From: Enterobacteria phage vB_EcoM_IME341
DNA length: 64,000 nt
Sequence record: MH051917
Direction: 5' to 3' (one strand)
Part shown: positions 1 to 64,000 of the stretch, in pieces
How the letters are laid out: the number at the start of each line of letters is the position of its first letter
Position numbering within the stretch: the stretch's first letter is position 1
The notes under the pieces: generated by a model
Seen by the model: only the letters and a program-made list of their open reading frames with translations
The model's database searches: none
Told to the model about the DNA's origin: nothing
Made by a program: the position numbers and the translations under genes

Positions 1-375
1 GGAATACGAATATTCTTTTCATTAAGGGCCTGAGTACACGTAAGCATTACGGTAGTTTTTGCCGCTGATTTAGAACTAGGAAGATATCCGTTATCCTGTG
101 CAGCCTGGACAACCGAAGAACGAAGGTTTGCAGTTCCTATAAAAGATTCGTATAAAGCTGTGTTAGCAAATTGTTGCATATAAAGGGTATTATAAGCAAG
201 CATATCAATAAGGATATTCATTCGAGAACCAACGAAATCATAATCCTTAAATTCGTCCTGGCTAGAAAGCCAGTCTATAATATTCTTTTTAATTTCTTCA
301 AACGTAGCTCCCACAAATACTTTTGGGATAGCGTTAACGGTTCTTGTTAATTGGTAATTCGTAGGAGTAGCCATT
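1..375 (-). CDS. 6: baseplate wedge subunit gp6, N-terminal part (CDS runs off the window start)
   Basis: Reverse-strand ATG at 375; translation MATPTNYQLTRTVNAIPKVFVG... resembles T4 gp6 N-terminus; follows gp5.4 as in T4. Confidence 0.8.
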
Positions 376-382
376 TTAATTC

Positions 383-676
383 CTATTTTATGAATACTTT
401 GGATGAGGCTTGTGCGACTGTATCTCCGCATGAAATAGGGTCCGCCATCTGGACAGCCTTTTTGCCTGTAACATATACCTTTGATGTTCTAGGTTGGGTT
501 ACCCCACCGTGGGTTTCATATGGTTTTTTAATTTCTGTGTGTTCTGTAATAGGGTCCCCTGCAACTAATACAGGAATACCACCCGTAAATACTTTACCTT
601 GGGTGGCATTTATTACTGTAGGAGGCCACGCTTCATGACCTGCCGTTACGCATTGGTTGTAACTTAAGCCTGACAT
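383..676 (-). CDS. 5.4: gp5.4 PAAR-repeat baseplate spike tip protein
   Basis: 97 aa, same size and position as T4 gp5.4, immediately downstream of gp5/gp5.1. Confidence 0.8.
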
Positions 677-1234
677 TTACGGCCTCGCATATACGTATTC
701 TCTTAATTGGTGAGCCCATTTGCTCCAATTACCCACTATAACCTTGGTATAAACCTTAGTAAGGGTTTTTCTTACTGGTGCTGGAGGAGGGTCTGTTTCG
801 TTACCAGCTCTAGAATTACTCCCTCCTGAGCTCCCTGTATCACCTCCTGACGTCTCTTCCTGAAAGTCATAGATTAATGTGACAGTATAAGAAAAAGTCT
901 TCTGGAGATTGCTAGGGGCTTTCCAGAGGTATAATTGAGTGCTCTCGTCCTCTGGTAAATCTTTCCATGAACCAGCAGTTTTAAATTCATCGTTTAATCG
1001 GTATTTTAATGCATCCTCGGAGAATCCAAATACTGATTCGTAGGTTCCATATAAACGGGCCCCATCGACAATAATGCCTTCTGTAGGCTCATATTCTGTT
1101 ATATTTATTTCAACTAATGTTTCGTTTGTTTCTAATTGAGCAGTAAACGTAACATCGATTGAGGCTCCTTCCATGGAGTCTCCTAAATCTGTGCTCATAG
1201 GTAAAATATTAGCCAATGTCAATCCTCGAACCAT
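677..1234 (-). CDS. 5.1: gp5.1-like protein (position-based)
   Basis: ORF between gp5 and gp5.4 as in T4; start ambiguous (TTG 1237 / ATG 1234), overlaps gp5 3' end. Confidence 0.5.
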   Translation of the reverse strand: MVRGLTLANILPMSTDLGDSMEGASIDVTFTAQLETNETLVEINITEYEPTEGIIVDGARLYGTYESVFGFSEDALKYRLNDEFKTAGSWKDLPEDESTQLYLWKAPSNLQKTFSYTVTLIYDFQEETSGGDTGSSGGSNSRAGNETDPPPAPVRKTLTKVYTKVIVGNWSKWAHQLREYVYARP

Positions 1235-2951
1235 CAATAGTGTATTGACCTGATGCTATAGAACTCATGGTCGACATAGTTTCAGACCAATTACCGGCAA
1301 CAGTCATATCAACGTTTCCGTTTACAGACCATTTAACGTTTCCATTTACTGTGTAATCATGGTTGCCTTCAACTAATGTTTTTGCATCACCTTTAACAGT
1401 TATATCGGCATTGCCTTCAACAATAACCGTAACGTTCCCTTTAACAATAAGGGTCCCATCACCTTCTACAGTTTTGGTTTCATTACCGCGAATATGGATG
1501 CTTTCGGACCCATCAGTTTGACGGCGCACGTTTGCCATATTATAATAGGTTTCATCACCACCTATATTGACTTTATTATTACCACCAACATAAGTATTTG
1601 AATCACCTTGGGTCATATAATACCCATCAGCTACAGTCTTAGAAGTTTTACGTCCGTCGGGAGCAACTTCTTCATAACTACCAGTTGGGTGGATTAAACG
1701 ATAACGTTCTTGCCCTGGGGTGTTATCGAATTCTTGAATATGTCCACCTTCAGTTTGCATGGTTTGGACATATGGGTATTCGCCTTTATAACTAGAATCA
1801 GGCTCTTTAAAAAGAATCCTTGTGTCTTCTGGAGTCCACGGATCGGCCGGGTCTGAATTTGTAGGAGCAGCAAAAGTTTGAATCATCCTATACGAACGCC
1901 CTTTAAATTCTCGTTCTTTAGGAGCCATTATGCCGTATGATTCCATATTACCGGTAAGGATAATCATTGATACCCTTGATGCACGCCCTTTAGTTTGGTT
2001 AAACCATACCGAATTTCTAGCTTCTTCAAATGCCTTTTTATAATCGCCTACTAACATTGCACCGAGCATACCACGGAATTTAGCCAACCCACCTAATCCC
2101 ATTTGGAAAGCCATGTTTTCAAGGGCCATTTGTCTTGAACGGTTTTCTTTATTGTAAACAGGACCTACAACACTGTGCCTACCTATATCATTTTGAACTT
2201 TTTTAAGGTCCTCTTGGAATAATTTAGAAGCCTCGTCCATTGATATTGCACCAGGGTTACCTTTAACTTCACGGCCTATTTGATTAGATAATATTTTGTT
2301 TATCTGATTCATATCTCTAATAGGTTGTGGTGTAATAAGGTGGCCTATACCTATAGTAGGATACCCTTCGGTGTCCCAATATACTTTAAGACGAAGACCC
2401 TCATCACGATGAAGCATGTTTTCTATTGTGAAATTAGGATTATCGTCAGGCTTGACTTGACTTAAATCTAAACCATCAGGATTAATACCTACATCAGTGT
2501 TTGCATCTTGTATTACGTTAGAAGTCGCATCATATCCAACTTCACCACCTCGGTTTAGTGCAGCAGCATCATTACCTAAATAAAGTGGGTATTGGCCTGT
2601 TGGGTCACTAAAACCTTCATTAGGGTTTGCTTTTTGTTTTGAAGCGGAACCGTATGTACCAAGGACAAGCCCGTTTAATTTCCACTTATCAAGAAAGTGG
2701 CCATAAACTTGTGTACCCGGGACCATACCTGTCATAGCGGTTTGGATACCAGAAACAGAGGCTGAAGATGTAGGCATTAATACTGACATCCATGGTAAAT
2801 CTTCTGTACGAAGGCCTTTTACAGGGCCCTGTACCTTTTCATAGGGATGCATACCCCATACGCGTACACGCACGCGACCTTGTTTGAGAGGGTCCATTCG
2901 GTCTTCAACCACACCGACGAACCAACTTACATTATCAGACATGTTAATCAT
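1209..2951 (-). CDS. 5: gp5 baseplate hub subunit and tail lysozyme
   Basis: 580 aa; N-terminal MINMSDNVSWFVGVVEDRMDPLKQGRVRVRV, lysozyme core YWDTEGYPTIGIGHLI, C-terminal VxGNxxV beta-helix repeats; T4 gp5 architecture. Confidence 0.95.
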   Translation of the reverse strand: MINMSDNVSWFVGVVEDRMDPLKQGRVRVRVWGMHPYEKVQGPVKGLRTEDLPWMSVLMPTSSASVSGIQTAMTGMVPGTQVYGHFLDKWKLNGLVLGTYGSASKQKANPNEGFSDPTGQYPLYLGNDAAALNRGGEVGYDATSNVIQDANTDVGINPDGLDLSQVKPDDNPNFTIENMLHRDEGLRLKVYWDTEGYPTIGIGHLITPQPIRDMNQINKILSNQIGREVKGNPGAISMDEASKLFQEDLKKVQNDIGRHSVVGPVYNKENRSRQMALENMAFQMGLGGLAKFRGMLGAMLVGDYKKAFEEARNSVWFNQTKGRASRVSMIILTGNMESYGIMAPKEREFKGRSYRMIQTFAAPTNSDPADPWTPEDTRILFKEPDSSYKGEYPYVQTMQTEGGHIQEFDNTPGQERYRLIHPTGSYEEVAPDGRKTSKTVADGYYMTQGDSNTYVGGNNKVNIGGDETYYNMANVRRQTDGSESIHIRGNETKTVEGDGTLIVKGNVTVIVEGNADITVKGDAKTLVEGNHDYTVNGNVKWSVNGNVDMTVAGNWSETMSTMSSIASGQYTIDGSRIDIG

Positions 2952-3553
2952 TAGAGGGCTTTCTCCATTTCGCGAATAAGGGCAGAAATAAAGGACTCAA
3001 TATCATTAGGGTCTACAATCTTTATTTCGCGCTTATATTCATTTTTACGAATAGCATCCTCGTAAATATCTACTGCGGCCAAAGGGCCCTCATATTGAGG
3101 ATAACGTTTTTCTGTATCGCCTTTATCATACCAAGTGTACGGGTTTTCTGGAGTGTTAACAAGATTCCAGAATTTCTCACCCTTTTCATTAACATGATAA
3201 AGAACTTGATTACCACCTGCAGTAGAATATCTTTGGATAGCTGCTTGATAGGCCGCTTCTTGACCTGTAATCCAGCCGTAATAGGGGTCGTATATATTAT
3301 TGCACATCAATAAAACCCAGTATAATTGAACATTGCCATAAAGTTGATGGGCCAATTCTTCCGGACGAGGAGCCCCATTGATATAATAAGTTTTTAGTGT
3401 ATAATTTTTAGCCACTTTATCAAAATATTCTTTATAATTTCTAAATATATCAGTCATCGGCACGCTCAATACATCGGCATTGGTTAATGAGCCCGAATCC
3501 GGCTTGACTGTTTTTGATTCGTAATCGATAGGATCGAAAAATGAGAAGAGCAT
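2951..3553 (-). CDS. 53: gp53 baseplate wedge subunit
   Basis: 200 aa ORF directly upstream of gp5 on the same strand, divergent from gene 4 as in T4; SD GGAGG upstream. Confidence 0.8.
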   Translation of the reverse strand: MLFSFFDPIDYESKTVKPDSGSLTNADVLSVPMTDIFRNYKEYFDKVAKNYTLKTYYINGAPRPEELAHQLYGNVQLYWVLLMCNNIYDPYYGWITGQEAAYQAAIQRYSTAGGNQVLYHVNEKGEKFWNLVNTPENPYTWYDKGDTEKRYPQYEGPLAAVDIYEDAIRKNEYKREIKIVDPNDIESFISALIREMEKAL

Positions 3554-3564
3554 AGGGCCTCCGA

Positions 3565-3572
3565 GTATAAAT
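3565..3572 (+). promoter_or_regulatory. T4-type late promoter TATAAATA for gene 4
   Basis: Exact TATAAATA about 27 nt upstream of gene 4 ATG, followed by SD AAGGAGG. Confidence 0.6.
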
Positions 3573-3579
3573 AATATTA

Positions 3580-3587
3580 ATATTTAT
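3580..3587 (-). promoter_or_regulatory. T4-type late promoter TATAAATA (minus strand) for gene 53
   Basis: Plus-strand TATTTATA = minus-strand TATAAATA about 27 nt upstream of gp53 start. Confidence 0.6.
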
Positions 3588-3599
3588 AAGGAGGCGACT

Positions 3600-4049
3600 A
3601 TGGCTTACTCAGGGAAATTTAAACCTACAAACTTACAAAAATATAAAGGTGACTGGAAGAAAATCCAATATCGTTCCTCTTGGGAAGCATGGTTTATGCG
3701 TTGGCTTGACAACCATCCTAATGTAGTCCAGTGGAATTCAGAAGAGGTGGTTATCCCATACTTTTGCAATGCTGAAGGAAAGAAAAGACGTTATTTTATG
3801 GACTTCTGGGTTAAATTTGATACAGGTCAACAATTCTTTTTTGAAGTCAAACCTTTTAAAGAAACCCATGCTCCTGCGGTGCCTGTTAAAATGACTACGG
3901 CCGCTAAAAAGAGATATATCAACGAACACTATACTTGGTCTGTTAATACCGATAAGTGGAAAGCAGCTAAAGCTACAGCAGATAAAATGGGTATCACCTT
4001 TAGATTGATTACCGAACATTCACTGAAAAAATTAGGATGGAAAGGATGA
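3600..4049 (+). CDS. 4: gp4 head completion protein
   Basis: 149 aa, [22 protein letters not shown]... matches T4 gp4 N-terminus; synteny 4-2-3-1. Confidence 0.9.
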
Positions 4050-4873
4050 GTATATTTTCCTACATCAATGAGGCTACTGAAACCACAAAAGGTTCTAAGC
4101 CTACCCGTTCAGAACAACAATGGATAGCTTTAGGTGTTGAATATGCCAAAGCTAAGGCTAAAGGTGTCTCGGCTAAGAAATTCGCTGAAGATAAAGGCAT
4201 TAAGTATTCTAGCTTTACATCTGCGATGTCTCGATACTCGAGTCGAATTAAAACCGCTGTACAGGTTGAAAAGCTTCAGAAGAAACCTGGCAATAAATTA
4301 ACCAAAGCCGAACGTCAATTAATTTTGGTAAACAGTTTTAGAAAGAGTATTCGTGATAAGATTGCTAACGAAGGCGCTGCTGTAAACAATAAATCCGCTA
4401 AATGGTTTACAGAAACATTAAAGAAAGGAATTCGTGGACACCAGGTATCTAAACCACAACCTGGAAAGCTTTATGCTTATATCTATGACGCTAAACACAA
4501 GGATACCCTACCGTACTGGGACAAATATCCTTTAATCATTTATCTTGGGTTAGGTAAGCATAATTTAATGTATGGTCTGAACTTACACTATATCCCACCT
4601 AAAGCACGCCAACAATTTCTAGAAGAATTGCTGAAGCAATACGCGAGTACGCCTACCATTACCAACTCGACTAAATTAAAAATCGATTGGAGTAAGGTAA
4701 AAGGATTCGCTGGTGCAGACGTTATGATTAAGGCTTATATCCCTGGAAATATTAAAGGACCTTTAGTAGAGATAAAACCATCTGATTGGGCTAATGTGGT
4801 CATGATGCCTCTCCAACAGTTCATGTCTAAAGGCAAGCGTTATTCAGCTCAGAAAGTATGGAAGAACTCATAA
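4037..4873 (+). CDS. 2: gp2 DNA end protector protein
   Basis: 278 aa (T4 gp2 about 274 aa), position between genes 4 and 3. Confidence 0.85.
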
Positions 4874-4958
4874 TAATCTATTATCCCAGCCAGTTATTGA
4901 ATGGAACAGACCTAGGACCATTATACACTGTCTGGGACTTAAGCAATATAGGAACCCT

Positions 4959-5549
4959 ATGAACGGTTTATTTAACCAAACTAACACCACCAACTTTATC
5001 TTAGAGGTTAGTGACTCAGGAATGACCCAGTCATTCAAATTGAACGTACAAGATGTAACACTACCTGGTATCCATATTCCGATCTCAGACGTCCCAGGAT
5101 CGACCCAGGGTATACATCGTGCTAAGCTGCCAGGTTCTACAGTAGAATTCGACCCATTGGTCGTGAACTTTCTTGTAGACCGTGAATTGAAATCATGGCT
5201 TGATGTTTATAAGTGGATGTTGTCATTAAACAACTACGTAACCCACGAATCCGAAGCTTGGCATCCTAAAGGCTTACCTGAAGCAATTACGCTCCATATT
5301 CTTGATAATAACAAACAGAAAATCGTAATGAGCATTCATTACTACGGTGGTTGGCCATCCGACCTATCCGAAATCCAGTACTCATATAAAGAGGATTCCG
5401 ACCCTGCGATAATCGCTACAGCAACATTCAACTTCAAATCGTTTGCTGTAGAAATAGATGGTACAATAGTTACAGGTCGTCCACAAATTGATTCGTATGC
5501 CGAACAACGTGTGGCTCGTATGTCTATGCATCCATCTATGAGAAAATAA
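4959..5549 (+). CDS. 3: gp3 tail completion / sheath stabilizer protein
   Basis: 196 aa ORF between gene 2 and gene 1 as in T4. Confidence 0.7.
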   Translation: MNGLFNQTNTTNFILEVSDSGMTQSFKLNVQDVTLPGIHIPISDVPGSTQGIHRAKLPGSTVEFDPLVVNFLVDRELKSWLDVYKWMLSLNNYVTHESEAWHPKGLPEAITLHILDNNKQKIVMSIHYYGGWPSDLSEIQYSYKEDSDPAIIATATFNFKSFAVEIDGTIVTGRPQIDSYAEQRVARMSMHPSMRK

Positions 5550-6302
5550 TGAAACTAATATCAATTGTAGGAATCAAACGTAGCGGTAAGGATACCGTTG
5601 CTAACTATGTAATCGAAAATATGGATTCGGTAAAATTTCAGCTCGCGGGTCCTATTAAAAAGTATCTGGCTGAAGCCTATGAATACATCTCTGATGACCC
5701 TGTATTCGACCGTAGTTATATGCCTAAACTCGATTTTAACTGTTTTGAAGGTATCGGTTACGACCGCGAAGAAATCCTTCCTTTAAAACCATATGATGTG
5801 ATTGATATCTTTGAAAATGCTATTGTCAAACTGAATAATATCCTTCCTATTCCGGGAATTGATGTTCTTACCGCATATCATTATGGTCTTACCCCAGTCC
5901 AGTATCTGTCTGAAGAAACAAAAGACCAACTGTTTGAAGTAATAAATAAAAATAACAATTGGTCAGTACGTCGTCTCATGCAGACCCTTGGGACCGATAT
6001 TATTGTTAACCAATTTGATAAGATGTATTGGGTTAAGTTGTTCGCTTTAGACTATTTTGATAAAATATACTCTGATGCGAAATACTATGTCGTACCTGAT
6101 GTTCGTCAAACACACGAAATTGATTCGCTCAGAGCGATGGGTGCTACGATTATTCATGTAGTTCGCGCTGAAACCGGTCAAGTACAAGACTCGCACATCA
6201 CTGAAGCGGGTCTACCAATTTTACCTGGTGACGTTGTTGTTGAAAATAACGGCACTCTTTCTGAACTATACACTACTATTGATAAATTATTAGGAAATAA
6301 AA

Positions 6303-6310
<8 letters not shown>
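5549..6310 (+). CDS. 1: gp1 deoxynucleoside monophosphate kinase
   Basis: 253 aa, P-loop IVGIKRSGKDT near N-terminus; T4 gene 1 position upstream of 57A. Confidence 0.85.
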
Positions 6311-7194
<884 letters not shown>

Positions 7195-7205
7195 TTTAAA
7201 AAAGG

Positions 7206-7234
7206 TGTTTACAAGGTCTATAGGCATGATACTA
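7206..7234 (+). promoter_or_regulatory. early promoter cassette (GTTTAC -35, 17-bp spacer, TACTAT -10)
   Basis: gtttacaaggtctataggcatgatactatagacctatcaa; spacer contains inverted repeat aggtctatag/ctatagacct. Confidence 0.6.
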
Positions 7235-7272
7235 TAGACCTATCAAAACAAACTAACCAAACGGAAATCAAA

Positions 7273-7497
7273 ATGAAAACTTATCAAGAATTTATTACCG
7301 AAGCTAAAAAACACGAAGACCAACTGCCGGTTGTTACAAAAACCTTTGACGGTTCATTGGCTGATTTTAAAAAAGTCCCTAGTGATAAGCTCGCTAAATT
7401 GACCGGGAGCATCGGCGAAAAAGACGGCAAGGTCACATTTTCTGCTCAAGGCACCGCTAATCTTAAAAAACTTTTGAAAGCCGCTGGCGCTGAATAA
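7273..7497 (+). CDS. internal protein (IP) with capsid-targeting sequence
   Basis: N-terminus MKTYQEFITEAKK; 74 aa. Confidence 0.7.
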   Translation: MKTYQEFITEAKKHEDQLPVVTKTFDGSLADFKKVPSDKLAKLTGSIGEKDGKVTFSAQGTANLKKLLKAAGAE

Positions 7498-7499
7498 AA

Positions 7500-7772
7500 A
7501 TGAAAACATATCAAGAATTTATCGCTGAATCTATTCTTAATGAAGAAGTAAAAATTAACAAATCTGTTAAGACTATGATTGATAATATAAATCATCTCTA
7601 TAACATCGATTTGACTAATCATGTAACTTTAGGCAATAAGCGAAACTTTTTTGTATTTGATACTTCAGAACTCGACCAGAATCAAATTAACAATATTGAA
7701 CGTTTTGCTAATGAAAAAGGGCTGCGTCACGAAACGGCTGGTTATAAAAAGTATGCAATTTATTTAAAATAA
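7500..7772 (+). CDS. internal protein (IP) with capsid-targeting sequence
   Basis: N-terminus MKTYQEFIAESIL; 90 aa; tandem to previous IP. Confidence 0.7.
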   Translation: MKTYQEFIAESILNEEVKINKSVKTMIDNINHLYNIDLTNHVTLGNKRNFFVFDTSELDQNQINNIERFANEKGLRHETAGYKKYAIYLK

Positions 7773-7774
7773 TT

Positions 7775-7804
7775 GTTTACAACGGGCTCTAGTGATGGTA
7801 CTAT
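7775..7804 (+). promoter_or_regulatory. early promoter cassette
   Basis: gtttacaacgggctctagtgatggtactatagccctatcaa. Confidence 0.55.
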
Positions 7805-7840
7805 AGCCCTATCAAAACAAATGAGTGATTGGAGAATAAA

Positions 7841-8026
7841 ATGAAACGTTGTGAATTAATTAGAAATGTTACTGCACTGGCAGCCGTTACTGCTTTTGGC
7901 TTTAGTATGTTTGCAGGATTCATGCTCGATATGCTTTCAACTTCCGAGAATATAATCTCTTTAGTAGTGGCATTTTTAATTGGTTCAATCTCTTTCGTAA
8001 TGGATAAAATCTCTAAAGGTGAATAA
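7841..8026 (+). CDS. small membrane protein
   Basis: 61 aa from ATG after SD GGAG in the cassette 3' end; hydrophobic; ORF-track start 7829 is a TTG inside the shared leader. Confidence 0.55.
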   Translation: MKRCELIRNVTALAAVTAFGFSMFAGFMLDMLSTSENIISLVVAFLIGSISFVMDKISKGE

Positions 8027-8427
8027 TGAACGTTGAATATTATGTATATGCGGATTATGAAAATAACCCGTCTAAAGATGAAGATAACCGTTTAGGTGTT
8101 GATGCTTTTGACTCTCCTGCTGCAGCTTGGCAATGGGTTGAAAGTACTGATATCCCTTATCGTTATATTGAAGTGGTAGACCATGCAGGAAACAAGTATC
8201 CTAAGGAAGCATATATTCCTTCTGGAAAGGTAAATTTCCTTTTGTTCGCCGGTGACAACTATTATCCACGTGGTGGATACACTGACTTAATCGCAAAAGC
8301 TGCTACTGAAGATGAACTACGTAATATCATTAAAGATAACGAGAATAAGCCTTGTTACGGTTCTAATCGTTTTGACTGGTGGCAGATTGTTAATGCCAAT
8401 ACCCACACAATTGTAGACGAGGGTTAA
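8026..8427 (+). CDS. hypothetical protein
   Basis: 133 aa ORF, ATGA overlap with upstream gene. Confidence 0.5.
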   Translation: MNVEYYVYADYENNPSKDEDNRLGVDAFDSPAAAWQWVESTDIPYRYIEVVDHAGNKYPKEAYIPSGKVNFLLFAGDNYYPRGGYTDLIAKAATEDELRNIIKDNENKPCYGSNRFDWWQIVNANTHTIVDEG

Positions 8428-8712
8428 ATGCTATACGTTAAGGTTACTAATCCAGAGAATGGCTATAAATCCGATCAGGTTGCAGCTGAGTTGTTGATTC
8501 GCAATTATGGCAAAGATGCTGTTCTTGATGTTCAACAGGTTAATATAGGACGTAGTTCAAGCGATGTTAAGCTCAAAGTTAACAGCCATCGTTATAATTC
8601 TGTTAACTTTACTTTTTATACCGCAACTGAAAATGGATTGGTCGAATACGACATCTTTAAAAATCCTTTGAAGATTGCTTCTATTAAACTTGATTACATT
8701 AATATGCTTTAA
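8428..8712 (+). CDS. hypothetical protein
   Basis: 94 aa ORF directly abutting previous stop. Confidence 0.5.
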   Translation: MLYVKVTNPENGYKSDQVAAELLIRNYGKDAVLDVQQVNIGRSSSDVKLKVNSHRYNSVNFTFYTATENGLVEYDIFKNPLKIASIKLDYINML

Positions 8713-8815
8713 GAATTATGTGATATTATTACTCTATCATTAATACCCTCTATTACCAAAGGTTCTTCCCTCAAAGAATCTTTCATAATAGAATTAATCA
8801 ACTAATGAGGAAAAT

Positions 8816-9235
8816 ATGATTACTCCAATTCTTATCGATTTTAACAGCGAAACCTGGGAAAATCCAGAAATCGCTACAGAAGTATTTTATAACTGCCAAC
8901 CATCTGAAATTAACTATAATTGTTTTGACGGGAATTTAATCCGTATTTGGTTAAAATCTAAAGAACACTCGGCCCATATTGTGGCTACAGTCTGTGATGA
9001 CGAGTTATATGAAATGTGTTCCGGCGTAACAGAATTTGATGCCGATTTAATTGCTGGATGGTTATTCACTGTTTTATTTGAAGATGTTTGGTCACCAGGC
9101 GGTGAACAATTCTGTTTCAGCGAGTTTGGTAAAAAGTTAGGTGTTTTTTCTTCGGATGACACCAATTTTAATATTTCGCCTGATATTTGTGTACACTATG
9201 ATGGCCCTTCCGAAGGTTGGAATTGGTCTAGTTAA
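8816..9235 (+). CDS. hypothetical protein
   Basis: 139 aa ORF with SD GAGGAA upstream. Confidence 0.5.
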   Translation: MITPILIDFNSETWENPEIATEVFYNCQPSEINYNCFDGNLIRIWLKSKEHSAHIVATVCDDELYEMCSGVTEFDADLIAGWLFTVLFEDVWSPGGEQFCFSEFGKKLGVFSSDDTNFNISPDICVHYDGPSEGWNWSS

Positions 9236-9242
9236 GAATTAA

Positions 9243-9319
9243 GGCCCTGTAGCTCAATGGTTAGCAGCAGTCCCCTCATAAGGGAAAGGTTACCAGTTCA
9301 AATCTGGTCTGGGTCACCA
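9243..9319 (+). tRNA. tRNA with CAU anticodon (Met, or Ile2 lysidine-type)
   Basis: GGCCCTG acceptor, D-arm GCTCAATGGTTAGC, anticodon loop CTCATAA, T-arm ACCAG-TTCAAAT-CTGGT, 3' CCA; one acceptor mismatch. Confidence 0.7.
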
Positions 9320-9387
9320 ACTTTGATTAGGTAGAGCAGTCAACTTCTCCATGAATAAATATCTATATAAAATTCATGGAGAAAATT

Positions 9388-10047
9388 ATGCTTTGCCAAT
9401 ATTGTTCTAAAGAATGTAAAAACTTAAATTCACTAAAGCAACATGAAAAACGGTGCAAATCTAACCCAAATGGATTAGATATGAGCGGCCCTAATAACCC
9501 TCGTTTCGGTCTTAAAGGTGTCAATCAATTTACAAAAGCCAAAGAACTAGGTAAAGAAATAAAGGTTTCTGATAAAACCAGAGAAAAACTTAGAAAAGCC
9601 AATACAGGATATGTATGGTCTAATGAACGCAAAGAAGCACATTCTAAAAGAATGCGGCAAGCTGTTCTTGATAATCCTGATTCATATTCTGCTTCTAATG
9701 TTTCTGGTCGAGTAAAAACATATGAGTTTGACGGATTTAAATTTAAAGGGACTTGGGAATTAAAAGTTGCTAAGTTTTTAAAAGAACACAATATCAAATA
9801 TACTAATGAAATAAAGCCAATTCCTTACGAATGGGAAGGTTCAGAACATCTCTATTTTCCTGATTTTTATTTACCCACTTATGATTTTTATATAGAAGTC
9901 AAAGGATATAAAAGAGATAGAGACCTTTGTAAATGGAAAGCTTTAGAAAATTTGATAGTTTTAGAAAAAGATGAGATTTCCGATTTGTCTTGTCTTTTAA
10001 ATAAATTACGTCCCGCTGGTGTAATGGATAGCATACGATCCTTCTAA
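9388..10047 (+). CDS. putative freestanding homing-endonuclease-like protein
   Basis: N-terminal Cys cluster CQYCSKEC...HEKRC, NUMOD-like basic repeats, C-terminal PD-(D/E)xK-like FPDF...YIEVKG; inserted between tRNAs like seg genes in T4; ORF-track start 9376 lies inside a hairpin. Confidence 0.5.
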   Translation: MLCQYCSKECKNLNSLKQHEKRCKSNPNGLDMSGPNNPRFGLKGVNQFTKAKELGKEIKVSDKTREKLRKANTGYVWSNERKEAHSKRMRQAVLDNPDSYSASNVSGRVKTYEFDGFKFKGTWELKVAKFLKEHNIKYTNEIKPIPYEWEGSEHLYFPDFYLPTYDFYIEVKGYKRDRDLCKWKALENLIVLEKDEISDLSCLLNKLRPAGVMDSIRSF

Positions 10048-10084
10048 GTTTGCGGTCCTGGTTCGATCCCAGGGCGGGATACCA
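10010..10084 (+). tRNA. tRNA-Arg (anticodon UCU)
   Basis: Acceptor GTCCCGC/GCGGGAT, T-arm CCTGG-TTCGATC-CCAGG, anticodon loop with TCT, 3' CCA; first ~38 nt overlap the endonuclease ORF 3' end. Confidence 0.75.
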
Positions 10085-10342
10085 AATGAAGACTATTATA
10101 TAGTCAAGCCGTCGTATGAAGACTGATTGCCAGCATTCACCGGCGCAACAAACAAGAAACCGGGTCGCTACCGGTAAGTCGTCGGACTGAAGTTCTCTGG
10201 AGTATAGTTCCTCCCACAGTTGTACTGTGTTCTGGTTCTTTACTATCACAGCTGAAACGGCGCACCGAACACTTGCCTAGCAGGTGGAACCCCGACAAGG
10301 TTGCCGCAAGGCATAGCCCCTTCCGAAAGGTTGGGGCTTTTT
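10085..10342 (+). ncRNA. candidate structured small RNA(s) downstream of tRNAs
   Basis: About 260 nt without ORF, GC-richer than surroundings, ends in strong terminator; T4 encodes stable RNAs C/D of unknown function in its tRNA cluster. Confidence 0.3.
10315..10342 (+). terminator. intrinsic terminator
   Basis: agcccc-ttccgaaaggtt-ggggct followed by TTTTT. Confidence 0.65.
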
Positions 10343-10383
10343 GGCATAATAAATAGATAAGTTAATTAACTTAGGAAATAATA

Positions 10384-10848
10384 ATGAAAACTTACAATGA
10401 ATTTTTGACTGAACAATCTAGTTCAGATGTAAAAGCCGCTGCGATTGCAGCAATTCAAGCAGGTAAATATTCTTACAAAGACGCCTCTGATGAAGAACGT
10501 TTCCGTTTTATTAAAGATTTTAAAGCCGAAGGTTTTACTAATGCTAATACTGTTAGCCGAGTTTTTAAAAGCCTAGCTGCATCAGGTGAATTGTTCCAGA
10601 AAGCTACAGGTAAAGCACCTGCGCCAAAAGCGGACCCTAAAGCCGCTCAAGAAAAAAATATCGCCAAAGGAATTATTTCTAAGTATGAAGCAATTCTTAA
10701 AGAGCTTTTAGTAATCAAAACAGAAGGCCAGAAACTGGCACGGGCACATAGCTTCAAAGATAATCCGCATGCTCACGACTTAGAGTATGTTGAAGATATT
10801 CAGAAAATCATCAAAGACCGTATCTGGTCTGCTAAACAAATCAAATAA
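10384..10848 (+). CDS. internal-protein-like protein with capsid-targeting sequence
   Basis: N-terminus [11 protein letters not shown]; 154 aa; flanked by two near-identical terminators. Confidence 0.65.
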   Translation: MKTYNEFLTEQSSSDVKAAAIAAIQAGKYSYKDASDEERFRFIKDFKAEGFTNANTVSRVFKSLAASGELFQKATGKAPAPKADPKAAQEKNIAKGIISKYEAILKELLVIKTEGQKLARAHSFKDNPHAHDLEYVEDIQKIIKDRIWSAKQIK

Positions 10849-10852
10849 CGAA

Positions 10853-10872
10853 AGCCCCGTCTGGGGTTTTTT
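10853..10872 (+). terminator. weak intrinsic terminator
   Basis: cccc-gtct-gggg followed by TTTTTT. Confidence 0.4.
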
Positions 10873-10962
10873 GGTTAACTTAGAGAAATATATGAAACTT
10901 TTAAAATAAAGCTATGTTAGCCTTCCACATAAACCCATTCCGGTTCTACAAGAACTGATTCT

Positions 10963-10991
10963 AGGCCCTTCCGAAAGGTTGGGCCTTTTTT
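10963..10991 (+). terminator. intrinsic terminator (duplicate of the 10315 module)
   Basis: aggccc-ttccgaaaggtt-gggcct + TTTTTT; loop identical to 10315 terminator. Confidence 0.65.
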
Positions 10992-11014
10992 GTTTCTAAA
11001 AGTTTAAAAAAGTT

Positions 11015-11043
11015 GTTTACACCTCCTTTAAACATGATACTAT
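11015..11043 (+). promoter_or_regulatory. early promoter cassette
   Basis: gtttacacctcctttaaacatgatactatagacctatcaaaacaa. Confidence 0.6.
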
Positions 11044-11078
11044 AGACCTATCAAAACAACAGAGTGAAGGAGAGTAAA

Positions 11079-11342
11079 ATGGATAATTATGGTGAATTGT
11101 TTAATTTCTTTATGAAATGCGTTCCTGAAGAATTTGGTGCTACTGTTAACGATATTAAGGTTATAGGTGACGACCATCCTATATTTGAAACGTATGCAGT
11201 AATGGGTAATGATGATGGCCAGTGGTATACCGTAAAGGTTGTGGTTAATATGTTTGCCGCCGAAGGTTATGTTAAATTGTCTACCAAAGTTTATCATGAT
11301 AACGATTTTGATGCGGAAGAGTATTTCAATAATATGAAATAA
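11079..11342 (+). CDS. hypothetical protein
   Basis: 87 aa from ATG after SD GGAG; ORF-track start 11064 is GTG in the leader. Confidence 0.5.
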   Translation: MDNYGELFNFFMKCVPEEFGATVNDIKVIGDDHPIFETYAVMGNDDGQWYTVKVVVNMFAAEGYVKLSTKVYHDNDFDAEEYFNNMK

Positions 11343-11344
11343 TT

Positions 11345-11374
11345 GTTTACATGGGCTCATGATTAAGATATTAT
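11345..11374 (+). promoter_or_regulatory. early promoter (GTTTAC / TATTAT) with flanking inverted repeat
   Basis: gtttacatgggctcatgattaagatattatgagcccat; arms atgggctcat / atgagcccat. Confidence 0.5.
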
Positions 11375-11399
11375 GAGCCCATAATTTGAGGAGAACATA

Positions 11400-11798
11400 A
11401 TGAATATCGAAGATAAAGAAATGCAAGAGTTGTACAATTCATTAACGCCTGAACAACAAAAAGCTGCCAAAGAATTAGAGAAAGCTCTTACTTTCAACTT
11501 GGCAAAAACTGATTGGGCTGCCATGTATGAAGAAAAAACTAGATTAGAACTTGAAGCGGTCGAGAGAAATGAATGGATTGTCGAAACCAAGATTTCTGAT
11601 GGTGGTTGCTCTGTTGAGGTGTCAGCTGTAGTTAAAGGTACCCATGGCGAAAAATCATGGGGCTGGCATAATGAGACAAACAAATATATTGTTCTCTCAA
11701 CGTCAAAAACTTATGGCCAAAGGGCTCCTGTATCCAAAGCTATTATTAAGCAAGCTCAATGGGAAGCCAATGAAATCTGCCTCGCAAAAATGAAATAA
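11400..11798 (+). CDS. hypothetical protein
   Basis: 132 aa, SD GAGGAG upstream. Confidence 0.5.
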   Translation: MNIEDKEMQELYNSLTPEQQKAAKELEKALTFNLAKTDWAAMYEEKTRLELEAVERNEWIVETKISDGGCSVEVSAVVKGTHGEKSWGWHNETNKYIVLSTSKTYGQRAPVSKAIIKQAQWEANEICLAKMK

Positions 11799-11801
11799 AA
11801 T

Positions 11802-11831
11802 GTTTACATCCCTCAGAGGACAGGGTATAAT
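11802..11831 (+). promoter_or_regulatory. early promoter (GTTTAC / TATAAT) with inverted repeat
   Basis: gtttacatccctcagaggacagggtataatgtcctc. Confidence 0.55.
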
Positions 11832-11873
11832 GTCCTCATGGATTATAAATCTTAACCAACTGAAGGAAATACT

Positions 11874-12467
11874 ATGAACACTTTAAAGAAAATCGTTGAA
11901 TTCATCCGTTCTAAACTGGGTACTGCAATGGCTCAGAACCTGTCAATCGAAGACCAGTATACTAAAGCTGCTTCTACCCTGATTGATAAAATCACTGAAC
12001 TCCAGACTGCTCATGTTAAGTCTGTGAATGAAGAAAAACGTATTCGGGCGTTGGCTAATGAAAAAGACCAGCTTGCTGCTTCTAAAGAACGTGAAATTCG
12101 TAAACTGATTGCCGAAGGCGCTGATGTCCAGGTACATGCTAAACTCGGCCTCCTTTATCGTCGTACGGCTACTCAGCTTCGTAAGAAAGCCGATGATTAT
12201 ATCGAAATGCGTAATGAAATTAAACTGAAGGTCAAGGAACTTGATGACTCTCGTCAGGAACTGGCTGTTAAGCTCGAGTACATCCGTGAAACTCGTAATA
12301 TGGCTGCCCTTGGTATTGCTACTGCCGATGATGTTGTTGAAATCGCTGCACTGACTAAGATTGATATTGAAGATACCCTGCTGCGTGTAGAAACGTTTAA
12401 AGGCCCACAGGTTGGAATGGATACGACTTCTGCTGATATCGACGACTACATTAATTCACTTAAGTAA
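11874..12467 (+). CDS. coiled-coil protein, tentatively PspA/IM30-like
   Basis: 197 aa, long predicted helices rich in E/K/R/A/L; family assignment not verified. Confidence 0.5.
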
Positions 12468-12478
12468 TGTTACCGGGA

Positions 12479-12500
12479 GACTTCGGTCTCCCTATTTGGA
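12479..12500 (+). terminator. stem-loop / weak terminator
   Basis: gggagac-ttcg-gtctccc followed by TATTT. Confidence 0.35.
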
Positions 12501-12515
12501 GGAGAGGAGAATATT

Positions 12516-13058
12516 ATGAGTTTATATGATGACCTGATATCAAATATTGATTGGTTTAAACATAGCGGTCTTTCCCATGAAACTAATGCAGTTCTTTATA
12601 GAATTCGCCAAGACCTAGGTTATTCCAATGATTTCTTAAGTCGAACAAGTAGCCATGGACACACTACCAAATTGCCCTTTATCTTCGCTTTAGCTGAAGA
12701 CCTTTCTTTTGCAGAAGCTTTAGAAATTATTGACGTAAATCTGGGTATTCAACGAGTGGAATTCGCTGGATTATGCTATTCAGTATACGCTTTAAATGAA
12801 CCAAGTGATTGTAAACAGCTTGTTGATGCTGACGATGATTACCATTTAGTATGCTATTTGATGTTAGAAAATGGTGACCACTTTGGTATGGTCGACCGCC
12901 GCCCGAGTTATTCGGATATTAAAAATTACGATAAAGATGAGCTTATTATTTTGGCTAATGAGTATACATCAGAGATTCGAAAACAACAACGGAAGCTTAA
13001 TCGTTTTATTGCTGAATGTCGCGAATACGCTAAAGAGGTTCAAAATGGAACGGCCTAG
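12516..13058 (+). CDS. hypothetical protein
   Basis: 180 aa, SD GGAGGAGAGG upstream. Confidence 0.5.
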   Translation: MSLYDDLISNIDWFKHSGLSHETNAVLYRIRQDLGYSNDFLSRTSSHGHTTKLPFIFALAEDLSFAEALEIIDVNLGIQRVEFAGLCYSVYALNEPSDCKQLVDADDDYHLVCYLMLENGDHFGMVDRRPSYSDIKNYDKDELIILANEYTSEIRKQQRKLNRFIAECREYAKEVQNGTA

Positions 13059-13398
13059 TCTTTCATCACATGTTTATCAATTGGCTGAATATGATATTGC
13101 TATTTCCTTATTTATGGGAATTGTCACCGGTATGCTAGGAGGTTTGGTTGGTCTGGTAATGACCACGGTTATGGCGGCAATCGAAGGAGTCACGCCTATT
13201 GAGATGGGTTTTTATATGATAATCGCTCCGGCTGTCGTGGCTTATTTTATCCCTGTTGTGTATGATATTTGCCATACAAACGCTTTGAATGCTCCCATCC
13301 GTAAGAGATATGCTTTAGAGATGGCTAATTATAATGAGCATGTAAAACAAACTAAACGTAATGACCTTGAAATCTTTATTAAGGAATGTAAATCATGA
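13045..13398 (+). CDS. small membrane protein
   Basis: 117 aa from ATG 13045 (ORF-track start 12871 is inside preceding gene); two hydrophobic helices; C-terminus FIKECKS. Confidence 0.5.
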   Translation: MERPSLSSHVYQLAEYDIAISLFMGIVTGMLGGLVGLVMTTVMAAIEGVTPIEMGFYMIIAPAVVAYFIPVVYDICHTNALNAPIRKRYALEMANYNEHVKQTKRNDLEIFIKECKS

Positions 13399-13685
13399 AT
13401 AAAATTGAAATCGAAATCCCAGAACACAACGATGAGAAATCTGCAGAAAAGGCTATCTATGCTCTTCTGAATAAAGTGAATACCATCGAACATGAATGTG
13501 AAGCTATTGCCGATAAGTATGGTATCCAATTCGGTACCGGTGATTATGGTTCAGGCCGTACATATTATCCTGTCGGTTATGAATGCTCCCAGTGGTTTAA
13601 AGATGAAATTGAAAACAACGGCGGTGAAGTTGAAAACGGCGTCGTTACAGTTGGTGCTTGGGTCTCCTCTTCAGCAATGTGCTAA
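13395..13685 (+). CDS. small acidic protein, WxSSSxxC-tail family member 1
   Basis: 96 aa, ends GAWVSSSAMC; first of five tandem paralogs. Confidence 0.55.
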   Translation: MNKIEIEIPEHNDEKSAEKAIYALLNKVNTIEHECEAIADKYGIQFGTGDYGSGRTYYPVGYECSQWFKDEIENNGGEVENGVVTVGAWVSSSAMC

Positions 13686-13694
13686 GGAAACGCT

Positions 13695-13976
13695 ATGATG
13701 AATGATAACCATAACAACCCGGAGCTTCTGGCCGCAGTAAAAGAAATCCATGAAGCTATTCGTCGTGCTGAGGAAATTGCAGACAAATATGAGACTCATT
13801 TTAATATATACCCTGCTCGCGGTATGGGCGGTGACTATTATTCTCCTGGCGCCCTGAAAGCTGACCTGGCCCACTGGGAAGAAGATGGTCATCCTGAATG
13901 GGCTATTGTTAATACTCATGACTATACAACTGACCTGGAAAATGGTGGTTGGGTGTCCTCTTCTTCTGAATGTTAA
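13695..13976 (+). CDS. small acidic protein, WxSSSxxC-tail family member 2
   Basis: 93 aa, ends GGWVSSSSEC. Confidence 0.55.
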   Translation: MMNDNHNNPELLAAVKEIHEAIRRAEEIADKYETHFNIYPARGMGGDYYSPGALKADLAHWEEDGHPEWAIVNTHDYTTDLENGGWVSSSSEC

Positions 13977-13985
13977 GGAATTATT

Positions 13986-14183
13986 ATGTCTCGTGAATTA
14001 GATTGTGCAATCCGTACTGCAGCCGCAGCTATTGAAAACGTTATCCAGATTTGTAAAGAAGAACGCGAAGAAGCCGATATCTATATCGATGGTGTTCGTG
14101 ACCTAGAACGACATATCACGCTTTATAACGGTTGTATTACTATTAGTGGTACCTCTTGGGTGTCCTCCTCTTACGAATGCTAA
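13986..14183 (+). CDS. small protein, WxSSSxxC-tail family member 3
   Basis: 65 aa, ends TSWVSSSYEC. Confidence 0.55.
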   Translation: MSRELDCAIRTAAAAIENVIQICKEEREEADIYIDGVRDLERHITLYNGCITISGTSWVSSSYEC

Positions 14184-14192
14184 GGAAATAAA

Positions 14193-14402
14193 ATGACTAT
14201 TGATGAAATTGAAAAACAAATCCGTGAATTAGTACGTAAAGGCCAGTCTGTGGCTGACGAAACAGGTCAGCACTTCCACGCTGGTGGCGAAGAATATATT
14301 CCAGCTTCTAGTCCGGAATATGATGATTACGAATGGGTCCGTGATGACTACGGTATTCCTGAAGGTGAAGGTTTCTGGTTTAGCTCCTCTATGTCTTGCT
14401 AA
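14193..14402 (+). CDS. small acidic protein, WxSSSxxC-tail family member 4
   Basis: 69 aa, ends GFWFSSSMSC. Confidence 0.55.
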   Translation: MTIDEIEKQIRELVRKGQSVADETGQHFHAGGEEYIPASSPEYDDYEWVRDDYGIPEGEGFWFSSSMSC

Positions 14403-14412
14403 GGTGATAAAA

Positions 14413-14637
14413 ATGACTGATATTAATGAATTAGAAAAAGCGGCACTTGAACTGGCTGCACTGTATAAGAAAGTAAAAGATATGGCTTCTGCTCAGGATT
14501 TTGGTGTTGAGCTCGATGATTATGACGGTGAAGTTCGTCTCGAAGATTGGCTGAATAGCTCTTGTTATGGTGAAGAAGCTGGTCGCACCTTCGTTGCTCG
14601 GTCCGATGGTAAAATCTGGTACCCAAGCTCATGCTAA
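14413..14637 (+). CDS. small acidic protein, WxSSSxxC-tail family member 5
   Basis: 74 aa from ATG 14413 (SD AAGGTGA), ends KIWYPSSC. Confidence 0.5.
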   Translation: MTDINELEKAALELAALYKKVKDMASAQDFGVELDDYDGEVRLEDWLNSSCYGEEAGRTFVARSDGKIWYPSSC

Positions 14638-14858
14638 AATTGAAAAAACGATACATTCGTAAAATAAACGGTCTTCGCGATTATGCCAAAGGTTGGCCAC
14701 TAAGTATTATTATGGCTGATAGACACCCACGTTATAATACCGAGATGACTTATTACAAAAAGTATGATTCGTATTGTCGGTCTAAAGCAGGCCGTTTAGA
14801 TGGTTCTTACGAAGACTATTTTGGTAAAAAACCTACTCGTGTTTCGTTAGGAAAATAA
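14631..14858 (+). CDS. hypothetical basic protein
   Basis: 75 aa ORF overlapping previous stop; no clear SD. Confidence 0.35.
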   Translation: MLKLKKRYIRKINGLRDYAKGWPLSIIMADRHPRYNTEMTYYKKYDSYCRSKAGRLDGSYEDYFGKKPTRVSLGK

Positions 14859-14888
14859 TTTAACCACATGGATGTGGTAGGAGGACTT

Positions 14889-15218
14889 ATGCATAAAGAT
14901 TCAGTATTCAAATATCTTTTGAAAACAGATAAAGAATTCTATATGAATGGGCAAGCCTTCTTGTTCGTTCGTGGTAAACGTGAGATGTTTTACAAATGCG
15001 ACCTCTCAATGCACCATCATATGTATCACACCCATGGCGAGCCTATACTGGGGTTCTCTGGTGACGAAACTAGACGTATAGCTATGTACTACGACCATTT
15101 TAAGCTCAATGATTGTGGTGACAACGCTCTGGTCTGGAATCCATCTTGGCGTCGTTGGGATACGGTAGACAACGATAAATTATTTTTAGAATATTGCAGA
15201 AGTGATGTACAACTCTAA
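14889..15218 (+). CDS. hypothetical His-rich protein
   Basis: 109 aa from ATG after SD AGGAGGA; alternative start 14868. Confidence 0.45.
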   Translation: MHKDSVFKYLLKTDKEFYMNGQAFLFVRGKREMFYKCDLSMHHHMYHTHGEPILGFSGDETRRIAMYYDHFKLNDCGDNALVWNPSWRRWDTVDNDKLFLEYCRSDVQL

Positions 15219-15261
15219 AAATACGTGTTACTATTACCCTACACAAACATGAGGAGAACAT

Positions 15262-15501
15262 ATGTGGTATTACGCTCCGATGTCCGATAAGTCTAATGAA
15301 CCGGTACGCATTACTCGTGCCAAGTTTAAAAAGATTTATGGCTTTGCTTATAAGAAGTCTGATTACGGTGTTCGTTTTGAAGATGCTCACTGTATCAATG
15401 ACCCTTATGCAGAAGAAATTTCTAATGAGATAATTCCTATCGTTGAGAGTAATTCCAATGATATGTGGGAATTGCATAACACTTACGTTGCCGAAATTTA
15501 A
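15262..15501 (+). CDS. hypothetical protein
   Basis: 79 aa, SD GAGGAG upstream. Confidence 0.5.
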   Translation: MWYYAPMSDKSNEPVRITRAKFKKIYGFAYKKSDYGVRFEDAHCINDPYAEEISNEIIPIVESNSNDMWELHNTYVAEI

Positions 15502-15520
15502 GTTTACTGAGGAAAATATT

Positions 15521-16480
15521 ATGATGCTAGTTATTGGTTCTCGCGCACTGCACCACGCTGGTCTGATTGAAAATAAGTATATCGAAAATTCTGATTGGGA
15601 TTTCATTGCCGACCAAGGCTCATGGAACCACTTTAAAGCTCGGATGTTCGGCGCCCATGTACACGTTGACAATCCTGATGTTCAGGCTTTCAAATGTATG
15701 CATAATGGTAAAGAAACCTATTTCGAAGCTTATATCGTCCGTGCTCTGACTAACGTACGTGAAATCACTGGTGAGCTCCAAGACGAAGATTTCACCTCAA
15801 GTTATCGTCTCCTGAAATATGCTGAAAATCGTATTAAAAAGGACCGTCTTACAGGTTTCTATTGGGCTACGCCTGATATCTGTCTGGCTATCAAAACCTC
15901 TCATCGTTTCCTGAAGAATAATCCTTTCTTCTTGAAAACTATGTCCCACATCAAATACCTTCGTAATAAAGGTATCACCCTGAATGAAGAACTCCAGGAA
16001 ATTATGCTGCAGCGTCAAAAAGAAACGTTGAGCTATTCCCACCCTAAATTGGATGTAAACAAATCATCGTTCTTTAACGATACCATTTATACGCTAGACC
16101 ACGACTCTATCCATGAAGCCGTGGCATTGGCAGGGCGCCCGGCATATACCTTTTATATGAAGGAAGGTTCTGAAGTCATGACCTCTCGTGAGAAGTTCGA
16201 GGCTTTGCCTGAAGCTATTAAACTGGCTGGTGTATATGAAGAAACTTGTGTCCTGGCACTAGAACGTTCACAGGTTCCTAATGACTTCAATATTTCACCA
16301 TCATTAAGTTTCTATATGGCTCTTGAGAAAGTGTGTACCTCAATCACTTCAGGTTGGTTCCGTGAGTACGCCTGGGAAAACTACCAAGCTGTGGTTAATA
16401 TGTACAAGACTTTAGGTGAAAACGACTACATCAAACGATTCCAAGATAACCATCATTTAATTCGTCCTTTCGAAAAATAA
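15521..16480 (+). CDS. hypothetical protein, possible nucleotidyltransferase-fold N-terminus
   Basis: 320 aa from ATG 15521 (SD GAGGAA); N-terminal GS...DWD resembles a loose Pol-beta NTase motif. Confidence 0.5.
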   Translation: MMLVIGSRALHHAGLIENKYIENSDWDFIADQGSWNHFKARMFGAHVHVDNPDVQAFKCMHNGKETYFEAYIVRALTNVREITGELQDEDFTSSYRLLKYAENRIKKDRLTGFYWATPDICLAIKTSHRFLKNNPFFLKTMSHIKYLRNKGITLNEELQEIMLQRQKETLSYSHPKLDVNKSSFFNDTIYTLDHDSIHEAVALAGRPAYTFYMKEGSEVMTSREKFEALPEAIKLAGVYEETCVLALERSQVPNDFNISPSLSFYMALEKVCTSITSGWFREYAWENYQAVVNMYKTLGENDYIKRFQDNHHLIRPFEK

Positions 16481-16492
16481 TTGCATAAAATT

Positions 16493-16521
16493 GTTTACAA
16501 GGTCTATAGGCATGATACTAT
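16493..16521 (+). promoter_or_regulatory. early promoter cassette
   Basis: gtttacaaggtctataggcatgatactatagacctatcaaaacaa, identical to the 7206 copy. Confidence 0.6.
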
Positions 16522-16558
16522 AGACCTATCAAAACAACAGAGTGAAATGGAGAATAAA

Positions 16559-16771
16559 ATGAAACTTTCTAACCAAGCAATCAACATGTTAAACGAAGTT
16601 CGTGCAGCTGGTGCTAAATGCCTGATGGTTAACACTCGTGACGGTGACCTTCGTCAAGCATTCGGTGAATTGAAATCTGCTGACCTGGTTAAATGTTCAG
16701 TTGGTATCGGTAACGCACTTCGTGTATCCTTATCCCCTAAAGGTAAAATGTACTTTTTCAACAAAAAGTAA
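16559..16771 (+). CDS. hypothetical protein
   Basis: 70 aa from ATG after cassette SD GGAG; ORF-track start 16481 is a TTG inside the promoter. Confidence 0.5.
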   Translation: MKLSNQAINMLNEVRAAGAKCLMVNTRDGDLRQAFGELKSADLVKCSVGIGNALRVSLSPKGKMYFFNKK

Positions 16772-16785
16772 GTGAGGAAAATATT

Positions 16786-17472
16786 ATGAACGGTCCAAAA
16801 ACTTTTAATTCTAAAGCTCGTGCAGTAGGTGGTTTCGCTGGTAAAATTTCTAATGATAAAATCAAAAACGAACCTATGTTCTTCAACAGCTCGTTGGCCT
16901 TCGCTTTTGATAATGGTGGCCCTATTACTCGCAGCTTCATCATGAACCTACCGGATGATTGGAACACTGACCGGGTTGTATTTGATTCTCGTGTTCATAT
17001 GCTGATGCCTGGCTGGTACCCTGCTATCCCAGGTTATCACCATGATGATGTACCACGTCCGGATATTCCGGTTGGCCAACACTTTATTACCGCAGGGCAG
17101 CCTGATTATGATAATCCTCGTTACCATTCTGAACATATTCTTGGTCTTGTTAACGCTGATGTGTGTCCTACCCATTTTGCAACCGGAACTGCGCAATTTA
17201 GCCAGATTCCTGAAGGCGAACTTATCTATCGCCAGTGGCATAAAGAAGTTCTGGAAAAAATTGAGTCCAATGAATTAACCAAGTGGGATGCTCCTGACCG
17301 CACGTTGCTCCAATTTGATTGGCAGACATGGCATACAGGTTCTCGTGCAGTAAGTAACGGTTGGCGCTGGTTTGGTCGTGTCTCTCGTAATACCGACCGT
17401 GTTAAAAAGATTACTAATGAAATCCGTGTTAATGCTCAAGTTTATCTGGAATTCCCTATGGAGGGCTGGTAA
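16786..17472 (+). CDS. hypothetical protein
   Basis: 228 aa, SD GAGGAA upstream. Confidence 0.55.
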   Translation: MNGPKTFNSKARAVGGFAGKISNDKIKNEPMFFNSSLAFAFDNGGPITRSFIMNLPDDWNTDRVVFDSRVHMLMPGWYPAIPGYHHDDVPRPDIPVGQHFITAGQPDYDNPRYHSEHILGLVNADVCPTHFATGTAQFSQIPEGELIYRQWHKEVLEKIESNELTKWDAPDRTLLQFDWQTWHTGSRAVSNGWRWFGRVSRNTDRVKKITNEIRVNAQVYLEFPMEGW

Positions 17473-18059
17473 TGGCCCTTTATGAACCCGGGTGTATGGG
17501 CATTGATGTAAACTTCATCCGTCGGTCGGAAAATGCCGGAATTATTATCCCAAGAGGTGAGAATATGATTATTAAAAAGTCCTGGCGAAATCTCGATGAC
17601 GGTGATGAAGGAATTTCAGCCAGTACAATAGATTGGTCAGGTTGTACTGCTGAAATGAAACAGCTTTTAATTGAGGAATATAAAATGGGTTATATCGTAA
17701 ACGGTTGGCAACCTGAACCACATAAAGAGCAGACTCCGGACCCGTTGATTTGTTATAGTAAAAAATACGGCTTTCGCGCATGGAGTGACGAATATGACAA
17801 ATTAGTGAGTTCTAGGTTCTATGTTTGGATGGGAATATTATTTTTTCCACTCCTTTGGTTTTTCCTGACAACAGATAATGACCTGCCTATTTGTGTATTC
17901 GCTTCAGCGATGTCTGCGGCTATCTCGGGTCTTATTGCGTCATTTTTATGGACCTCGGTTATCGAAGTACCTTTTCGTATTTCTAAAGTTAAAAAGGTAT
18001 ATGATGATATCTCCAAGAAAAATACATTAAACTCTTTTATTGAGGAATGCCGTAAATGA
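17472..18059 (+). CDS. membrane protein
   Basis: TAATG overlap with previous gene; alternative start about 17565 after SD AGAGGTGA; hydrophobic segments; C-terminus FIEECRK. Confidence 0.5.
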   Translation: MALYEPGCMGIDVNFIRRSENAGIIIPRGENMIIKKSWRNLDDGDEGISASTIDWSGCTAEMKQLLIEEYKMGYIVNGWQPEPHKEQTPDPLICYSKKYGFRAWSDEYDKLVSSRFYVWMGILFFPLLWFFLTTDNDLPICVFASAMSAAISGLIASFLWTSVIEVPFRISKVKKVYDDISKKNTLNSFIEECRK

Positions 18060-18292
18060 GTATTGCAATTTATATTAAATCTGAGTCATGTGATTCTTAT
18101 CTGTATTCCTATGATACCGGAACGTCAGAAGAAAAAATCAAAGAAGATTTAGAAAGCGACTTGGATATGTTCCGACCTATTTCTGATTATATGGTCCAAA
18201 TATCTGATAGTGAAAGTCCGTCAACAGAAACGTGTGTTGAAATTATTATACGAGATATCTTTAAACAATCATGGGACCGAGACAATGAGTAA
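18056..18292 (+). CDS. small acidic protein
   Basis: 78 aa, ATGA overlap with upstream gene. Confidence 0.45.
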   Translation: MSIAIYIKSESCDSYLYSYDTGTSEEKIKEDLESDLDMFRPISDYMVQISDSESPSTETCVEIIIRDIFKQSWDRDNE

Positions 18293-18734
18293 GAAAGCTA
18301 AGGAATTATCGGCAGGTATTTTGTTCATGACTGTTGATAAAGAACTGGTCATGGGGCGTGTAACAGGCTCTCGTAATCCAGAGAATATGCGTCATAAATG
18401 GGACATTCCTAAAGGTCATGTCGAACCAGGCGAAGAGCCTATTCAAGCGGCAATGCGTGAAACCGAAGAAGAGATTGGATTCACAGCATACGATCCTGCG
18501 TTCCTGAAAGACCTAGGTGAGTTCAAATATTCAAGCAATAAGAATCTACATCTGTTCTTATATACGGTGCCTGTGGAACACGAGCAGTTCAAGAATTGCA
18601 AATGTACGGCTTACCATACGTTCCCTGACGGTCGCACGATTCCTGAATTCGATGCGTTTGCCTTGATTAAACGTCCACAATGGGAATATGTCATGGGTAA
18701 GTCGATGTTTAAGGTTTTAGATTCGCTCTTTTGA
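18285..18734 (+). CDS. nudE: Nudix hydrolase (T4 NudE / e.1-like)
   Basis: Nudix box GHVEPGEEPIQAAMRETEEEIG; immediately upstream of lysozyme gene e as T4 e.1. Confidence 0.8.
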   Translation: MSKKAKELSAGILFMTVDKELVMGRVTGSRNPENMRHKWDIPKGHVEPGEEPIQAAMRETEEEIGFTAYDPAFLKDLGEFKYSSNKNLHLFLYTVPVEHEQFKNCKCTAYHTFPDGRTIPEFDAFALIKRPQWEYVMGKSMFKVLDSLF

Positions 18735-18742
18735 TATAAATA
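18735..18742 (+). promoter_or_regulatory. T4-type late promoter TATAAATA for gene e
   Basis: Exact TATAAATA 23 nt upstream of e start, overlapping the 5' arm of an RBS hairpin. Confidence 0.6.
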
Positions 18743-18764
18743 CCTCCTATACTCAGGAGGTATT

Positions 18765-19259
18765 ATGGATATTTTTGATATGTTACGTCAAGACGAAGGT
18801 CTTGATTTAAATCTTTATAAAGACACCGAAGGTTATTGGACTATTGGGATTGGCCAGTTGATTACCAAAAACCCTTCAAAAGATGTTGCTCGTGCCGAAC
18901 TTGATAAGCTTATGGGCCGGGTTTGCAACGGTCGTATTACTATGGCTGAAGCTGAACAACTCTTTAACCGATCGGTTGAAAATGCTCGTAGAGCTATTCT
19001 GCGTAATCCTAAATTGAAACCTGTTTATGATGTACTGGACGAAGTTCGTCGTTGTGCTTTAATTAACATGGTCTTCCAGATGGGTGAAGCAGGTGTAGCT
19101 GGGTTCACTAACTCTTTACGTATGCTCCAACAGAAACGTTGGGACGATGCGGCAGTTAACCTGGCTCAATCCCGTTGGTATAAACAAACTCCTAATCGTG
19201 CTAAGCGCGTGATTTCAACATTTAAAACAGGTACTTGGAAAGCATATGAAAACTTATAA
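18765..19259 (+). CDS. e: endolysin (T4 lysozyme, gene e)
   Basis: 164 aa; [54 protein letters not shown]; highly similar to T4 lysozyme. Confidence 0.95.
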
Positions 19260-19548
19260 TGAATTTATCACTGAAGCCCGCGTAACCGCAGGTAAATTAG
19301 AAGCCGCTGTAAATAAAAAGGCCCATTCATTTCATGATTTGCCAGATAAAGACCGTAAGAAACTTGTAAGCCTTTATATTGACAAAGAGCGTATTCTCGC
19401 TCTCCCGGGCGCTAATGAAGGTAAACAGGCCAAGCCTTTGAATTCTGTCGAAAAGAAAATTGATAACTTTGCTTCTAAGTTTGGTATGTCTATGGATGAC
19501 CTTCAGCAAGCGGCTACCGAAGCAGCTAAAGCAATTAAAGGTAAATAA
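19246..19548 (+). CDS. internal protein (ipII/ipIII-like) with capsid-targeting sequence
   Basis: N-terminus [13 protein letters not shown]; 100 aa; between e and denV where T4 has ipIII/ipII. Confidence 0.7.
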
Positions 19549-19551
19549 CAG

Positions 19552-19580
19552 TTTACTTTTACAATAGCTGTGATATAGTG
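19552..19580 (+). promoter_or_regulatory. early promoter (GTTTAC / TATAGT)
   Basis: gtttacttttacaatagctgtgatatagt; downstream inverted repeat gtgttctc/gagaacac covers the denV SD. Confidence 0.45.
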
Positions 19581-19608
19581 TTCTCACACAAACATGGAGA
19601 ACACTAAA

Positions 19609-20025
19609 ATGACTCGTATTAACCTTACCTTAGTATCTGAATTGGCCGACCAACACTTAATGGCTGAATATCGCGAATTACCACGTGTTTTCGGTGCAGT
19701 TCGTAAGCATGTTGCTAATGGTAAACGTGTTCGTGATTTTAAAATTAGCTCTACTTTTATCCTTGGTACCGGCCATGTTACTTTCTTTTATGATAAGCTT
19801 GAATTTTTACGTAAACGTCAAATCGAGCTTATAGCCGAATGTTTAAAACGTGGTTTTAATATCAAGGACACTACGGTCCAAGACATTAGTGATATTCCTC
19901 AGGAATTCCGTGGTGACTATACTCCACACGAAGCTTCTATTGCTATATCTCAGGCCCGTTTGGACGAAAAAATTGCACAGCGTCCTACCTGGTACAAACA
20001 TTATGGCAAGGCTATTTACGCTTAA
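19609..20025 (+). CDS. denV: endonuclease V, pyrimidine dimer DNA glycosylase
   Basis: [35 protein letters not shown]... nearly identical to T4 endo V; ORF-track start 19594 is an upstream in-frame ATG. Confidence 0.95.
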
Positions 20026-20067
20026 TTAAATCCGTGATAGAATACTTCTATCAACTTAAGGAATAAT

Positions 20068-20367
20068 ATGAAAACTTATCAAGAATTTATTACAGAAGCC
20101 AAAGCTCCTAAAGCATTTCAAATTGGAGTTCAAGGCAATTTAGACCAAGAATATGTTGATGCTATTGTAGCAAGCCTCGGTAAACAGGGTGTACAAGTGG
20201 ATTTTGTTGATTTTACCAAAGGTAATACTTTTAATATTGTTACATCTAAAGGTTCTTTAGCTAAAGTTAAAAAGGCCTTTGGCGTAGCACAAGCATATGA
20301 AATCGACCACTCCGAATTGGAAAATAAAGGTCGCCAGAACACAATTAAAGGTTCTGGTTCTTTCTAA
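20068..20367 (+). CDS. internal-protein-like protein with capsid-targeting sequence
   Basis: N-terminus MKTYQEFITEAKAP; 99 aa. Confidence 0.65.
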   Translation: MKTYQEFITEAKAPKAFQIGVQGNLDQEYVDAIVASLGKQGVQVDFVDFTKGNTFNIVTSKGSLAKVKKAFGVAQAYEIDHSELENKGRQNTIKGSGSF

Positions 20368-20463
20368 TAAAGGCAAGCCGGCCCTCTCCTCATGAACGTC
20401 GCGTCCTCTGAGTGATGGACCTTTCCCTACCTGTAATAAGGTCGAGCCCAAGTGCGGTAAAGG

Positions 20464-20492
20464 GTTTACATACGGATACATGGACGAATTAT
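20464..20492 (+). promoter_or_regulatory. possible early promoter (GTTTAC, weak -10)
   Basis: gtttacatacggatacatggacgaattat. Confidence 0.3.
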
Positions 20493-20527
20493 GTGCCAAG
20501 GAACGGCCCCACCACTAAGAGACTACT

Positions 20528-21055
20528 ATGAAATTTTTAACTCCCATTTATCTAACCTTAATGCACGCCTTCGCTGAACGCGCCATTGAACGTTTAGACT
20601 CAGACCAATATACCTGGTATGAACCTGCTTCAAGAATGCAAGAGTTTGGTACTCTTCGACTTGATGGCGGACGCCAAACAGGTAAAACAAGTGCCCTTGC
20701 TCAGTTCGCAGCTGATTGGGTTTCCAAGGGTAATGATGTGATTGTTATGTCAAGTTCTTCGCATCGCTCGCGGGAAATCTGTAATATAATAAAGCGGGTT
20801 TCTAAGGCACAACCGCATCTTAATGTTGACCAACCCGGTTTTATCGTCTACGATACTGTTCGTTCATTTTTAGATGAAGATCATTTCCATAAGTACCGTG
20901 GGCTATCTGTTACCCGATTATTGATTATTATTGAAGAGCCGATGCGCCTTCCGGCAATGGATAAGTTCTATGAAGCTTATCAGGTAATGATTAATAAATT
21001 TATGTGCCAAGGCGACAAACCTTTACCTCTGTTCTTTGTGATAGGAATGCAATGA
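20528..21055 (+). CDS. P-loop NTPase of unknown function
   Basis: Walker A GGRQTGKTS; 175 aa. Confidence 0.55.
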   Translation: MKFLTPIYLTLMHAFAERAIERLDSDQYTWYEPASRMQEFGTLRLDGGRQTGKTSALAQFAADWVSKGNDVIVMSSSSHRSREICNIIKRVSKAQPHLNVDQPGFIVYDTVRSFLDEDHFHKYRGLSVTRLLIIIEEPMRLPAMDKFYEAYQVMINKFMCQGDKPLPLFFVIGMQ

Positions 21056-21348
21056 TGACTGATGAAGAACTTTTTGAGTTCTGTTATTTCTCACGTAAGG
21101 TTCGAAGAGAGGACCTTACCGCGAATTTTGAATATGCTTATTTTTACCCACTAGAATACGTGTTCATGACAGGGCCCTTTAAGGGCTCTCGTTTTAGATG
21201 TCATGCCCCAAGCATCCGATTAATGAAACAGGTTCCTTACTTTACCCTCGAGTTCATCTCAGGGCCTTGTAAGGGTATTATTACTCGCAGTCTCTTAACT
21301 TATGACCAAGAGATTCATATGATTTCTGACTGGAAGAAATATGTCTAA
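21052..21348 (+). CDS. hypothetical protein
   Basis: 98 aa from ATG overlapping previous stop. Confidence 0.45.
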   Translation: MMTDEELFEFCYFSRKVRREDLTANFEYAYFYPLEYVFMTGPFKGSRFRCHAPSIRLMKQVPYFTLEFISGPCKGIITRSLLTYDQEIHMISDWKKYV

Positions 21349-21559
21349 ATTGACAATTGAAGGCTCTGATGAAGCTCTGAAGATGTTTGTTGACTGGTTC
21401 CACGGACAGGGCGAACAAGGCTTTTTGGAATGTTGGGATGGCGGACGCTGGAATGGTAAAGAAACCGTTTATCCTAGCACATATATCTCTGTTCGTGGTG
21501 GATATGACGGGATTCATTTAGTTGAATACGATATTGCATCTGATGAGGAAGTGAAATGA
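21341..21559 (+). CDS. hypothetical protein
   Basis: 72 aa, overlaps previous gene end. Confidence 0.45.
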   Translation: MSKLTIEGSDEALKMFVDWFHGQGEQGFLECWDGGRWNGKETVYPSTYISVRGGYDGIHLVEYDIASDEEVK

Positions 21560-21834
21560 TTGAAGATATTAAGGGTTACAAACCACATACCGACGACAAA
21601 ATCAGTAAAGTGAACGCGATTAAAGATGCTGAAGTTCGATTAGGGTTAATCTTTAAAGCCTTGGAAGAAGAATATGTTGAAGCCTTTACATGCTCGGGTG
21701 TTGACAAAATGAGTGATGAAGAATTCAACCTCACCCATGAACGCCTAGCCCAGATTCGTACGGCAATCGAACGCTTGAAAGAAGCAAGCATGTGGGCGTG
21801 TCGTTCCGTTTTCCAGCCCGAGGAAAAATACTGA
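21556..21834 (+). CDS. hypothetical protein
   Basis: 92 aa, ATGA overlap. Confidence 0.45.
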   Translation: MIEDIKGYKPHTDDKISKVNAIKDAEVRLGLIFKALEEEYVEAFTCSGVDKMSDEEFNLTHERLAQIRTAIERLKEASMWACRSVFQPEEKY

Positions 21835-22043
21835 TGAAAATTGAAAGTTTACAAGATTTCCAGCGTATCATTGGTGAAGCCTGTACCGGCTACCACAAAT
21901 ACTTGCTTGACGACCAAATGGCTTGTCTCGAAGAAGGTGAAGTACAGTATGCAGCCCAACGCCTTGAACAAGTGAAAGAGTTTTATCCTGTATTGGTAGA
22001 AATTTGTTCAGCTGCTGGAAAACTTACCCCATTCCAAGAATAA
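21834..22043 (+). CDS. hypothetical protein
   Basis: 69 aa from ATG overlapping previous TGA. Confidence 0.45.
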   Translation: MKIESLQDFQRIIGEACTGYHKYLLDDQMACLEEGEVQYAAQRLEQVKEFYPVLVEICSAAGKLTPFQE

Positions 22044-22047
22044 AGCA

Positions 22048-22076
22048 GTTTACATCTCCTGTAGACATGATACTAT
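22048..22076 (+). promoter_or_regulatory. early promoter cassette with RBS-sequestering inverted repeat
   Basis: gtttacatctcctgtagacatgatactataaacctatcaactacaggag; arms ctcctgtag / ctacaggag (SD in 3' arm). Confidence 0.6.
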
Positions 22077-22104
22077 AAACCTATCAACTACAGGAGATTA
22101 CAAA

Positions 22105-22563
22105 ATGTCAGAAATTAATTCAGAAGTATTCATCCGCCGCAACAAATTACGTCGTCAGTTCGAAACCGAATTCCGTGAACTGAATGCGTCCATCAAAAAA
22201 GCCGCCATTAAGAGCGGTGTCCCAGCCTTCTTTATTAAGTACTCTAATCACTTGTTGGACCGTGCTATCCAACGTGAAATCGACGAAAAATACGTTTTTG
22301 CTTTATTCAAGCAACTCCATAACCATGTTAAAGAAATCCACGAATTCTTAATCCAGGAACCTCTGCCTGATGTAGAATCCGAAATTGTCCCTGGTAAAGT
22401 GTATCGTCCATTGCGTCTCGAAATTACCGATAAAACCTTATGGCTAGGTATGACAGTAGACCGTAAACATCCTGATAAAGGATATTCCCTTAAATGTCGT
22501 ATGGCATTTGTTAACTCTAAACGTTTAGAAGGTAAAACCAGCACTAAAGTAATCTATCTTTAA
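22105..22563 (+). CDS. hypothetical protein
   Basis: 152 aa after cassette. Confidence 0.5.
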   Translation: MSEINSEVFIRRNKLRRQFETEFRELNASIKKAAIKSGVPAFFIKYSNHLLDRAIQREIDEKYVFALFKQLHNHVKEIHEFLIQEPLPDVESEIVPGKVYRPLRLEITDKTLWLGMTVDRKHPDKGYSLKCRMAFVNSKRLEGKTSTKVIYL

Positions 22564-22575
22564 TAATGAGGTCTC

Positions 22576-23115
22576 ATGAAAAAAGTATTAGCCACTTTAC
22601 TATTGACAGTTAGTATGTCTGCCCATAGCGTAGAGCCTACTTTCAGTAATGAACAACTCGATAATTTACATTACGCGTATGCTTTCGGTGAACAATACCA
22701 AAAGTCGGGAAAGTTCAAAGAAAACCCTAATCAAAAAGGATTAGGATATATCATGGCCGGATTACTATGGCAGGAATCATCCGCCGGAATTAATCAAGGT
22801 TTAAATAAAGATAAGCACCATGCTTATGGCATGTTCCAAAATTACTTGCCTACGTTAAGAAGTCGTGTTCAACAGGTAGGTTGGAAGATGTCAGACAAAG
22901 AAATAATTCGTATGGTCCAAAAACGACAGAACAGTGCCTCTTGGGCCTACATTGAGCTGTCTTATTGGATTGATGTTCACAAAGGTGACCTGAGAAAAGC
23001 GATTGCTTCTTATAATGCGGGCTGGAACGTCAAAGCAGGCAGTAAGTATGCTTCTGAAGTTCTAGAAAAGGCCAATTACCTAAAATCTAAAAAGATGTTT
23101 GAGGCGGTATATTAA
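22576..23115 (+). CDS. secreted lytic transglycosylase-like protein (SLT domain)
   Basis: Signal peptide MKKVLATLLLTVSMSAHS; SLT motifs ES (WQESSAG), YGMFQ, ASYNAG. Confidence 0.65.
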   Translation: MKKVLATLLLTVSMSAHSVEPTFSNEQLDNLHYAYAFGEQYQKSGKFKENPNQKGLGYIMAGLLWQESSAGINQGLNKDKHHAYGMFQNYLPTLRSRVQQVGWKMSDKEIIRMVQKRQNSASWAYIELSYWIDVHKGDLRKAIASYNAGWNVKAGSKYASEVLEKANYLKSKKMFEAVY

Positions 23116-23472
23116 ATGATTAAGCAGATGACTATAGCGCTTATGTTGATCGCTCCGGGAGTATTAGCGTCACAAGTTGATGATAGCAATAATTCAATTG
23201 TTGAGTATGCTACCCGCACAGCAAAAGATTATTGTCATCCAAGTAATACTGAATGCGTTATCGAATTCAGTTCAAAAATCACAGCGGCTTTTAAAGATGG
23301 ACAGAACGACGTAGAGCATCGCAGAATGAAAGAGAAAACTCTTTCTAAAAGGTACGAGCAACGTCTAAACGTTACTGAATGTGTTCCATCTGATAAAAAG
23401 TACAAAGAAATGTGTGCGTCTATGGTAGACAGACTCGTTGACTCATACAACCGAGGATTAAACTCTAAATGA
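23116..23472 (+). CDS. secreted protein of unknown function
   Basis: 118 aa with N-terminal signal peptide MIKQMTIALMLIAPGVLAS, four Cys. Confidence 0.5.
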   Translation: MIKQMTIALMLIAPGVLASQVDDSNNSIVEYATRTAKDYCHPSNTECVIEFSSKITAAFKDGQNDVEHRRMKEKTLSKRYEQRLNVTECVPSDKKYKEMCASMVDRLVDSYNRGLNSK

Positions 23473-23936
23473 TTATTGATTATATTAAGGGCGATATAGT
23501 CGCCCTGTTTCTTCAAGGTAATAATGTTGCACACGGGTGCAATTGTTTCCATACAATGGGTTCAGGTGTAGCCGGACAATTGGCTAAGGCTTATCCGCCT
23601 ATTCTCGCTATCGATAAAACCACTTATTTAGGTGGGGTAGAAAAACTTGGCACGTTTACCCAAGCCACAGGTAATAATGGCCAAATTTGCTATAATCTTT
23701 ATACGCAATACGAACCTGGCCCTAATCTTGATTATGGTGCTTTAGTAAACTGTATGATAGAATTAAACCGTACCGCAAAGGGTCTTTTGTTTAAACCCAG
23801 AATTTATATTCCTCGCATCGGTTGTGGTATTGCTGGTGGTGATTGGGACAAGGTTTATCAATTGATTAATTTGTTTACTCCTGATATTAATTTAGTGGTG
23901 GTAGATTATGAAAGCCCATTACCCACATCCGTTTGA
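23469..23936 (+). CDS. macro domain (ADP-ribose-binding/processing) protein
   Basis: 155 aa; N-terminal glycine-rich loop NVAHGCNC...MGSGVAGQ and C-terminal GCGIAGGDW as in macro domains. Confidence 0.55.
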   Translation: MIIDYIKGDIVALFLQGNNVAHGCNCFHTMGSGVAGQLAKAYPPILAIDKTTYLGGVEKLGTFTQATGNNGQICYNLYTQYEPGPNLDYGALVNCMIELNRTAKGLLFKPRIYIPRIGCGIAGGDWDKVYQLINLFTPDINLVVVDYESPLPTSV

Positions 23937-24120
23937 CCCTAAAAACAAAGCGGAAATTATTCGACGCTGGACCGAAACCCGAGTAACCAAATGTCCTATA
24001 AAAAGTCAACACAACACCGATAAATGGTATATCGGTGAATACGTTGAATATACTTTTATAGATAAAAATAAACGTAAACATCATGTAGAAGAATATTGCT
24101 TAAAGGTGCAATGGCTATGA
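23908..24120 (+). CDS. hypothetical basic protein
   Basis: 70 aa ORF overlapping previous gene 3' end. Confidence 0.35.
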   Translation: MKAHYPHPFDPKNKAEIIRRWTETRVTKCPIKSQHNTDKWYIGEYVEYTFIDKNKRKHHVEEYCLKVQWL

Positions 24121-24302
24121 GTCTGAGTAAAGAACAGAAAGATAAATTGTTTGAGCTTATCCATGAGCTTTTGGATGAGCATACAGAAGCAAACGCCTTT
24201 TATGATGAATACGGTCCAATAGATGCCGAACATCAGGAAGAATTTGCCAATCGATTTGATGAGAAAGAAAATGAATTAATAGCTTATGTAAATAGTCTTT
24301 AA
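24117..24302 (+). CDS. small acidic protein
   Basis: 61 aa from ATG overlapping previous TGA. Confidence 0.4.
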   Translation: MSLSKEQKDKLFELIHELLDEHTEANAFYDEYGPIDAEHQEEFANRFDEKENELIAYVNSL

Positions 24303-24311
24303 GAAGGTAAT

Positions 24312-24884
24312 ATGGCCCAACTTTATTTTCACTACGCAGCAATGAATTCCGGGAAGACCGCTTCATTGCTAACAGCCGCTCATAACTACAAAGAACGTGG
24401 TATGGGCGTACTTCTTTTAAAGCCTGCGATAGACAATAGAGAATCAAGCCATAGCATTTCGTCTCGTATAGGGATTAGCCAAGAGGCTAATGCAGTGACT
24501 CCAGATATGGACCTATACGAGTTCTATCGTTGGGCTGAATCTCAAAAAGATATCCACTGCGTGTTTGTGGATGAAGCACAGTTCTTAGAACCAATACAGA
24601 TAAAACAACTGGCAAAGATAGTAGACAATTATAATGTTCCAGTTATGTGCTATGGGCTAAGAACTGATTTTCAGGGTAAACTGTTTCCTGGTTCTGCTGA
24701 ATTACTCGCTACAGCAGATAAACTCGTTGAGTACAAAGGTGTGTGCCATTGTGGACGTAAAGCTACTATGACGGCTCGTATCCAAGATGGTATCGCAATT
24801 AAGGACGGTGACCAAGTTTCTATAGGTGGCAACGATTCTTACGTGTCATTGTGCAGGAAGCACTGGATAGAAATAACGAGTTGA
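24312..24884 (+). CDS. tk: thymidine kinase
   Basis: 190 aa; P-loop MNSGKT, VDEAQF, C-terminal Zn ribbon CHCGRKA...CRKH; resembles E. coli Tdk and T4 tk. Confidence 0.9.
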   Translation: MAQLYFHYAAMNSGKTASLLTAAHNYKERGMGVLLLKPAIDNRESSHSISSRIGISQEANAVTPDMDLYEFYRWAESQKDIHCVFVDEAQFLEPIQIKQLAKIVDNYNVPVMCYGLRTDFQGKLFPGSAELLATADKLVEYKGVCHCGRKATMTARIQDGIAIKDGDQVSIGGNDSYVSLCRKHWIEITS

Positions 24885-24891
24885 GGGTACT

Positions 24892-25170
24892 ATGGACCTA
24901 AATTCAAAGATTTTAATTCTAGCGTTCGCTGTGGCTATTTCTTATATTGTTCTTTCGCCTATCATGGATGATGTGGCTTACAAAAGAGAGATAGAGGTTG
25001 TAGCAGCGACGTATAATGCTAATAATAAAGAATGCCCTAATAAAAATGGGATGGATTTAATTAAAGCGCATTATATGCTTTCCATTACCTCGCCTATACA
25101 GAGGAATTGGGTTGAATATAATTTTAACGACGTGTTCTATTCTTATTGTCGTAAGCTTAAAAAGCTATAA
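24892..25170 (+). CDS. small membrane protein
   Basis: 92 aa, N-terminal hydrophobic helix. Confidence 0.45.
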   Translation: MDLNSKILILAFAVAISYIVLSPIMDDVAYKREIEVVAATYNANNKECPNKNGMDLIKAHYMLSITSPIQRNWVEYNFNDVFYSYCRKLKKL

Positions 25171-25262
25171 ATAATAATACTAACCGTAGAGCTTTAGCTT
25201 TTGGTAATCGCTATCGGTTAAGGCCGAAAGGCAAATAGTATAAAACAACAAAGGACATTTGT

Positions 25263-25556
25263 ATGGATATTTTCCGTACAGCGGCTTGTATCCTTATGGC
25301 GGGATGTTTAGGCCCTTCAGTTTCACTAGCAAATGATACCAATGATAAATTGATGGACGCGTTTGCTAGTAGTGCGATGCCTGTTTATGCGCAAATGAGT
25401 AGACCCAGCGTAAAAGCCTCCGAAGATTATTGGGCCTATGTTACGGCTTCCTGGAAGAATTCAAGTTGTCGGACTATAGAAGCGTGCTCAATTGAAGGTC
25501 GTGCCATCGGAGAGCGTTATGCAAAACTAATGAAGGTAGAAGATGAAATTCAATGA
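25263..25556 (+). CDS. predicted lipoprotein
   Basis: Signal peptide with lipobox LMAGC. Confidence 0.5.
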   Translation: MDIFRTAACILMAGCLGPSVSLANDTNDKLMDAFASSAMPVYAQMSRPSVKASEDYWAYVTASWKNSSCRTIEACSIEGRAIGERYAKLMKVEDEIQ

Positions 25557-25926
25557 TTTCGTACCCGGTCGAGGGTCTGAAGTGGATTCTTATATTGGTT
25601 GGCTACTGGTTTCTTTAGCCTATTTTAAGTCAGCCCATTTAGAAACCAAAAGCTATGCAAGACACAAAGCGTATGACTTCTATTATGTAGAAGTTCAAGG
25701 ACCTCTGGACCAATTTAGTGAGCAATATCTTGGATTCAGTGGCAAAGAATATAAAGCATCATTACCGTCTGCTTCAGACTTGCCTAAGGACCCTGTAGAT
25801 TTCCTTGATGAGCTTCTTAAAGCAACTGATAAAATCTATGGCACTCTTCCTAAGGCCATCCAGTCGACTTTGGACGATATCACTGGCGTCTTTTACCAGA
25901 CTAAGTATTTGCTGACGTTAGAATAA
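25543..25926 (+). CDS. hypothetical protein
   Basis: 127 aa, followed by strong terminator. Confidence 0.5.
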   Translation: MKFNDFVPGRGSEVDSYIGWLLVSLAYFKSAHLETKSYARHKAYDFYYVEVQGPLDQFSEQYLGFSGKEYKASLPSASDLPKDPVDFLDELLKATDKIYGTLPKAIQSTLDDITGVFYQTKYLLTLE

Positions 25927-25930
25927 TCAA

Positions 25931-25957
25931 AGGTCTCACTTCGGTGGGACCTTTTTT
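25931..25957 (+). terminator. intrinsic terminator
   Basis: aggtctcac-ttcg-gtgggacct + TTTTTT. Confidence 0.7.
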
Positions 25958-25966
25958 CGTTTAGGT

Positions 25967-25995
25967 GTTTACATCCTCTAGGAACATGATACTAT
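25967..25995 (+). promoter_or_regulatory. early promoter cassette
   Basis: gtttacatcctctaggaacatgatactatagacctatcaactaatgagg. Confidence 0.6.
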
Positions 25996-26023
25996 AGACC
26001 TATCAACTAATGAGGAAAACAGT

Positions 26024-26260
26024 ATGAAACTTACAAGTACTACGGTTTCATTAGAATATGAAATCAACGGTCGTATCCTTGAGATTAAGATATTCGACGA
26101 CCGAAGTATCTTTGCCGATTATCGAGGATACAGAATTCGTCTGGAAAAGGACGAGCTCAAGGAACCGTGGCTCCTTAAAGACACATTAAAGGGTTGTGGG
26201 TGTAAACTGAAAACCACCCAAGCCCAAGAATTAATTTCTACTATCAACAAATACTGGTGA
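26024..26260 (+). CDS. hypothetical protein
   Basis: 78 aa. Confidence 0.5.
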   Translation: MKLTSTTVSLEYEINGRILEIKIFDDRSIFADYRGYRIRLEKDELKEPWLLKDTLKGCGCKLKTTQAQELISTINKYW

Positions 26261-26264
26261 TATT

Positions 26265-26447
26265 ATGTTAACTACTGAACAGTGTGCAAAAATTCTTAAA
26301 TTGGCTATTGAAATTGAAAGAGATTCTAACGACCTTGCGGTTGAGATGTGTGAAGGTTATTCATATTCCGGAATAGAACGGTGTAAACGAGATTTGGCTA
26401 AATCAAAACAGGCTTTGGTTGATTATTTAGAAGAATTGAAAGCATAA
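26265..26447 (+). CDS. hypothetical protein
   Basis: 60 aa. Confidence 0.45.
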   Translation: MLTTEQCAKILKLAIEIERDSNDLAVEMCEGYSYSGIERCKRDLAKSKQALVDYLEELKA

Positions 26448-26471
26448 TGGCTGGTGGCATAGGAGCATGAT

Positions 26472-26567
26472 ATGATTTACTATCTTGAACCTTGGGCTTG
26501 GCTAACAATGGCTGTAGGGCCTGTTTTAATTGGTTTATTCTTTTCATGGTTAGCGAGGAAACTGTAA
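26472..26567 (+). CDS. possible 31-aa hydrophobic peptide
   Basis: MIYYLEPWAWLTMAVGPVLIGLFFSWLARKL after SD AGGAG; TAATG overlap with next ORF; below ORF-track size cutoff. Confidence 0.3.
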   Translation: MIYYLEPWAWLTMAVGPVLIGLFFSWLARKL

Positions 26568-26764
26568 TGTTATACGATCCGAGTGGTTGTTCTGAAGATG
26601 GTATTATTGTTCTTTTGGCAGATGTTGAAGAATCTGACGATGATATCTTTGTTAAAGATTGGGAAGAAAAAGGTGGAATTACGCTCCAACAAGAAAATGA
26701 TATGATTTGTCTGAACGCAAGCCAAGTCGAAGAGCTTTATAGTATTTTAAAACACAACCGGTGA
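26567..26764 (+). CDS. small acidic protein
   Basis: 65 aa from ATG after SD GAGGAA (ORF-track start 26492 is TTG). Confidence 0.45.
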   Translation: MLYDPSGCSEDGIIVLLADVEESDDDIFVKDWEEKGGITLQQENDMICLNASQVEELYSILKHNR

Positions 26765-26767
26765 TTT

Positions 26768-26950
26768 ATGAAAACCGAAGAAAAGCACTTAAAGCTTGAA
26801 GAGCTTATCGAGATATATTCTGGAGCAGTGGCCAGATTTGAAACTGCGTTTTGCAACGATTACCCAGCTAGTGAATGCAGCAGGCTTTCTAAAGAAGAAG
26901 ATGAAGCTCTTAAAGAGTTGTTAAATTTTATTAAACAAAATGTGAAATGA
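26768..26950 (+). CDS. hypothetical protein
   Basis: 60 aa. Confidence 0.45.
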   Translation: MKTEEKHLKLEELIEIYSGAVARFETAFCNDYPASECSRLSKEEDEALKELLNFIKQNVK

Positions 26951-26960
26951 GGAACGGAAA

Positions 26961-27521
26961 ATGATTATTGAAACATCTGGGTTGTTTGGTGACCTGACCG
27001 CTGAAGTAGTTGATAATGCAATTGTGCTTTCACAAGAAGACGATAAAATCGTACTGACTATCCAAGATATCAAACCACTTTACGATTTAAAGGTTTTGGA
27101 CAAACACCAATATCTTAATGGTAGTTTTAGAGGTGTATTTAATATTAACGATGATATGTGGGCCCAGATTTATAACCATGACAACGGGTTTAATTTGGAA
27201 ACGGATAGGGAATGTCTAAGCATTAGTGATTCTGCTAATTTCTTTAAATGTATTTTTAAACTGTTCCAGGAAGAATGTAAGCCAGAAGTCGAATGGAAAG
27301 TCCCTGGCCAAGATGCGGTGATTCGTTCTAGTGAAACCTTTGAGGGTGACGAAGAAGAACTGGATTATGACACCGAATTGTCCGTGTATCAACACCAGGG
27401 TCGTGATTTGCTATCCTTGACCCAAAGACATGACGGTGAAAATGAAGTGGTATTTACTAAGGACGAGCTCAAGGCTTTAGTCTCTTATCTGAACTCTGTT
27501 ATCCCAACTATGAACTCTTAA
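26961..27521 (+). CDS. hypothetical acidic protein
   Basis: 186 aa, SD GAGGAA. Confidence 0.5.
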   Translation: MIIETSGLFGDLTAEVVDNAIVLSQEDDKIVLTIQDIKPLYDLKVLDKHQYLNGSFRGVFNINDDMWAQIYNHDNGFNLETDRECLSISDSANFFKCIFKLFQEECKPEVEWKVPGQDAVIRSSETFEGDEEELDYDTELSVYQHQGRDLLSLTQRHDGENEVVFTKDELKALVSYLNSVIPTMNS

Positions 27522-27530
27522 GGAAATATT

Positions 27531-27983
27531 ATGATTATCAATACAAACTCTTGGCACGTTAAATTACACGACCGTTTTTATGACCGTCATTCTCGACCGC
27601 ACTCTTTATGTGCTTACTTCTGGAAAATGGTTTGGGCCTGTTTTGCTTGTGCTGTTGTTGCAGGTAGTACGCTTTTTGGATTAACTGTTGCAGGCGCTGG
27701 TGTATTAGAGCATTTCTTTGTATTAAGTACCCCTGTTCTGTTGAGTCTAGGGTTTGTTTTAGGGTTGATTACGATAGCTCTTATTATTGCGCTATCCATT
27801 GGTTTGGCATTCGGTGCGATGAATTTACACGCATGGTATGATGCCCGTAGAGAAGAAAAGGAATGGCAACGTATTCAAGCTGAGCGTGAAGGCCGAGAAA
27901 CTAAAGAAAACGTTGTCATCCAATATATTAAAGCTCGTAAATCTAAGGTCTGCCCTGTAATCCACTTCGAGAACAAAGAATGA
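27531..27983 (+). CDS. membrane protein
   Basis: 150 aa, two long hydrophobic segments. Confidence 0.5.
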   Translation: MIINTNSWHVKLHDRFYDRHSRPHSLCAYFWKMVWACFACAVVAGSTLFGLTVAGAGVLEHFFVLSTPVLLSLGFVLGLITIALIIALSIGLAFGAMNLHAWYDARREEKEWQRIQAEREGRETKENVVIQYIKARKSKVCPVIHFENKE

Positions 27984-28990
27984 GAACAGTTATGAAAGGC
28001 TACTTCGGTAGCCACCTTTATGGAACAAGTACTCCGGAATCTGATGTCGATTTTAAAGAAATCTTTGTTCCACATCCGCGTGATATTCTGTTAGGTACGG
28101 CTATGAACCATACCAACCTGAATACGAATAACACCGCTTCCAAAAACACTAAAGATGATGTTGACCACGAGCTTTATAGCCTGAAATATTTCTTTAAACT
28201 AGCGGCTGAAGGCGAAACCGTTGCTCTGGACATGATTCATACTCCACCTGAACTGGTGGTTAAATCTGATTTACCTGATGTATGGAAATTTATCCAGGAT
28301 AACCGTTCACGGTTCTATACAACCAACATGAAAGCCTATTTAGGGTACGTCCGTAAGCAAGCTTCTAAATATGGTGTTAAAGGTTCTCGTCTGGCTGCTC
28401 TGCGTGGTGTACTGGCTATTGTTAACCAGATTCCTGAACAGTGGGTCGATTATCAAGAAGATGGTTCGACTAAGCAACGTCGCTCTAAGGTGGAAGATAT
28501 CAAACATCGGCTCCCTGAAAACGAATTCTGTGAATGGGTATTCCATAACCATGAGAAAACAGGTCCTCAAACGTTTTATACTGTTCTCGGACGTAAATAC
28601 CAAACCACTCTGTCATTAATCGAGCTCAAGCAATCTCTGAATAAGCTCGATGCGGAATATGGTGAACGTGCTCGTAAGGCTGAAGCCAATGAAGGTATTG
28701 ACTGGAAAGCTCTGAGCCATGCTTATCGTGCTGGTTATCAGTTGAAGGAAATCTATCAAACAGGTGACCTGGTTTATCCGCTTAAAAATGCTTCTATTAT
28801 TAAAGCAATAAAAGCAGGTGATATGCCTTTTAAAGTGGTCCAAGGGCTGTTGGAAAATATTGTTGATGAAGTCGAAGTCCTGGCTATCCAGGCTCATAAG
28901 AACGGTATGCCTGAGAAGGTAGATATGAAGTTCTGGGACAAGTTCGTTGAAGAGGTGTACCTTGACAACCACAACGCTTATTACCGCTAA
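27980..28990 (+). CDS. Pol-beta superfamily nucleotidyltransferase, unknown substrate
   Basis: N-terminal GSHLYGTSTPESDVDF (hG[GS]x9-13DxD) plus downstream ALDMIH acidic motif; 336 aa. Confidence 0.55.
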   Translation: MRTVMKGYFGSHLYGTSTPESDVDFKEIFVPHPRDILLGTAMNHTNLNTNNTASKNTKDDVDHELYSLKYFFKLAAEGETVALDMIHTPPELVVKSDLPDVWKFIQDNRSRFYTTNMKAYLGYVRKQASKYGVKGSRLAALRGVLAIVNQIPEQWVDYQEDGSTKQRRSKVEDIKHRLPENEFCEWVFHNHEKTGPQTFYTVLGRKYQTTLSLIELKQSLNKLDAEYGERARKAEANEGIDWKALSHAYRAGYQLKEIYQTGDLVYPLKNASIIKAIKAGDMPFKVVQGLLENIVDEVEVLAIQAHKNGMPEKVDMKFWDKFVEEVYLDNHNAYYR

Positions 28991-29186
28991 AGAAGAAATT
29001 AACGTCTTTCTATCGTATGGAAGACCTCATAAAACTCGACGTTGGTATCTTGAAGCCGTCTGTAAAGAAACCGGACGTCGAGTCAATATCAAGTACGCAT
29101 GCAAACCTACGCCTAAACAGACAAGACGATTTGTTAACTGGGCTATAAATGATATCCGCTTCTATAATTTTTGGAGCGCAATTTAG
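28947..29186 (+). CDS. possible small basic protein
   Basis: ORF-track ORF with TTG start overlapping NTase 3' end; ends at terminator. Confidence 0.25.
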   Translation: MKRCTLTTTTLITAKEEINVFLSYGRPHKTRRWYLEAVCKETGRRVNIKYACKPTPKQTRRFVNWAINDIRFYNFWSAI

Positions 29187-29207
29187 GAACCTTCGGGTTC
29201 CTTTTTT
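29185..29207 (+). terminator. intrinsic terminator
   Basis: aggaacc-ttcg-ggttcct + TTTTTT. Confidence 0.7.
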
Positions 29208-29226
29208 GGGTTTAGTGCAAAAAGGT

Positions 29227-29255
29227 GTTTACAACCTCGTAGAGCATGATACTAT
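29227..29255 (+). promoter_or_regulatory. early promoter cassette
   Basis: gtttacaacctcgtagagcatgatactatagacctatcaaataa. Confidence 0.6.
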
Positions 29256-29303
29256 AGACCTATCAAATAAATGAACTGAAACAACTTAAAACGGAGATAC
29301 AAA

Positions 29304-29558
29304 ATGAATATTAAAGCACCTTTCGCCGGTAATGTTATTCGTGAAGATTCAATCGAAATCAACGGTGTGGTAGTTAAAGCGGTTTTAACTGATATCAAAA
29401 CCCTGGTTAAAGTTGATTACTTAACCTTTAATTTCGAAAACATTGAAGGTTATATTAATTTCCCACCAAGCATTAAAATGCATGTACGCCATGAAACTTG
29501 GTCTAAAGCAGATCAGCAAAAAGCAGTAGATTTTATTATTGAGTTCTTCTCAAAATAA
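29304..29558 (+). CDS. hypothetical protein
   Basis: 84 aa. Confidence 0.5.
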   Translation: MNIKAPFAGNVIREDSIEINGVVVKAVLTDIKTLVKVDYLTFNFENIEGYINFPPSIKMHVRHETWSKADQQKAVDFIIEFFSK

Positions 29559-29560
29559 GT

Positions 29561-29589
29561 GTGTACATATGCTTTAAACGTGTTATTAT
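29561..29589 (+). promoter_or_regulatory. degenerate early promoter cassette (GTGTAC / TATTAT)
   Basis: gtgtacatatgctttaaacgtgttattatagacctatcaa. Confidence 0.4.
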
Positions 29590-29626
29590 AGACCTATCAA
29601 ATCTACTGAGTGAAATGGAGAATATA

Positions 29627-30607
29627 ATGTTAACTATCAAAATCAACAAAGGTATCTATCGCGGTAATGAAATCTCTGGTACGTTCATGAGTTCAGGTAA
29701 AACCTGGTTCCCTAATAAAATTCATGAATCCGAAGCTCACCTCGGTGATGGCAAGGTATTCGTACAGATTGATGGTGTTGAACGTGGTGTATGGGTGTTC
29801 AAATGTGACGTTGAAATGGAAGGTGCTGAAGCTCCTGTAGTGGTTACTGAATCCGCTGAAGAAATGAAACATCGCATCAACAAACGTTTTAAAGTAATGA
29901 ACATGATGACTAACGGAATCATCGATGGTAAAATTCGTTCCCTTATCATCTCTGGTGCCGCAGGTATTGGTAAAACGTATTCTTTGGATAAAGCATTACA
30001 GAATGCCCATGAAAATGAAACTATCGAATATAAATCAATCAACGGAAAGATTAGTGGAATCGGTCTTTACGAGCAGCTTTGGAATAACCGCGGCCCTAAT
30101 AGTGTTCTTCTTATCGATGATGTTGATGTATTCTCTGATATGGATATCCTGAACCTGTTAAAAGCAGCATTGGATACCGGTGAAAAACGTAAGGTGTGCT
30201 GGAGCACTTCAAGTTCTTACCTCGATGATAAAAATATCGATAAAGAATTCGAATACGAAGGCACCATCGTGTTCATCACCAACGTTGATATTGACCGTGA
30301 ATTAGAACGTGGAACTAAACTTGCTCCACACCTCCAGGCTTTAGTATCTCGTTCAGTTTACTTAGACCTCGGAGTTCACTCTAACGAAGAGATTATGGTT
30401 CGTGTTGAAGACGTTATCCTGTCCACTGATATGATGCAAAACCGAGGTCTGTCTGATGCTGAGACCTATCAAGCTTTAGCATGGATGAAGGCTAATGTAT
30501 CTCGTCTTCGTAACGTATCATTACGTACAGCTCTTTATCTAGCGGACTTCATTGCCACCGATAAAAATGACTGGAACGAAATCGCTGAAGTTACCCTTCT
30601 GAAATAA
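29627..30607 (+). CDS. P-loop AAA-type ATPase of unknown function
   Basis: Walker A SGAAGIGKT, Walker B VLLIDDVD; 327 aa from ATG after cassette SD. Confidence 0.55.
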   Translation: MLTIKINKGIYRGNEISGTFMSSGKTWFPNKIHESEAHLGDGKVFVQIDGVERGVWVFKCDVEMEGAEAPVVVTESAEEMKHRINKRFKVMNMMTNGIIDGKIRSLIISGAAGIGKTYSLDKALQNAHENETIEYKSINGKISGIGLYEQLWNNRGPNSVLLIDDVDVFSDMDILNLLKAALDTGEKRKVCWSTSSSYLDDKNIDKEFEYEGTIVFITNVDIDRELERGTKLAPHLQALVSRSVYLDLGVHSNEEIMVRVEDVILSTDMMQNRGLSDAETYQALAWMKANVSRLRNVSLRTALYLADFIATDKNDWNEIAEVTLLK

Positions 30608-30617
30608 AGGTGAAATT

Positions 30618-30959
30618 ATGTTCGAACAATTTAGTTACGACCTTATAAAAGCAGAGTTGAAGTACTCTAATGCCATGAAACAGTCCGTCGAGGACTACGA
30701 TAATGAATTTAAATACAAATTCGCCGAAAAGGTTTATAAAACCGATTGTGAAGAAGGAGACTACAAGAGACTGGCCTTGGCCGCTAAGACTCAGGCCTTA
30801 ATAAATCTAGACCGTAAGCAGGTAAAGTTGGCAGGCGACTTCCGAGGTGAACTCTGCGCCATCAGGAATGAATACCTTATTCGTATTAAACACCAACGGA
30901 AAGAGAACAACCAATCCGCTTGGTTTAGTGGTCAATCAGGTGAAAAAAGTTTCTATTAG
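30618..30959 (+). CDS. hypothetical protein
   Basis: 113 aa. Confidence 0.5.
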   Translation: MFEQFSYDLIKAELKYSNAMKQSVEDYDNEFKYKFAEKVYKTDCEEGDYKRLALAAKTQALINLDRKQVKLAGDFRGELCAIRNEYLIRIKHQRKENNQSAWFSGQSGEKSFY

Positions 30960-30961
30960 TT

Positions 30962-30990
30962 GTTTACATCTCCAGTAGAAATGATACTAT
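30962..30990 (+). promoter_or_regulatory. early promoter cassette with RBS-sequestering inverted repeat
   Basis: gtttacatctccagtagaaatgatactatagacctatcaactactggag; arms ctccagtag / ctactggag. Confidence 0.6.
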
Positions 30991-31016
30991 AGACCTATCA
31001 ACTACTGGAGGTTATC

Positions 31017-31541
31017 ATGAACGCTAAAGATATTTTTTCACTGATTAATTTCAACAACGGTAATTTCAAATCTGAAAAACAAAGCAAGTTCTTTAACGAC
31101 GTTGCTTGTGGTAATGAGATTACCGTATCTGGAGGAGAGATTTACAAAAGCCGTTGGAACTGGATTGCTATCATCGATTCAGTTGGTATTGTAGAGCTCT
31201 ATAAAAACACTAACAAAAAACGTATTCTTTACTGGAGTCGTGAAAACAATCAAGCTTATCAAGCTGAACGTAACAAACGTTTAATGCCTACTGAATCTGA
31301 CCTGGCAAACGTTAAATCTGATATCGCTTATTTCGATAATCTGATTGCCGAACAACAAGCAGTTATTGATAAGTTTGACGAAATCAAAGCTTGTAAAGAG
31401 ATTCCTGAATTCATGCGGGAATCAGTAAACGAACAGTACGCCCTCACTTCAGGTCGTATCGAGCAGTACAAATCACAACGAGCTGAACGCCAAGCTCTGC
31501 TTCAGAAATTTGAAGAGCGTTTAAAGACGGTTCTCGCATAA
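31017..31541 (+). CDS. hypothetical protein with C-terminal coiled coil
   Basis: 174 aa. Confidence 0.5.
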   Translation: MNAKDIFSLINFNNGNFKSEKQSKFFNDVACGNEITVSGGEIYKSRWNWIAIIDSVGIVELYKNTNKKRILYWSRENNQAYQAERNKRLMPTESDLANVKSDIAYFDNLIAEQQAVIDKFDEIKACKEIPEFMRESVNEQYALTSGRIEQYKSQRAERQALLQKFEERLKTVLA

Positions 31542-31542
31542 A

Positions 31543-31567
31543 CGCTTTATACCAAGGATGGTATAAT
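31543..31567 (+). promoter_or_regulatory. possible T4-type middle promoter (MotA box + -10)
   Basis: cGCTTTA, 12 bp, TATAAT; palindrome tacca/tggta across the -10. Confidence 0.35.
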
Positions 31568-31604
31568 GGTTCTAGGTTCTTAATTACTTACTGAGGAAAT
31601 TATT

Positions 31605-32447
31605 ATGTCACAGGCAATTAATCAAATTCGTTCTGAAGTTAAAAAAGTTATTAAATTTGGTCGTATTCCACTGAATAAAGAAGTGGTTGAAAAGGTTTTG
31701 GCCATGATGTGGGAAAAGTTTGAAGTTTGTATTTCTGTAGATGAATTCACTAAAATCTTTGACAAGACTAAAGGTTTGTTTACGTTAGAAGACAGAGTCA
31801 TGAAATCTCTTCACAGGGCCGGTATGTTGACTCGTGCTAACGCCAGAATTATTCTTAGAAATTATAACAAAGGCTACGACCTCTATGGTCGTTTAATCCC
31901 GGCGATGTCATTTGATGAAGTTGTTAAAGATCTTCGTACTAACCAACGTCGTTTACTAGCACTGGGTGCTCGTCTGGCTTTAGGTAAAGATAAGCAAATG
32001 CCATTTAAGACTAATGGTTCGGGCGATTGGATTATCTTTAATATTGTCAACCAACCAGGTAACGAAAACGAGTATCTTACTTCAACTTTTAGTGGTTGTC
32101 AATATGACAATTGGAAATTCCATCTTCGATTAGCTTTGTCCGAACTCGAACGTAGCGGTATTCTTACCTTCGATAATGTTAATACCAGTACAGGCTGGCG
32201 TATTAAACTTGTTAAGCCCGGTAATGAAGTTAAAAGTCATTCAGAAGCTCCTAAACCAGAACCTGTGCCAGTGCGCAGCAATGAGAAGCATCAAGCCCAG
32301 ATTGAGTATTTTAGCAATTTGCTTACTTGCTTGAATGTTACAATCCAACAACAAGATGATGAGATTTTCCGACTCTCTGGTCTGAATGCTAAAGCTAAGG
32401 CTGAACGTCAAAAATATATCGATATCCTAAATCTTCTTAAGGATTAA
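31605..32447 (+). CDS. hypothetical protein with C-terminal coiled coil
   Basis: 280 aa. Confidence 0.5.
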   Translation: MSQAINQIRSEVKKVIKFGRIPLNKEVVEKVLAMMWEKFEVCISVDEFTKIFDKTKGLFTLEDRVMKSLHRAGMLTRANARIILRNYNKGYDLYGRLIPAMSFDEVVKDLRTNQRRLLALGARLALGKDKQMPFKTNGSGDWIIFNIVNQPGNENEYLTSTFSGCQYDNWKFHLRLALSELERSGILTFDNVNTSTGWRIKLVKPGNEVKSHSEAPKPEPVPVRSNEKHQAQIEYFSNLLTCLNVTIQQQDDEIFRLSGLNAKAKAERQKYIDILNLLKD

Positions 32448-32448
32448 T

Positions 32449-32652
32449 ATGGCTATAATTATCAGTTTTATTTTTGGATACCTTGTGATAGGATTCATTA
32501 CTGTCCTTATTGGTCGTAATCATATGGAAATTAACTCAGGTGGTGAAGCAGTATTCGCTACCTTTATTTGGCCTGTGCTTGTTTTATTTGGAATAGTTTC
32601 TATTGTGACTTGGCCTTTAGCTAAACTCTATGAAAAATTATTTGGACTTTAA
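32449..32652 (+). CDS. small membrane protein
   Basis: 67 aa, two hydrophobic helices. Confidence 0.45.
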   Translation: MAIIISFIFGYLVIGFITVLIGRNHMEINSGGEAVFATFIWPVLVLFGIVSIVTWPLAKLYEKLFGL

Positions 32653-32653
32653 T

Positions 32654-33523
32654 ATGAACATTAAAACACGTAAAGAATATTCCCGATATGATTTTGATAC
32701 CACACGTCGTATCGCTATCGATCGGCTGGCCGACTTCGGCCATATTTGTAATGGTAATTATACTTATGGTGTAGGACGTAAAGGGACTTATATTAGTTCT
32801 TTGAACGATTATTGCCGTTGCCCAGCCCATCTGTTTGGAGCAACATTGCGAGCTAATATCAAAGACCTCTTGGCTACTGCAGGACGTATTTCTACGGTTC
32901 CTGTCAATATCAAGAATATTAATTTTACGGCTCGTAACCTAGTCATTAATATTCTGTCTGACGGTATCCAAGTTCGTTTCCGTCCTACCTCAAAAGGTAA
33001 TAAGGCCCTTCGTGAAGCATTCGAAACCTTATTCAGAGAAGCAATGACTCGTATTAAGGCAGTAGAATCATATAAAGTTACAACCGATGAATATGCTGAT
33101 TGTTCCGGACGGCCTGATGCAGTGTATTTTAATGTTAAACTAACTCGTGAATATCTTTTGTCTTATGCCCCTTATCAATCCCAACAAAAGGACCCACAAA
33201 TGGAACGTCGTATCTCTGCAGTATCATGTGACAGTGTAGGCCAGTATGCAGCCTATGACAAATTCAAAACCACAGCCGTGCCTAGTCCATTCAATTCTGA
33301 ACCGTATCATTGGAAAATTAAACCCGAGAATTCTTTGGTTGTTACTAACCCTACGATGAAACCTATCGAGAAGTATCATGAGGACCACCTCCAGGAATCA
33401 ATCCACCGTTTAAACGGTCAGATCGAAGATGAGAAAAAGAGTATTCAAGACGTACTGATTCGCATCAAGAACATGGAACTCCAGCGTGACAAGCTCCGCT
33501 CGGCAGTATTAGCTCTAAAATAA
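32654..33523 (+). CDS. hypothetical protein with C-terminal coiled coil
   Basis: About 290 aa; start ambiguous (32630 or 32654). Confidence 0.45.
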   Translation: MNIKTRKEYSRYDFDTTRRIAIDRLADFGHICNGNYTYGVGRKGTYISSLNDYCRCPAHLFGATLRANIKDLLATAGRISTVPVNIKNINFTARNLVINILSDGIQVRFRPTSKGNKALREAFETLFREAMTRIKAVESYKVTTDEYADCSGRPDAVYFNVKLTREYLLSYAPYQSQQKDPQMERRISAVSCDSVGQYAAYDKFKTTAVPSPFNSEPYHWKIKPENSLVVTNPTMKPIEKYHEDHLQESIHRLNGQIEDEKKSIQDVLIRIKNMELQRDKLRSAVLALK

Positions 33524-33524
33524 T

Positions 33525-33554
33525 GTTTACATCCAAGGACGGATGGAGTATAAT
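33525..33554 (+). promoter_or_regulatory. early promoter (GTTTAC / TATAAT)
   Basis: gtttacatccaaggacggatggagtataat. Confidence 0.55.
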
Positions 33555-33580
33555 CTTTCTATCAACTTGAGGAGAATATC

Positions 33581-34591
33581 ATGACTCGTACTGAATACAT
33601 TAATGCCTTTACTACTTATATCACTGCCAATACCCCTCCATTAACCCCATATGTGGTAATAGTTTCTAATATCAATAAATGGGTCGACCAAATTGATGAT
33701 GCATTATCGCGCTGTTTCAAAGCTGAAATCGAAAAGATTGCAGGCCGTTTGTGCATTCATGATATCATTAAAACATTTAAAGGTTCTCGACTGCTTTCGC
33801 GACTGGTCAATAAGGACATCCTTTCAGAGTTTGGCAAAGAGAAACATCCGGGTTCTAGCCATGCTGTTAGCTACAAATGGTTTGGTGATACCATAAAAAG
33901 TTATATCAAAATTAAAGGTATGGACCCTAGTAGTTTATTTCCGCAACGTTGGGTTACCGAATTCAAGGCTAACTCTGCATTAATTCTCAAAGCGGCCTCT
34001 AAAACTATAGTTTCCGGTGATTGTCGTACTATTCACCCGATGGCTAATTGCATGATTAAAACAAATAGTTATAAAGGAAAAGCTATTATTTCTGTTATTT
34101 GGTCACCTAATAGGAAACCTAAAGATGATGCGGAAGTTGTAAAGTATCAAGATATTGCTTACGATACCTTGAATACTATCGAACAAGCTTTAGCTCTGAT
34201 GGATACCGTAGAGAAATATGAGACCCAAGAAGTTAAACACCACTTAGGCTGGAAAGGATATGAAGTCTTAGTAACAGTTCGCGAAATCAAATGTACTGTT
34301 CCAAAAACTGATGCTGAAATTTACCAAGAAAAATGTGAGGAAATTGTGAATACTGATAAAGAGCCTGCAACATTAGAAGACTTGATTAACGACTTGAACA
34401 GCCCTATCATGGCCCCTACACCAATTACTAAATCCAAGTTACCAGAAATCGTTGCCTTAGAAAAAGCGTATAAAGATGCCCTGGCTATCAACAAAAAACT
34501 GACCGGACAATATACTGCTGCCAAGAAACTTTGGGAAGAGTCTACCAATCGTTTAGACCGTCTTGAACAGGCTCTGGAGCTGCTGAAATGA
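33581..34591 (+). CDS. hypothetical protein with C-terminal coiled coil
   Basis: 336 aa. Confidence 0.5.
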   Translation: MTRTEYINAFTTYITANTPPLTPYVVIVSNINKWVDQIDDALSRCFKAEIEKIAGRLCIHDIIKTFKGSRLLSRLVNKDILSEFGKEKHPGSSHAVSYKWFGDTIKSYIKIKGMDPSSLFPQRWVTEFKANSALILKAASKTIVSGDCRTIHPMANCMIKTNSYKGKAIISVIWSPNRKPKDDAEVVKYQDIAYDTLNTIEQALALMDTVEKYETQEVKHHLGWKGYEVLVTVREIKCTVPKTDAEIYQEKCEEIVNTDKEPATLEDLINDLNSPIMAPTPITKSKLPEIVALEKAYKDALAINKKLTGQYTAAKKLWEESTNRLDRLEQALELLK

Positions 34592-34899
34592 AACAACGTT
34601 TAGCTGAAGATATTGCTTCAACAACCAATACCGGTTTATTGAAATTTATTAAAGCCGAGGATGTTGAAGTTGAATTGGTTGGTAAAATTCATGGCTGTGA
34701 TGAATATAGTGATGCTGTTAATTGGGATGCTGTAATGGCTATGGTCGCACGCCGCGAGCAAGCTTCTAAGAATGTACCAAACTGTCCTGAGTGTGGTACA
34801 GAACAGGTCCAATTGGTCCATTGGCAGACTAGTAATCTTCGTTACAAATGCCGTCATTGTAAACACAAATTTGAGCGAGACGAAAATGGCAAAGCGTAA
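34588..34899 (+). CDS. zinc-ribbon protein
   Basis: 103 aa; CPEC...CRHC four-Cys motif. Confidence 0.5.
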
Positions 34900-35122
34900 A
34901 GAATATGTAGAGGCTGCCGATAAGGCAGTCCGCGAACTTACTCTAGCTTATTATAAAGAGCATGGTAAATTCCCAGACAGTTATTCAGTATTGAAATCTG
35001 CTTTAACTCGCTCGTATAATAATATACTATCTGATGTATATGATTTAAAATATGAGCACATGGAAAAATATGGAACAGAACTCGACCGTTCTGAAGCATT
35101 CAAACAAATATTAGGAATTTAA
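34886..35122 (+). CDS. hypothetical protein
   Basis: 78 aa from ATG overlapping previous gene end. Confidence 0.45.
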
Positions 35123-35124
35123 AA

Positions 35125-35388
35125 ATGTTTAAAGTTTATGGTTACGATTCAAATATTCACCGCTGTGTTTTCTGTGATAATGCCAAACGTCTGCTTGATG
35201 TTAAGAAACAACCTTACGAATTCATTAACGTGATGCCTGAAAAAGGCGTATTTGATGATGAGAAGATTGCTGAACTCTTGACTGCTCTTGGTCGCGAATC
35301 TCAGGTAGGTTTGACTATGCCTCAGGTATTTGCTCCGGACGGAACTTCTATTGGTGGCTTTGACCAACTGCGAGCTTATTTCAAATGA
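35125..35388 (+). CDS. nrdC: glutaredoxin/thioredoxin NrdC
   Basis: MFKVYGYDSNIHRCVFCDNAKRLL...; CxxC active site; highly similar to T4 NrdC. Confidence 0.9.
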   Translation: MFKVYGYDSNIHRCVFCDNAKRLLDVKKQPYEFINVMPEKGVFDDEKIAELLTALGRESQVGLTMPQVFAPDGTSIGGFDQLRAYFK

Positions 35389-35546
35389 TTGAATTAATGT
35401 TGGTTGTTTTATATCTTATCATCGGTATTGGTTATGCTAAGACCCTAGCTAAATTAGATGATTCCGGTGATTTTTGTTGGTGGCTGACGTCTATGATTTG
35501 TTGGCCTTTATTTCTGGTTGGTGCTTCATTCTGGAACTTCAAATGA
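35385..35546 (+). CDS. possible 53-aa membrane peptide
   Basis: MIELMLVVLYLIIGIGYAK...; ATGA overlaps on both sides; below ORF-track cutoff. Confidence 0.35.
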   Translation: MIELMLVVLYLIIGIGYAKTLAKLDDSGDFCWWLTSMICWPLFLVGASFWNFK

Positions 35547-35719
35547 CTGAATTTGATATAGCTTATGAAACCTGCGCAAGTGAGTTTGATACTCCTGCGC
35601 CTAGTAAAGAAACCGTATTGGCAAATCTCCCGGATTGGTTAAAAGAAGAAGCCAACGAATGGGGTTGGACTGATACCTGTGTACGTGACCAGCTATTTGA
35701 ATTTATGGTGGAGTTATGA
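35543..35719 (+). CDS. small acidic protein
   Basis: 58 aa from ATG 35543. Confidence 0.4.
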   Translation: MTEFDIAYETCASEFDTPAPSKETVLANLPDWLKEEANEWGWTDTCVRDQLFEFMVEL

Positions 35720-36024
35720 TTGAATTAAACGAACAAACCATTTTTCTAGGTGATGGCACCGAAGATGACCTGGAATATAAACTATACGAATATATGGTTT
35801 GGTTGGCTAAAGCAGAAGGTATAGACTTTGCTGTAGCTCACCCATATGGCGAGAACACTGTTGTAATCGGTGGCACTGCTTATGAAGTCCAATGGCAATA
35901 CGTTGGGCTTGAATCTGAAGAATTTGAAGAAGATGAACATGGCGATTGGCATCCAGTCGGCCCTTGGTACTGGGAACACGGTGAACCTGATTTTGAAGTA
36001 AGTAGTTGGTGGTGGGACCGTTAA
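35716..36024 (+). CDS. hypothetical acidic Trp-rich protein
   Basis: 102 aa. Confidence 0.45.
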   Translation: MIELNEQTIFLGDGTEDDLEYKLYEYMVWLAKAEGIDFAVAHPYGENTVVIGGTAYEVQWQYVGLESEEFEEDEHGDWHPVGPWYWEHGEPDFEVSSWWWDR

Positions 36025-36070
36025 GCCATGGTATACCGCTCGATGGGAAACTGTCGAGCCAGAGGAACCT

Positions 36071-36100
36071 GTTTACAACGATTCCGAAATAGAGTATAAT
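36071..36100 (+). promoter_or_regulatory. early promoter (GTTTAC / TATAAT)
   Basis: gtttacaacgattccgaaatagagtataat. Confidence 0.5.
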
Positions 36101-36140
36101 GAACCTTCAAACAATGATTTAATCGATATGGAGTTTGGAT

Positions 36141-36314
36141 ATGAGTACCAAAATTGAAGTTGGCCGTCATAAAGGCCGTCTGATTGAACATTCGCTTTAC
36201 GAGTTGTCGGATTCAGGTTCTTTACCTGACCTAGAATCCGATTTGATTAAAGCTGCGGCCGATTATATTCATTGGCTTGAAGCTCAACTTCGCTTTTCCG
36301 ATGAGGCCTTCTGA
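36141..36314 (+). CDS. small protein
   Basis: 57 aa after SD GGAG; not in ORF track (below cutoff). Confidence 0.4.
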   Translation: MSTKIEVGRHKGRLIEHSLYELSDSGSLPDLESDLIKAAADYIHWLEAQLRFSDEAF

Positions 36315-36616
36315 TGAATTTATTTGAATTTGAAGGTAAAACTGTTCGTATTACTGAAGAAGATGTCGACCATTATGTTGACTGGCCTGAATTAAATGGT
36401 AATCGTGGTTTTGAGTCAGGTGAGCTCTGTGAAGGCGCCGAAGTTAAAATCCTTAAGGTGGAAATGTCTCCATGGGGCGACCCTGAAATCATCGGCGTAA
36501 CTGCTATCGAATTCAATGGTAAGGTATACGAATACACTAAAGAAATGTTTGAAGATACTAAAGCTTCATTCTGGTGTTTTTGGACCAACGATGATAATGA
36601 ATTTGAGGTCGCATGA
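36314..36616 (+). CDS. hypothetical acidic protein
   Basis: 100 aa. Confidence 0.5.
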   Translation: MNLFEFEGKTVRITEEDVDHYVDWPELNGNRGFESGELCEGAEVKILKVEMSPWGDPEIIGVTAIEFNGKVYEYTKEMFEDTKASFWCFWTNDDNEFEVA

Positions 36617-36789
36617 AAACTGTATTAGTCTATACCGAAAAGTTGAATGGTGGTAAGGTCTGGAAACTTCTTATCAAAGGAAGCCCTACCGACCAGTTTA
36701 TGGCCACCTGTATAGGATTATATACCCGTCCTACTAAAAAGATGATTCGACAATTTAAACGTTTGCATCGTTCGTTCTATGGGGTCTGA
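36613..36789 (+). CDS. small basic protein
   Basis: 58 aa, ATGA overlap. Confidence 0.4.
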   Translation: MKTVLVYTEKLNGGKVWKLLIKGSPTDQFMATCIGLYTRPTKKMIRQFKRLHRSFYGV

Positions 36790-36790
36790 T

Positions 36791-36883
36791 ATGGATGCTC
36801 TTATTACGGTATTTTGGGTAGGAGTTGTTTTATTCGGATTGTTGTTAGTGCTAAGTTGCACTGCTAAACTATTAGGATATTAA
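36791..36883 (+). CDS. possible 30-aa hydrophobic peptide
   Basis: MDALITVFWVGVVLFGLLLVLSCTAKLLGY. Confidence 0.25.
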   Translation: MDALITVFWVGVVLFGLLLVLSCTAKLLGY

Positions 36884-36888
36884 TAAAT

Positions 36889-36913
36889 ACCCTTATCTAA
36901 TAATGGTAAGGGT
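36889..36913 (+). promoter_or_regulatory. stem-loop upstream of gene 49
   Basis: accctta - 11-nt loop - taagggt ending 5 nt before the gene 49 ATG. Confidence 0.45.
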
Positions 36914-36918
36914 TTATT

Positions 36919-37392
36919 ATGTTGTTGACCGGCAAATTATACAAAGAAGAAAAACAAAAACTTTATGATGCACAATGTGGTAAGTGTTTGATTTGTAAAC
37001 GTGAATTAAACCCTGATGTTCAAAGTAACCACCTTGACCACGACCACGAGTTAAACGGGCCAAAAGCCGGTAAGGTTCGTGGTTTACTATGTAACCTGTG
37101 CAATGCTGCAGAAGGACAAATGAAGCATAAGTTCAACCGTTCTGGTCTTAAAGGTCAAAACGTTGACTACCTCGAATGGTTAGAGAATTTGCTGGTCTAT
37201 CTGAAAGCTGATTATACTGAAAACAATATTCATCCTAATTTCGTTCCTGATAAAACCAAAGAGTTCAGCAGGTTGGGTAAGGAAGAAATGATTGCTGAAA
37301 TGCTTTCACATGGAATGACTTATAATGAATCTGCTACTAAGAAACAAATGGTCGATTCGTTTAAAAAACAACTGAGGAAATCGCTTAAATGA
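36919..37392 (+). CDS. 49: endonuclease VII (Holliday junction resolvase)
   Basis: MLLTGKLYKEEKQKLYDAQCGKCLICKRELNPDVQSNHLDHDHELNGPKAGKVRGLLCNLCNAAEG; highly similar to T4 gp49. Confidence 0.95.
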   Translation: MLLTGKLYKEEKQKLYDAQCGKCLICKRELNPDVQSNHLDHDHELNGPKAGKVRGLLCNLCNAAEGQMKHKFNRSGLKGQNVDYLEWLENLLVYLKADYTENNIHPNFVPDKTKEFSRLGKEEMIAEMLSHGMTYNESATKKQMVDSFKKQLRKSLK

Positions 37393-37513
37393 TTAATTTT
37401 TATGGCTACACATTTTATGCTTTAGCCGAATCTCTGAACGATGCAGTGCGTATTATGGGTGTTGAGTATCCTGCTCAATGGTTATTTGTTGTAACTAACA
37501 TGTGGGTTCTTTA

Positions 37514-37729
37514 ATGAACAAATTTCGTAATGCTGTTTCCGATATCCTGGCCAATATTACATTTGCCCTGTTTATCGTGTGCCTTTTAATCCTGGTCATC
37601 CCGTTTGGATTACTGTTTGTTATTATCGGTGCCCTGAGTACTGAAAAAGGTCTTGAAGGGTCTGAGTTCGAAAAACGAATCCAGTCTGTTCATGGTGTTA
37701 TTTCTAAAATGATGAAGGTGAAAGAATGA
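37514..37729 (+). CDS. small membrane protein
   Basis: 71 aa from ATG 37514; one TM helix. Confidence 0.45.
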   Translation: MNKFRNAVSDILANITFALFIVCLLILVIPFGLLFVIIGALSTEKGLEGSEFEKRIQSVHGVISKMMKVKE

Positions 37730-38022
37730 AACGTTTTGAAGAATATGTAGCTACTAATTGGACCGCATGGGACAAGTTCGGTGATGATTGGTACTTCCAT
37801 GACTGTGACCTGAACCCGGAATTCTTTGTCGGTAAGGAAGAAGACCTCAAGGACATCTATACTCTTTCAGAGATTCATGGTATCAAACCTACTGTCTACT
37901 TCTCTTTTGATGATACCGGGTTCCTTATCAAGATTTACGTCCCGTATGGAACTAATGAGGACGAAGTTCTAAAAACCTGGGACTACCAAGGAGTTATTTC
38001 CTGTGGACCAAAAGTTAACTAA
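37726..38022 (+). CDS. hypothetical protein
   Basis: 98 aa. Confidence 0.5.
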   Translation: MKRFEEYVATNWTAWDKFGDDWYFHDCDLNPEFFVGKEEDLKDIYTLSEIHGIKPTVYFSFDDTGFLIKIYVPYGTNEDEVLKTWDYQGVISCGPKVN

Positions 38023-38320
38023 AATCGAAATCTACGGCATTCCTGAGACAGTTATGCGCTGTCCAGGGTGCATTGCAGTTCTATCGCTCCTAAATTCCCT
38101 TTCTATCCCACATACTTTCTATCCTGTGATTAACCAGACGCCGTCAGGCGCGGTATATGACAAGCCTCTTATAGTATCATTGGCTAAACGCGCCGGCTTC
38201 AAGAGCTTAGCGATACGCTATCCTGTCATCTTTGTCGATAATAAGAAAATAGAAAATATTCCTGCCTTCAAATCACTTTTGATTGAACTTGGTTATGACC
38301 AAGATTTAATTGAAGATTAG
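38003..38320 (+). CDS. glutaredoxin/thioredoxin-like protein (CPGC)
   Basis: KIEIYG...CPGC resembles NrdC/NrdH N-terminus; GTG start after SD AGGAG. Confidence 0.45.
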   Translation: MDQKLTKIEIYGIPETVMRCPGCIAVLSLLNSLSIPHTFYPVINQTPSGAVYDKPLIVSLAKRAGFKSLAIRYPVIFVDNKKIENIPAFKSLLIELGYDQDLIED

Positions 38321-38321
38321 T

Positions 38322-38350
38322 GTTTACTTCCTCTCCTCACGTGTTATAGT
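38322..38350 (+). promoter_or_regulatory. early promoter with RBS-sequestering inverted repeat
   Basis: gtttacttcctctcctcacgtgttatagt...aacacatgaggag; arms ctcctcacgtgtt / aacacatgaggag. Confidence 0.5.
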
Positions 38351-38379
38351 CTATCCTATCAACACATGAGGAGAACATT

Positions 38380-38562
38380 ATGACTATCCAAGATAAAGAA
38401 ATTAAAGCCGACCAGTATTATTTGGTAAATGGGCGTGCGGTTCGTGTAATTGCTGCTAGCGATTCAGACGTATGGTATCGTGTACTGGACCATAGAAATA
38501 TTCCATTGATGGTATGTGACCGTAGTTTGTTTTGTTCGATAGCTAAGGAAATTAAATTATGA
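38380..38562 (+). CDS. hypothetical protein
   Basis: 60 aa. Confidence 0.45.
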   Translation: MTIQDKEIKADQYYLVNGRAVRVIAASDSDVWYRVLDHRNIPLMVCDRSLFCSIAKEIKL

Positions 38563-38813
38563 GCCTGAAATTACACTCAATGGAAAATATCATTACCCTT
38601 AATCTGGATGATGAGCGCCTGATTTTTCTCACCATCACTGATAAAAATATTGAAATCGCTAACGGCCCGAAAACTTATTGCTGTCCTGTTAAGAATTGGA
38701 AACGCGTAACATTTCTTACTCTGGCCGAACGCCTGAAAGATATTAAGTTAGATTTGGATGTCAAAGATGTCCAATACATTAAAAATCTTATTGGATACAA
38801 ACTGCTGAGGTAA
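38559..38813 (+). CDS. hypothetical protein
   Basis: 84 aa. Confidence 0.45.
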   Translation: MSLKLHSMENIITLNLDDERLIFLTITDKNIEIANGPKTYCCPVKNWKRVTFLTLAERLKDIKLDLDVKDVQYIKNLIGYKLLR

Positions 38814-38815
38814 CT

Positions 38816-39109
38816 ATGGGTAAAACTATCCGTCGTAAAGAATTGTCTGTAAAAGATTTTTATTATTCCGGACGCCGTAAAGCACCGGACGGCGTAAGTC
38901 AGGATTTGGTTGAAGAAAATATCTTCCGTTCTGACAAGTGGAAACGTATGCGCGGTGTTGATTCCGAAGTTAAGAATGAAATGAATCGCCAGCTTCGTAA
39001 AGAAGTGAGAAAGCTGAAAAAAGATGTTTACAACGATGATGAACCTGATTACAATACTTCTCATCAAGTTGCAAAACGTAAATCAAACGAATGTTATCGT
39101 TACAGCTGA
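38816..39109 (+). CDS. hypothetical basic protein
   Basis: 97 aa, K/R-rich. Confidence 0.45.
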   Translation: MGKTIRRKELSVKDFYYSGRRKAPDGVSQDLVEENIFRSDKWKRMRGVDSEVKNEMNRQLRKEVRKLKKDVYNDDEPDYNTSHQVAKRKSNECYRYS

Positions 39110-39248
39110 GGAAAATATGAATATCAAACGAATGCTTTTTAAGCAAGGGTTATATACCTTAAATGTTGCTCCAAAAGGCGATACAACCAAGTGGTCAGTA
39201 AATGACTGGGTTAAATTCATTGATGAAAATGGCAATTGGAAAATTTAA

Positions 39249-39449
39249 ATGAATCCTGAATCTAAATTATCACAGCAAATTTCTGAAGCCCGTCGTCAGT
39301 TCTTTGAAAATATGATAGCCCAAGGTATTGATGACGAAGTTTTTCTGAACTGGTTTTGGAACCACAAATATTCAGCTTGTTCAGGCGCTTTGTTAATTTC
39401 CGCAGCAATGATGTTCGAAGGTTGGAAAGGCGCTAAAGCACAAAAATAG
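39249..39449 (+). CDS. hypothetical protein
   Basis: 66 aa. Confidence 0.45.
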   Translation: MNPESKLSQQISEARRQFFENMIAQGIDDEVFLNWFWNHKYSACSGALLISAAMMFEGWKGAKAQK

Positions 39450-39478
39450 TTTACAAACTCTTGGGACCAGAGTATAAT
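39449..39478 (+). promoter_or_regulatory. early promoter (GTTTAC / TATAAT) with inverted repeat
   Basis: gtttacaaactcttgggaccagagtataatggtcc. Confidence 0.5.
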
Positions 39479-39517
39479 GGTCCTACGGATTATAACTTTA
39501 AAACTGAGGAAATTATT

Positions 39518-39847
39518 ATGTCACAAGCTATTAAAAACGTACTGAACTCTTTCGCTTTCGATAAAGTAAACGAACTGATGAAAACAGGTTTTGTAACTCC
39601 TCAGGTTCTTGACCAATGGGTTGCCGAACTGTTACCAATCATGCACTCCAAAGACCAGAAAATTGGTAAGAATGGTATTCGTGAAATCCTGGTCCAATAT
39701 ATCCTCGATGAATTCGATGTCGCTGCCTTTGGTGTTGAATCTAAAGCTTGGGCCCCTGGTGAAATCTCGGATAAAACTATCCGTCGTATGAAAAACCAAC
39801 GTAAGAAAAAATTCGTTGACCTTAAAATTGTTAAGGCGGCGAAATGA
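39518..39847 (+). CDS. hypothetical protein
   Basis: 109 aa from ATG after SD GAGGAA. Confidence 0.5.
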   Translation: MSQAIKNVLNSFAFDKVNELMKTGFVTPQVLDQWVAELLPIMHSKDQKIGKNGIREILVQYILDEFDVAAFGVESKAWAPGEISDKTIRRMKNQRKKKFVDLKIVKAAK

Positions 39848-40092
39848 GTAATTTGCCTGAAGATGTATCGGTTATAATAGTTCTTAAAGCTTTAGCCGGT
39901 TTCCAACGTACACCCATGATGGATAATATTGAAACTATTATAAAAGCGGTTAAGAGGCTAAGTGTAATCCATCGTGATTTCAGGATATTTCCTATAAGCT
40001 CTGAGACCACTTATATGAAAATGCCTAATCCTAAAACAGCTTGGGATGAAGGCATGACATTAAATGAATTTGAGGATTATTTAAATGATTAA
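39844..40092 (+). CDS. hypothetical protein
   Basis: 82 aa. Confidence 0.45.
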   Translation: MSNLPEDVSVIIVLKALAGFQRTPMMDNIETIIKAVKRLSVIHRDFRIFPISSETTYMKMPNPKTAWDEGMTLNEFEDYLND

Positions 40093-40351
40093 AATAAAAC
40101 TCTCTAATTACGATAAAAACTTGGAAATGATTACTATGAAAGAAGAACTCCTGAATGATGTCCGCTTTACCGGTTATGCAGTTCAATTTAATGGCGATGG
40201 GACTCTTCAAATTGAAGGCGACCACTTTATTATTGAATATGAATTCCACCAGTATTGGTTGTATGCGAAGGACGAAGTTGGCGGTGTTGATTACGTCGAT
40301 GAGTTTGATAATCTTGATGACGCACTAGAAGGAGCTCGATTCCTACAATGA
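40085..40351 (+). CDS. hypothetical acidic protein
   Basis: 88 aa. Confidence 0.45.
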   Translation: MIKIKLSNYDKNLEMITMKEELLNDVRFTGYAVQFNGDGTLQIEGDHFIIEYEFHQYWLYAKDEVGGVDYVDEFDNLDDALEGARFLQ

Positions 40352-40611
40352 CCCCTGTATCCACTACCCTCGCCTACGAAGGACTAGGGATTTTCTTAAT
40401 AGATAGTTATATGAATGTTGAGTTTATTTGTGGAGAGACTTCTGAAGTGTGGAAGTCTCATATTTCCAAATATAACCAATCAGAATATTTGGTCCTTTAC
40501 CAACAATTCTGTCTTTACATTCAAAGCCAAGGGTTTGAAGGAGCTCCTTCCTTTGAAGAGTTCAAAAAAATCCTTGAAACAGTATTTCAGGCTTATTGCT
40601 TACTCCGTTGA
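40348..40611 (+). CDS. hypothetical protein
   Basis: 87 aa. Confidence 0.45.
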   Translation: MTPVSTTLAYEGLGIFLIDSYMNVEFICGETSEVWKSHISKYNQSEYLVLYQQFCLYIQSQGFEGAPSFEEFKKILETVFQAYCLLR

Positions 40612-40677
40612 TGCTTTAAACGGGTCTTCAAATACTATGATATAATAGACCTATGATTTGAGTTATCTGAGGTAACA

Positions 40678-41235
40678 ATGACCGAAATTAAACTGACTAA
40701 AAATAACTATGTAAATAATAAGGAGCTTCTGAAAGCTATTACCCAATGGAAAACAGAGCTCAGAGAAAATACCGATCCTAATAAAATAGTTCGTCAGAAC
40801 GACGTTATCGGCTTGGCTATTATGCTCATTGCTGAAGGACTAAGTAAACGTTTCAACTTCTCAGGATATACCCAATCTTGGAAGCAAGAAATGATTGCTG
40901 ATGGAATCGAAGCTTCGATTAAAGGTCTTCACAACTTCGACGAAACAAAATACGACAACCCACATGCATATATCACTATGGCTTGTTTTAATGCCTTCGT
41001 TCAGCGTATCAAAAAAGAACGTAAAGAAATGGCAAAGAAATATAGCTACTTCGTCCATAACGTCTATGACAGTAATGATGACGACATGGTAGGTATTGCA
41101 GATGAAACCTTTATCCAAGATATCTACGACAAAATGACTCAGTATGAAACCTCTTTAACTAAAGCACCAGGGTCTGATAAGAGTGCCGAACCTAAAGTTG
41201 GTGAACTGGATTTTTTATATGGAACATCAGATTAA
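40678..41235 (+). CDS. 55: gp55 late-transcription sigma factor
   Basis: 185 aa; [71 protein letters not shown]; highly similar to T4 gp55. Confidence 0.9.
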
Positions 41236-41449
41236 TATCACTCCACTTTTGGATGGAATGGAAGACTTTGAAGCACTCCCTTATTTTATTAAATTGATAT
41301 TACGGGATGTTAAAGGCCTTCCTATTGATATTGACCCACTTAACGTCAGGAATATTGAATTCACTTCTCCTGACAATAACGTAGATTATCGTTATCATGT
41401 TGAGAACGCTAATTTCTACTTCACTATTGAATTGACTCCAAAGGATTAA
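41219..41449 (+). CDS. hypothetical protein
   Basis: 76 aa from ATG overlapping gp55 end. Confidence 0.4.
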
Positions 41450-41450
41450 T

Positions 41451-41762
41451 ATGCAAAGCCATGACATTTCTCAATTGACTGATGAGCAAATTGAAGAAGC
41501 CCAGCAACGTTTAGAAGAGCACAATATTAAAGAAGCTAATTCTCAAGCGGCTAAGATTCTTAAGAAGAATGCTCGTGAAATCCGTCGTTTAAATCTCCAT
41601 GCCCAAGGCGCTGTACTTGAAAACAACTTTGAAGCATATAAGTACGCTTTAATTAAATTACGTGGTATTTACCGTCAACCTGTTACTGATGAACTTGTTC
41701 AATTGATGTGGGAATCTACTCGCAAACAAATTTGGGAAATCGTCAATGGCTCTAGTAAATAA
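41451..41762 (+). CDS. hypothetical protein
   Basis: 103 aa. Confidence 0.5.
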   Translation: MQSHDISQLTDEQIEEAQQRLEEHNIKEANSQAAKILKKNAREIRRLNLHAQGAVLENNFEAYKYALIKLRGIYRQPVTDELVQLMWESTRKQIWEIVNGSSK

Positions 41763-41946
41763 ACCCTTTAAACGGCTTCTTATTGGAGCCGCCTTTAGAC
41801 TTCGCTCATACGGTAATATCTGTATTAAGCAGTCCGAAACCGAATATAAAATGATGGGCCAATATTCTGATGGTATTTTTCAGATTGAGCCCGTAGCCAA
41901 GGTTTGGGTAGATTCTCATCAACTTAAGAAGTGGTGGCAGAGATGA
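41746..41946 (+). CDS. hypothetical protein
   Basis: 66 aa. Confidence 0.4.
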   Translation: MALVNKPFKRLLIGAAFRLRSYGNICIKQSETEYKMMGQYSDGIFQIEPVAKVWVDSHQLKKWWQR

Positions 41947-42168
41947 TAACATGGACTGCAGGCTAATGAAAGACGAATACGAAAAAGTTTAAGAGGCTGT
42001 ATGAATGACGAATTCGATGGATTTTGATAAGATTAAATCTGACAAAAATGAGATGTTGCTTCAATTTGAAGCCGCTCGTATTAAAGCAGAAAATGAAGGT
42101 ACTATTACCTATAAGCCTATCAAGTTCAGGTCTAATCACGAACCTCTGTACGGTGTATTAGTTGGTAA

Positions 42169-42189
42169 AGGAGCTTAGGCTCCTTTTTT
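42169..42189 (+). terminator. intrinsic terminator
   Basis: aggagc-ttag-gctcct + TTTTT. Confidence 0.6.
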
Positions 42190-42213
42190 GCTTTATGCAT
42201 ATCGGAGTACAAT
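42188..42213 (+). promoter_or_regulatory. possible T4-type middle promoter (MotA box TGCTTTA + TACAAT)
   Basis: tTGCTTtA, 12 bp, TACAAT upstream of small ORF and gene 47. Confidence 0.35.
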
Positions 42214-42374
42214 AGTCTAAACTGAGGAGAACATATGGAATTATTTTTAGGATATGTCGTGCTATTAATGGCATTCTATACATTCACACGAGCTTGTTGG
42301 ATAGGATTCTTTTCCACTCCTGACGGGTTCATTTCAATAATTTTATTTTGCACTGCGATAACGGCGCTTGGCTT

Positions 42375-43397
42375 ATGAAAATACTAAACACAGGTGACTG
42401 GCACCTTGGAGTTAAGAACGATGATGTGTGGGTACAGAATATCCAACGTCAAGGTATCCAAGACGCTATTGATTATTCTAAAGCAAATGGTATTACTGTC
42501 TGGATTCAGTACGGTGATATCTTTGACGTTCGTAAAGCAATTACCCACAAGTGCATGGAATTCGCTCGCGAAATTTCCGATTTGCTTAAAGCCAACGGCA
42601 TTACCATGTATACTATCGTTGGCAACCATGATATGCACTACAAAAATACCTTGACTCCGAACGCAGCTTCAGAAGTTCTGGGTAAATATGACCATATCAA
42701 GGTTATTGAGAAACCTACTACGGTTAACTTTGATGGCACCGAAATTGATTTGATTCCATGGATGTGTGAAGAAAACACGACCGATATCATGGACCATATC
42801 AAAAATACCACAGCAGATTTCTGTATAGGTCACTGGGAATTAAATGGTTTCTATTTCTATAAAGGAATGAAATCTCATGGTTTAGAACCTGATTTCCTTA
42901 AGAAGTATAAGCAAGTTTGGTCAGGCCATTTCCACACTATTTCTGATGCAGCAAACGTTAAGTATATTGGTACGCCATGGACCCTGACTGCTGGAGATGA
43001 GAACGACCCTCGCGGCTTTTGGATTTTCGATACAGAAACCCATAAGATGGATTTCATCATTAATGAAACCTGTTGGCACCGTAAGATTCATTATCCAAAT
43101 GCGACTATCGATTACAAAGATTTTACAAATATCGCAGTTCGTGTTATAGTCGATAAAATTGATGACGGTCTTACTAAGTTCGAATCAGAGCTTGAAAAGG
43201 TTGTCCATTCTTTACGTATCGTGTCTAAGGTAGATAACAGTGTTGATATCGATGATTCTGAAGAGGAAGATGAAGTTAAGTCCCTCTTGGATATGATGTA
43301 TGATTATATCGATGCCCTTCCTGATGGCCACACTGAAGACGATGTTAAAGCCCTTAAGACTATGGCTGCACAACTTTATAATGAGGTTACACGATGA
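42375..43397 (+). CDS. 47: gp47 recombination endonuclease subunit (Mre11-like)
   Basis: MKILNTGDWHLGVK..., phosphoesterase motifs GDIFD, GNHD; ORF-track start 42348 is upstream non-ATG. Confidence 0.9.
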   Translation: MKILNTGDWHLGVKNDDVWVQNIQRQGIQDAIDYSKANGITVWIQYGDIFDVRKAITHKCMEFAREISDLLKANGITMYTIVGNHDMHYKNTLTPNAASEVLGKYDHIKVIEKPTTVNFDGTEIDLIPWMCEENTTDIMDHIKNTTADFCIGHWELNGFYFYKGMKSHGLEPDFLKKYKQVWSGHFHTISDAANVKYIGTPWTLTAGDENDPRGFWIFDTETHKMDFIINETCWHRKIHYPNATIDYKDFTNIAVRVIVDKIDDGLTKFESELEKVVHSLRIVSKVDNSVDIDDSEEEDEVKSLLDMMYDYIDALPDGHTEDDVKALKTMAAQLYNEVTR

Positions 43398-43657
43398 CTT
43401 TAGATGAATTCAAAAAATCAGGCCTTGAACTAGAACACGACTGTATCGTTATTGATGACGATAACCAAACGAGCATCATTAAGTTCTGGTTTGAAGCCGT
43501 GAGCACTCGTGATACCAACGAGCTTATTAAAGTTTATGTTGCTACTGATTGGGCTGTGGAATTTAGCTTTAATGTAATGGTAGATGATACTCCAGAAACA
43601 TTAATTCATATGGCTGAATCATGCATCAAGGATGCTTATAACGATGAAGACTTTTAA
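43394..43657 (+). CDS. hypothetical protein between genes 47 and 46
   Basis: 87 aa. Confidence 0.45.
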   Translation: MTLDEFKKSGLELEHDCIVIDDDNQTSIIKFWFEAVSTRDTNELIKVYVATDWAVEFSFNVMVDDTPETLIHMAESCIKDAYNDEDF

Positions 43658-45326
43658 GTTAAAGAAAGTAACGTATAAAAATATTATGTCGGTAGGCCAG
43701 CAACCTATTACAATCCAACTTGACAAGGTCCAAAAGACCTTAGTCACCGGTAAAAATGGCGCTGGTAAATCTACGTTCCTTGAAGCCGTTACATTTGCTC
43801 TGTTCGGTAAGCCTTTTCGTGATGTTAAGAAAGGGCAGTTGATTAACTCAAGTAATAAGAAAGACCTTTTGGTCGAACTGTGGATGGAATATGATGGCAA
43901 AGAATACTATATCAAGCGCGGGCAAAAACCCAATATTTTTGAAATCTCTTGTGGCGGTGAACGTCTTGATGAATCTGCCAGCAGTAAAGACTTCCAAGCA
44001 GAATTTGAACAGCTTATCGGAATGTCATATGCCAGTTTCAAACAGATTGTCGTACTTGGTACAGCAGGGTATACCCCTTTCATGGGTTTGTCGACCCCTG
44101 CGCGCCGAAAGCTTGTGGAAGACCTCTTAGAGGTTTCTGTATTGGCGGATATGGACAAGTTGAACAAATCTTTGATTCGTGAGACTAATAGCCAAATCCA
44201 GGTAATCGACGTTAAACAGGATTCTATTACCCAGCAAATTAAAATTTATAATGACAACGAAGAACGTCAGCGTAAATTATCCGGCGAGAATGCAGCACGT
44301 CTACAAACAATGTACGATGAGCTCGTGAAGGAAGCCAGGACTGCGAAGGGCAATATAGAAAAACTGACTGATGAATTACTCAATGTCATCGTCGATGATG
44401 ACCCTAGCAACTCTATGAGTGACCTGAGCAATAAAGGATTTGCAATCAAGAATGATATGGCAACCTTTACTAAGGTTGTGAAATTATACGAAACCGGTGG
44501 TAGTTGTCCTACATGTATGCAAGGATTGGAAGAGCATGGAAATATCCTTACTAAAATTAAGGATAAGAACTTTGAGCTTCAAAAATCTTTGGATAAGATT
44601 AATGAGCAGTACCAAGAACTCAAGCTCATTAAGGACCAAGTAACCGAACAACGTAATAAAGCACTGGCTATTAAATCTCAGATAGCTACTCATAAGCAAC
44701 AAGCCATTACTGCTGTAGAGAAAGCTAAAAAGGTTAAAGTATTAATTGACCAAGCTGCGGCAGAGTTCGTAAGTAATGCCGAAGAGATTGCCACGCTTCA
44801 AGCAGAGCTTGATAAAATCGTCTCTACCAAATCGTCCTTAGTAATGGAAAAATATCATCGTGGAATTCTGACAGAAATGTTGAAGGATACCGGTATTAAA
44901 GGTTCCATTATTAAGAAATACATTCCTATCTTTAATAAGCAGATAAATTCTTATTTGAAGATTATGGAAGCCGACTACGTCTTTACACTGGACGAAGAGT
45001 TCAATGAGACGATTAAATCACGTGGACGTGAAGACTTTAGCTATGCTTCATTTTCACAGGGTGAGAAAGCACGTATTGATATCGCACTACTTTTTACATG
45101 GCGCGATATTGCTTCTAAGGTATCAGGTGTTAATATCAGCACGTTAATTCTTGATGAGGTATTTGACAGTGCTACTGACGCTGAAGGCGTTAAGACCATT
45201 GCAACCATCTTGAATAGCCTTGAGGATACGAACGTGTTCATTATCTCTCACCGAGACCATGACCCACAAGCTTATGGCCAACATCTTCAAATGAAGAAAG
45301 TTGGACGATTTACGGTGATGGAATGA
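43644..45326 (+). CDS. 46: gp46 recombination endonuclease subunit (Rad50/SbcC-like)
   Basis: Walker A GKNGAGKST, long coiled coil, CPTC zinc hook, signature/Walker B LILDEVFD. Confidence 0.9.
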   Translation: MKTFKLKKVTYKNIMSVGQQPITIQLDKVQKTLVTGKNGAGKSTFLEAVTFALFGKPFRDVKKGQLINSSNKKDLLVELWMEYDGKEYYIKRGQKPNIFEISCGGERLDESASSKDFQAEFEQLIGMSYASFKQIVVLGTAGYTPFMGLSTPARRKLVEDLLEVSVLADMDKLNKSLIRETNSQIQVIDVKQDSITQQIKIYNDNEERQRKLSGENAARLQTMYDELVKEARTAKGNIEKLTDELLNVIVDDDPSNSMSDLSNKGFAIKNDMATFTKVVKLYETGGSCPTCMQGLEEHGNILTKIKDKNFELQKSLDKINEQYQELKLIKDQVTEQRNKALAIKSQIATHKQQAITAVEKAKKVKVLIDQAAAEFVSNAEEIATLQAELDKIVSTKSSLVMEKYHRGILTEMLKDTGIKGSIIKKYIPIFNKQINSYLKIMEADYVFTLDEEFNETIKSRGREDFSYASFSQGEKARIDIALLFTWRDIASKVSGVNISTLILDEVFDSATDAEGVKTIATILNSLEDTNVFIISHRDHDPQAYGQHLQMKKVGRFTVME

Positions 45327-45514
45327 GTGATTTTATAACAGGCCAGCATTTGTTGGCCGTTCCTGAACTAAAGCGATACGTTTTAGTTAACAACTTCTCT
45401 GGTGACGAACACCTTGTTACTGAAGATTATCTCCGAAATGCTTTTAAGTCAGAGTATGATAGAATCATGTCGAACAGGAACCCTGCCTGGTTCGTTTATG
45501 AATACTTTGATTAA
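45323..45514 (+). CDS. hypothetical protein (45.2 position)
   Basis: 63 aa. Confidence 0.45.
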   Translation: MSDFITGQHLLAVPELKRYVLVNNFSGDEHLVTEDYLRNAFKSEYDRIMSNRNPAWFVYEYFD

Positions 45515-45574
45515 ATTAAGTGCTTTAAAATATTGATTTATAATACATCTACCAACCAAATGAGAGAAAATATT

Positions 45575-45988
45575 ATGTTTGCTAACGCTATTACTGTTAA
45601 AGATATCCAAGTTAAAACCATTCGTACTGACTCTAACCCACACAATCAAAACCGTATTCGTAAATCATGGGTACTGAATATTGATACCAACTCTGCACGT
45701 CGTCTGCAGTCTCTTCCACAAGAAACTAAGTTCATGCTCTATGGTATCATTGATAACGACGTATCCGATAAGTGGGTAGAAATTATGCGTCGTCATTATA
45801 ATGATTCTCTGGCCGCAGGTGCTAAACTGGTTATCGACCGTGATGGTTCTGAACGTCTCGAAGATGATTATTGCGTAGATTTTGACGAACAACTGCTTGA
45901 AGCCGGTGCTATTGTTGCTTCCCAGATTCCAGAGTATATTGAATCTCTGCCTGAATCCATTCGTAAACAAATGATCGTTATTGCTTAA
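45575..45988 (+). CDS. putative RNA polymerase-binding protein RpbA (position-based)
   Basis: 137 aa between 45.2 and gene 45 as T4 rpbA. Confidence 0.45.
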   Translation: MFANAITVKDIQVKTIRTDSNPHNQNRIRKSWVLNIDTNSARRLQSLPQETKFMLYGIIDNDVSDKWVEIMRRHYNDSLAAGAKLVIDRDGSERLEDDYCVDFDEQLLEAGAIVASQIPEYIESLPESIRKQMIVIA

Positions 45989-46016
45989 TTAATTTTTGAC
46001 TTGATAAGGAAACATT

Positions 46017-46715
46017 ATGAAATTCTCTAAAGAAACTCTGAACATTCTGAAAAACTTCTCCGGTATTAACCCAGGTATCATGCTTAAACCTGGTAACACT
46101 ATTCTAACTCGTTCAGTAACGGGTGCCAGTTATGGTGAAGCTACTGTAAATGACACCTTTGATATCGAAGCCGCAATTTATGATTTGAATGGCTTCTTAA
46201 GTATTCTGTCATTGGTATCCGATAGTGCTGAAGTTTCGGTAAGTGAAGACCAAACCACCTTAATTATTAAAGACCAACGTTCAACTATTAAGTGGCCTAT
46301 TGCCGACCCAAGTACAATTGCATTCCCAAGCAAAGCTATTCCGTTCCCGGTGGCTGAAGTTATTTTTGACCTTAAAGCCGAAGATTACCAACAGTTGATG
46401 CGTGTGTCCTCTGGACTGAGTATTGATACATTTGCTATCACTGTAGACAATGGTAAAATTGTAATCAACGGTTACAAACAAGTTGATGATAAGGACCTGG
46501 CACGTCCATTGTATTCCTTAGTGGTTGCGGACCATGATGGCCCTGAATTCAAATTCATTATTAACAAAACTAATATGAAAATGATGCCGGCTGATTACCA
46601 TGTATTGCTATGGGCTCGTGGTGAAGGTCAAGACGCTCGTTTCGCAGCCAAGTTTGAAGGTTCACAAGCTTCTTACGTATTAGCTATGGAAGCAGGCTCA
46701 AGCCACTCGTTCTAA
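46017..46715 (+). CDS. 45: gp45 sliding clamp
   Basis: 232 aa; NPGIMLKPGNTILTRSV, DPSTIAFPSKAIPFPVAEV; resembles T4 gp45. Confidence 0.9.
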   Translation: MKFSKETLNILKNFSGINPGIMLKPGNTILTRSVTGASYGEATVNDTFDIEAAIYDLNGFLSILSLVSDSAEVSVSEDQTTLIIKDQRSTIKWPIADPSTIAFPSKAIPFPVAEVIFDLKAEDYQQLMRVSSGLSIDTFAITVDNGKIVINGYKQVDDKDLARPLYSLVVADHDGPEFKFIINKTNMKMMPADYHVLLWARGEGQDARFAAKFEGSQASYVLAMEAGSSHSF

Positions 46716-46740
46716 AGCATGGGGAGGAGATTCCTCCCTT
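46712..46740 (+). promoter_or_regulatory. stem-loop followed by TTGGAGTATAATG upstream of gene 44
   Basis: gggagga-gat-tcctccc then ttggagtataatg. Confidence 0.35.
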
Positions 46741-46776
46741 GGAGTATAATGTAAAAACAAACCTGAGGAAATTAAT

Positions 46777-47736
46777 ATGCTTACAGTAAATAATAATGAA
46801 TTCATGTGGGAACAGAAATATCGTCCGGGTACTTTATCTGAATGTATTCTGCCTGCACATGATAAAGAAACTCTCCAAGCCATTGTTAATAAGGGCCTAA
46901 TCCCTAACATTATCCTAGTCTCTGCTTCACCAGGCACAGGCAAAACTACCGTAGCTAAAGCATTGTGTGCTGATACAAATTCAGATATGCTGTTTGTTAA
47001 CGGTTCTGACTGTCGTATTGATTTCGTTCGTAATGAACTTACTCGTTTTGCATCTTCCAAATCTATCGAAGGTAAGCGTAAGGTAATTGTTATCGACGAA
47101 TTCGACCGTGCTGGTGTTGCTGAAGCTCAACGTCACCTTCGTTCGTTCTTAGAAGCCTATTCCTCAAACTGTTCTGTAATTATTACAGCAAACAATATTG
47201 ATGGTATTATTGGCCCACTTCAATCCCGTTGTCGCGTTATTAAATTTGGTGAAGCCACTCCGGCTGACCAAACATCCATGATGAAAGAAATGATTCATCG
47301 TGCTGTAGCAATCTGTAAAAACGAAAATATCGAAGTCGAAGACCTTAAAGTTATTGCTGCTTTAGTTAAGCAAAACTTTCCTGACTTCCGAAAAACAGTT
47401 AACCAACTAGACCGTTACTCATCCAGTGGTAAAATCGATACAGGCATTTTGAGTATTGTAATGAATACCAATTCGCCTATAGATGAAGTAGTGGCTGCAC
47501 TGAAAGATAAAAACTTTAAAGAACTCCGTGCATTAGCTCCACGCCACGTCAATGACTATTCCAACTTTATTATGACACTGGCTAACGAACTCTATGGTAA
47601 ATTGCCTGGGCCAAGCATTGTTAGAATGTACGAAATTGTCGGTGAAAATAACCAATACCACGGTATTGCGGCTAACCCAGAAATTCACATGACTTATCTG
47701 TTCATCCAACTTGCTCTGGAGCTCCAATGGCTATAA
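46777..47736 (+). CDS. 44: gp44 clamp loader large subunit
   Basis: AAA+ Walker A SPGTGKTT, Walker B VIVIDEFD. Confidence 0.9.
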   Translation: MLTVNNNEFMWEQKYRPGTLSECILPAHDKETLQAIVNKGLIPNIILVSASPGTGKTTVAKALCADTNSDMLFVNGSDCRIDFVRNELTRFASSKSIEGKRKVIVIDEFDRAGVAEAQRHLRSFLEAYSSNCSVIITANNIDGIIGPLQSRCRVIKFGEATPADQTSMMKEMIHRAVAICKNENIEVEDLKVIAALVKQNFPDFRKTVNQLDRYSSSGKIDTGILSIVMNTNSPIDEVVAALKDKNFKELRALAPRHVNDYSNFIMTLANELYGKLPGPSIVRMYEIVGENNQYHGIAANPEIHMTYLFIQLALELQWL

Positions 47737-48299
47737 GTCTTTTTGATGATGACGTTGAACTGAACGAACATGAAGTTGCTTGGAAACAACGTAACGATGC
47801 TGCTATTCAAGCCTTGGCCGATTCATTTAAAGAAAAGGCTGAAAACGAACTGTTCGCTATTATGAACGATATCACATATGGTAAGAACCAACGTAACCTA
47901 GCTCAATCGGAAAACTATAATCAATTTTGGCTCGATAATAGTTTGAGCCAACATGTGGATTGCATTATGCAAGCTGCAATGGTTAACTGTTTGAAACTTG
48001 ATGACCAAAGTCATTTTAACTATCTTTTACACGCCGTTCCTAAGGGTAAGAGATTTGGTAAATGGGCTAAGGCCCATGATGATGAAGTTAGTGTAGTTTT
48101 TATTACTCGTTTATTGATGAAATACCATTCAATTAATAATGATGACGCTTATCGTTATCTCGAGACTTATAAAATTAAAGGCCATCTTCCGGCAGTGCTT
48201 AAGAAGATGAAAGGGTTGGTTACGGACGAATTCCTGAAATCCGTAACTAAAAATGTTAAAGAACAAAAAGACTTGAAAAAGAAAGCATTGGAATGGTAA
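47727..48299 (+). CDS. 62: gp62 clamp loader small subunit
   Basis: 190 aa immediately after gp44. Confidence 0.8.
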   Translation: MAISLFDDDVELNEHEVAWKQRNDAAIQALADSFKEKAENELFAIMNDITYGKNQRNLAQSENYNQFWLDNSLSQHVDCIMQAAMVNCLKLDDQSHFNYLLHAVPKGKRFGKWAKAHDDEVSVVFITRLLMKYHSINNDDAYRYLETYKIKGHLPAVLKKMKGLVTDEFLKSVTKNVKEQKDLKKKALEW

Positions 48300-48305
48300 A
48301 TTAAA

Positions 48306-48668
48306 ATGATTGAAATTACTCTGAAACAACCTGAAGACTTCTTGAAAGTGAAAGAGACCCTAACTCGTATGGGTATTGCTAATAATAAAGAAAAGAAACT
48401 ATATCAATCCTGCCACATTCTGCAAAAGCAAGGGCTATATTATATCGTCCACTTTAAAGAGATGTTGCGTATGGATGGCCGCCAAGTTGATATTGATGGT
48501 GAAGACTACCAACGTCGGGATTCTATTGCCCAGCTTCTTAAGGAGTGGGGACTGATTGATATTGTAGATGAATCTGAACTGTTTGAAATCACCAATAACT
48601 TCCGTGTCATTTCCTTTAAGCAGAAAAATGACTGGGAACTATTGTCCAAATACACAATCGGTAATTAA
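48306..48668 (+). CDS. regA: RegA translational repressor
   Basis: MIEITLKQPEDFLKVKETLTRMGIANNKEK...; highly similar to T4 RegA. Confidence 0.9.
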   Translation: MIEITLKQPEDFLKVKETLTRMGIANNKEKKLYQSCHILQKQGLYYIVHFKEMLRMDGRQVDIDGEDYQRRDSIAQLLKEWGLIDIVDESELFEITNNFRVISFKQKNDWELLSKYTIGN

Positions 48669-48669
48669 T

Positions 48670-48885
48670 ATGATTCATGAAATTGAAACGTGTGAACGAC
48701 TTAAAGAGGTGTACGGGCTTTCCACAACTCAAACTGTTTTTGACCTTTCCGAAGAGCTCCAAATAGAATTTCAAAAGGACCTCCAAAAGTTACTACATCC
48801 TGGCCAGCAAGTCTTCCAGGCTATGATTAAAACTAAAGACGAAGATGGTAATTCAACTATTAAACGTCAGACAATAGAAATTTAA
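48670..48885 (+). CDS. hypothetical protein
   Basis: 71 aa between regA and gene 43. Confidence 0.45.
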   Translation: MIHEIETCERLKEVYGLSTTQTVFDLSEELQIEFQKDLQKLLHPGQQVFQAMIKTKDEDGNSTIKRQTIEI

Positions 48886-48888
48886 GCA

Positions 48889-48908
48889 AAGGGACTTCGG
48901 TCCCTTTT
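48889..48908 (+). terminator. stem-loop / terminator followed by TTGGAGTATAATG
   Basis: aagggac-ttcg-gtccctt + TTTT. Confidence 0.45.
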
Positions 48909-48966
48909 GGAGTATAATGATTCATCAACAAACAAAAGACAATCACTCGTCTATAAAGGAAATGAA

Positions 48967-51678
48967 ATGCAAGAATTCTATTTGACAGTCGAACAAATCG
49001 GTGATAATATTCTCGAACGTTACATCGATAAAAATGGTAACGAACGTAGTCGTGAAGTTCCTTACAAGCCCACAATGTTTATGCATGCCAATCCAGAGCA
49101 AGCCGTAAAATACATTGATATCTATGGTAAGGGTTGTGTTAAGAAAGAATTCGACTCTATGCGCGATGCATCCCAATGGATGAAACGTATGGACGATATG
49201 GGTCTCGAAGCCCTGGGTATGGACGACTATAAATTAGCCTATTTGTCTGATACCTATCGTAAAGAAATCAGGTATGATTCTTCTAAGATTCGTATTGCTA
49301 ACTTCGACATCGAGGTAACATCTCCTGATGGATTCCCTGAACCAGCTCAGGCTAAACATCCTATCGATGCCATTACCCACTACGACTCGATTGACGATAA
49401 ATTCTATGTATTCGACCTTTTAGTTTCGCCTTATGGTACCGTCGAAGAGTGGTCGATTAAAATCGCTGAGAAACTCCAAGAAGAAGGTGGTGACGAAGTT
49501 CCACAAGAAATCATTGACAAAATCGTTTATCTTCCGTTTAATTCCGAAGAAGAAATGATGCTTGAGTATCTGAATTTCTGGCAACAGAAAACTCCTGTGA
49601 TTTTGACTGGATGGAACGTTGAGTCGTTTGACGTACCATACGTTTATAACCGTCTGAAAAATCTGTTTGGTGAGAACACTGCTAAGCGATTAAGCCCGCA
49701 TCGTAAGACTCGTGTTAAAGTTATCGAGAACATGTACGGTGCTCGTGAAATTATTACATTGTTCGGTATCTCTGTTCTAGATTATATCGACCTGTATAAA
49801 AAATTCAGCTTTACCAACCAGCCTTCTTATTCTCTGGATTATGTTTCTGAATATGAATTGAAAGTAGGTAAGTTGAAATATGATGGTCCAATCTCCAAGT
49901 TACGTGAGACTAACCACCAACGATATATTTCCTATAACATTATCGACGTATATCGTGTAGTGCAGATTGATATGAAACGCCAGTTCATTCTTTTGAGTTT
50001 GGACATGGGTTATTATGCTAAGATGCAGATTCAGTCGGTGTTCAGTCCAATTAAGACTTGGGATGCTATTATCTTTAATAGCCTTAAAGAACAAGGCAAG
50101 GTCATTCCGCAGGGTCGTTCACACGTGGTCCAACCTTATCCTGGTGCTTTCGTTAAGGAACCTATTCCTAACGCTTACAAATATGTAATGAGTTTCGACC
50201 TTACATCTCTGTACCCGAGTATCATTCGACAAGTGAATATAAGCCCAGAGACCATCGCAGGGACATTCGCTAACGCACCTATACATGAATATATTGCCGG
50301 AACAGCTCCGCGTCCTAGCGACACCTACAGTTGCTCTCCTAACGGCATGATGTACTATAAAGACCGTGAAGGTGTGATTCCGACAGAAATCACTAAGGTG
50401 TTCTTACAACGTAAAGAACATAAAGGTTATATGCTTGCAGCCCAACGTAATGGTGAGTTAATTAAAGAAGCATTAGAAAATCCTAATCTCTCGGTTGATA
50501 GTCCACTGGATATCGATTATCGTTTTGACTTCTCTGACGAAATCAAAGCCCAGATTAAAGCACTGTCAGCGCCTTCTTTAAGAGAAATGTTGAAGAAAGC
50601 CGAGCTCACTGAAGTTGCAGGTAATACGGCTCAGATTAACCGTAAGTTGCTTATCAACTCCCTTTATGGTGCACTTGGTAACGTATGGTTCCGTTACTAC
50701 GACCTCAGGAACGCAACTGCAATCACACTGTTTGGTCAAATGGCCCTCCAATGGATTGAACGTAAGGTTAACGAATATCTGAATAGCGTGTGTAAGACTG
50801 AAAACCAGAAGTTCGTGCTCTATGGTGATACTGACTCCATTTATGTTAAGGCAGATGCAATCATCAATAAAGTAGGTGAAGATAAATTCCGTGACACTAA
50901 CCACTGGGTCGACTTCTTAGATAAATTTGCACGTGAACGTATGGAACCGGCTATTGATGCAGGCTTCCGTGAGATGTGCGAGTACATGAACAACAAACAA
51001 CACTTGATGTTCATGGACCGAGAAGCTATCGCAGGTCCTCCACTTGGTTCTAAAGGTCTTGGTGGATTCTGGACAGGCAAGAAACGTTATGCACTGAACG
51101 TTTGGGACATGGAAGGTACTCGTTATGCCGAACCACACTTGAAAATCATGGGCCTTGAAACTCAGAAATCAAGTACGCCTAAAGCGGTTCAGAAAGCTCT
51201 GAAAGAATGTATCCGTCGTATGCTTCAGGAAGGCGAGGCCTCTTTGCAAGAATATTTCAAACAGTTTAATAAGGAATTTAACGAACTAAACTATGTAAGC
51301 ATTGCAGCAGTATCCAGTGCTAACAACATTGAGAAATATAACGAAGGCGGATTCCCTGGTTCTAAATGCCCGTACCATATCAAAGGTTGCTTAGCTTACA
51401 TGCGTGCTTCTGCAGGTGATTTGACTATGCCTCGTATCGTTGATGGTGAAAAGGTATATGTACTGCCACTTAAAGAAGGCAACCCGTTTGGTGAAGCCTG
51501 TATGGCATGGCCGTCAGGTATTGAACTTCCAGTTCAGATTCGTGACCAAGTCCTCCGTTGGATGGACTACAACGTACTGTTCCAAAAGACCTTTATCAAG
51601 CCTCTGACTGGTTTTACTGAGTCCGCTAAAATCGACTACGAGAAAAAAGCAACATTATTTGATATGTTCGACTTTTAA
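48967..51678 (+). CDS. 43: gp43 DNA polymerase (family B)
   Basis: 903 aa; MQEFYLTVEQIGDNILERYID..., exo and pol motifs (FDIE, YGDTDS); ORF-track start 48907 is upstream. Confidence 0.95.
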   Translation: MQEFYLTVEQIGDNILERYIDKNGNERSREVPYKPTMFMHANPEQAVKYIDIYGKGCVKKEFDSMRDASQWMKRMDDMGLEALGMDDYKLAYLSDTYRKEIRYDSSKIRIANFDIEVTSPDGFPEPAQAKHPIDAITHYDSIDDKFYVFDLLVSPYGTVEEWSIKIAEKLQEEGGDEVPQEIIDKIVYLPFNSEEEMMLEYLNFWQQKTPVILTGWNVESFDVPYVYNRLKNLFGENTAKRLSPHRKTRVKVIENMYGAREIITLFGISVLDYIDLYKKFSFTNQPSYSLDYVSEYELKVGKLKYDGPISKLRETNHQRYISYNIIDVYRVVQIDMKRQFILLSLDMGYYAKMQIQSVFSPIKTWDAIIFNSLKEQGKVIPQGRSHVVQPYPGAFVKEPIPNAYKYVMSFDLTSLYPSIIRQVNISPETIAGTFANAPIHEYIAGTAPRPSDTYSCSPNGMMYYKDREGVIPTEITKVFLQRKEHKGYMLAAQRNGELIKEALENPNLSVDSPLDIDYRFDFSDEIKAQIKALSAPSLREMLKKAELTEVAGNTAQINRKLLINSLYGALGNVWFRYYDLRNATAITLFGQMALQWIERKVNEYLNSVCKTENQKFVLYGDTDSIYVKADAIINKVGEDKFRDTNHWVDFLDKFARERMEPAIDAGFREMCEYMNNKQHLMFMDREAIAGPPLGSKGLGGFWTGKKRYALNVWDMEGTRYAEPHLKIMGLETQKSSTPKAVQKALKECIRRMLQEGEASLQEYFKQFNKEFNELNYVSIAAVSSANNIEKYNEGGFPGSKCPYHIKGCLAYMRASAGDLTMPRIVDGEKVYVLPLKEGNPFGEACMAWPSGIELPVQIRDQVLRWMDYNVLFQKTFIKPLTGFTESAKIDYEKKATLFDMFDF

Positions 51679-51680
51679 GT

Positions 51681-51710
51681 GTTTACATACCACAAGGAAC
51701 GTGGTAGTAT
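51681..51710 (+). promoter_or_regulatory. early promoter (GTTTAC / TAGTAT) with inverted repeat
   Basis: gtttacataccacaaggaacgtggtagtat. Confidence 0.5.
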
Positions 51711-51741
51711 CCTTCCTATCAACTACTTAGAGGAAATTACA

Positions 51742-51978
51742 ATGGAAGCTTTAATCGTTAGTGCTGGTGTTTTAGGATTTGGTTCTCTGGTTATTATGTT
51801 CATCGGTTACTTTTTACCATGGATTTTAGCTCTTCTGCGAGGCACTCGTAGTAATGTAGGAATTTTCTTCCTTAATCTCCTGTTGGGTTGGACGATGATT
51901 GGTTGGGTAGTGGCTTTAATCTGGGCTATCGTCGCTGAACGTAAATCAAACGCACAAATCATTATCGTTAAGCAATGA
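51742..51978 (+). CDS. superinfection immunity (Imm)-like membrane protein
   Basis: 78 aa, two TM helices; directly after gene 43 where T4 has imm. Confidence 0.55.
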   Translation: MEALIVSAGVLGFGSLVIMFIGYFLPWILALLRGTRSNVGIFFLNLLLGWTMIGWVVALIWAIVAERKSNAQIIIVKQ

Positions 51979-52112
51979 AAATAATTATTTTATTTCTTAT
52001 AATGGCTGCCTTTACCGTTTATTGGGCAGTGGCAATTCCGCCAATGATTCCGACACTAATCATCGGATGGATTATTCTTATAGCACAAATTAAGTATAAC
52101 TGTTTTAATTGA
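51975..52112 (+). CDS. possible 45-aa membrane peptide
   Basis: MKIIILFLIMAAFTVYWAVAIPPMIP... Confidence 0.35.
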   Translation: MKIIILFLIMAAFTVYWAVAIPPMIPTLIIGWIILIAQIKYNCFN

Positions 52113-52119
52113 GGATATT

Positions 52120-52620
52120 ATGAAAAAGTTAATTATCGCAATGAGTATACTCCTATCAGGTTGCGCGGCCCAATATGGTGATGCAGTTTCAGCCGATGAA
52201 GTTGGTAAAGCTCGTATCGCAGCTGAACAGAAACAATTCGATGGCGAAATGAAATTCCGTGCAGGTTCTGGACTTGTGTATACCCGAGCTAATAATCAAT
52301 GCGGTAATAACTGTGCAAAATATGCTCAAAGGGAAATCGAATTCCAACGTGAACAAGAGTCTAAGCGTGAAGCGGTACTAGCCAAACACCAGGCAGAAAT
52401 GAAGCGCCAAGATGATTTGTACAAAAAGCAGAAACTGTATGCGATGTGCGTAAACCATATCAATCTACAGATTTCTATCCATGAGGCTCGTTATTACGAA
52501 ATGCTCGAAACCGAGAGCTTCGATAAAGCCCGTGATTATAAGAAACAAATCAATAAGCTCAAGACCAAAGTACCGGCGGCAATAGAACAGTGTATTGAAA
52601 TCGGTAAAGATAAGATTTAA
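52120..52620 (+). CDS. predicted lipoprotein
   Basis: Signal peptide with lipobox LLSGC; coiled-coil rest. Confidence 0.55.
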   Translation: MKKLIIAMSILLSGCAAQYGDAVSADEVGKARIAAEQKQFDGEMKFRAGSGLVYTRANNQCGNNCAKYAQREIEFQREQESKREAVLAKHQAEMKRQDDLYKKQKLYAMCVNHINLQISIHEARYYEMLETESFDKARDYKKQINKLKTKVPAAIEQCIEIGKDKI

Positions 52621-52680
52621 GCAATACCAATTTATTAAAAATAGTGTATAATGTACCTACATTCACTTGAGGAACAGATA

Positions 52681-54354
52681 ATGAAAAAGGTTGTTATTTT
52701 AGGCGCAGGTCTTGGCTCACGGTTGTATCCAATTACTAACGAAATCCCGAAGGTATTGGTTAACTACAAACAACATACTGTATTAAAACATTTGTATGAT
52801 TTGTATAGTAACCAATCGGATGAAATTATTCTGGTTATTCACAGCAAATTTAACGACCTCGTTAAAGGCTATATTAAATCCATTAACATGATTAATAGTG
52901 ATAAGCCTAAATTCACTATTCGTAACGTAGATGTGGCTAATGGTTCAGCTCATGCTATTGATTGCATTGCCGAAGATATCATCGGGCACAATGTCTTGTT
53001 TAACTGGTGTGATATTATTCCTGAAGGTTATAAAGTTGAGTGGGATAACGACTATTGCTATACCTACGGGACTGACTGTCGTTTTACATTTGAAGAACCG
53101 TACTTGCGTGAAATTGGTACCGGTGGTGGCGTAGTTGGCTTGTATCAGGTGGCTAATTGGACAGGTTTTAACGGTCTGTATTATGGCGAAGACCTGGCCG
53201 ACAACCTGGATTCAATGGTCCATTTGACCGAACGTAAGCTAGACTTTGTAGTTGATGTCGGTGACAAACTGAAACTGGCTAAGGCCCATGAAGAATCTGA
53301 AATTAACCGTGAATTTAATAAATTAGAGTTCACTGAGAATCTGGCTATTAAAGTACCTACCAACGAATTAGGTAAAGAAATCCAATCTAAAGAAATCAAT
53401 TGGTATAATTCTATTGATTCTGAATTTGTTCCGAGCATTGTAGACTTTGCTCCAGGTGAATTCATTAAAATGGAACGTATCTTTGGTCGTACTATGGCAG
53501 ATGCCTATCGGTTTATGTCTAAAGAAACTAAAGTCCTCATGGTTTATAAGGTCATTAGTGCATTACGTTCATTCGGTGGAACTATCGATAATCCATCCGA
53601 TGAGCAATGGTATTCCGATGTTAAGAAAGAAGTATTGGACAAGGTCCTTATTCGTAATGCTTCTATTGCCGGATTGATTGAAGGCTTTGCTCCACAGGGC
53701 ATTACCCATGTCAATGACTTTAAGGTAGGCGACCCTGAAAAACTTCTTCGCCATGCACTAGAAATTCTGTCTGAACATAAAGAACCGTACCAACTTATTC
53801 ATGGCGACCCGCACTACAGTAATATTATGTTGTCGGACGAAGGTGATATTAAAATCATCGACCCACGTGGTTATTTTGGTAATAGTTCTAAAGGCCCTGC
53901 GATTTATGACGAAGCTAAAGTGCTTTATTCTATCGATGGTTATGACAAATTTAACTCTGACCCTCTATGGGGCGGCTTAACTCGTAACGGAACTCGTGTA
54001 TTCGTTGATATTGAAAAGGTTATGCCTTTAGACGATATTCCGATGTGTACATTTAAGCACAAGCTCTGGATTGCTGTTATCTGGATGGCATTGGCAGGTT
54101 ACTTTAAAAATAACCCTCTGAAAGCTCTGGGTGCTTATTACAACGGGTTGTACCAACTGAGTGTGCTGCTTAAGCGGCATCCTCGTAAGCGTAAGCTTAT
54201 CACAGGTGAATTTGTCGATGAAGTTCGTGACCCTATCACGGCTCAAATTATCACTCGTTGTCCTGATAAGTGGGTTTTGCTTGACCAAGAAACTGGTGTA
54301 AAATATAAACCTACAGGTTCTACTGAACTCCACAAACAATGGAAGAAAATTTAA
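52681..54354 (+). CDS. bifunctional sugar-1-phosphate nucleotidyltransferase / APH-fold kinase
   Basis: N-terminal NTP-transferase motif ILGAGLGSRLYP; C-terminal kinase motifs LIHGDPHYSNIML and IDPRGYFG (Brenner / DFG-like); 557 aa. Confidence 0.65.
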   Translation: MKKVVILGAGLGSRLYPITNEIPKVLVNYKQHTVLKHLYDLYSNQSDEIILVIHSKFNDLVKGYIKSINMINSDKPKFTIRNVDVANGSAHAIDCIAEDIIGHNVLFNWCDIIPEGYKVEWDNDYCYTYGTDCRFTFEEPYLREIGTGGGVVGLYQVANWTGFNGLYYGEDLADNLDSMVHLTERKLDFVVDVGDKLKLAKAHEESEINREFNKLEFTENLAIKVPTNELGKEIQSKEINWYNSIDSEFVPSIVDFAPGEFIKMERIFGRTMADAYRFMSKETKVLMVYKVISALRSFGGTIDNPSDEQWYSDVKKEVLDKVLIRNASIAGLIEGFAPQGITHVNDFKVGDPEKLLRHALEILSEHKEPYQLIHGDPHYSNIMLSDEGDIKIIDPRGYFGNSSKGPAIYDEAKVLYSIDGYDKFNSDPLWGGLTRNGTRVFVDIEKVMPLDDIPMCTFKHKLWIAVIWMALAGYFKNNPLKALGAYYNGLYQLSVLLKRHPRKRKLITGEFVDEVRDPITAQIITRCPDKWVLLDQETGVKYKPTGSTELHKQWKKI

Positions 54355-54713
54355 TGCATCTGTGTTTTGATATCGATAACACAATCACGGTTTGGAACCA
54401 CGACCGTGATTATGAAAACTTTAAACCGGACACCGAAATGGTGTCCATGATTAATAAGCTTTATGACGAAGGTTATGAGATTACACTGTTCACTGCTCGT
54501 GGCATGACTTCATGTGGACCCGGTCGAATCTTGGTTGAAGTAGTTCCTGCATTGGTTAAGAACCTTGAAAAGATTGGATTGAAATATCATAATCTGCTTA
54601 CACACAAGCCGAGTTATACTTTTATCATCGATGACCGAGCAATCCGTCCTGACCACTTTAAAGAAATGGTTCGTGAAGGAACTCTTGAAACCTATAAGGC
54701 ATATCATCCGTGA
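54354..54713 (+). CDS. HAD-superfamily phosphatase
   Basis: Motif I FDIDNTIT (DxDxT), motif II TLFTARG, motif III K...IIDD; 119 aa. Confidence 0.65.
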   Translation: MHLCFDIDNTITVWNHDRDYENFKPDTEMVSMINKLYDEGYEITLFTARGMTSCGPGRILVEVVPALVKNLEKIGLKYHNLLTHKPSYTFIIDDRAIRPDHFKEMVREGTLETYKAYHP

Positions 54714-55246
54714 AACCAAAAATCATTGTTATCGACGGCCCGGATAATTCCGGGAAGTCTACTTTAATTGAATCACTTTTATCTGATAAGAAATATCGTC
54801 TTATTGATTTTCCTAAAAAGATTAATGGCAAATGCATTTCATTAGGGACTGATAATGACAAGGCTTTAGTCGAGACGTTGTATAAGTTTTTAGACCCTAA
54901 TTTCGTTTACATCCTCGACCGTGGTTATCCAAGTAATATAGTTTACTCAGGATTCCTTCGTGGTGAAATGGACCCTTATGTGGAACTAGCAGATTGGATT
55001 GATTTCAAAAAAGAATTCAATATCATTGAGATTATTTTAACCCGTAATCCGTTGGATAAAGACTTTGAAGATGACCTCATTAAACTGACTAAAGATGAGT
55101 TCAACTTAACTATTCAGAAATATGAAGACTGTTTTAAAAATGTTTTTAAAGTTTTAAACCATGACGGACATAATAACTTGCTTAACGTCGATATGGTAGA
55201 ATTAAAACGTCTGAATGAATATATTGAAAATAAGGTGAATAAATGA
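54710..55246 (+). CDS. P-loop nucleoside/nucleotide kinase-like protein
   Basis: Walker A IDGPDNSGKST in a 178-aa protein (dNK/TMK-like size). Confidence 0.55.
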   Translation: MKPKIIVIDGPDNSGKSTLIESLLSDKKYRLIDFPKKINGKCISLGTDNDKALVETLYKFLDPNFVYILDRGYPSNIVYSGFLRGEMDPYVELADWIDFKKEFNIIEIILTRNPLDKDFEDDLIKLTKDEFNLTIQKYEDCFKNVFKVLNHDGHNNLLNVDMVELKRLNEYIENKVNK

Positions 55247-55941
55247 AACACATTACCGCTGTTAGTTTTGAAAACGCGTTTAAGCAAATGAACGAAGAAA
55301 TCCTGGAAGCTCCACAGTTTGCAGTTGATTCTCGTATCGGCCGTTGTTATGAAATTGGTTCTGCTTCGGTAGAAGTACTGGATGCAAGCACTTACAAATT
55401 CACCGATCCCCGCATTAATCGTATCAACTATGATTATGCCGAATCTTTCTGGAAATTTATGATTTCTGGTGGTACTGATGCCGCCGAAGCATTTAAGGAA
55501 TATCCTAATGTTGCTAAGTTCATTGATAAGCCGAAAAGTGACGTATTGCCTGCAAACTTCAACACTTTCTATGGACCTCGAATTGTGGCCCAACTCCCAG
55601 CCCTACTTAAAGAGCTTAAAGAAAAGCCTAACTCGCGAAGAGTTGTGTTCCAGATTCTCCAAGAACAAGACCAAGCCCTCCTTGATTCTGACGAATCCTT
55701 AGAATATCCGTGTACCGATTCGGTAACATATTATATTCGTGATGGACGTCTGTATGCACACACTCATATGCGTTCACAGAACTGTGCTATCGTTATGCAG
55801 CTGGATTTCTATCTGCAGGGTAAACTGATGGCCTTTATTGCTGAACAGTGTGGTGTTGGTCTGGGTACGTATTCCCATACTATGGTTAGTGCACATGTAT
55901 TTGAACGTGATTTTGACTACGTTCGAGGATTCCTGAAATGA
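55243..55941 (+). CDS. thymidylate-synthase-superfamily pyrimidine hydroxymethylase (divergent gp42-like)
   Basis: Recalled TS/dCH motifs: NSRR, catalytic PC (EYPCTDSVTYYIRDG), HMRSQN, Asp at specificity position, HVFERDF. Confidence 0.6.
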   Translation: MKHITAVSFENAFKQMNEEILEAPQFAVDSRIGRCYEIGSASVEVLDASTYKFTDPRINRINYDYAESFWKFMISGGTDAAEAFKEYPNVAKFIDKPKSDVLPANFNTFYGPRIVAQLPALLKELKEKPNSRRVVFQILQEQDQALLDSDESLEYPCTDSVTYYIRDGRLYAHTHMRSQNCAIVMQLDFYLQGKLMAFIAEQCGVGLGTYSHTMVSAHVFERDFDYVRGFLK

Positions 55942-56831
55942 GTCTGTTTATCGTTCCTATTTTCAGTATGCGTAGTTACGAAACAGGTGAATATGCCGTC
56001 CTTAAGGACGGTAATTTTCAACTCCATTTAAACCGTGCTTGCCCAGGTGATTATCTGGCTTATCCTAGAAATTCGAGCGATATCAAAGAATGTATTGAAT
56101 TGTTTCCTGAACTGAATTTTGTACCGCTTTGGTATAAAGAAAATGCTTATGAAACCCGTAAACATTTTTGGTCTGAAAATGAGTTCGTTGTTGATTCGCT
56201 AATCGAATACTATGACTGCTCAGGATTAGTAACCGATATCACAGGTTATGATGGTGCTCAGACAGTACAATTCAACTTTAACATTACAATGGACCCTGAA
56301 GTTCCTCGTTATTATATTGATGAGTTCATTGATATCGATGTGTCTTCGGTTGAACGTTCGATTTATACTACAGTCCTTAACCAATGCCAGAAAGACGTCC
56401 TGGTGTCACGAGGTGCGTCCTCTGATAAGATTTTTGTAGACCAAAAGGTAATTAATCCTGCAATAATTGAGCGTTACTCTGAAGGTCTAGCGCCTATTAA
56501 AATTGATGGTATTTTCCATCCATTCCGTATCTCTGATAAATGCTATCAATTCGAAAGAGTTGTAGACCAAGCTGCGGCTGAAGGTTCTCGTCTTTACATC
56601 ACCGATCCGAATGATTCATTTAAGCGTGAAGACTATCGTCCTGATGTAGAGATTATTAAATTCAAACCGAGTAAGGTTGAATATTATCAGATTCTGAAAT
56701 CAAGACCTCATATCATTTATCATGAGAATCCTGGTTTAGTATTCCATCCTGGTCTAGCTGAATTCATTTATTTCGGTGCCCATATCCATTCTGAGTACGA
56801 AATGCCGAGTTATGAGGACGTAGTATGCTAG
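55938..56831 (+). CDS. hypothetical protein in the position of T4 beta-glucosyltransferase
   Basis: 297 aa; no motif recognised by eye. Confidence 0.5.
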   Translation: MSLFIVPIFSMRSYETGEYAVLKDGNFQLHLNRACPGDYLAYPRNSSDIKECIELFPELNFVPLWYKENAYETRKHFWSENEFVVDSLIEYYDCSGLVTDITGYDGAQTVQFNFNITMDPEVPRYYIDEFIDIDVSSVERSIYTTVLNQCQKDVLVSRGASSDKIFVDQKVINPAIIERYSEGLAPIKIDGIFHPFRISDKCYQFERVVDQAAAEGSRLYITDPNDSFKREDYRPDVEIIKFKPSKVEYYQILKSRPHIIYHENPGLVFHPGLAEFIYFGAHIHSEYEMPSYEDVVC

Positions 56832-56956
56832 GTCCTTTATTGCTTTTTATAGGTTTGTTATTATTCTCTTTCGGAGCCTTGTTATTATTATGCTGGCTCG
56901 AGAAACGAGAAGTCCGGAAGATAGTCGATAAGGCTATCAACCGAGGAATAAAATAA
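56825..56956 (+). CDS. possible 43-aa membrane peptide
   Basis: MLGPLLLFIGLLLFSFGALLLLCW... Confidence 0.3.
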   Translation: MLGPLLLFIGLLLFSFGALLLLCWLEKREVRKIVDKAINRGIK

Positions 56957-57033
56957 CGCTGTAAATGTGAAGTGATATAATTACCCTATCTTAAAACGTG
57001 AGTAAAATATAATGGTGCCTATGGAAAAATATA

Positions 57034-58215
57034 ATGTCCGATTTAAAATCCCGTTTGATTAAAGCTTCTACTTCTAAAATGACTGCCGACCTGACCAAAT
57101 CTAAATTGTTTAATGGTCGTGACGAAGTTCCTACTCGTATCCCTATGCTTAATATTGCATTAGGCGGTGCATTGAATGCAGGCTTACAATCAGGTTTGAC
57201 AATCTTTGCTGCTCCATCTAAACACTTTAAAACGTTGTTTGGACTTACCATGGTTGCGGCATATATGAAGAAATATCCAGACGCAATTTGTTTGTTCTAT
57301 GACTCTGAGTTTGGTGCTTCAGAATCTTATTTCCGTTCGATGGGTGTTGACCTGGAACGTGTGGTTCATACACCAATCCAGTCAGTCGAACAGCTTAAAG
57401 TTGATATGACCAACCAGTTAGAAGAAATTACTCGCGGCGAAAAGGTTATTATCTTTATCGACTCCATTGGTAACACTGCTTCTAAGAAAGAAACCGAAGA
57501 TGCTTTGAACGAGAAAGTTGTAGGTGATATGACTCGTGCTAAGTCACTGAAATCTCTGTTCCGTATCGTAACACCTTATCTGACCATCAAAGATATCCCT
57601 TGTGTAGCAATTAACCACACGGCTATGGAAATTGGTGGAATGTATCCTAAAGAGATTATGGGTGGTGGTACTGGTATTCTGTACTCTGCTTCTACCGTGT
57701 TCTTTATCTCTAAACGTCAGGTTAAAGATGGTACTGAGCTCACTGGTTATGACTTCACACTGAAGGCTGAGAAATCTCGTACGGTTAAAGAGAAGTCAAC
57801 GTTCCCTATCACCGTTAACTTTGAAGGCGGTATCGACCCGTTCAGTGGATTGCTTGAAATGGCTACTGATATCGGCTTTGTCGTGAAACCTAAAGCTGGT
57901 TGGTATAATCGTGCATTCCTTGACGAAACCACGGGTGAAATGGTTCAAGAAGAAAAAGCATGGCGTGCCAAAGCTACCGATTGTGTTGAGTTCTGGGGAC
58001 CTCTGTTTAAACATGCCCCGTTCCGTGAAGCAATCGAGAATAAGTATAAGCTTGGTGCAATTAATTCTATTAAAGAAGTTGACGATGCAGTGAACGACCT
58101 TATTAACTCTCGTGTCTCTAAGAACGTTGCTGTTAAATTAGGCGGAAATACCCAAAGCGCCGCTGACATCGAAAGCGATTTAGAAAACATGAATTTTGTG
58201 AGCGACCATGACTGA
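57034..58215 (+). CDS. uvsX: UvsX recombinase (RecA-like)
   Basis: 393 aa; RecA fold motifs incl. Walker A-like region FAAPSKHFKT and loop regions; position before gp40/gp41. Confidence 0.9.
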   Translation: MSDLKSRLIKASTSKMTADLTKSKLFNGRDEVPTRIPMLNIALGGALNAGLQSGLTIFAAPSKHFKTLFGLTMVAAYMKKYPDAICLFYDSEFGASESYFRSMGVDLERVVHTPIQSVEQLKVDMTNQLEEITRGEKVIIFIDSIGNTASKKETEDALNEKVVGDMTRAKSLKSLFRIVTPYLTIKDIPCVAINHTAMEIGGMYPKEIMGGGTGILYSASTVFFISKRQVKDGTELTGYDFTLKAEKSRTVKEKSTFPITVNFEGGIDPFSGLLEMATDIGFVVKPKAGWYNRAFLDETTGEMVQEEKAWRAKATDCVEFWGPLFKHAPFREAIENKYKLGAINSIKEVDDAVNDLINSRVSKNVAVKLGGNTQSAADIESDLENMNFVSDHD

Positions 58216-58537
58216 TTTATCTGATTTAGATAATTTTGTTAAAGATACCGAAGAGGGTCCTAGTGACCCTCGTTATTATGAGAAATCATTAGATATAATC
58301 CGTAAGTCAATGGGTTCTGTTAAGCAGGAAATTATGCTTACTTTACCCGATGGCACTGCTCACATCGTTTATGTGATGAATATTGTTATTGAGAAAGATG
58401 GAAAAGTGTCGGTTGATTTCGGAACACCTTCCGAAGACCGAAAAGAAGAGCTAGCGCTTCATGTAGAAAAATGTGTTACAATGCAAATACAAGAAGAACT
58501 GGATAAAATTAAATCTAAGAGGTGGTGGAAGTGGTAG
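58208..58537 (+). CDS. 40: gp40 head vertex assembly chaperone (position-based)
   Basis: 109 aa between uvsX and gene 41. Confidence 0.55.
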   Translation: MTDLSDLDNFVKDTEEGPSDPRYYEKSLDIIRKSMGSVKQEIMLTLPDGTAHIVYVMNIVIEKDGKVSVDFGTPSEDRKEELALHVEKCVTMQIQEELDKIKSKRWWKW

Positions 58538-59961
58538 AAACTATTTTGGCTCAACTGCTAGGCAATAGTGATTATTTCACTAAGGTCTGGCCTTATATGA
58601 ATGATTCATATTTTGACCAGGGTCCTGCAAAGACCCTTTTCAAAGAAATTAAAAAACACGTCAATGAATATAATGCAGTGCCTTCTAAGAACGCATTGAG
58701 CATTGCATTAGATAACAGTACGCTTTCAGAAGTTGAACATCAAGGCGCTAAAGAGCTTTTAAGCTCACTGAATGCTGGACCTGAAGACCAAGAATGGTTG
58801 GTTAAAGAGACGGAGAAATACGTTCAGAAAGCAGCGATGTATAATGCAACTTCAAAAATCATTGAAATCCAAACTAATGCCGACCTTCCGGTTGAGCAAC
58901 AAAATAGAAAACTTCCAGGTATTGGTGCTATTCCAGATATCATGCGTGATGCATTATCGATTTGTTTCGATTCTGAATTAGGTCATGACTGGATGGATGA
59001 CTATGAAGAACGATTCAAAAGTTATTCCGATAAAGCACGTAAGGTTCCATTCCGTCTTAATATTCTGAATAAGATTACCAAGGGCGGTGCTGAGTTTGGT
59101 ACTGAAAACGTATTGTTGGCAGGAACAAACGTAGGTAAGTCTCTTGGGCTGTGTTCATTGGCTGCTGATTACCTTCAATCCGGATACGATGTTCTTTATA
59201 TCTCCATGGAGATGGCAGAGGAAGTATGTGCTAAGCGTATCGATGCCAACCTTCTGGATGTATCACTGGATGATATCGATGATGGTCACGTCTCTTGGCC
59301 TGAATATAAAGCTAAGATGGATAAATGGCGTTCAACTGCTACTTTAGGTCGTTTAAAGATTAAACAGTATCCTACCGGTGGTGCTAATGCCGATACATTC
59401 CGAGCATTATTAAACGAATACAAGCTCAAACAAAACTTTGTCCCACAGGTCGTTATCGTCGACTACTTGGCCATCTGTGCATCATCTCGTACGAAAGTTT
59501 TCTCTGAAAACAGTTATGGATTGATTAAGATGGTAGCCGAAGAACTACGTGGACTTGCAGTAGAGAAGAAATTATTGTTGTGGACTGCAGCCCAGACTAC
59601 TCGTGGTGCGAACGTTGCCGCCGAAATCGATATGGCTGATATTGCTGAATCCTTTGGTATTGCACATACTGCCGACTTCATGTTGGGTGTGGTCGAGACA
59701 GAAGAGTTTGCCCAGATGGGTATGCAGATGGTTAAGCAGCTTAAATCTCGTTATGGCGATAAGAGCTACTACAACAAATTTAAGATTGGTGTTAAGAAAG
59801 GAAATCAACGTTGGTACGAAGTTGAAGATGATTCCAATCCGGGTCCAGTGAACACTGTTCGTGAGGCTACAGGTGAGATGAATCGTCAAGCCGAGGTCAA
59901 TCGACAGACGCGTGTTAATAGAAGTGATTTGGATGATTTAGCAGCATCTATCAAATTTTAA
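58531..59961 (+). CDS. 41: gp41 replicative DNA helicase
   Basis: DnaB-like Walker A GTNVGKSLG; likely GTG start (MVETILAQLL) after SD GAGGTGG. Confidence 0.9.
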   Translation: MVETILAQLLGNSDYFTKVWPYMNDSYFDQGPAKTLFKEIKKHVNEYNAVPSKNALSIALDNSTLSEVEHQGAKELLSSLNAGPEDQEWLVKETEKYVQKAAMYNATSKIIEIQTNADLPVEQQNRKLPGIGAIPDIMRDALSICFDSELGHDWMDDYEERFKSYSDKARKVPFRLNILNKITKGGAEFGTENVLLAGTNVGKSLGLCSLAADYLQSGYDVLYISMEMAEEVCAKRIDANLLDVSLDDIDDGHVSWPEYKAKMDKWRSTATLGRLKIKQYPTGGANADTFRALLNEYKLKQNFVPQVVIVDYLAICASSRTKVFSENSYGLIKMVAEELRGLAVEKKLLLWTAAQTTRGANVAAEIDMADIAESFGIAHTADFMLGVVETEEFAQMGMQMVKQLKSRYGDKSYYNKFKIGVKKGNQRWYEVEDDSNPGPVNTVREATGEMNRQAEVNRQTRVNRSDLDDLAASIKF

Positions 59962-59982
59962 GGAGCTTCGGCTCCTTTTTTG
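59960..59982 (+). terminator. intrinsic terminator after gene 41
   Basis: aggagc-ttcg-gctcct + TTTTTT. Confidence 0.7.
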
Positions 59983-59990
59983 TTTTAAGG

Positions 59991-60019
59991 GTTTACATCT
60001 CCTGTAGGCGTGATACTAT
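59991..60019 (+). promoter_or_regulatory. early promoter cassette
   Basis: gtttacatctcctgtaggcgtgatactatagacctatcaacttggag. Confidence 0.6.
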
Positions 60020-60043
60020 AGACCTATCAACTTGGAGAACAAA

Positions 60044-60361
60044 ATGAAAACCATCGACTGTAAAGCAGAATATAAAGTGTATTACCACGGAAGTTGTAGT
60101 GTTGCTAATATCGGTAATATGCTTTGTCCTCCTGAGGAAACAGGAGTTCTGTCTGAAACTGGTCGTAAGAAAAACCTGAATCGTGTGTTCTTTACTGAAG
60201 ATATCGGTTTGGCTAAGATTTATGCTGGACGTGCAGCTCGTTCAGTGGGAGGAGAACCTCGTCTTTATCGTGTAATTGCTCCGGTAGATGTGGTTTGTTT
60301 AAATGATACTAAAGGCGCTACGGTTTATCATGCTGAATGGGCCTTCTGTGAGGAAATCTAA
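60044..60361 (+). CDS. hypothetical protein
   Basis: 105 aa from ATG after cassette SD. Confidence 0.5.
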   Translation: MKTIDCKAEYKVYYHGSCSVANIGNMLCPPEETGVLSETGRKKNLNRVFFTEDIGLAKIYAGRAARSVGGEPRLYRVIAPVDVVCLNDTKGATVYHAEWAFCEEI

Positions 60362-60556
60362 ATGTCTGAATCAATTAAAGTAAAATTTGTCGGCCATTTC
60401 ACCAACGGCGATACCGCTACCAAAGAAGCTTCAGTGCGTGAAAACGATATCGTGTGGGTGACTACCCAATTCGCTGAAGTCAATAATATTTTGGTTAAGG
60501 CGTATGTCGACGATGTAGAAGTTTATGAACATGATGCCCGTATTGAGGAAATCTAA
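60362..60556 (+). CDS. dmd: Dmd, antitoxin against RnlA/LsoA
   Basis: 64 aa; VWVTTQFAEVNNILVKAYVDD resembles T4 Dmd (61.5); position between genes 41 and 61. Confidence 0.65.
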   Translation: MSESIKVKFVGHFTNGDTATKEASVRENDIVWVTTQFAEVNNILVKAYVDDVEVYEHDARIEEI

Positions 60557-60697
60557 ATGGAAGAATTTGAATGTGTAGTATGTGGTTGTTCGGTCTGTGA
60601 AGACCAGGCAGTATTTGATGCTTGGGACAACGCAACCTGTTTAGACTGTGACAGCGAATTCGAAGAAATTGCTCATAAACATGAAGGCGAGGAATAA
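60557..60697 (+). CDS. possible small zinc-ribbon protein
   Basis: 46 aa, CVVCGC...CLDC. Confidence 0.4.
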   Translation: MEEFECVVCGCSVCEDQAVFDAWDNATCLDCDSEFEEIAHKHEGEE

Positions 60698-60937
60698 ATG
60701 AATATCGTACTAATGAAACCAACTCCTAGCTCTTTTTGGAATAAATCTTTCGGTAAGCATAATATGTTTATCCACCGCACTGTAAGCAACTGGGAACTGG
60801 TTCTTTCAGTGGGCCACAACGATTATGAACAAGAATACGTAGAGTTCTTCGAATTTCCTGTGAAGCCTACTAAGCGTCAGATTCGTCAGACAAAACGTAA
60901 ATTCCGTAAGATTTATTTGGAAGATTCGTTAAAATAA
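60698..60937 (+). CDS. hypothetical protein
   Basis: 79 aa. Confidence 0.45.
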   Translation: MNIVLMKPTPSSFWNKSFGKHNMFIHRTVSNWELVLSVGHNDYEQEYVEFFEFPVKPTKRQIRQTKRKFRKIYLEDSLK

Positions 60938-60938
60938 A

Positions 60939-60968
60939 GTTTACAACGGTCTATGGTAGTGATACTAT
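60939..60968 (+). promoter_or_regulatory. early promoter cassette
   Basis: gtttacaacggtctatggtagtgatactatagacctatcaactaacgagg. Confidence 0.6.
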
Positions 60969-60996
60969 AGACCTATCAACTAACGAGGAGTTAAAA

Positions 60997-61290
60997 ATGA
61001 AAAAGTTATTAATCGCAGCAATCCTTACAGTAGCATCATGTGGCACGGCTCCAGTTACGGCTGGATTGGATAAAGACCTTTGTGAATGGTCTATGACTGC
61101 AGACCAAGAATCGGTTGAACATCAGATTTATGCTGATATCATGAACATCACTAAACGCGACCGCCCTGATATGGCTAAAGAAGTGTCAGACCAATTAGCT
61201 TCAGGTGGCGTTATGCAATATAACTATGTTTTGTATTGCGATGCCAATTTCGATAACAAAAATATCGTTAAAGAGGTGACAGGTGAATAA
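60997..61290 (+). CDS. sp: Spackle (Sp) periplasmic protein
   Basis: 97 aa; signal peptide/lipobox LTVASC; DKDLCEWSMTADQ and GGVMQYNYVLYCD resemble T4 Sp (61.3). Confidence 0.75.
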   Translation: MKKLLIAAILTVASCGTAPVTAGLDKDLCEWSMTADQESVEHQIYADIMNITKRDRPDMAKEVSDQLASGGVMQYNYVLYCDANFDNKNIVKEVTGE

Positions 61291-61723
61291 GATTAACAGA
61301 AATTTAGTTATCAAAAAACTTTGTTGTAAAAATCCAAATGCACAAGCATACAGGATGTTTTGGAGCGACGACCACCAATACCTAGGTTATTTTCTTGTTG
61401 ATAGTGATGATCGAATCACAATGGCTCATAAACTTCTTAACAGAGAATTAAACCATTGGCAAGAACTTATTGCGGTGAGGTCTAAATTATTTTCGTGCAA
61501 TACAATGCACCAATTGGTTTATTTTTTCGCTGAAGGTATTCCTGACAAGGTCGAGTTTGATGGATTCGAATTTAAAGATATCCTCCCGGACAACGAATTG
61601 AATGACGGCGTTAATATGGATATCCCTAGCAAGTATATCAAAAACAGTCTGTTGAAAATTCTGGAAGCTCCGGTTTATTCAATAGATGACCAAATTTTTA
61701 ATGCTTTTATGAATCGAGGTTAA
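61283..61723 (+). CDS. hypothetical protein
   Basis: 146 aa. Confidence 0.5.
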   Translation: MNKINRNLVIKKLCCKNPNAQAYRMFWSDDHQYLGYFLVDSDDRITMAHKLLNRELNHWQELIAVRSKLFSCNTMHQLVYFFAEGIPDKVEFDGFEFKDILPDNELNDGVNMDIPSKYIKNSLLKILEAPVYSIDDQIFNAFMNRG

Positions 61724-61724
61724 T

Positions 61725-61946
61725 ATGTTTGTCTTAACTCAATTCTCTAAAGCAGTGTATAGTTACTCTTGTCAGTGGGAAGTCTTTATCGATTCTCCTT
61801 CACCTAAGTACGGTGTTTTTGGACGAGTAACTACCCAATCTTATGTTGCGCGGCCAACTAAGCGCCAGCTTCGTAAACTTAAAAAGGCTCATCGCCAACT
61901 GATTAAAAGAAGGGAACAATATGAGTGCAATGTGTACGGGCTCTAA
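61725..61946 (+). CDS. hypothetical protein
   Basis: 73 aa. Confidence 0.45.
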   Translation: MFVLTQFSKAVYSYSCQWEVFIDSPSPKYGVFGRVTTQSYVARPTKRQLRKLKKAHRQLIKRREQYECNVYGL

Positions 61947-62112
61947 GATTTCTGTATTCGAATTATTCGAAGAATATGAAATAGTATCAAAAGACCAAGA
62001 AGCTATCCATATTATTGCTGGTGATGGCGTAACTTGGATTATTCCACTTTACCACGAAGATACCTATGAAGTCACTGATGCAAATGGTGATAAAGCTATT
62101 TTCGTAATATAA
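61921..62112 (+). CDS. hypothetical protein
   Basis: 63 aa. Confidence 0.4.
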   Translation: MSAMCTGSKISVFELFEEYEIVSKDQEAIHIIAGDGVTWIIPLYHEDTYEVTDANGDKAIFVI

Positions 62113-62328
62113 ATAAGGCCAGGAGCCTATGAAATCTTTTAAAGAAGTTATGAACGAAGATATGGTCGCAGGTGATGCAGGCGGAAATCCTACTGCTATT
62201 GCCTCCGGAACTACCTCAGGCGCTGTCGTCAACAAAGGGCCTGAACAAATCCCATCTAAAAAGCGTAAAGAAAAATCTGAAAACGAATGATATAATGGCT
62301 CTATTAATTTAGAGCCCAAGGAAAAATA

Positions 62329-63357
62329 ATGTCATATGTCGATAGAGAATTTGCTGTACGTGCCTTGAATTACCAACCTAAATTCAGACAAGTAACTGGT
62401 AGTGATTTTAAATTAAACTGTCGTTGCCGTGTATGTGGCGACTCCCTAAAAGATGAGAACAAAGCGCGTTTTTGGGCCTATCCGGCTAATGACGGCTCTG
62501 TAATGCTGCACTGTTTTAACTGTGATTATTCAGCAGGAATTAAGAAGTATCTATACGAATATGAGCCTGATTTATATCGCGAATATATTCTTGAGAAACA
62601 TAAAGAGCAATCGTTCGGGAGACAAGCTGCACCTAAGGTGGAGATATCTGAAAAAATTAAAGCTAAGATGCCTGTCATCGAAAAGCTTAATTTCTGTGAA
62701 CGATTAGATAGAATGCCAAAGGACCATCCTATTATCAAATATGTGACACTACGTTGCATTCCTGAAAACAAATGGAATCGGCTGTGGTTTACTAAAGAAT
62801 GGCCTGCATTAGTTAACTCTGTGAATCCAGGGACCTATTCTAAAGAAATGCCTGAGCCTCGTTTGGTTATTCCAATTTTCAATAAGAATAAACAAATTGA
62901 AAGTTTTCAGGGTCGAGCCTTACGTAAAGATGCTCCACAAAAATATATTACAATAAAAGCTCATGACCAAGCTACAAAAATATATGGAATGGATACAGTT
63001 GATGAACGTCAATTGGTGTGGGTAATGGAAGGTCCTATCGATTCATTATTCGTACCGAATGCAATAGCAATTACTGGCGGATCGTTGGACTTGGCTATGG
63101 TTCCGTGTAAAGAAACACGTGCCTGGGTAATGGACAATGAACCCCGCCATCCTGACACAATTAAGCGTATGCAACGATTAGTTGATGCCGGCGAAAGGGT
63201 TCTATTCTGGGACAAGGCTCCGTGGCCTTCTAAAGATATAAATGATATGGTTATGAAAGATAAAGCCGATATAAATGATGTACTGGCATATATGAAAGCT
63301 AATATCGCACAAGGTCTAATGGCAAAAATGAGACTTTCAAAATATTCCAAGATTTAG
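62329..63357 (+). CDS. 61: gp61 DNA primase
   Basis: 342 aa; N-terminal zinc ribbon CRCRVCGD...HCFNCD; TOPRIM-like core; same size as T4 gp61. Confidence 0.9.
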   Translation: MSYVDREFAVRALNYQPKFRQVTGSDFKLNCRCRVCGDSLKDENKARFWAYPANDGSVMLHCFNCDYSAGIKKYLYEYEPDLYREYILEKHKEQSFGRQAAPKVEISEKIKAKMPVIEKLNFCERLDRMPKDHPIIKYVTLRCIPENKWNRLWFTKEWPALVNSVNPGTYSKEMPEPRLVIPIFNKNKQIESFQGRALRKDAPQKYITIKAHDQATKIYGMDTVDERQLVWVMEGPIDSLFVPNAIAITGGSLDLAMVPCKETRAWVMDNEPRHPDTIKRMQRLVDAGERVLFWDKAPWPSKDINDMVMKDKADINDVLAYMKANIAQGLMAKMRLSKYSKI

Positions 63358-63554
63358 GCAGGAATTCCGCTAAAGAATCCAACTATGCTTAACACATGCT
63401 CCATTGTAACCGCTGGTAAAATTACACCCTGACTAGCGGCTACAGGGACTACCAGAAGATTCCAAAGGAATACGTCTAGCGCAAGAAAACCTAACATCAT
63501 TTTCTTGTCTTTCTTTTCGGCCAATTTCCAGATTTGGTAAAAAATACTACCCAT
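63354..63554 (-). CDS. small membrane protein (minus strand)
   Basis: 66 aa; strong RBS AGGAGG 5 nt upstream of ATG on minus strand; convergent with gene 61. Confidence 0.5.
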   Translation of the reverse strand: MGSIFYQIWKLAEKKDKKMMLGFLALDVFLWNLLVVPVAASQGVILPAVTMEHVLSIVGFFSGIPA

Positions 63555-63635
63555 GTTATCCTCCTGTTAAATTATTATTTATTCGCTTTAATTTAACAGT
63601 TTATAATTATCTAACTTATTAATGAATTGAAAAAG

Positions 63636-64000
63636 GAAAAATATAATGGCACACTTTAATGAATGTTCACAACTTATTGCTGGTGTTGATAAAGCTGAGA
63701 AAGCTTATTTTAATGCTCTGATTCACGAAGATAAAGACCCTCTGCAGGTTATGCTTGATATGCAGAAATCATTACAGGTCCGTTTGGCTAAAGATAAACC
63801 TGAATATAACCGTCATCCTGATGACTTGGCTACTGCAGGTGAAGTTGTTGATTGGTTGCGCAATCAGAAAGATTATATTGATGATGAATTCCGCGAACTT
63901 CTGACTTCTCTTGGTGGCATGAGCAATGGCGAAAAAGATGCGAGCGCTGTATGGAAGCCTTGGAAAGCTCAACATGCTGAACGTCGTGAAACCCTGATTA
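63636..64000 (+). CDS. 56: gp56 dCTP pyrophosphatase (MazG-like), N-terminal part; continues past window end
   Basis: MAHFNECSQLIAGVDKAEKAYF...DPLQVMLDMQ...DDEFRELLTSLG highly similar to T4 gp56. Confidence 0.85.

Follow-up and report, generated by a model that had tools for sequence, protein, structure and literature searches.

Absence of alpha- and beta-glucosyltransferase genes and a predicted 5-hydroxycytosine arabinosylation module in a JS98-like T4 relative

In phage T4, genes 55 and 47 are separated by, in this order, a-gt.5, a-gt.4, a-gt.3, a-gt.2, mobB, a-gt and 47.1. The premise of the initial annotation, that an alpha-glucosyltransferase of roughly 400 aa lies between these two genes in T4, therefore holds for a-gt itself but simplified the interval by leaving out its other genes. 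Glucosylating genera carry a-gt between a-gt.2 and gene 47, accompanied in T4 by the homing endonuclease gene mobB, and the order in the Jiaodavirus Mineola is a-gt.2, a-gt, a terminator and gene 47. RB69 (Mosigvirus) has gene 55, a-gt.5 to a-gt.2 and gene 47, with an empty a-gt slot. JS98-type phages were described as being without glucosyltransferase homologues (Petrov et al. 2010, PMC2993671), and comparative genomics has listed the Dhakaviruses among the Straboviridae with a syntenic cytosine arabinosylation cluster (Lee et al. 2026, PMC13326640). In RB69, m/z 376 was reported for the pentosylated nucleoside mono-arabinosyl-5-hydroxy-dC (PMC13326640).

We analyzed a 64-kb stretch of DNA (hereafter the window) that, by sequence comparison, derives from a JS98-like T4 relative of the genus Dhakavirus. 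Its best match is Escherichia phage C6 (Dhakavirus), with a DNA identity of about 97% (97.6%), and it is 91-98% identical to WG01, IME08 and JS98; no record of the phage collection matches the source phage exactly. We consider it highly likely that this phage, which lacks a-gt and b-gt, arabinosylates 5-hydroxycytosine through an alternative module, with mono-arabinosyl-5-hydroxycytosine as the predicted product.

Gene content between gene 55 and gene 47

The interval spans positions 41236-42374, exactly as initially annotated, with the gene 55 stop codon ending at 41235 and gene 47 starting at 42375. The annotated content, ORFs of 47-103 aa together with a terminator and a MotA-box-like promoter, was also confirmed and comprises five genes, a hairpin (42167-42186) and a MotA box site (42189-42213). 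The features are as follows.

40678..41235, + strand: gene 55, late sigma factor, left border (phrog_234, E 8.9e-69; 79% identity to T4 gp55)
41219..41449, + strand: a-gt.5 homologue, 76 aa from its ATG (phrog_1169, E 2.2e-25; DUF5491, PF17595, E 4e-13; 43% identity to T4 a-gt.5)
41451..41762, + strand: a-gt.4 homologue, 103 aa (phrog_951, E 1.3e-39; DUF2654, PF10849, E 4e-23; 41% identity to T4 and 49% to RB69)
41746..41946, + strand: a-gt.3 homologue, 66 aa (phrog_1648, E 2.9e-29; 45% identity to T4 a-gt.3)
42005..42178, + strand: a-gt.2 homologue, 57 aa (phrog_2140, E 1.9e-31; DUF5486, PF17588, E 1.7e-19; 57% identity to T4 a-gt.2)
42167..42192, + strand: intrinsic-terminator-like hairpin and T run (8-bp stem with 4 GC pairs and a 4-nt loop)
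42189..42213, + strand: MotA-box middle-promoter-like site (TGCTTTA at 42189-42195, a 12-nt spacer and TACAAT at 42208-42213)
42235..42378, + strand: 47.1 homologue, 47 aa, predicted small membrane protein (phrog_6693, E 2e-30; 76% identity to T4 47.1)
42375..43397, + strand: gene 47, SbcD-like recombination nuclease subunit, right border (phrog_100, E 1.9e-136; 71% identity to T4 gp47)

Family matches identify all five small ORFs as genuine, conserved genes: the PHROG matches are strong throughout, three of the five have a Pfam match, and tblastn places their T4 homologues at 41-76% identity. No ORF longer than 103 aa occurs on the coding strand of the interval. The a-gt.5 homologue shares 17 nt with gene 55, an overlap also present in T4, and begins at the start annotated in C6; at the other end, the 47.1 stop and the gene 47 start overlap in ATGA. 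The 196 bp between the a-gt.2 stop and the gene 47 start hold the predicted terminator, the predicted promoter and 47.1. By gene order and homology, the block is the T4 block minus mobB and a-gt, the only genes by which the two differ. The slot between a-gt.2 and gene 47 is thus empty, as in RB69, and lacks the a-gt found there in Mineola. The gene order is shared by JS98, IME08, WG01 and C6, which are annotated with a-gt.5, a-gt.4, a-gt.3, a-gt.2 and gene 47 and without a glucosyltransferase. In IME08, QL01, Bp7 and SHP1, a seg-like homing endonuclease gene takes the place of the 47.1 of the window. Other Dhakaviruses have additional ORFs of 205 aa and 284 aa in the a-gt slot; these were considered as transferases and rejected, as they are seg-like homing endonucleases.

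The hairpin has a folding energy of -13.8 kcal/mol (z = -2.66 against shuffles), carries the a-gt.2 stop codon in its loop, and has a counterpart after a-gt.2 in IME08, RB69 and T4. Rho-independent terminators combine a GC-rich hairpin with a U run directly behind it and close a transcription unit; this element fits that pattern and is a putative terminator. The MotA box has the form (a/t)(a/t)TGCTT(t/c)A, is centered near -30 and precedes a sigma-70 -10 element by 11-13 nt. The extended match at 42187-42213 (TTTGCTTTA, 12 nt, TACAAT) conforms to this description of a MotA-dependent middle promoter, and the core TTGCTTTAT is kept in the alignments of T4, RB69 and IME08. The window contains 11 instances of the box/-10 pattern, compared with 2.0 +/- 1.4 expected. 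The genes asiA and 'modifier of transcription' are annotated in C6, outside the region of the window. From its position, this candidate promoter would drive 47.1 and gene 47. The cassettes seen in the slot after a-gt.2 are mobB plus a-gt (T4), a-gt (Jiaodavirus) and seg-like endonuclease genes (some Dhakaviruses). The module of hairpin and MotA promoter after a-gt.2 may be a recombination seam for cassette swapping in this slot.

Absence of a-gt and b-gt from the window and from phage C6

T4 a-gt (400 aa) and b-gt (351 aa) were used as tblastn and phmmer --max queries against the window and the complete C6 genome (1107 six-frame ORFs). No homologue of T4 a-gt was found in the window or in the full C6 genome (best E values of 0.038 over 36 aa with tblastn and 0.12 with phmmer --max), and none of T4 b-gt was found in the same sequences (no tblastn match at E < 1; best phmmer --max E of 0.55). 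As a positive control, the a-gt query matched 657 phage records. The tblastn comparison that the initial annotation had proposed thus returned no homologue, and its two claims, that no alpha-gt lies between gp55 and gp47, where only the five small genes occur, and that beta-gt is missing, both stand. By position, a-gt is missing from its T4 and Jiaodavirus location between a-gt.2 and gene 47. The b-gt location, flanked by the gene 42 homologue and uvsX, does hold a transferase gene (55938-56831), but one of the RB69 gp46:47 family rather than of the b-gt family.

Two weak tblastn matches to a-gt were rejected as transferases. The one at 29816-30136 (E 0.041) falls in an ORF that Pfam identifies as an AAA ATPase carrying an HTH domain, and the one at 54480-54587 (E 0.038) is a 36-aa stretch within the HAD phosphatase described below. 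Among the larger ORFs of the window without an assigned function, Pfam recognized no glycosyltransferase domains.

About 106 kb of the source genome lies outside the 64-kb window and was judged through the C6 genome and the JS98 literature. Glucosyltransferase genes located in that part would be in keeping with the plastic regions of T4-like genomes and with the polymorphic a-gt slot of the Dhakaviruses. However, the complete C6 genome, at about 97% identity, has no match, JS98 was reported to be without these genes (PMC2993671), and the polymorphic inserts of the slot are homing endonuclease genes rather than transferases. Moreover, the predicted product of the D169N synthase described below would offer no hydroxymethyl group to a-gt or b-gt. 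We therefore regard a location elsewhere in the genome as extremely improbable and take both genes to be absent from the phage.

Genes between DNA polymerase and uvsX

The arabinosylation clusters of RB69, HY126 and Acinetobacter phage DLP3 lie between the DNA polymerase gene and uvsX. In the window, homologues of RB69 gp45, gp46:47, gp48, gp51 and gp52:53 occupy the same location, between gene 43 and uvsX. These genes, together with two others that would feed the pathway and process the modified nucleotide, are as follows.

5549..6310, + strand: gene 1 dNMP kinase (PF21448, E 2.7e-90)
52651..54354, + strand: bifunctional sugar-phosphate kinase / NDP-sugar pyrophosphorylase, 567 aa, RB69 gp52:53 / HY126 AfhE type (PF00483 at residues 13-110, PF01636 at 356-427)
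54339..54713, + strand: HAD-type sugar phosphatase, RB69 gp51 / HY126 AfhF type (63% identity to RB69 p051; PDB 9iqw, E 7.8e-54)
54710..55246, + strand: P-loop nucleotide kinase, thymidylate-kinase-like, RB69 gp45 type (phrog_761, E 4e-40; 37% identity to RB69 p045)
55243..55941, + strand: thymidylate-synthase-family enzyme, 232 aa, in the gene 42 position, predicted 5-hydroxy-dCMP synthase (79% identity to RB69 gp48 versus 25% to T4 gp42)
55938..56831, + strand: GT-B glycosyltransferase in the b-gt slot, predicted first DNA arabinosyltransferase, RB69 gp46:47 type (65-70% identity to RB69 gp46:47)
63646..64000, + strand: gene 56 dCTPase/dUTPase, N-terminal 118 codons, cut by the window end (86% identity to the C6 dCTP pyrophosphatase)

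Alignment of the synthase with E. coli ThyA, T4 gp42 and RB69 gp48 showed the catalytic Cys146 together with L143E, D169N and N177D, so that the enzyme, which is only 25% identical to the T4 dCMP hydroxymethylase gp42, has Asn rather than Asp at ThyA position 169. In flavin-dependent 5-hydroxy-dCMP synthases that were verified by experiment, D169N is the diagnostic residue (PMC13326640). Given this residue and the much greater similarity to RB69 gp48 than to T4 gp42, the base is most likely arabinosyl-5-hydroxycytosine and probably not a hydroxymethylcytosine derivative. The synthase also matches PDB entries 9iqu and 9iqc (E 1.5e-125), and the 9iq* series, which the phosphatase matches as well, includes 9iqz, titled 'phage HY126 glycosyltransferase'.

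The bifunctional enzyme has an N-terminal nucleotidyltransferase and a C-terminal kinase domain and is 41-43% identical to both RB69 halves (p053 and p052); its matches to NCBIfam sugar-1-P nucleotidylyltransferases fall below cutoff. In IME08, gp43 was noted as a homologue of RB69 ORF53_52c (PMC6024577). The phosphatase groups with AfhF and RB69 gp51, and its match to TIGR01689 (E 1e-14) is below the cutoff of that family. Since both Pfam and NCBIfam miss the GT-B protein, structure prediction was needed for the transferase, and it gave a GT-B fold; a profile search of its protein family against PDB sequences gave nothing significant. The gene is intact and conserved and adjoins the synthase gene, as expected of a transferase of the RB69 gp46:47 / DLP3 gp79 kind.

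Petrov et al. (2010, PMC2993671) raised for JS98 and RB69 that the DNA contains a modified cytosine free of sugar, either hydroxymethyl- or hydroxycytosine, and the missing a-gt and b-gt homologues would fit this. The intact, conserved GT-B transferase and the pair of genes for sugar-nucleotide synthesis that adjoin the synthase gene nevertheless speak against a bare base, and RB69, which has homologous genes, was shown to have arabinosylated cytosines (PMC6024577, PMC13326640). We find a sugar-free cytosine very unlikely and favor a glycosylated 5-hydroxycytosine. The reading of the initial annotation, a DNA modification other than glucose, gains support here, as a-gt and b-gt are absent and a cytosine arabinosylation module is encoded in the window.

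The cluster differs from that of RB69 in several respects. Homologues of RB69 p055 (arabinose-5-phosphate isomerase), p050 and p049 were found in neither the window nor C6, and neither contains a second arabinosyltransferase of the RB69 gp3 type, whereas RB69 has all four. No SIS domain was matched among the cluster ORFs, and a phage isomerase such as RB69 p055 or DLP3 gp83 is thus missing. Between rIIA.1 and gene 39, C6 has just two small ORFs. The small kinase gene lies upstream of the synthase gene in the window but downstream of the transferase gene in RB69. Unlike the RB69, HY126 and DLP3 clusters, that of the window has an extra ORF of 166 aa (52120-52620), which has only 11 related clusters, falls into no family of Pfam or NCBIfam, and does not match RB69 p055, p050 or p049.

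Predicted pathway and modified base

We propose the following scheme, in which each enzymatic activity, the sugar and the number of sugars are predictions. The gp56 dCTPase would supply dCMP, which the thymidylate synthase homologue in the gene 42 position would convert into 5-hydroxy-dCMP. The gp1 dNMP kinase, which would be needed to raise the modified dCMP to the diphosphate level, and host enzymes would then produce the triphosphate for replication. T4 draws on host UDP-glucose, whereas the source phage would have to synthesize a sugar nucleotide itself, with its HAD phosphatase and bifunctional kinase/nucleotidyltransferase converting arabinose 5-phosphate into UDP-arabinose. E. coli itself produces arabinose 5-phosphate through KdsD and GutQ. 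As the phage lacks an isomerase, one of these host enzymes is presumably the source; the phage isomerase would be dispensable and is probably an accessory feature. Finally, the single GT-B transferase in the T4 beta-gt position would place arabinose on the 5-hydroxyl. Because a second, RB69 gp3-type transferase is lacking, the product is predicted to be mono-arabinosyl-5-hydroxycytosine; this absence bears on the number of sugars and not on membership in the system. A phage that makes this different hypermodified cytosine would not need the glucosyltransferases.

The absence of p055, p050 and p049 homologues from the window and from C6 means that the sugar or the route could differ, with the same 5-hydroxycytosine base carrying a sugar other than arabinose or being served by a different sugar-nucleotide route. 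The divergence of the kinase/nucleotidyltransferase, at only 41-43% identity to RB69 gp52:53, and the hexoses carried by the 5-hydroxycytosine of Rhizobium phage RL38J1 (PMC13326640) point in the same direction. However, with identities of 65-70% for the transferase and 63% for the phosphatase, these two enzymes closely resemble their RB69 counterparts, and the arabinose 5-phosphate of E. coli makes a phage isomerase dispensable. We consider a different sugar or route unlikely, and arabinose remains our preferred assignment.

The role of the transferase family rests on synteny and fold, since the DLP3 transferases, tested singly in vitro, did not arabinosylate 5hoC-containing DNA (PMC13326640). 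Our literature search found no chemical analysis of Dhakavirus DNA, whose composition is predicted from synteny. A similar configuration is that of Shewanella phage Thanatos, a distant member of the Straboviridae with a different host, in which one transferase is likewise syntenic with the synthase; this single-transferase configuration was reported to give mono-arabinosylated cytosine (PMC13326640). We see about an even chance that the Dhakaviruses run a minimal five-gene arabinosylation pathway with no isomerase, and hence dependent on host KdsD or GutQ, and with one transferase. In that case, mono-arabinosyl-5-hydroxycytosine, perhaps with a different pentose in place of arabinose, would be the only form in their DNA.

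The absence of a-gt and b-gt together with an arabinosylation gene set is a correct but ordinary finding, because the gene set for arabinose-decorated 5-hydroxycytosine has already been described for this group. It adds no new biology, as the missing glucosyltransferases of JS98-type phages were reported in 2010 and the arabinosylation cluster of the Dhakaviruses was noted between 2018 and 2026. For a therapeutic coliphage, the type of cytosine hypermodification determines which defences (restriction, CRISPR, and type IV systems such as GmrSD and BrxU) are evaded or set off, and also whether recombination with T-even phages is possible. Therefore, the placement of this phage in the arabosyl-5-hydroxycytosine group, and not in the glucosyl-hydroxymethylcytosine group, is a useful annotation.

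The gene 55-gene 47 interval

The plus strand of the window has the orientation in which early and middle genes are transcribed in T4. Gene 55 (40678-41235, plus), gene 47 (42375-43397, plus), gene 43 (48907-51678) and uvsX (57034-58215) served as landmarks, and genes 46, 45, 44, 62, regA, 41 and 61 provided further ones. The region 40600-42500 shares 97.6% identity with Escherichia phage C6 and 91-98% with WG01, IME08, QL01, Bp7, MX01 and JS98; all seven are T4-like and belong to the genus Dhakavirus. The relatives rank alike over a 24-kb stretch, where, among the matches listed, none covering the stretch exceeds about 97% identity.

A 336-aa ORF (27980-28990, plus) carries an RlaP-type nucleotidyltransferase domain (PF10127, E 6e-11), a type of the DNA polymerase beta family belonging to an RNA repair pathway. 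A 348-aa ORF (29561-30607, plus) gave weak AAA/STAND NTPase and HTH matches, all below Pfam cutoffs; just upstream of it, C6 (L001 8418-9173) carries an extra 251-aa minus-strand ORF that is absent from the window (28991-29560). The C6 annotation places a 66-aa ORF (ORF29) between gene 61 and the dCTPase gene, opposite to them in strand; the equivalent stretch of the window is 63354-63560 (minus), between genes 61 and 56.

The initial annotation had reported only ORFs of 47-103 aa, and no alpha-glucosyltransferase (α-gt), between gp55 and gp47. Its interval, 41236-42374, is exactly the gap from the gene 55 stop to the gene 47 start, and we found five small ORFs there on the plus strand, none of them α-gt.

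Small genes of the interval, with identity to the T4 gene by tblastn
41219-41449, plus: α-gt.5 homologue, 76 aa, 43%
41451-41762, plus: α-gt.4 homologue, 103 aa, 41%
41746-41946, plus: α-gt.3 homologue, 66 aa, 45%
42005-42178, plus: α-gt.2 homologue, 57 aa, 57%
42235-42378, plus: 47.1 homologue, 47 aa, 76%

Because every one matches a PHROG family (E 2e-25 to 1e-39), three match Pfam DUF5491, DUF2654 and DUF5486, and all pair with T4 genes by tblastn, these are real genes rather than chance ORFs. The T4 order is 55, α-gt.5, α-gt.4, α-gt.3, α-gt.2, mobB, α-gt, 47.1, 47; the window therefore holds the T4 block without mobB and α-gt, and RB69 has the same block without α-gt, mobB and 47.1. In Klebsiella phage Mineola (Jiaodavirus), an α-gt 66% identical to the T4 protein lies between α-gt.2 and the terminator preceding gene 47. 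Given the T4 and Mineola positions, the slot downstream of α-gt.2 is the regular home of α-gt in glucosylating genera, and in the window it is empty of this gene.

We searched the window and the complete C6 genome, which stood in for the 106 kb of this genome beyond the window, by tblastn with α-gt and beta-glucosyltransferase (β-gt) from the T4 record, and nothing significant was retrieved, in agreement with the absence of both genes previously proposed. The best α-gt match covered 36 residues (E 0.038), and β-gt gave no match at E < 1. When the 1107 six-frame ORFs of 60 aa or longer from the window and C6 were searched by unfiltered phmmer, the best E values were 0.12 (α-gt) and 0.55 (β-gt). 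The 36-residue match was rejected, as it falls inside a phosphatase gene. As a positive control, the same α-gt query retrieved 657 phage records. Already in 2010, Petrov et al. described JS98-type phages as having no glucosyltransferase genes (PMC2993671).

The α-gt slot and its putative regulatory module

The α-gt slot is a polymorphic seam, among near-identical Dhakaviruses too. The polymorphic segment (42179-42374) lies between the putative terminator/promoter of α-gt.2 and gene 47, and the loci compared, under our handles, were L010 4580-5142, L014 3760-4403, L017 3729-4619 and L015 3861-3917.

Occupants of the slot
47.1: window, C6, MN04
205-aa seg-like GIY-YIG ORF: IME08, a metagenomic contig
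284-aa full-length version of that ORF: Salmonella phage SHP1, another contig
nothing or almost nothing: RB69, one contig (L015)
mobB, α-gt, 47.1: T4

The Dhakavirus inserts were rejected as transferases, being seg-like GIY-YIG homing endonuclease genes.

Both sequence elements previously described in the interval, a terminator and a MotA-box-like promoter, were located. An 8-bp hairpin, AAAGGAGC-TTAG-GCTCCTTT (42167-42186), overlaps the α-gt.2 stop codon and is followed by a T run; its folding energy is -13.8 kcal/mol (z = -2.66 versus shuffles). Directly 3′ of it, TGCTTTA (42189-42195), a 12-nt spacer and TACAAT (42208-42213) agree with the MotA-box middle-promoter consensus established for T4 transcription, and a Shine-Dalgarno sequence and the 47.1 start follow about 10-25 nt downstream. 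We infer that the hairpin functions as a terminator and TGCTTTA/TACAAT as a promoter. The window contains 11 matches to TGCTTWA-N11-13-TANNNT versus 2.0 +/- 1.4 expected (about five-fold enriched), and eight of them are on the early/middle-transcribed plus strand.

MotA-box-like patterns
Plus strand: 8705, 13311, 23738, 42189, 42583, 45521, 46081, 55179
Minus strand: 4945, 35814, 47372

The site at 55179-55202 lies within a small kinase gene, just upstream of a synthase gene.

The hairpin and TTGCTTTAT module is kept after α-gt.2 in IME08, RB69 and T4, preceding mobB in the latter. The module occurs once each in the window, RB69 and IME08. In T4 (L002, minus strand) there are two similar hairpin and GCTTTA (MotA-box-like) modules, one after α-gt.2 before mobB (14681-14735) and the other after α-gt before 47.1 (12586-12630). 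These bracket the mobB and α-gt cassette, which suggests its gain or loss through recombination between repeated regulatory modules.

The cluster between gene 43 and uvsX

From gene 43 to uvsX, the window has six ORFs where T4 carries imm, 42 and β-gt, and five of them are homologues of the RB69 cytosine arabinosylation cluster. The non-glucose DNA modification proposed by the initial annotation is thereby supported.

Cluster homologues and supporting enzymes
52651-54354: sugar-activating enzyme, 567 aa, N-terminal nucleotidyltransferase and C-terminal aminoglycoside-phosphotransferase-like kinase domains
54339-54713: HAD phosphatase, AfhF type, 124 aa, 63% to RB69 p051
54710-55246: thymidylate-kinase-like P-loop kinase, 178 aa, 37% to RB69 p045
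55243-55941: thymidylate-synthase-family protein, 232 aa, 79% to RB69 gp48, only 25% to T4 gp42
55938-56831: glycosyltransferase candidate, 297 aa, 65-70% to RB69 p047 and p046
5549-6310: gp1 dNMP kinase, supporting enzyme
starting at 63646, truncated where the window stops: gp56 dCTPase, supporting enzyme

The 567-aa ORF shows 41-43% identity to RB69 p053 and p052, which are parts of a single gene interrupted by a sequencing error (PMC6024577) and whose counterpart is HY126 AfhE, a bifunctional arabinose-phosphate kinase/UDP-arabinose pyrophosphorylase (PMC13326640). RB69 p046 and p047 are likewise really one gene (PMC13326640). The RB69 reference record (3598-4498, 7095-8781) splits both pairs, and the single window ORFs (297 and 567 aa) agree with the reported sequencing errors. 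The phosphatase matches PDB 9iqw (E 7.8e-54) and the capsule biosynthesis phosphatase model TIGR01689, and the synthase matches PDB 9iqu and 9iqc at E 1.5e-125, versus 4.7e-6 for T4 gp42.

The 297-aa protein has no match in Pfam, NCBIfam or PDB sequences; its homologues come from T4-like phages, among them phages of Acinetobacter (Acj9, Acj61, Ac42), Serratia (92A1), Yersinia and Edwardsiella. Modelled by AlphaFold2 with 42 of these homologues, the protein reached a mean pLDDT of 94.8 and a pTM of 0.89.

A 166-aa ORF (52120-52620, plus) separates imm-like small ORFs from the sugar-activating gene, and may or may not be part of the cluster. It has no Pfam or NCBIfam match, belongs to phrog_1754 (function not assigned by PHROG), has only 11 related clusters in a 5.8-billion-protein collection, and has no counterpart in the regions of T4 and RB69 used for comparison.

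The predicted modified base and its sugar

Lee et al. 2026 showed that RB69 gp48 and DLP3 gp80 produce 5-hydroxy-dCMP, not 5-hydroxymethyl-dCMP, and that Asn at the E. coli ThyA Asp169 position marks all verified 5-hydroxy-dCMP synthases (PMC13326640). In our alignment of ThyA, T4 gp42, RB69 gp48 and the 232-aa protein, the latter reads RSQN against RSCD in ThyA and RSND in T4 gp42, and is therefore D169N; it also has Cys146, L143E and N177D. From this signature, the base made by the phage is predicted to be 5-hydroxycytosine, which would correct the older label "arabinosyl-hmC" that persists in several publications (PMC6024577, PMC8056088, PMC7552041).

The initial annotation's finding of no glucosyltransferase and its non-glucose reading are correct, but already known from publications of 2010, 2018 and 2026: a 2018 paper pointed out that IME08 has a homologue of the RB69 sugar-activating enzyme (PMC6024577), and Lee et al. 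explicitly name Dhakaviruses among the Straboviridae that have the syntenic arabinosylation cluster and make 5-hydroxycytosine (PMC13326640). We found no chemical analysis of Dhakavirus DNA in the literature searched.

Several RB69 components have no homologue in the window or C6, namely gp3 (the proposed second-arabinose transferase), p055 (arabinose-5-phosphate isomerase), p050 and p049. The slot between rIIA.1 and gene 39 holds gp3 in RB69 and only two small ORFs in C6. E. coli produces arabinose 5-phosphate for Kdo synthesis, so the pathway could run without a phage isomerase. In Shewanella phage Thanatos a lone transferase goes with mono-arabinosylation (PMC13326640); by analogy, we predict that the phage, with its one putative transferase, would carry a single arabinose per cytosine.

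Follow-up and report, generated by a model that had tools for sequence, protein, structure and literature searches.

Genes and repeated elements in the clamp-loader region

The window analyzed here is a stretch of 64,000 nt from Enterobacteria phage vB_EcoM_IME341 (record MH051917). Sequence comparison identifies it as Dhakavirus DNA, i.e., that of a JS98-like T-even phage, with 97% identity to C6, WG01 and IME08; across the clamp-loader region, IME08 and the window are 96.6% identical. The annotations of IME08 include MotA, AsiA, RegA and RegB. The genes relevant to this analysis are the following:

46017-46715, + strand: gene 45 (sliding clamp), stop codon TAA at 46713-46715; from the ORF list and the annotation in 97%-identical relatives
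46777-47736, + strand: gene 44; from the ORF list and the relatives' annotation
47727-48299, + strand: gene 62; from the ORF list and the relatives' annotation
48306-48668, + strand: regA; from the ORF list, with a match to Pfam PF01818
48670-48885, + strand: ORF 43.1 (71 aa); Pfam PF25760, 'Phage RB18 ORF43.1', E = 1e-31
48967-51678, + strand: gene 43 (DNA polymerase); from N-terminal homology to T4 and relatives
22105-22563: regB; Pfam PF10715, E = 5e-69

The same N-terminal homology places the true start of gene 43 at ATG 48967 (MQEFYLTVEQ...). The ORF list gives this frame as 48907-51678, starting at a TTG that lies inside the repeat described below; homology rules that start out.

An exact-match search of the window found two copies of the 13-mer TTGGAGTATAATG, both on the + strand. 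As an earlier note on this DNA had described, one copy follows gene 45, the other follows ORF 43.1, and each abuts a GC-rich hairpin located just past the respective stop codon:

46721-46739, + strand: hairpin 1, GGGGAGGA-gat-TCCTCCCT, 6 nt past the gene 45 stop codon
46739-46751, + strand: 13-mer copy 1, with GGAG at 46741-46744 and a -10-like TATAAT at 46745-46750
48888-48907, + strand: hairpin 2, AAAGGGAC-uucg-GTCCCTTT, 3 nt past the ORF 43.1 stop codon
48907-48919, + strand: 13-mer copy 2, with GGAG at 48909-48912 and the -10 hexamer TATAAT at 48913-48918

Both copies begin at the final base of the intergenic hairpin, that is, in the same register. There is no third copy on either strand of the window, and the identity between the copies ends at the first flanking base on both sides. 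Allowing up to two mismatches, the motif is not enriched in the window (4 matches versus 2.7 expected). The window contains 606 exact 13-mer pairs, where order-1 Markov simulations give about 73, and this pair is by itself not significant, being within chance expectation. What raises it above chance is its position next to the hairpins together with its conservation in relatives. Such conservation is indeed seen: the complete IME08 genome (172,253 bp) carries only two copies of the 13-mer, both at the orthologous sites, and hairpins occupy these positions across T4-like lineages. The two units that bracket the clamp-loader genes are thus real, and largely ordinary.

Both hairpins resemble terminators that lack a full U-tract

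Hairpin 1 has a stem of seven Watson-Crick pairs and one G.U pair, closed by a loop of 3 nt, with a predicted centroid energy of -13 kcal/mol. A C(UUCG)G tetraloop caps hairpin 2, AAAGGGAC-UUCG-GUCCCUUU, which is followed by UUUU and has a predicted centroid energy of -10.7 kcal/mol. Folding z-scores over 61 nt are modest, at -1.5 for site 1 and -2.0 for site 2. Hairpin 2 is also favored by covariation: 93% of the alignment cells are paired, four pairs are changed on both sides, and its score was reached by none of 500 shuffles.

Both hairpins provide the GC-rich stem-loop of an intrinsic terminator, but neither is followed by a U-tract as defined here, i.e., at least five U in the 8 nt immediately 3' of the stem. 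Hairpin 1 is followed by two U residues (3/8 U in UUGGAGUA), while the sequence directly 3' of hairpin 2, UUUUGGAG, has 4/8. A simple terminator scan of the + strand flagged neither. U-tracts below this threshold are compatible only with partial termination or with a hairpin that stabilizes the 3' end. On these folds, hairpin 1 is probably a 3'-end stabilizer or weak attenuator for the gene 45 mRNA, and hairpin 2 is likely to be a partial intrinsic terminator or 3' stabilizer for transcripts of 45/44-62-regA-43.1. UUCG stem-loops are described as intergenic terminators of T4 in PMC1702504. The window contains further UUCG hairpins that are each followed by a promoter, which is of the early type in three cases (25929, 29185 and 59960) and a canonical MotA-box promoter in one (42167).

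The unit upstream of gene 43 matches the T4 middle promoter P43

The earlier note had named a terminator-promoter unit as one of three options for the modules, and had pointed to the T4 upstream regions for comparison. On the gene 43 side this comparison reveals orthology. The T4 regA-43 intergenic region is aagcaaGGGGCttcgGCCCCttaTTTGGAGTATAATatatC; its hairpin, GGGGCuucgGCCCC, is the ortholog of hairpin 2, and TTGGAGTATAAT is identical in T4 and here. The start of the T4 middle promoter P43 is 29933 (Hinton 2010, PMC2988021, Table 1), which maps to a C located 5 nt after TATAAT; other Table 1 promoters of the same T4 locus calibrate correctly. By homology to T4, then, a sigma-70 -10 element (TAnnnT) lies at the proper distance from a start. 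Upstream of gene 43, the hexamer is TATAAT in 14 of 16 aligned sequences from 8 lineages, with varying flanks, and TAAAAT in the Moon lineage.

The MotA-box-like sequence of this putative promoter is degenerate. A sigma-70 promoter scan reported neither site 1 nor site 2, and at site 2 there is no -35 element, the sequence there being AGGGAC. The MotA box was taken as (a/t)(a/t)(a/t)TGCTT(t/c)A, centered at -30 and 11-13 bp from the -10 element. The loop region of hairpin 2, GACTTCG, is found in this position, 13 nt upstream of the -10, and matches the core TGCTT(T/C)A at 4/7 positions (CTTC); its T4 equivalent, GGCTTCG, is 15 nt away, outside the 11-13 nt range. In the CC31, Moon and CGG4-1 lineages, TGCTAT lies 11-13 nt upstream of the -10, between the hairpin and that element, as would be expected of a MotA box. 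Canonical TGCTTTA-N11-12-TATAAT promoters occur in the window at 13330, 31562, 37321, 42167 and 45539.

RNA-seq of a T4 motA-amber mutant showed the region with genes 43, 45 and 44/62 to be highly MotA-dependent (PMC6024815), and motA and asiA are annotated in IME08. The identification of site 2 as an ortholog of the MotA-dependent middle promoter P43 is well supported at the sequence level, and the hairpin plus 13-mer before gene 43 corresponds to the known T4 hairpin and P43; promoter activity in IME341, and its dependence on MotA, are inferred by analogy. From the T4 homology and the usual 7-nt spacing, the following feature is predicted, as a homology-based position rather than a mapped end:

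48923-48925, + strand: predicted transcription start of the gene 43 middle transcript

The combination of hairpin 2, a -10 element and a separate operator hairpin recurs in at least nine T4-like lineages. The order hairpin, U-run, -10, operator hairpin, Shine-Dalgarno and ATG is kept in Dhaka-, Tequatro-, Mosig-, Kanagawa-, Gapriver-, Karam-, Moon- and Gelderland-type phages, and Acinetobacter T4-likes retain a hairpin and a -10-like element upstream of gene 43.

The unit upstream of gene 44 is a doubtful promoter

For gene 44, support for the promoter half of this option is weak. Site 1 has no MotA box (the -30 region, AGGAGAT, has no TGCTT) and no -35 element (the sequence there is GGGGAG), and so lacks the pairing of -10 with MotA box that marks a middle promoter; a P44 is missing among the approximately 60 T4 middle promoters (T4 list, PMC2988021). 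TATAAT is found here in Dhakavirus only. The sister genera have TATTAA, TACAAA or TATTGA, and RB69-, CC31- and Moon-type phages lack the hexamer altogether. In the Dhakavirus vB_EcoM_005, the entire site 1 unit is lost and a homing-endonuclease-like ORF takes its place; as this phage is viable, the unit is dispensable there. A promoter at site 1 is thus doubtful and, judging from the sequence, would at most be a weak one with a -10 element alone.

The hairpin itself fares better. A hairpin occurs at the 45-44 position in 16 of 16 relatives examined, formed by at least ten different stems of -8 to -18 kcal/mol, and within Dhakavirus the loop of hairpin 1 varies (gat/aat/att/atc) while the stem is kept. 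TGGAGTA is common to Dhaka-, Kanagawa- and Gaprivervirus. As judged by sequence conservation, the conserved parts upstream of gene 44 are therefore the hairpin and the adjoining TGGAGTA (UGGAGUA in RNA).

Could the 13-mer at the 45-44 junction have no function of its own? In this case, TGGAGTAT would reflect shared ancestry, two point changes would have recreated TATAATG, and only the hairpin would matter. The frequency of exact 13-mer pairs, with about 73 expected per window, and the abrupt ends of the repeat are in line with this idea, as are the 2-3 hexamer substitutions that separate the sister genera from Dhakavirus, the dispensability of the unit in vB_EcoM_005, the absence of an upstream promoter element and the missing P44. 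Against it, TGGAGTA is unchanged across five lineages despite the divergence of every hairpin stem, T4-type phages have independently kept a TATAAT directly next to the 45-44 hairpin, in one variant with an altered flank, and the two 13-mers begin in equal register relative to their hairpins. We regard this explanation as possible, but as the less likely one.

The translational operators are separate from the hairpins

The earlier note had also offered a RegA or gp43 operator context for the hairpins, which the positions of these operators speak against:

46764-46779, + strand: gene 44 translation initiation region, TGAGGAAATTAATATG, homologous to the T4 RegA operator region AAUGAGGAAAUUAUG
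48937-48952, + strand: gp43 translational operator hairpin, AGAC-AAUCACUC-GUCU (predicted fold)

The RegA operator sequence of T4 gene 44 and the gp43 operator of T4 and RB69 are described in PMC3014915. A gp43 operator was expected to have an AAUAAC/AAUCAC-type loop, to lie about 20-40 nt before the AUG and contiguous with the Shine-Dalgarno sequence, and to be inside the gene 43 transcript. The hairpin at 48937-48952, a separate element 30 nt downstream of hairpin 2, has these properties, and its loop AAU(A/C/U)ACUCG beside the Shine-Dalgarno is conserved in all lineages. Hairpin 2, with its UUCG loop and its position upstream of the predicted start, does not have them. The RegA-type site is at the gene 44 ribosome-binding site.

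A part in an operator, or in the initiation region of a mini-ORF (GGAG-N4-AUG), is hence disfavored for the hairpin plus 13-mer, and we judge it highly improbable. It is the case that both copies lie upstream of genes that are translationally repressed in T4 (44 by RegA, 43 by gp43), that GGAGUAUAAUG looks like an early-gene SD-AUG region, for instance GGAGAAUAUAAUG at 29617, and that copy 1 reads AUG-UAA. Yet the gp43 operator is inside the P43-type transcript whereas hairpin 2 and GGAG would be upstream of its start, and RegA binds unstructured, A/U-rich sites at the AUG. Moreover, the G of the would-be AUG is unconserved (TATAATA in T4, phiE142, PEi20 and VR25; TATAATT in JS98), and the SD-AUG spacing would be just 4 nt.

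GGAG as a candidate RegB processing site

It is also plausible, in line with the third option of the earlier note, that the conserved element is an RNA signal, namely a RegB/S1 site (GG^AG with an A/U-rich run lacking C after it) located immediately 3' of a protective hairpin. Read-through RNA would then be cut at 46742/46743 and 48910/48911, which would leave the upstream mRNA hairpin-ended and release 44-62-regA and gene 43 messages with short leaders. This possibility, which is compatible with a promoter at the same place, we hold only tentatively.

regB is encoded in the window, and both GGAG motifs are unpaired in the centroid structures, just outside the stems. According to PMC1702504, the RegB/S1 consensus is GGAGRAYARAA, with C excluded; of the 91 GGAG motifs on the + strand, just 15 match RAYARAA at 4/7 positions or more without any C, and both sites are among them. 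At site 1, three genera have retained TGGAGTA but not the hexamer. At site 2, 7 of the 9 enterobacterial lineages have GGA(G/U) at -16 to -13, and other MotA-type promoters have no GGAG there; the consensus match upstream of gene 43 is 7/7 in Moon (GGAUGAUAAAA) and 5/7 in T4 (GGAGUAUAAUA). Furthermore, the review by Uzan & Miller states that RegB-mediated processing stimulates gp43 synthesis.

Other observations weigh against cleavage. Here UAUAAUG, although free of C, matches the consensus at 4/7 positions, with U at position 5 and U and G at positions 10 and 11. Upstream of gene 43, GGA is missing from VR25/VR26 (which have GUAG) and from CGG4-1, and the 45-44 spacer lacks GGAG in T4 and in RB69-, CC31- and Moon-type phages. 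Most GGAG motifs in T4 middle transcripts are RegB-resistant; the cleaved T4 sites number 24 (PMC1702504, Fig. 3A). Finally, transcripts begun at the P43 ortholog would exclude the GGAG.

An improbable role as recombination cassettes

Composite promoter/stem-loop motifs, or PeSLs, border gene 43 in RB49 and phi1 (PMC2839356), and PmSLs with a Mot box are also known (PMC4122927). If the present units were cassettes of this kind, their sequence similarity would promote modular gene shuffling. Like PeSLs, both have a stable stem-loop adjacent to variable ORFs, and indels are concentrated at both junctions: just upstream of hairpin 2, ORF 43.1 or unrelated small ORFs come and go, and ORF 43.1 is present or absent even within one genus; homing-endonuclease-like ORFs are inserted at the 45-44 junction in two cases and between the -10 and gene 43 in another. 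The promoter of a PeSL, however (-35 TTTACW/TTGACA, 17-bp spacer, -10 and AT-rich upstream sequence), was not found, both sites lacking the -35 and the AT-rich UP element. In addition, the shared stretch is only 13 bp, hairpins 1 and 2 are unrelated in sequence, and the flanked genes 44, 62 and regA are core genes whose order is fixed in all relatives. The window also has a separate, far more repetitive PeSL-like family of 11 copies, which does not include these two units. We thus find a role as recombination cassettes improbable.

Proposed explanation

Taken together, these data make it probable, in our assessment, that the two units are mRNA punctuation around the 44-62-regA-43.1 transcription unit. 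This explanation builds on direct observations, i.e., the sequences, folds, covariation and T4 orthology, the published P43 start, and the fact that the genus has motA, asiA and regB. A stable GC-rich hairpin 3-6 nt past the upstream stop codon would attenuate or terminate transcription and protect the 3' end of the upstream message. GGAG and TATAAT follow directly, and before gene 43 this TATAAT would be the -10 element of the MotA/AsiA-dependent P43 ortholog. The DNA of hairpin 2 would fill the -35/-30 region, its CUUCGG loop giving the degenerate MotA-box-like core GACTTCG. RNA polymerase would start about 5-7 nt downstream of TATAAT, around 48923-48925, and the resulting gene 43 leader of about 44 nt would carry the gp43 operator hairpin and the Shine-Dalgarno sequence. 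Before gene 44, the 13-mer would at most be a weak -10-only promoter, with the hairpin and UGGAGUA as the functional parts.

The identity of the two 13-mers probably derives from the U-run tail (TT) and a preferred -10 context, RGRG-TATAAT-G, as in the early promoters of this phage; it does not point to a mobile repeat. The early promoters with a 17-bp spacer in the window read (A/G)G(A/G)G-TATAAT.

A more speculative proposal, which we consider unlikely, is that the 13-mer is an overlapping boundary signal of triple use: the hairpin would end RNA, TATAAT as DNA would start RNA, and RegB/S1 would cut read-through RNA at GGAG plus UAUAAU. If this were true, the mRNA boundary would be identical whichever route made the transcript, and a separate 44-62-regA(-43.1) message would be cut out by way of the two copies. 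The -10 hexamer would double as the A/U-rich half of the RegB site, an overlap that would explain both the retention of GGA(G/U) beside the gene 43 promoter in most lineages and the stimulation of gp43 synthesis by RegB in T4.

Comparison with known systems

PeSL and PmSL elements (Arbiol 2010; Comeau 2014) likewise consist of a compact, terminator-like stem-loop fused to a promoter element in an intergenic region, at junctions of ORF gain and loss. Here, in contrast, the stem-loop occupies the place of the -35 or MotA box, and there are two copies that share 13 bp and flank core genes; the true PeSL-like family of the window is a different, 40-nt repeat. With RegB/S1 sites (GGAGRAYARAA), the units share an unpaired intergenic GGAG, the seven C-free, A/U-rich nucleotides after it, and the presence of regB. 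Unlike those sites, they match at 4/7 positions rather than near-perfectly, are not a Shine-Dalgarno sequence, and precede middle genes; T4 transcripts of this class mostly resist RegB.

At the 45-44 junction, T4 shares the hairpin position: a stable hairpin lies a few nucleotides past the gene 45 stop codon, before the ribosome-binding site of the RegA-controlled gene 44, and TATAAT abuts it in T4 too. T4 has a CUUCGG hairpin, whereas here a GGGAGGA/TCCTCCC stem has a 3-nt loop, resembling the hairpin of the RB69-type phiE142, and TTGGAG lies between stem and TATAAT; in T4 this spacer has neither a GGAG nor a listed promoter.

Upstream of gene 43, the two phages differ in one compensatory stem pair, G-C in T4 and A-U here, by which the T4 GGCTTCG becomes GACTTCG. 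The spacing from hairpin to -10 is 2 nt shorter here, regA and the hairpin are separated by an inserted ORF 43.1, and the operator stem and loop read AAUCACUC here versus UAAUAACUC in T4. In both, a C(UUCG)G hairpin follows 'AGCAA' directly upstream of gene 43, TTGGAGTATAAT is identical, the downstream operator hairpin has a AAUNACUCG loop, the Shine-Dalgarno sequence is AAGGAA, and MotA and AsiA are encoded, in our case within the genus.

The repeated 13-mer and its two hairpins

The region shares 97% identity with Escherichia phages C6, WG01 and IME08 and 94% with JS98 and JS10; thus, the window belongs to a Dhakavirus, i.e., a JS98-like T-even phage. Dhakaviruses are widely used therapeutic coliphages. 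The genes are ordered 45, 44, 62, regA, 43.1, 43. The earlier note had described a hairpin followed by an identical 13-mer at two sites, and this description was borne out: exact copies of TTGGAGTATAATG occupy two positions, both on the + strand, with no further copy in the window, and each abuts a stable hairpin.

Copies of the 13-mer and adjoining hairpins
46721-46739, + strand: hairpin 1, GGGGAGGA-gat-TCCTCCCT, beginning 6 nt past the gene 45 stop codon
46739-46751, + strand: copy 1 of the 13-mer, whose first base is the final base of hairpin 1
48888-48907, + strand: hairpin 2, AAAGGGAC-uucg-GTCCCTTT, beginning 3 nt past the stop codon of a 71-aa ORF
48907-48919, + strand: copy 2 of the 13-mer, whose first base is the final base of hairpin 2

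The 71-aa ORF ahead of hairpin 2 matches the Pfam family 'RB18 ORF43.1'. The centroid energies of hairpins 1 and 2, -13 and -10.7 kcal/mol, indicate stable folds, with modest folding z-scores in 61-nt windows (-1.5 and -2.0, respectively). Repetition by itself was dropped as a sign of significance, since order-1 Markov simulations predict about 73 exact 13-mer pairs per window (606 were observed). The repeat does not extend by a single base on either flank, and versions with up to two mismatches are not enriched in the window. The pair is nevertheless non-random, since both copies are aligned identically to the 3' edge of a hairpin between genes, are conserved, and are the sole copies in the 172-kb IME08 genome, at the same two sites.

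The early promoters of the window that have a 17-bp spacer read (A/G)G(A/G)G-TATAAT-(G/C), as in GGATGGAGTATAATC at 33543 and AGAGTATAATG at 36092 and 39470; T4 P45.2 reads TTAGAGTATAAT. In this context, the 13-mer resembles the two final T of a U-run after the hairpin, joined to the -10 context that this phage prefers. Because TGGAGTAT is found at both junctions in three genera, the likeness of the two copies is old. Recent gene conversion between the sites is thus ruled out, TGGAGTAT being older than the split of the three genera and the two copies in JS98 disagreeing at the 13th base. A start-stop reading of the module as a mini-ORF (GGAG-N4-AUG-UAA) was likewise discarded, as relatives do not keep the AUG and it lies too close to the GGAG.

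An Rfam scan of 45900-49300 at permissive thresholds returned no match, and a simple promoter/terminator scan flagged neither module on the + strand; by consensus rules, therefore, the modules are sub-canonical. Only two U residues follow the stem of hairpin 1 and four that of hairpin 2, so both fail the simple terminator rule. The most suitable description for both is partial terminator or 3'-end stabiliser.

Copy 2 and the T4 gene 43 promoter

The regA-43 spacer of T4 reads aagcaaGGGGCttcgGCCCCttaTTTGGAGTATAATatatCaagagcctaataactcgggctataaactaaggaatatctATG. It shares with the window an 'AGCAA' lead-in, a C(UUCG)G hairpin, an identical TTGGAGTATAAT, and a further hairpin downstream:

48937-48952, + strand: second hairpin, AGAC-AAUCACUC-GUCU, abutting the Shine-Dalgarno sequence

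In T4 and RB69, the autoregulatory operator of gp43 is a hairpin with a UAAC-type loop, located upstream of the ribosome-binding site (PMC3014915), and the hairpin at 48937-48952 corresponds to it. This separate, downstream operator rules out the proposal that the hairpins beside the 13-mers are themselves RegA or gp43 translational operators.

The start of T4 P43, the MotA-dependent middle promoter of gene 43, is placed at 29933 in Hinton's compilation of mapped middle promoters (PMC2988021), which credits Guild 1988 and Hsu & Karam 1990. On AF158101 this position is a C, 5 nt past TATAAT and 40 nt ahead of the ATG; P42, P45, P45.2 and P46i(2), also mapped at this locus, confirmed that the coordinates align. 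In RNA-seq of a T4 motA amber mutant, the block with genes 43, 45 and 44/62 proved highly MotA-dependent (PMC6024815). A literature search for genome-wide T4 TSS or Term-seq data yielded nothing usable.

At copy 2, both a -10 element and orthology to T4 P43 are present, and the genus has MotA and AsiA, which IME08 encodes together with RegA and RegB. The MotA-box position is occupied by GACTTCG, an equivocal candidate for the box, contributed by the CUUCGG loop 13 nt from the -10; the T4 loop gives GGCTTCG, 15 nt away. Judging from sequence comparison, we conclude that copy 2 would be the -10 element of the conserved gene 43 middle promoter, set against a terminator-type hairpin. The gene 43 transcript would be expected to start at about 48923-48925, and we infer that in this phage the promoter is active and depends on MotA.

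Conservation upstream of gene 43

The comparison set consisted of 31 T-even-type loci retrieved from IMG/VR by means of gp44. These were Dhakavirus (JS98, QL01, IME281, vB_EcoM_005), Kanagawavirus (PEi20, CIP9), Gaprivervirus (VR25, VR26), T4-like, phiE142 (RB69 group), CC31/PG7-like, Citrobacter Moon, Salmonella CGG4-1 and Acinetobacter Acj61/AbTZA1 loci. Every enterobacterial lineage keeps the order stop codon, hairpin, U-run, -10, 10-25 nt, operator hairpin, Shine-Dalgarno, ATG. The hexamer is TATAAT in 14 of the 16 aligned sequences and TAAAAT in the Moon lineage, with variable flanks. The stem of hairpin 2 covaries (GGGAC/GUCCC, GGGGC/GCCCC, GGGCC/GGCCC, GGAGCC/GGCUCC, GGCC/GGCC): 93% of cells are paired and both sides have changed in four pairs, a score that none of 500 shuffles reached and that all slid registers fall far below. 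The hairpin and -10 unit was matched by T4 upstream of gene 43, the comparison that the earlier note had proposed, and is conserved across enterobacterial lineages.

A distance of 21-25 nt separates the hairpin from the -10 in the CC31, Moon and CGG4-1 lineages; the DNA between them holds TGCTAT, with the position and core of a MotA box, 11-13 nt upstream of the -10. In T4, RB69-type phages and the Dhaka-, Kanagawa- and Gapriverviruses, that position is taken by the hairpin itself.

Two kinds of insertion were also observed. In L013, a Salmonella T4-like phage locus, an HNH-type endonuclease ORF of 234 aa (4937-5641) sits between the promoter -10 and gene 43; the hairpin-TGCTAT-TATAAT unit is kept and the gp43 operator hairpin is removed. 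The slot between regA and hairpin 2 (48670-48885 in the window) is an indel hot spot in which ORF 43.1 (PF25760) or unrelated small ORFs come and go within a genus, always between the regA stop codon and 'AGCAA + hairpin'. Among the compared loci, ORF 43.1 is present in L002, L003, L008 and L022, absent from L004, L012, L028 and T4, and other ORFs fill the slot in L007, L009, L010 and L025.

The start of gene 43

In the IME08 record (HM071924, 27720..30491), gene 43 is annotated with 923 aa and a TTG start within the 13-mer, as some GenBank records place it. The equivalent ORF in the window is 48907..51678. Homology with T4 and all relatives puts the start at ATG 48967 (MQEFYL...), and the 20 extra codons (48907-48966) span the -10 element, leader and operator hairpin; the TTG start is probably a mis-annotation. 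The result corrects the regulatory annotation of Dhakavirus genomes, giving gene 43 a putative conserved promoter and an operator of its own and a start at ATG 48967. Otherwise, the result holds little new biology.

Copy 1 at the 45-44 junction

Each of the 16 distinct spacers examined has a hairpin 3' of the gene 45 stop codon; at least 10 different stems occur, with energies of -8 to -18 kcal/mol. Within Dhakavirus the stem is kept while the loop varies (gat, aat, att, atc). This combination indicates that hairpin 1 is under selection. The sequence that follows differs among lineages.

Post-hairpin sequence at the 45-44 junction
Dhakavirus: TTGGAGTATAATG
CIP9: TTGGAGTATTAAG
PEi20: ATGGAGTATTAAG
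VR25: ATGGAGTACAAAG
VR26: ATGGAGTATTGAG
T4: (gcc)TTTATAATttac

RB69-, CC31-, Moon- and Acinetobacter-type spacers have neither GGAG nor TATAAT after the hairpin. The proposed terminator-promoter unit is well supported at gene 43, as the ortholog of the T4 hairpin and P43, and weakly supported at gene 44: copy 1 has no -35 and no MotA box (its -30 region is AGGAGAT). The promoter scan did not report the site, and a 'P44' at this position is missing among the ~60 mapped T4 middle promoters of Hinton's compilation. In the Dhakavirus vB_EcoM_005 (L006, 2519-3000), a homing-endonuclease-like ORF with a weak NUMOD3 match stands in place of hairpin 1, the 13-mer and the first gene 44 codons and continues into gene 44 in frame; the copy 1 unit is thus dispensable. 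A working promoter at copy 1 is, in our estimate, rather unlikely. At copy 1 the hairpin is conserved; the resemblance of what follows to the copy 2 -10 region is lineage-specific, and its function as a promoter is doubtful.

A homing-endonuclease-like ORF, also with a weak NUMOD3 match, lies downstream of the 45-44 hairpin in the Gaprivervirus-like locus L008 (2418-2996); its Shine-Dalgarno-ATG region is GGAGAATAAAATG.

GGAG and RegB

The GGAG beside these hairpins had also been proposed as a RegB site, and the window encodes the enzyme:

22105-22563, + strand: regB (Pfam PF10715, E = 5e-69)

RegB processing of read-through RNA is a live, unproven secondary reading, compatible with a promoter at gene 43. 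For RegB/S1, the consensus is an unpaired GGAGRAYARAA from which C is excluded (PMC1702504). In the predicted fold, the two GGAG motifs sit immediately beyond the hairpin stems, and in GGAGUAUAAUG four of the seven downstream positions fit, with no C, a match level reached by 15 of the 91 + strand GGAG motifs of the window, both sites included. Of 9 enterobacterial lineages, 7 retain GGA(G/U) at the gene 43 promoter, where T4 and CC31 carry GGAGUAUAAUA (5/7) and Moon GGAUGAUAAAA (7/7); VR25/26 (GUAG) and CGG4-1 are without it. Other MotA-type promoters have no GGAG at the equivalent position, and at the 45-44 junction the conserved part is GGAG rather than the hexamer. The review by Uzan & Miller states that gp43 synthesis is stimulated by RegB-mediated processing; against this reading, most GGAG motifs in T4 middle transcripts are RegB-resistant. 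The conservation of GGAG beside these hairpins is the sole surprising feature. If GGAG were a RegB site, termination, initiation and processing would be linked at a single boundary.

Elsewhere in the window, the early-gene initiation regions at 7831, 11069, 16549 and 29617 carry a near-perfect RegB consensus, GGAGAAUAAAA. A third UUCG hairpin, GGGAGACttcgGTCTCCC, followed by tatTTGGAGGAGAGGAGaatattATG, occupies 12475-12515 (+); it has the same hairpin-UUUGGAG junction as the modules, but its GGAG run is the Shine-Dalgarno sequence of the next gene.

Comparison with other hairpin-promoter units

A ~40-nt repeat in the window, GTTTACAAGGTCTATAGGCATGATACTATAGACCTATCAA, is made up of an early promoter and a 10-bp hairpin that encloses the -10 region of this promoter. 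Its 18-nt core has 11 copies (8 exact) versus 0 expected, far stronger than the 13-mer repeat, and several copies lie directly 3' of UUCG terminator hairpins. It looks like a Dhakavirus PeSL (promoter-early stem-loop) family.

Copies of the ~40-nt repeat
7206-7245, + strand
11033-11053, + strand
16492-16531, + strand
22069-22086, + strand
25985-26005, + strand
29244-29265, + strand
29582-29599, + strand
30981-31000, + strand
60011-60029, + strand
60960-60978, + strand
7797-7814, further copy

A T-arm-like hairpin at 10055-10075, within ~9800-10300 (+), lies at the position of a tRNA-Arg/Asn/Met cluster annotated in IME08 (69405-69634).

The two modules resemble the composite promoter-stem-loops PeSL and PmSL described in T4-like phages, but both lack the -35 and UP element and fall outside the window's real PeSL-like family of 11 copies. 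Other UUCG hairpins lead into full early or MotA-type promoters at 25929, 29185, 42167 and 59960, and the modules are thus compressed versions of the normal grammar of this genome. Copy 2 belongs to a well-studied kind, a terminator-type hairpin with the middle promoter P43. The comparison of lineages also shows that the T4 P43 layout, in which a hairpin takes the place of the activator box of a middle promoter, is both old and widely distributed.

Follow-up and report, generated by a model that had tools for sequence, protein, structure and literature searches.

We hold with moderate confidence that the three genes lying directly after gene 43, which encode the superinfection-immunity protein Imm, a 45-residue membrane peptide and a 166-residue lipoprotein, form a compact early transcription unit whose envelope-targeted products are neighbours and not an obligatory complex, the lipoprotein having a role in periplasmic conflict. 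The window, that is the whole stretch of 64,000 nucleotides analysed here, is identified as Dhakavirus (JS98/MX01-like, 95–98% nucleotide identity). About 50 Dhakavirus genomes, including JS98, Bp7, MX01, WG01, QL01 and IME08, match the 1.1 kb around the trio at 95–98%, and the three genes are already present in these sequenced genomes under the label "hypothetical protein". E. coli and Salmonella are the hosts of these T-even phages. The gene order upstream of the trio (62, regA, 43) is that of T4, and the gene 43 stop is separated from the imm start by 63 nt, after which imm, the peptide and the lipoprotein follow closely on one another in the same orientation on the plus strand. A sequence-only reading had placed three open reading frames after gene 43, and an ORF check returned the same coordinates, on the plus strand. 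It had also placed Sp elsewhere in the window, at 60997–61290, where PF25676 indeed matches; sp lies approximately 8.4 kb downstream of the trio and outside the cluster. The features referred to throughout are the following.

51682..51710, plus strand: early-promoter-like site, TTTACA and TAGTAT with a 17-nt spacer and a TG before the second hexamer (position and conservation)
51742..51978, plus strand: imm, 78-residue superinfection-immunity protein with two hydrophobic segments (PF14373, phrog_1039, T4 Imm alignment, hydropathy)
51975..52112, plus strand: 45-residue membrane micro-protein of the T4 "Y02C" family (phrog_3610, local HMM, BLASTP with the T4 ORF)
52120..52620, plus strand: 166-residue lipoprotein gene (phrog_1754, lipobox, own GAGGA ribosome-binding site)
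52120..52164, plus strand: lipoprotein signal peptide with the lipobox L-S-G-C (Cys15 at 52162–52164, Ala at +2)
52165..52418, plus strand: conserved N-terminal module of the mature lipoprotein (alignments, AlphaFold model, identity of N-half versus C-half)
52419..52620, plus strand: C-terminal helical head of the lipoprotein, residues ~100–166, with Cys110 and Cys158 (comparison with contig L018, model pLDDT > 90)
60997..61290, plus strand: sp (Spackle) (PF25676, E 1.3e-42)

The first product of the trio had been read as a protein with two transmembrane segments in the position of T4 imm. Hydropathy analysis reveals two hydrophobic stretches at residues 2–33 and 39–67, and the identity of the protein is confirmed by the PF14373 (Imm_superinfect) profile, which matches with 65.1 bits against a gathering cut-off of 27.9 bits (E 5e-18, profile positions 2–42 of 42), and by the alignment with T4 Imm that had been proposed as a check, in which 43% of 81 columns are identical from end to end (E 2e-22). 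The match to phrog_1039, "immunity to superinfection", is similarly strong (E 3e-32). A ribosome-binding site, GAGGA, is located 7 nt upstream of the start codon. A longer Imm of 99 residues, initiated at GTG 51679, is unlikely: T4 Imm aligns at its N-terminus with the ATG at 51742. Judged by these alignments the protein is an orthologue of T4 Imm, and by homology it would reside in the inner membrane and prevent a second T-even phage from passing its DNA across. Homologues of Imm occur in 1663 phage records, including Klebsiella and Acinetobacter phages and mycobacteriophages. T4 Imm has also been tied to lysis-from-without resistance and the premature collapse of lysis inhibition (PMC6832632; PMC7677548).

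The start codon of the 45-residue peptide overlaps the imm TGA as ATGA. The peptide consists of two hydrophobic segments with a P-x-M-I-P-T turn between them and contains no acidic residue. Phrog_3610 matches residues 2–45 with an E of 1.4e-21, and a local HMM of nine orthologues retrieves the window peptide (E 1.3e-22) and places the peptide in 11 genomes from about nine genera (E 1e-22 to 1e-29). The T4 ORF matches by BLASTP (E 3e-13) with 53% identity across the C-terminal 30 residues. Homologues of 45–49 residues are encoded by T4, RB69, VR7, PEi20, PM2, CBH8, EcS1, Q7622, CIP9 and one metagenomic phage, and have in common the C-terminal motif IYW..P.MIPT...W....Q.KY.CFN. In RB69 the homologue corresponds to ORF054c, whose annotation is too short, and in VR7 to "gp42.1". 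The ATGA overlap with the upstream stop codon is found at the peptide start in all 11 genomes examined, the upstream partner being imm in the window, JS98, T4, VR7 and the contig L017, and the arabinose-5-phosphate isomerase gene in RB69, PEi20, PM2, CBH8, EcS1, Q7622 and CIP9. Where dS is measurable dN/dS ranges from 0.13 to 0.28, synonymous sites being saturated in the remaining pairs, and the peptide is thus under purifying selection. The ORF, which had been described as a hydrophobic membrane peptide, is a real gene.

In T4 the corresponding ORF of 49 residues is contained in the 153-nt "42-imm intercistronic region" and is absent from the NC_000866 annotation. The family is known in catalogues (phrog_3610, PF26865) but missing from the T4 reference annotation. 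A precomputed PF26865 (Phage_T4_Y02C) match exists for the 46-residue orthologue of L017, which is 56% identical to the window peptide; a local Pfam scan at E ≤ 10 gave no PF26865 match for the window, T4 and VR7 peptides, that Pfam copy probably being without the model. Scans of the peptide against Pfam, NCBIfam and PADLOC gave no significant match. By prediction the peptide is an inner-membrane hairpin of two segments, and the single Lys at each end suggests that both termini would face the cytoplasm. Cleavage by signal peptidase I after A-V-A (residues 18–20) was considered and set aside, the motif not being conserved among orthologues.

The third product, previously read as a 166-residue protein with a lipobox, carries a signal peptide ending in L-S-G-C (residues 12–15), with Cys15 as the predicted lipid-bearing residue. 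Phrog_1754 matches residues 1–163 with an E of 1.8e-51, and the HMM of the lipoprotein family scores 228 bits against the window protein. Of 34 family members nearly all carry a lipobox, and Asp does not occur at +2 in any. In E. coli, lipoproteins lacking Asp at +2 are sorted to the outer membrane, and the window protein is predicted to be anchored there. Comparison of 26 diverse members identifies G49, G51, Y54, C110 and C158 as invariant, and Q60, C61, G62, N64 and C65 of the N-Q-C-G-x-N-C motif as at least 90% conserved. The cysteines thus fall into three groups: the lipid Cys, the CxxxC pair and a distal two. The CxxxC is missing only as a whole pair (in P0019, P0026 and a Proteus phage), and this paired loss suggests that two disulfides, predicted as C61-C65 and C110-C158, may form in the periplasm. 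A profile search returned 19 representatives at 50% identity among 1.84 billion proteins, and a set of 5.8 billion proteins contains 11 clusters of the family at 90% identity. The 114 records of the phage collection that contain the lipoprotein are all T-even-type phages with Enterobacterales hosts, and in them the gene lies next to gene 43, near 25–30 kb; the family appears restricted to T-even phages. No significant match was obtained in Pfam, NCBIfam or PADLOC, and structural searches yielded no specific fold match. Hits of the lipoprotein and the peptide to MTBP_mid (E 0.006) and FlgB (E 0.016) were below the cut-offs and were set aside as coiled-coil-like composition. The family is catalogued solely as a PHROG, and its modular architecture and the cassette swap presented below appear not to have been described before.

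An AlphaFold model of the lipoprotein monomer was obtained from the 26-sequence alignment with a pLDDT of 79.9. The N-terminal module starts with a low-confidence tether, followed by a short helix, a β-hairpin (residues 42–56) carrying the sequence G-S/T-G-x-x-Y, then the N-Q-C-G-x-N-C motif and the start of a charged helix that serves as the stalk. In the model this is a single helix over residues 62–131, the proximal part of which is 41% charged, and two further helices (residues 134–162) pack back onto its distal third. This helix of ~70 residues, modelled here as a monomer, may belong to an oligomeric coiled coil. Between genera the N-terminal 100 residues are always better conserved than the C-terminal 66, as in VR7, where the identities are 64% and 26%, respectively. 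The boundary between the two parts is sharply defined by L018, a Dhakavirus contig from SRR25011185 whose nucleotide identity to the window is 93–100% on both flanks. Its gp43 is 99.7%, its Imm 100%, its downstream enzyme 98% and lipoprotein residues 1–100 are 95% identical to the window proteins. Against the approximately 210 nt at 52419–52628 of the window, identity drops to 33–57%, and the encoded head is only 24% identical although both head Cys are retained. The lipoprotein head has thus been cleanly replaced as a cassette in a near-identical context, as one documented event (P0004; two contigs). General hypervariability of the head was considered and discarded, the Dhakavirus isolates keeping it 92–100% identical. 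IMG/VR and metagenome contigs scanned with the N-terminal 100 residues contained no further head types.

Upstream of the trio, the early-promoter-like site agrees with 9 of 12 consensus positions and includes the TG. Promoter-like sites are not more numerous in the region than expected by chance, and support for the site comes from its position and conservation and not from such counts. In most of 10 aligned genomes the element GTTTACA...GTGGTAnTAT is kept immediately past the stop codon of gene 43, irrespective of the gene that comes next, and it resembles the T4 early-promoter consensus. No intrinsic terminator was found 3' of the lipoprotein gene. The conserved promoter-like site and the lack of a terminator make early co-transcription of the three genes likely.

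Whether the three products belong together was addressed by comparing the gene arrangements that follow gene 43, which are listed here by phage group.

T4: lipoprotein (Imm.1) - imm - peptide - 42
Gelderlandvirus (Proteus phage): lipoprotein - imm - 42, without the peptide
Dhakavirus and Gaprivervirus: imm - peptide - lipoprotein
Kanagawa-, Mosuguk-, Winkler- and Kagamiyamavirus: lipoprotein - isomerase - peptide - NTP-transferase/kinase, imm absent at the locus
RB69: isomerase - peptide, lipoprotein and imm absent at the locus

In five genera the peptide is coupled to the arabinose-5-phosphate isomerase gene and not to imm. The Edwardsiella phage PEi20, whose genome is complete, was searched in six frames with local HMMs and encodes both the lipoprotein (E 4e-59) and the peptide (E 5e-29). 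The same six-frame search with Imm gave a best score of 9.8 bits, which is noise, and the genome carries no imm annotation; the Imm HMM comprised four T-even Imm sequences, a model that a very divergent analogue might escape. Presence and absence refer to the whole genome for PEi20 and to the gene 43 locus for the other phages. The peptide and the lipoprotein are thus independent of Imm, and, since each of the genes can be found where the others are missing, it is unlikely that they form an obligatory complex centred on Imm.

We therefore regard the trio as neighbours in one early unit and propose, at the moderate confidence given at the outset, that the lipoprotein acts in the periplasm of a newly infected cell, in conflict between phages or between phage and host. 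After processing by signal peptidase II and Lol sorting it would protrude into the periplasm, anchored at the inner face of the outer membrane, its N-terminal module, with the CxxxC and the β-hairpin, leading into the long helix and this in turn into the helical head pinned by the second Cys pair. The conserved part would bind a partner shared by the envelopes of Enterobacterales or by T-even infections, while the exchangeable head would set specificity; a conserved anchor combined with an exchangeable head fits a specificity-bearing conflict protein. The lipoprotein could thereby exert an exclusion-type or protection function beside Imm and Sp, independently of both, or counter a host envelope defence.

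It is possible, though we would not call it probable, that the lipoprotein and the peptide are unrelated to phage exclusion and serve as early envelope accessory factors of the phage's own cycle, through envelope stabilisation, lysis inhibition or lysis timing, or the neutralisation of a host envelope-associated defence or stress response. Their independence from Imm speaks for this, as do their probable early expression, in which they would resemble many T4 host-takeover genes, and their narrow, lineage-specific distribution, which is typical of accessory genes; beyond the signal peptide the lipoprotein also bears no likeness to known exclusion lipoproteins, its similarity to the Cor phrog (E 0.007) being confined to residues 1–18. 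Against this, related genomes encode spanins, holin, RI and RIII at other loci, and a discrete head swap would be less usual for housekeeping functions than for conflict proteins that determine specificity. The conflict reading can be carried further, tentatively and in a form that is on the unlikely side as a whole. The phrog_1754 lipoprotein, of which T4 Imm.1 would be an alternative-head variant, could constitute a third, hitherto unrecognised T-even periplasmic conflict factor, an outer-membrane stalk whose helical head intercepts a component of the competitor virion or a host envelope defence and is retargeted by recombinational head swaps, with the Y02C micro-protein as a separate, nearly universal T-even inner-membrane factor.

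A true three-part exclusion module, in which the peptide and the lipoprotein cooperate physically with Imm, perhaps as a bridge between the two membranes at the injection site, and Imm reaches full exclusion only with their help, is in our judgement quite unlikely. An expanded exclusion module had been the central proposal of the sequence-only reading, and several observations favour it: Dhakavirus, Gaprivervirus, T4 and Gelderlandvirus have the genes next to one another, they lie behind a common early-promoter-like site, the imm stop and the peptide start overlap in T4, VR7 and L017 as in the window, and the three products are all predicted in the envelope. The proposal does not accommodate PEi20, which has the lipoprotein and the peptide without Imm, nor the five genera in which the isomerase gene replaces imm as partner of the peptide, the RB69 locus with the peptide alone, or the Proteus phage with lipoprotein and Imm and no peptide at the locus. 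Gene order is likewise not conserved, and Imm has 1663 records to the lipoprotein's 114. The textbook account of exclusion in T-even phages invokes two genes, imm and sp. Vallee and Cornett, and Lu and Henning in 1994, reportedly attributed T4 exclusion to this pair; little known phenotype is then left over for a third factor, a point that tells against our own proposal for the lipoprotein. Against the module, Imm expressed from a plasmid reportedly conferred exclusion in work by Lu and Henning in 1989. Imm on its own also scored as protective for its hosts in an accessory-gene screen (PMC12373910).

A service of the 45-residue peptide to adjacent DNA-modification genes, for instance as a membrane anchor or regulator, is very improbable: the peptide does lie directly upstream of gene 42 in T4 and between the arabinose-5-phosphate isomerase and NTP-transferase/kinase genes in RB69, PEi20, PM2, CBH8, EcS1 and Q7622, but in VR7 the genes that come after it are the lipoprotein and then uvsX, with modification genes absent at the locus, in the window the lipoprotein sits between it and the modification cluster, and there is neither precedent nor mechanism for such a role.

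The neighbourhood of imm, that of T4 included, thus holds two more conserved early envelope proteins, one of which is missing from the T4 reference annotation. Their independence from Imm makes tests of the single proteins more apt than tests of a complex. Should experiments on the lipoprotein and the peptide be negative, the locus would be an ordinary accessory-gene cluster, one already listed as "hypothetical" in about 50 Dhakavirus genomes.

Among known systems, Llp of T5 and Cor of phi80, N15 and T1-like phages are exclusion lipoproteins that act by blocking receptors, Llp being an early protein of a lytic phage. The window lipoprotein resembles them as a small phage-encoded lipoprotein predicted in the outer membrane, and this functional analogy underlies the exclusion hypothesis, although the window protein is 2–3 times larger, mostly helical and without a fold match to them. 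A similarity to Cor (phrog_1119, E 0.0066) was discarded, residues 1–18, which it covers, being the signal peptide alone. O-spanins are recognised by a gene embedded in or adjoining that of the i-spanin, a lysis context and a short, proline-rich mature part. An o-spanin reading of the lipoprotein was rejected on its lack of an i-spanin neighbour, its early-operon context and its long, helical mature part; PEi20 has separate pseT.2/pseT.3 spanins besides this lipoprotein. T4 Spackle (gp61.3) is an early periplasmic protein that inhibits the gp5 lysozyme of superinfecting virions (PMC7677548). The window encodes a homologue of Spackle, to which the lipoprotein is unrelated in sequence, and PEi20 possesses both sp and the lipoprotein.

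The closest parallels are found in T4 itself. The window Imm displays the two hydrophobic segments of T4 Imm and its core LPW..AL.RG..S.VGIFF...L..W..IGW, and its gene similarly lies downstream of gene 43 in an early-promoter context. In contrast, the window Imm is five residues shorter, and imm follows gene 43 directly whereas in T4 the imm.1 lipoprotein gene intervenes. The window peptide shares with the T4 Y02C ORF a length of 45–49 residues, the C-terminal motif and the ATGA overlap, but its N-terminal hydrophobic segment is poorly conserved and its downstream neighbour is the lipoprotein and not gene 42. T4 Imm.1 is a predicted lipoprotein of 125 residues with the lipobox LAGC, encoded between gene 43 and imm and recognised by DUF5481 (PF17578) with 239 bits; the window lipoprotein gives no DUF5481 match at E ≤ 0.1. 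Literature on imm.1, the 42-imm ORF and T4 genome-wide fitness screens yielded no functional data, and a homologue search with Imm.1 returned Tequatrovirus copies only, too few for a profile. The imm.1 gene is classed among early RNAs and early proteins (PMC9697503 supplement). Alignment with hhalign nevertheless relates Imm.1 to the window lipoprotein over the first ~50 residues (probability 96%, E 2e-9). The two share the locus and a homologous signal peptide and tether, while the remainder of Imm.1 is unaligned and its gene, directly after gene 43, occupies a different place in the order. The mature part of Imm.1 contains four Cys in a 2+2 arrangement similar to that of the window protein, and on these comparisons it is possibly an alternative-head relative of the lipoprotein family, a full-length member of which (E 3e-16) is present in the Proteus Gelderlandvirus in the T4 order 43-lipoprotein-imm-42.

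The stop codon of gene 43 is followed at once by a conserved element, GTTTACA-N17-(G)TGGTAnTAT, whose spacer holds a small inverted repeat, CCAC...GTGG.

51679-51712 of the window, directly after the gene 43 stop: GTTTACA-N17-(G)TGGTAnTAT element

The element occupies the same position in further T-even genomes (L002, L003 and L005-L010), in a metagenomic phage (L017) and in a Dhakavirus contig near-identical to the window (L018), and is kept in most of the aligned T-even genomes with either imm or the lipoprotein gene next to it. On the other side of gene 43, between regA and this gene, a small ORF (48568-48885, plus strand) occupies the position of JS98 orf47 and of VR7 ORF053c, the latter described as "similar to RB32 ORF047c". 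Dhakavirus, Gaprivervirus and PEi20 all keep this ORF between the two genes, and the T4 annotation displays no counterpart at the regA-gene 43 position.

In T4 itself (NC_000866) the gap between gene 42 and imm contains a conserved 49-aa membrane ORF that is unannotated in the reference record, its ATG overlapping the imm stop codon.

26227-26376 of T4 (4228-4377 of locus L001), minus strand: 49-aa membrane ORF in the 42-imm gap

The product sequence is MKSKIIAALLLILMIIISIYYSVTVPLMIPTIILGWSLLLLQVKYECIN. Among orthologues of the membrane peptide, the annotations of RB69 ORF054c and JS98 orf44 are about 10 codons too short. The separately encoded Spackle homologue (Sp; 60997-61290, plus strand) carries within its signal peptide a lipobox-like V-A-S-C at residues 12-15, replaced by L-A-S-C in VR7 Spackle. 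This motif raises the question of whether Sp of these phages might be processed by signal peptidase II instead of, or besides, signal peptidase I.

Directly 3' of the imm-peptide-lipoprotein trio extends an RB69-type arabinosyl-hydroxymethylcytosine DNA-modification set.

Within 52651-55246 and beyond, plus strand: NTP-transferase and kinase fusion, 567 aa
Within 52651-55246 and beyond, plus strand: HAD-like protein, 124 aa
Within 52651-55246 and beyond, plus strand: dNMP-kinase-like protein, 178 aa

RB69 ORF53_52c is a homologue of the 567-aa fusion, and PMC6024577 names gp43 of the Dhakavirus IME08. A PF00303 gene-42-like gene comes next in L018, the contig near-identical to the window. No arabinose-5-phosphate isomerase gene is present at the modification locus of the window, whereas RB69, PEi20 and L017 all carry one there. 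A further arrangement of the imm locus is displayed by the metagenomic phage (L016/L017, 2618-6209 of a 173 kb contig), ordered 43 - imm - peptide - lipoprotein - SIS-domain isomerase - 86-aa ORF - NTP-transferase, which combines the Dhakavirus gene order with an isomerase as in Kanagawavirus-type loci.
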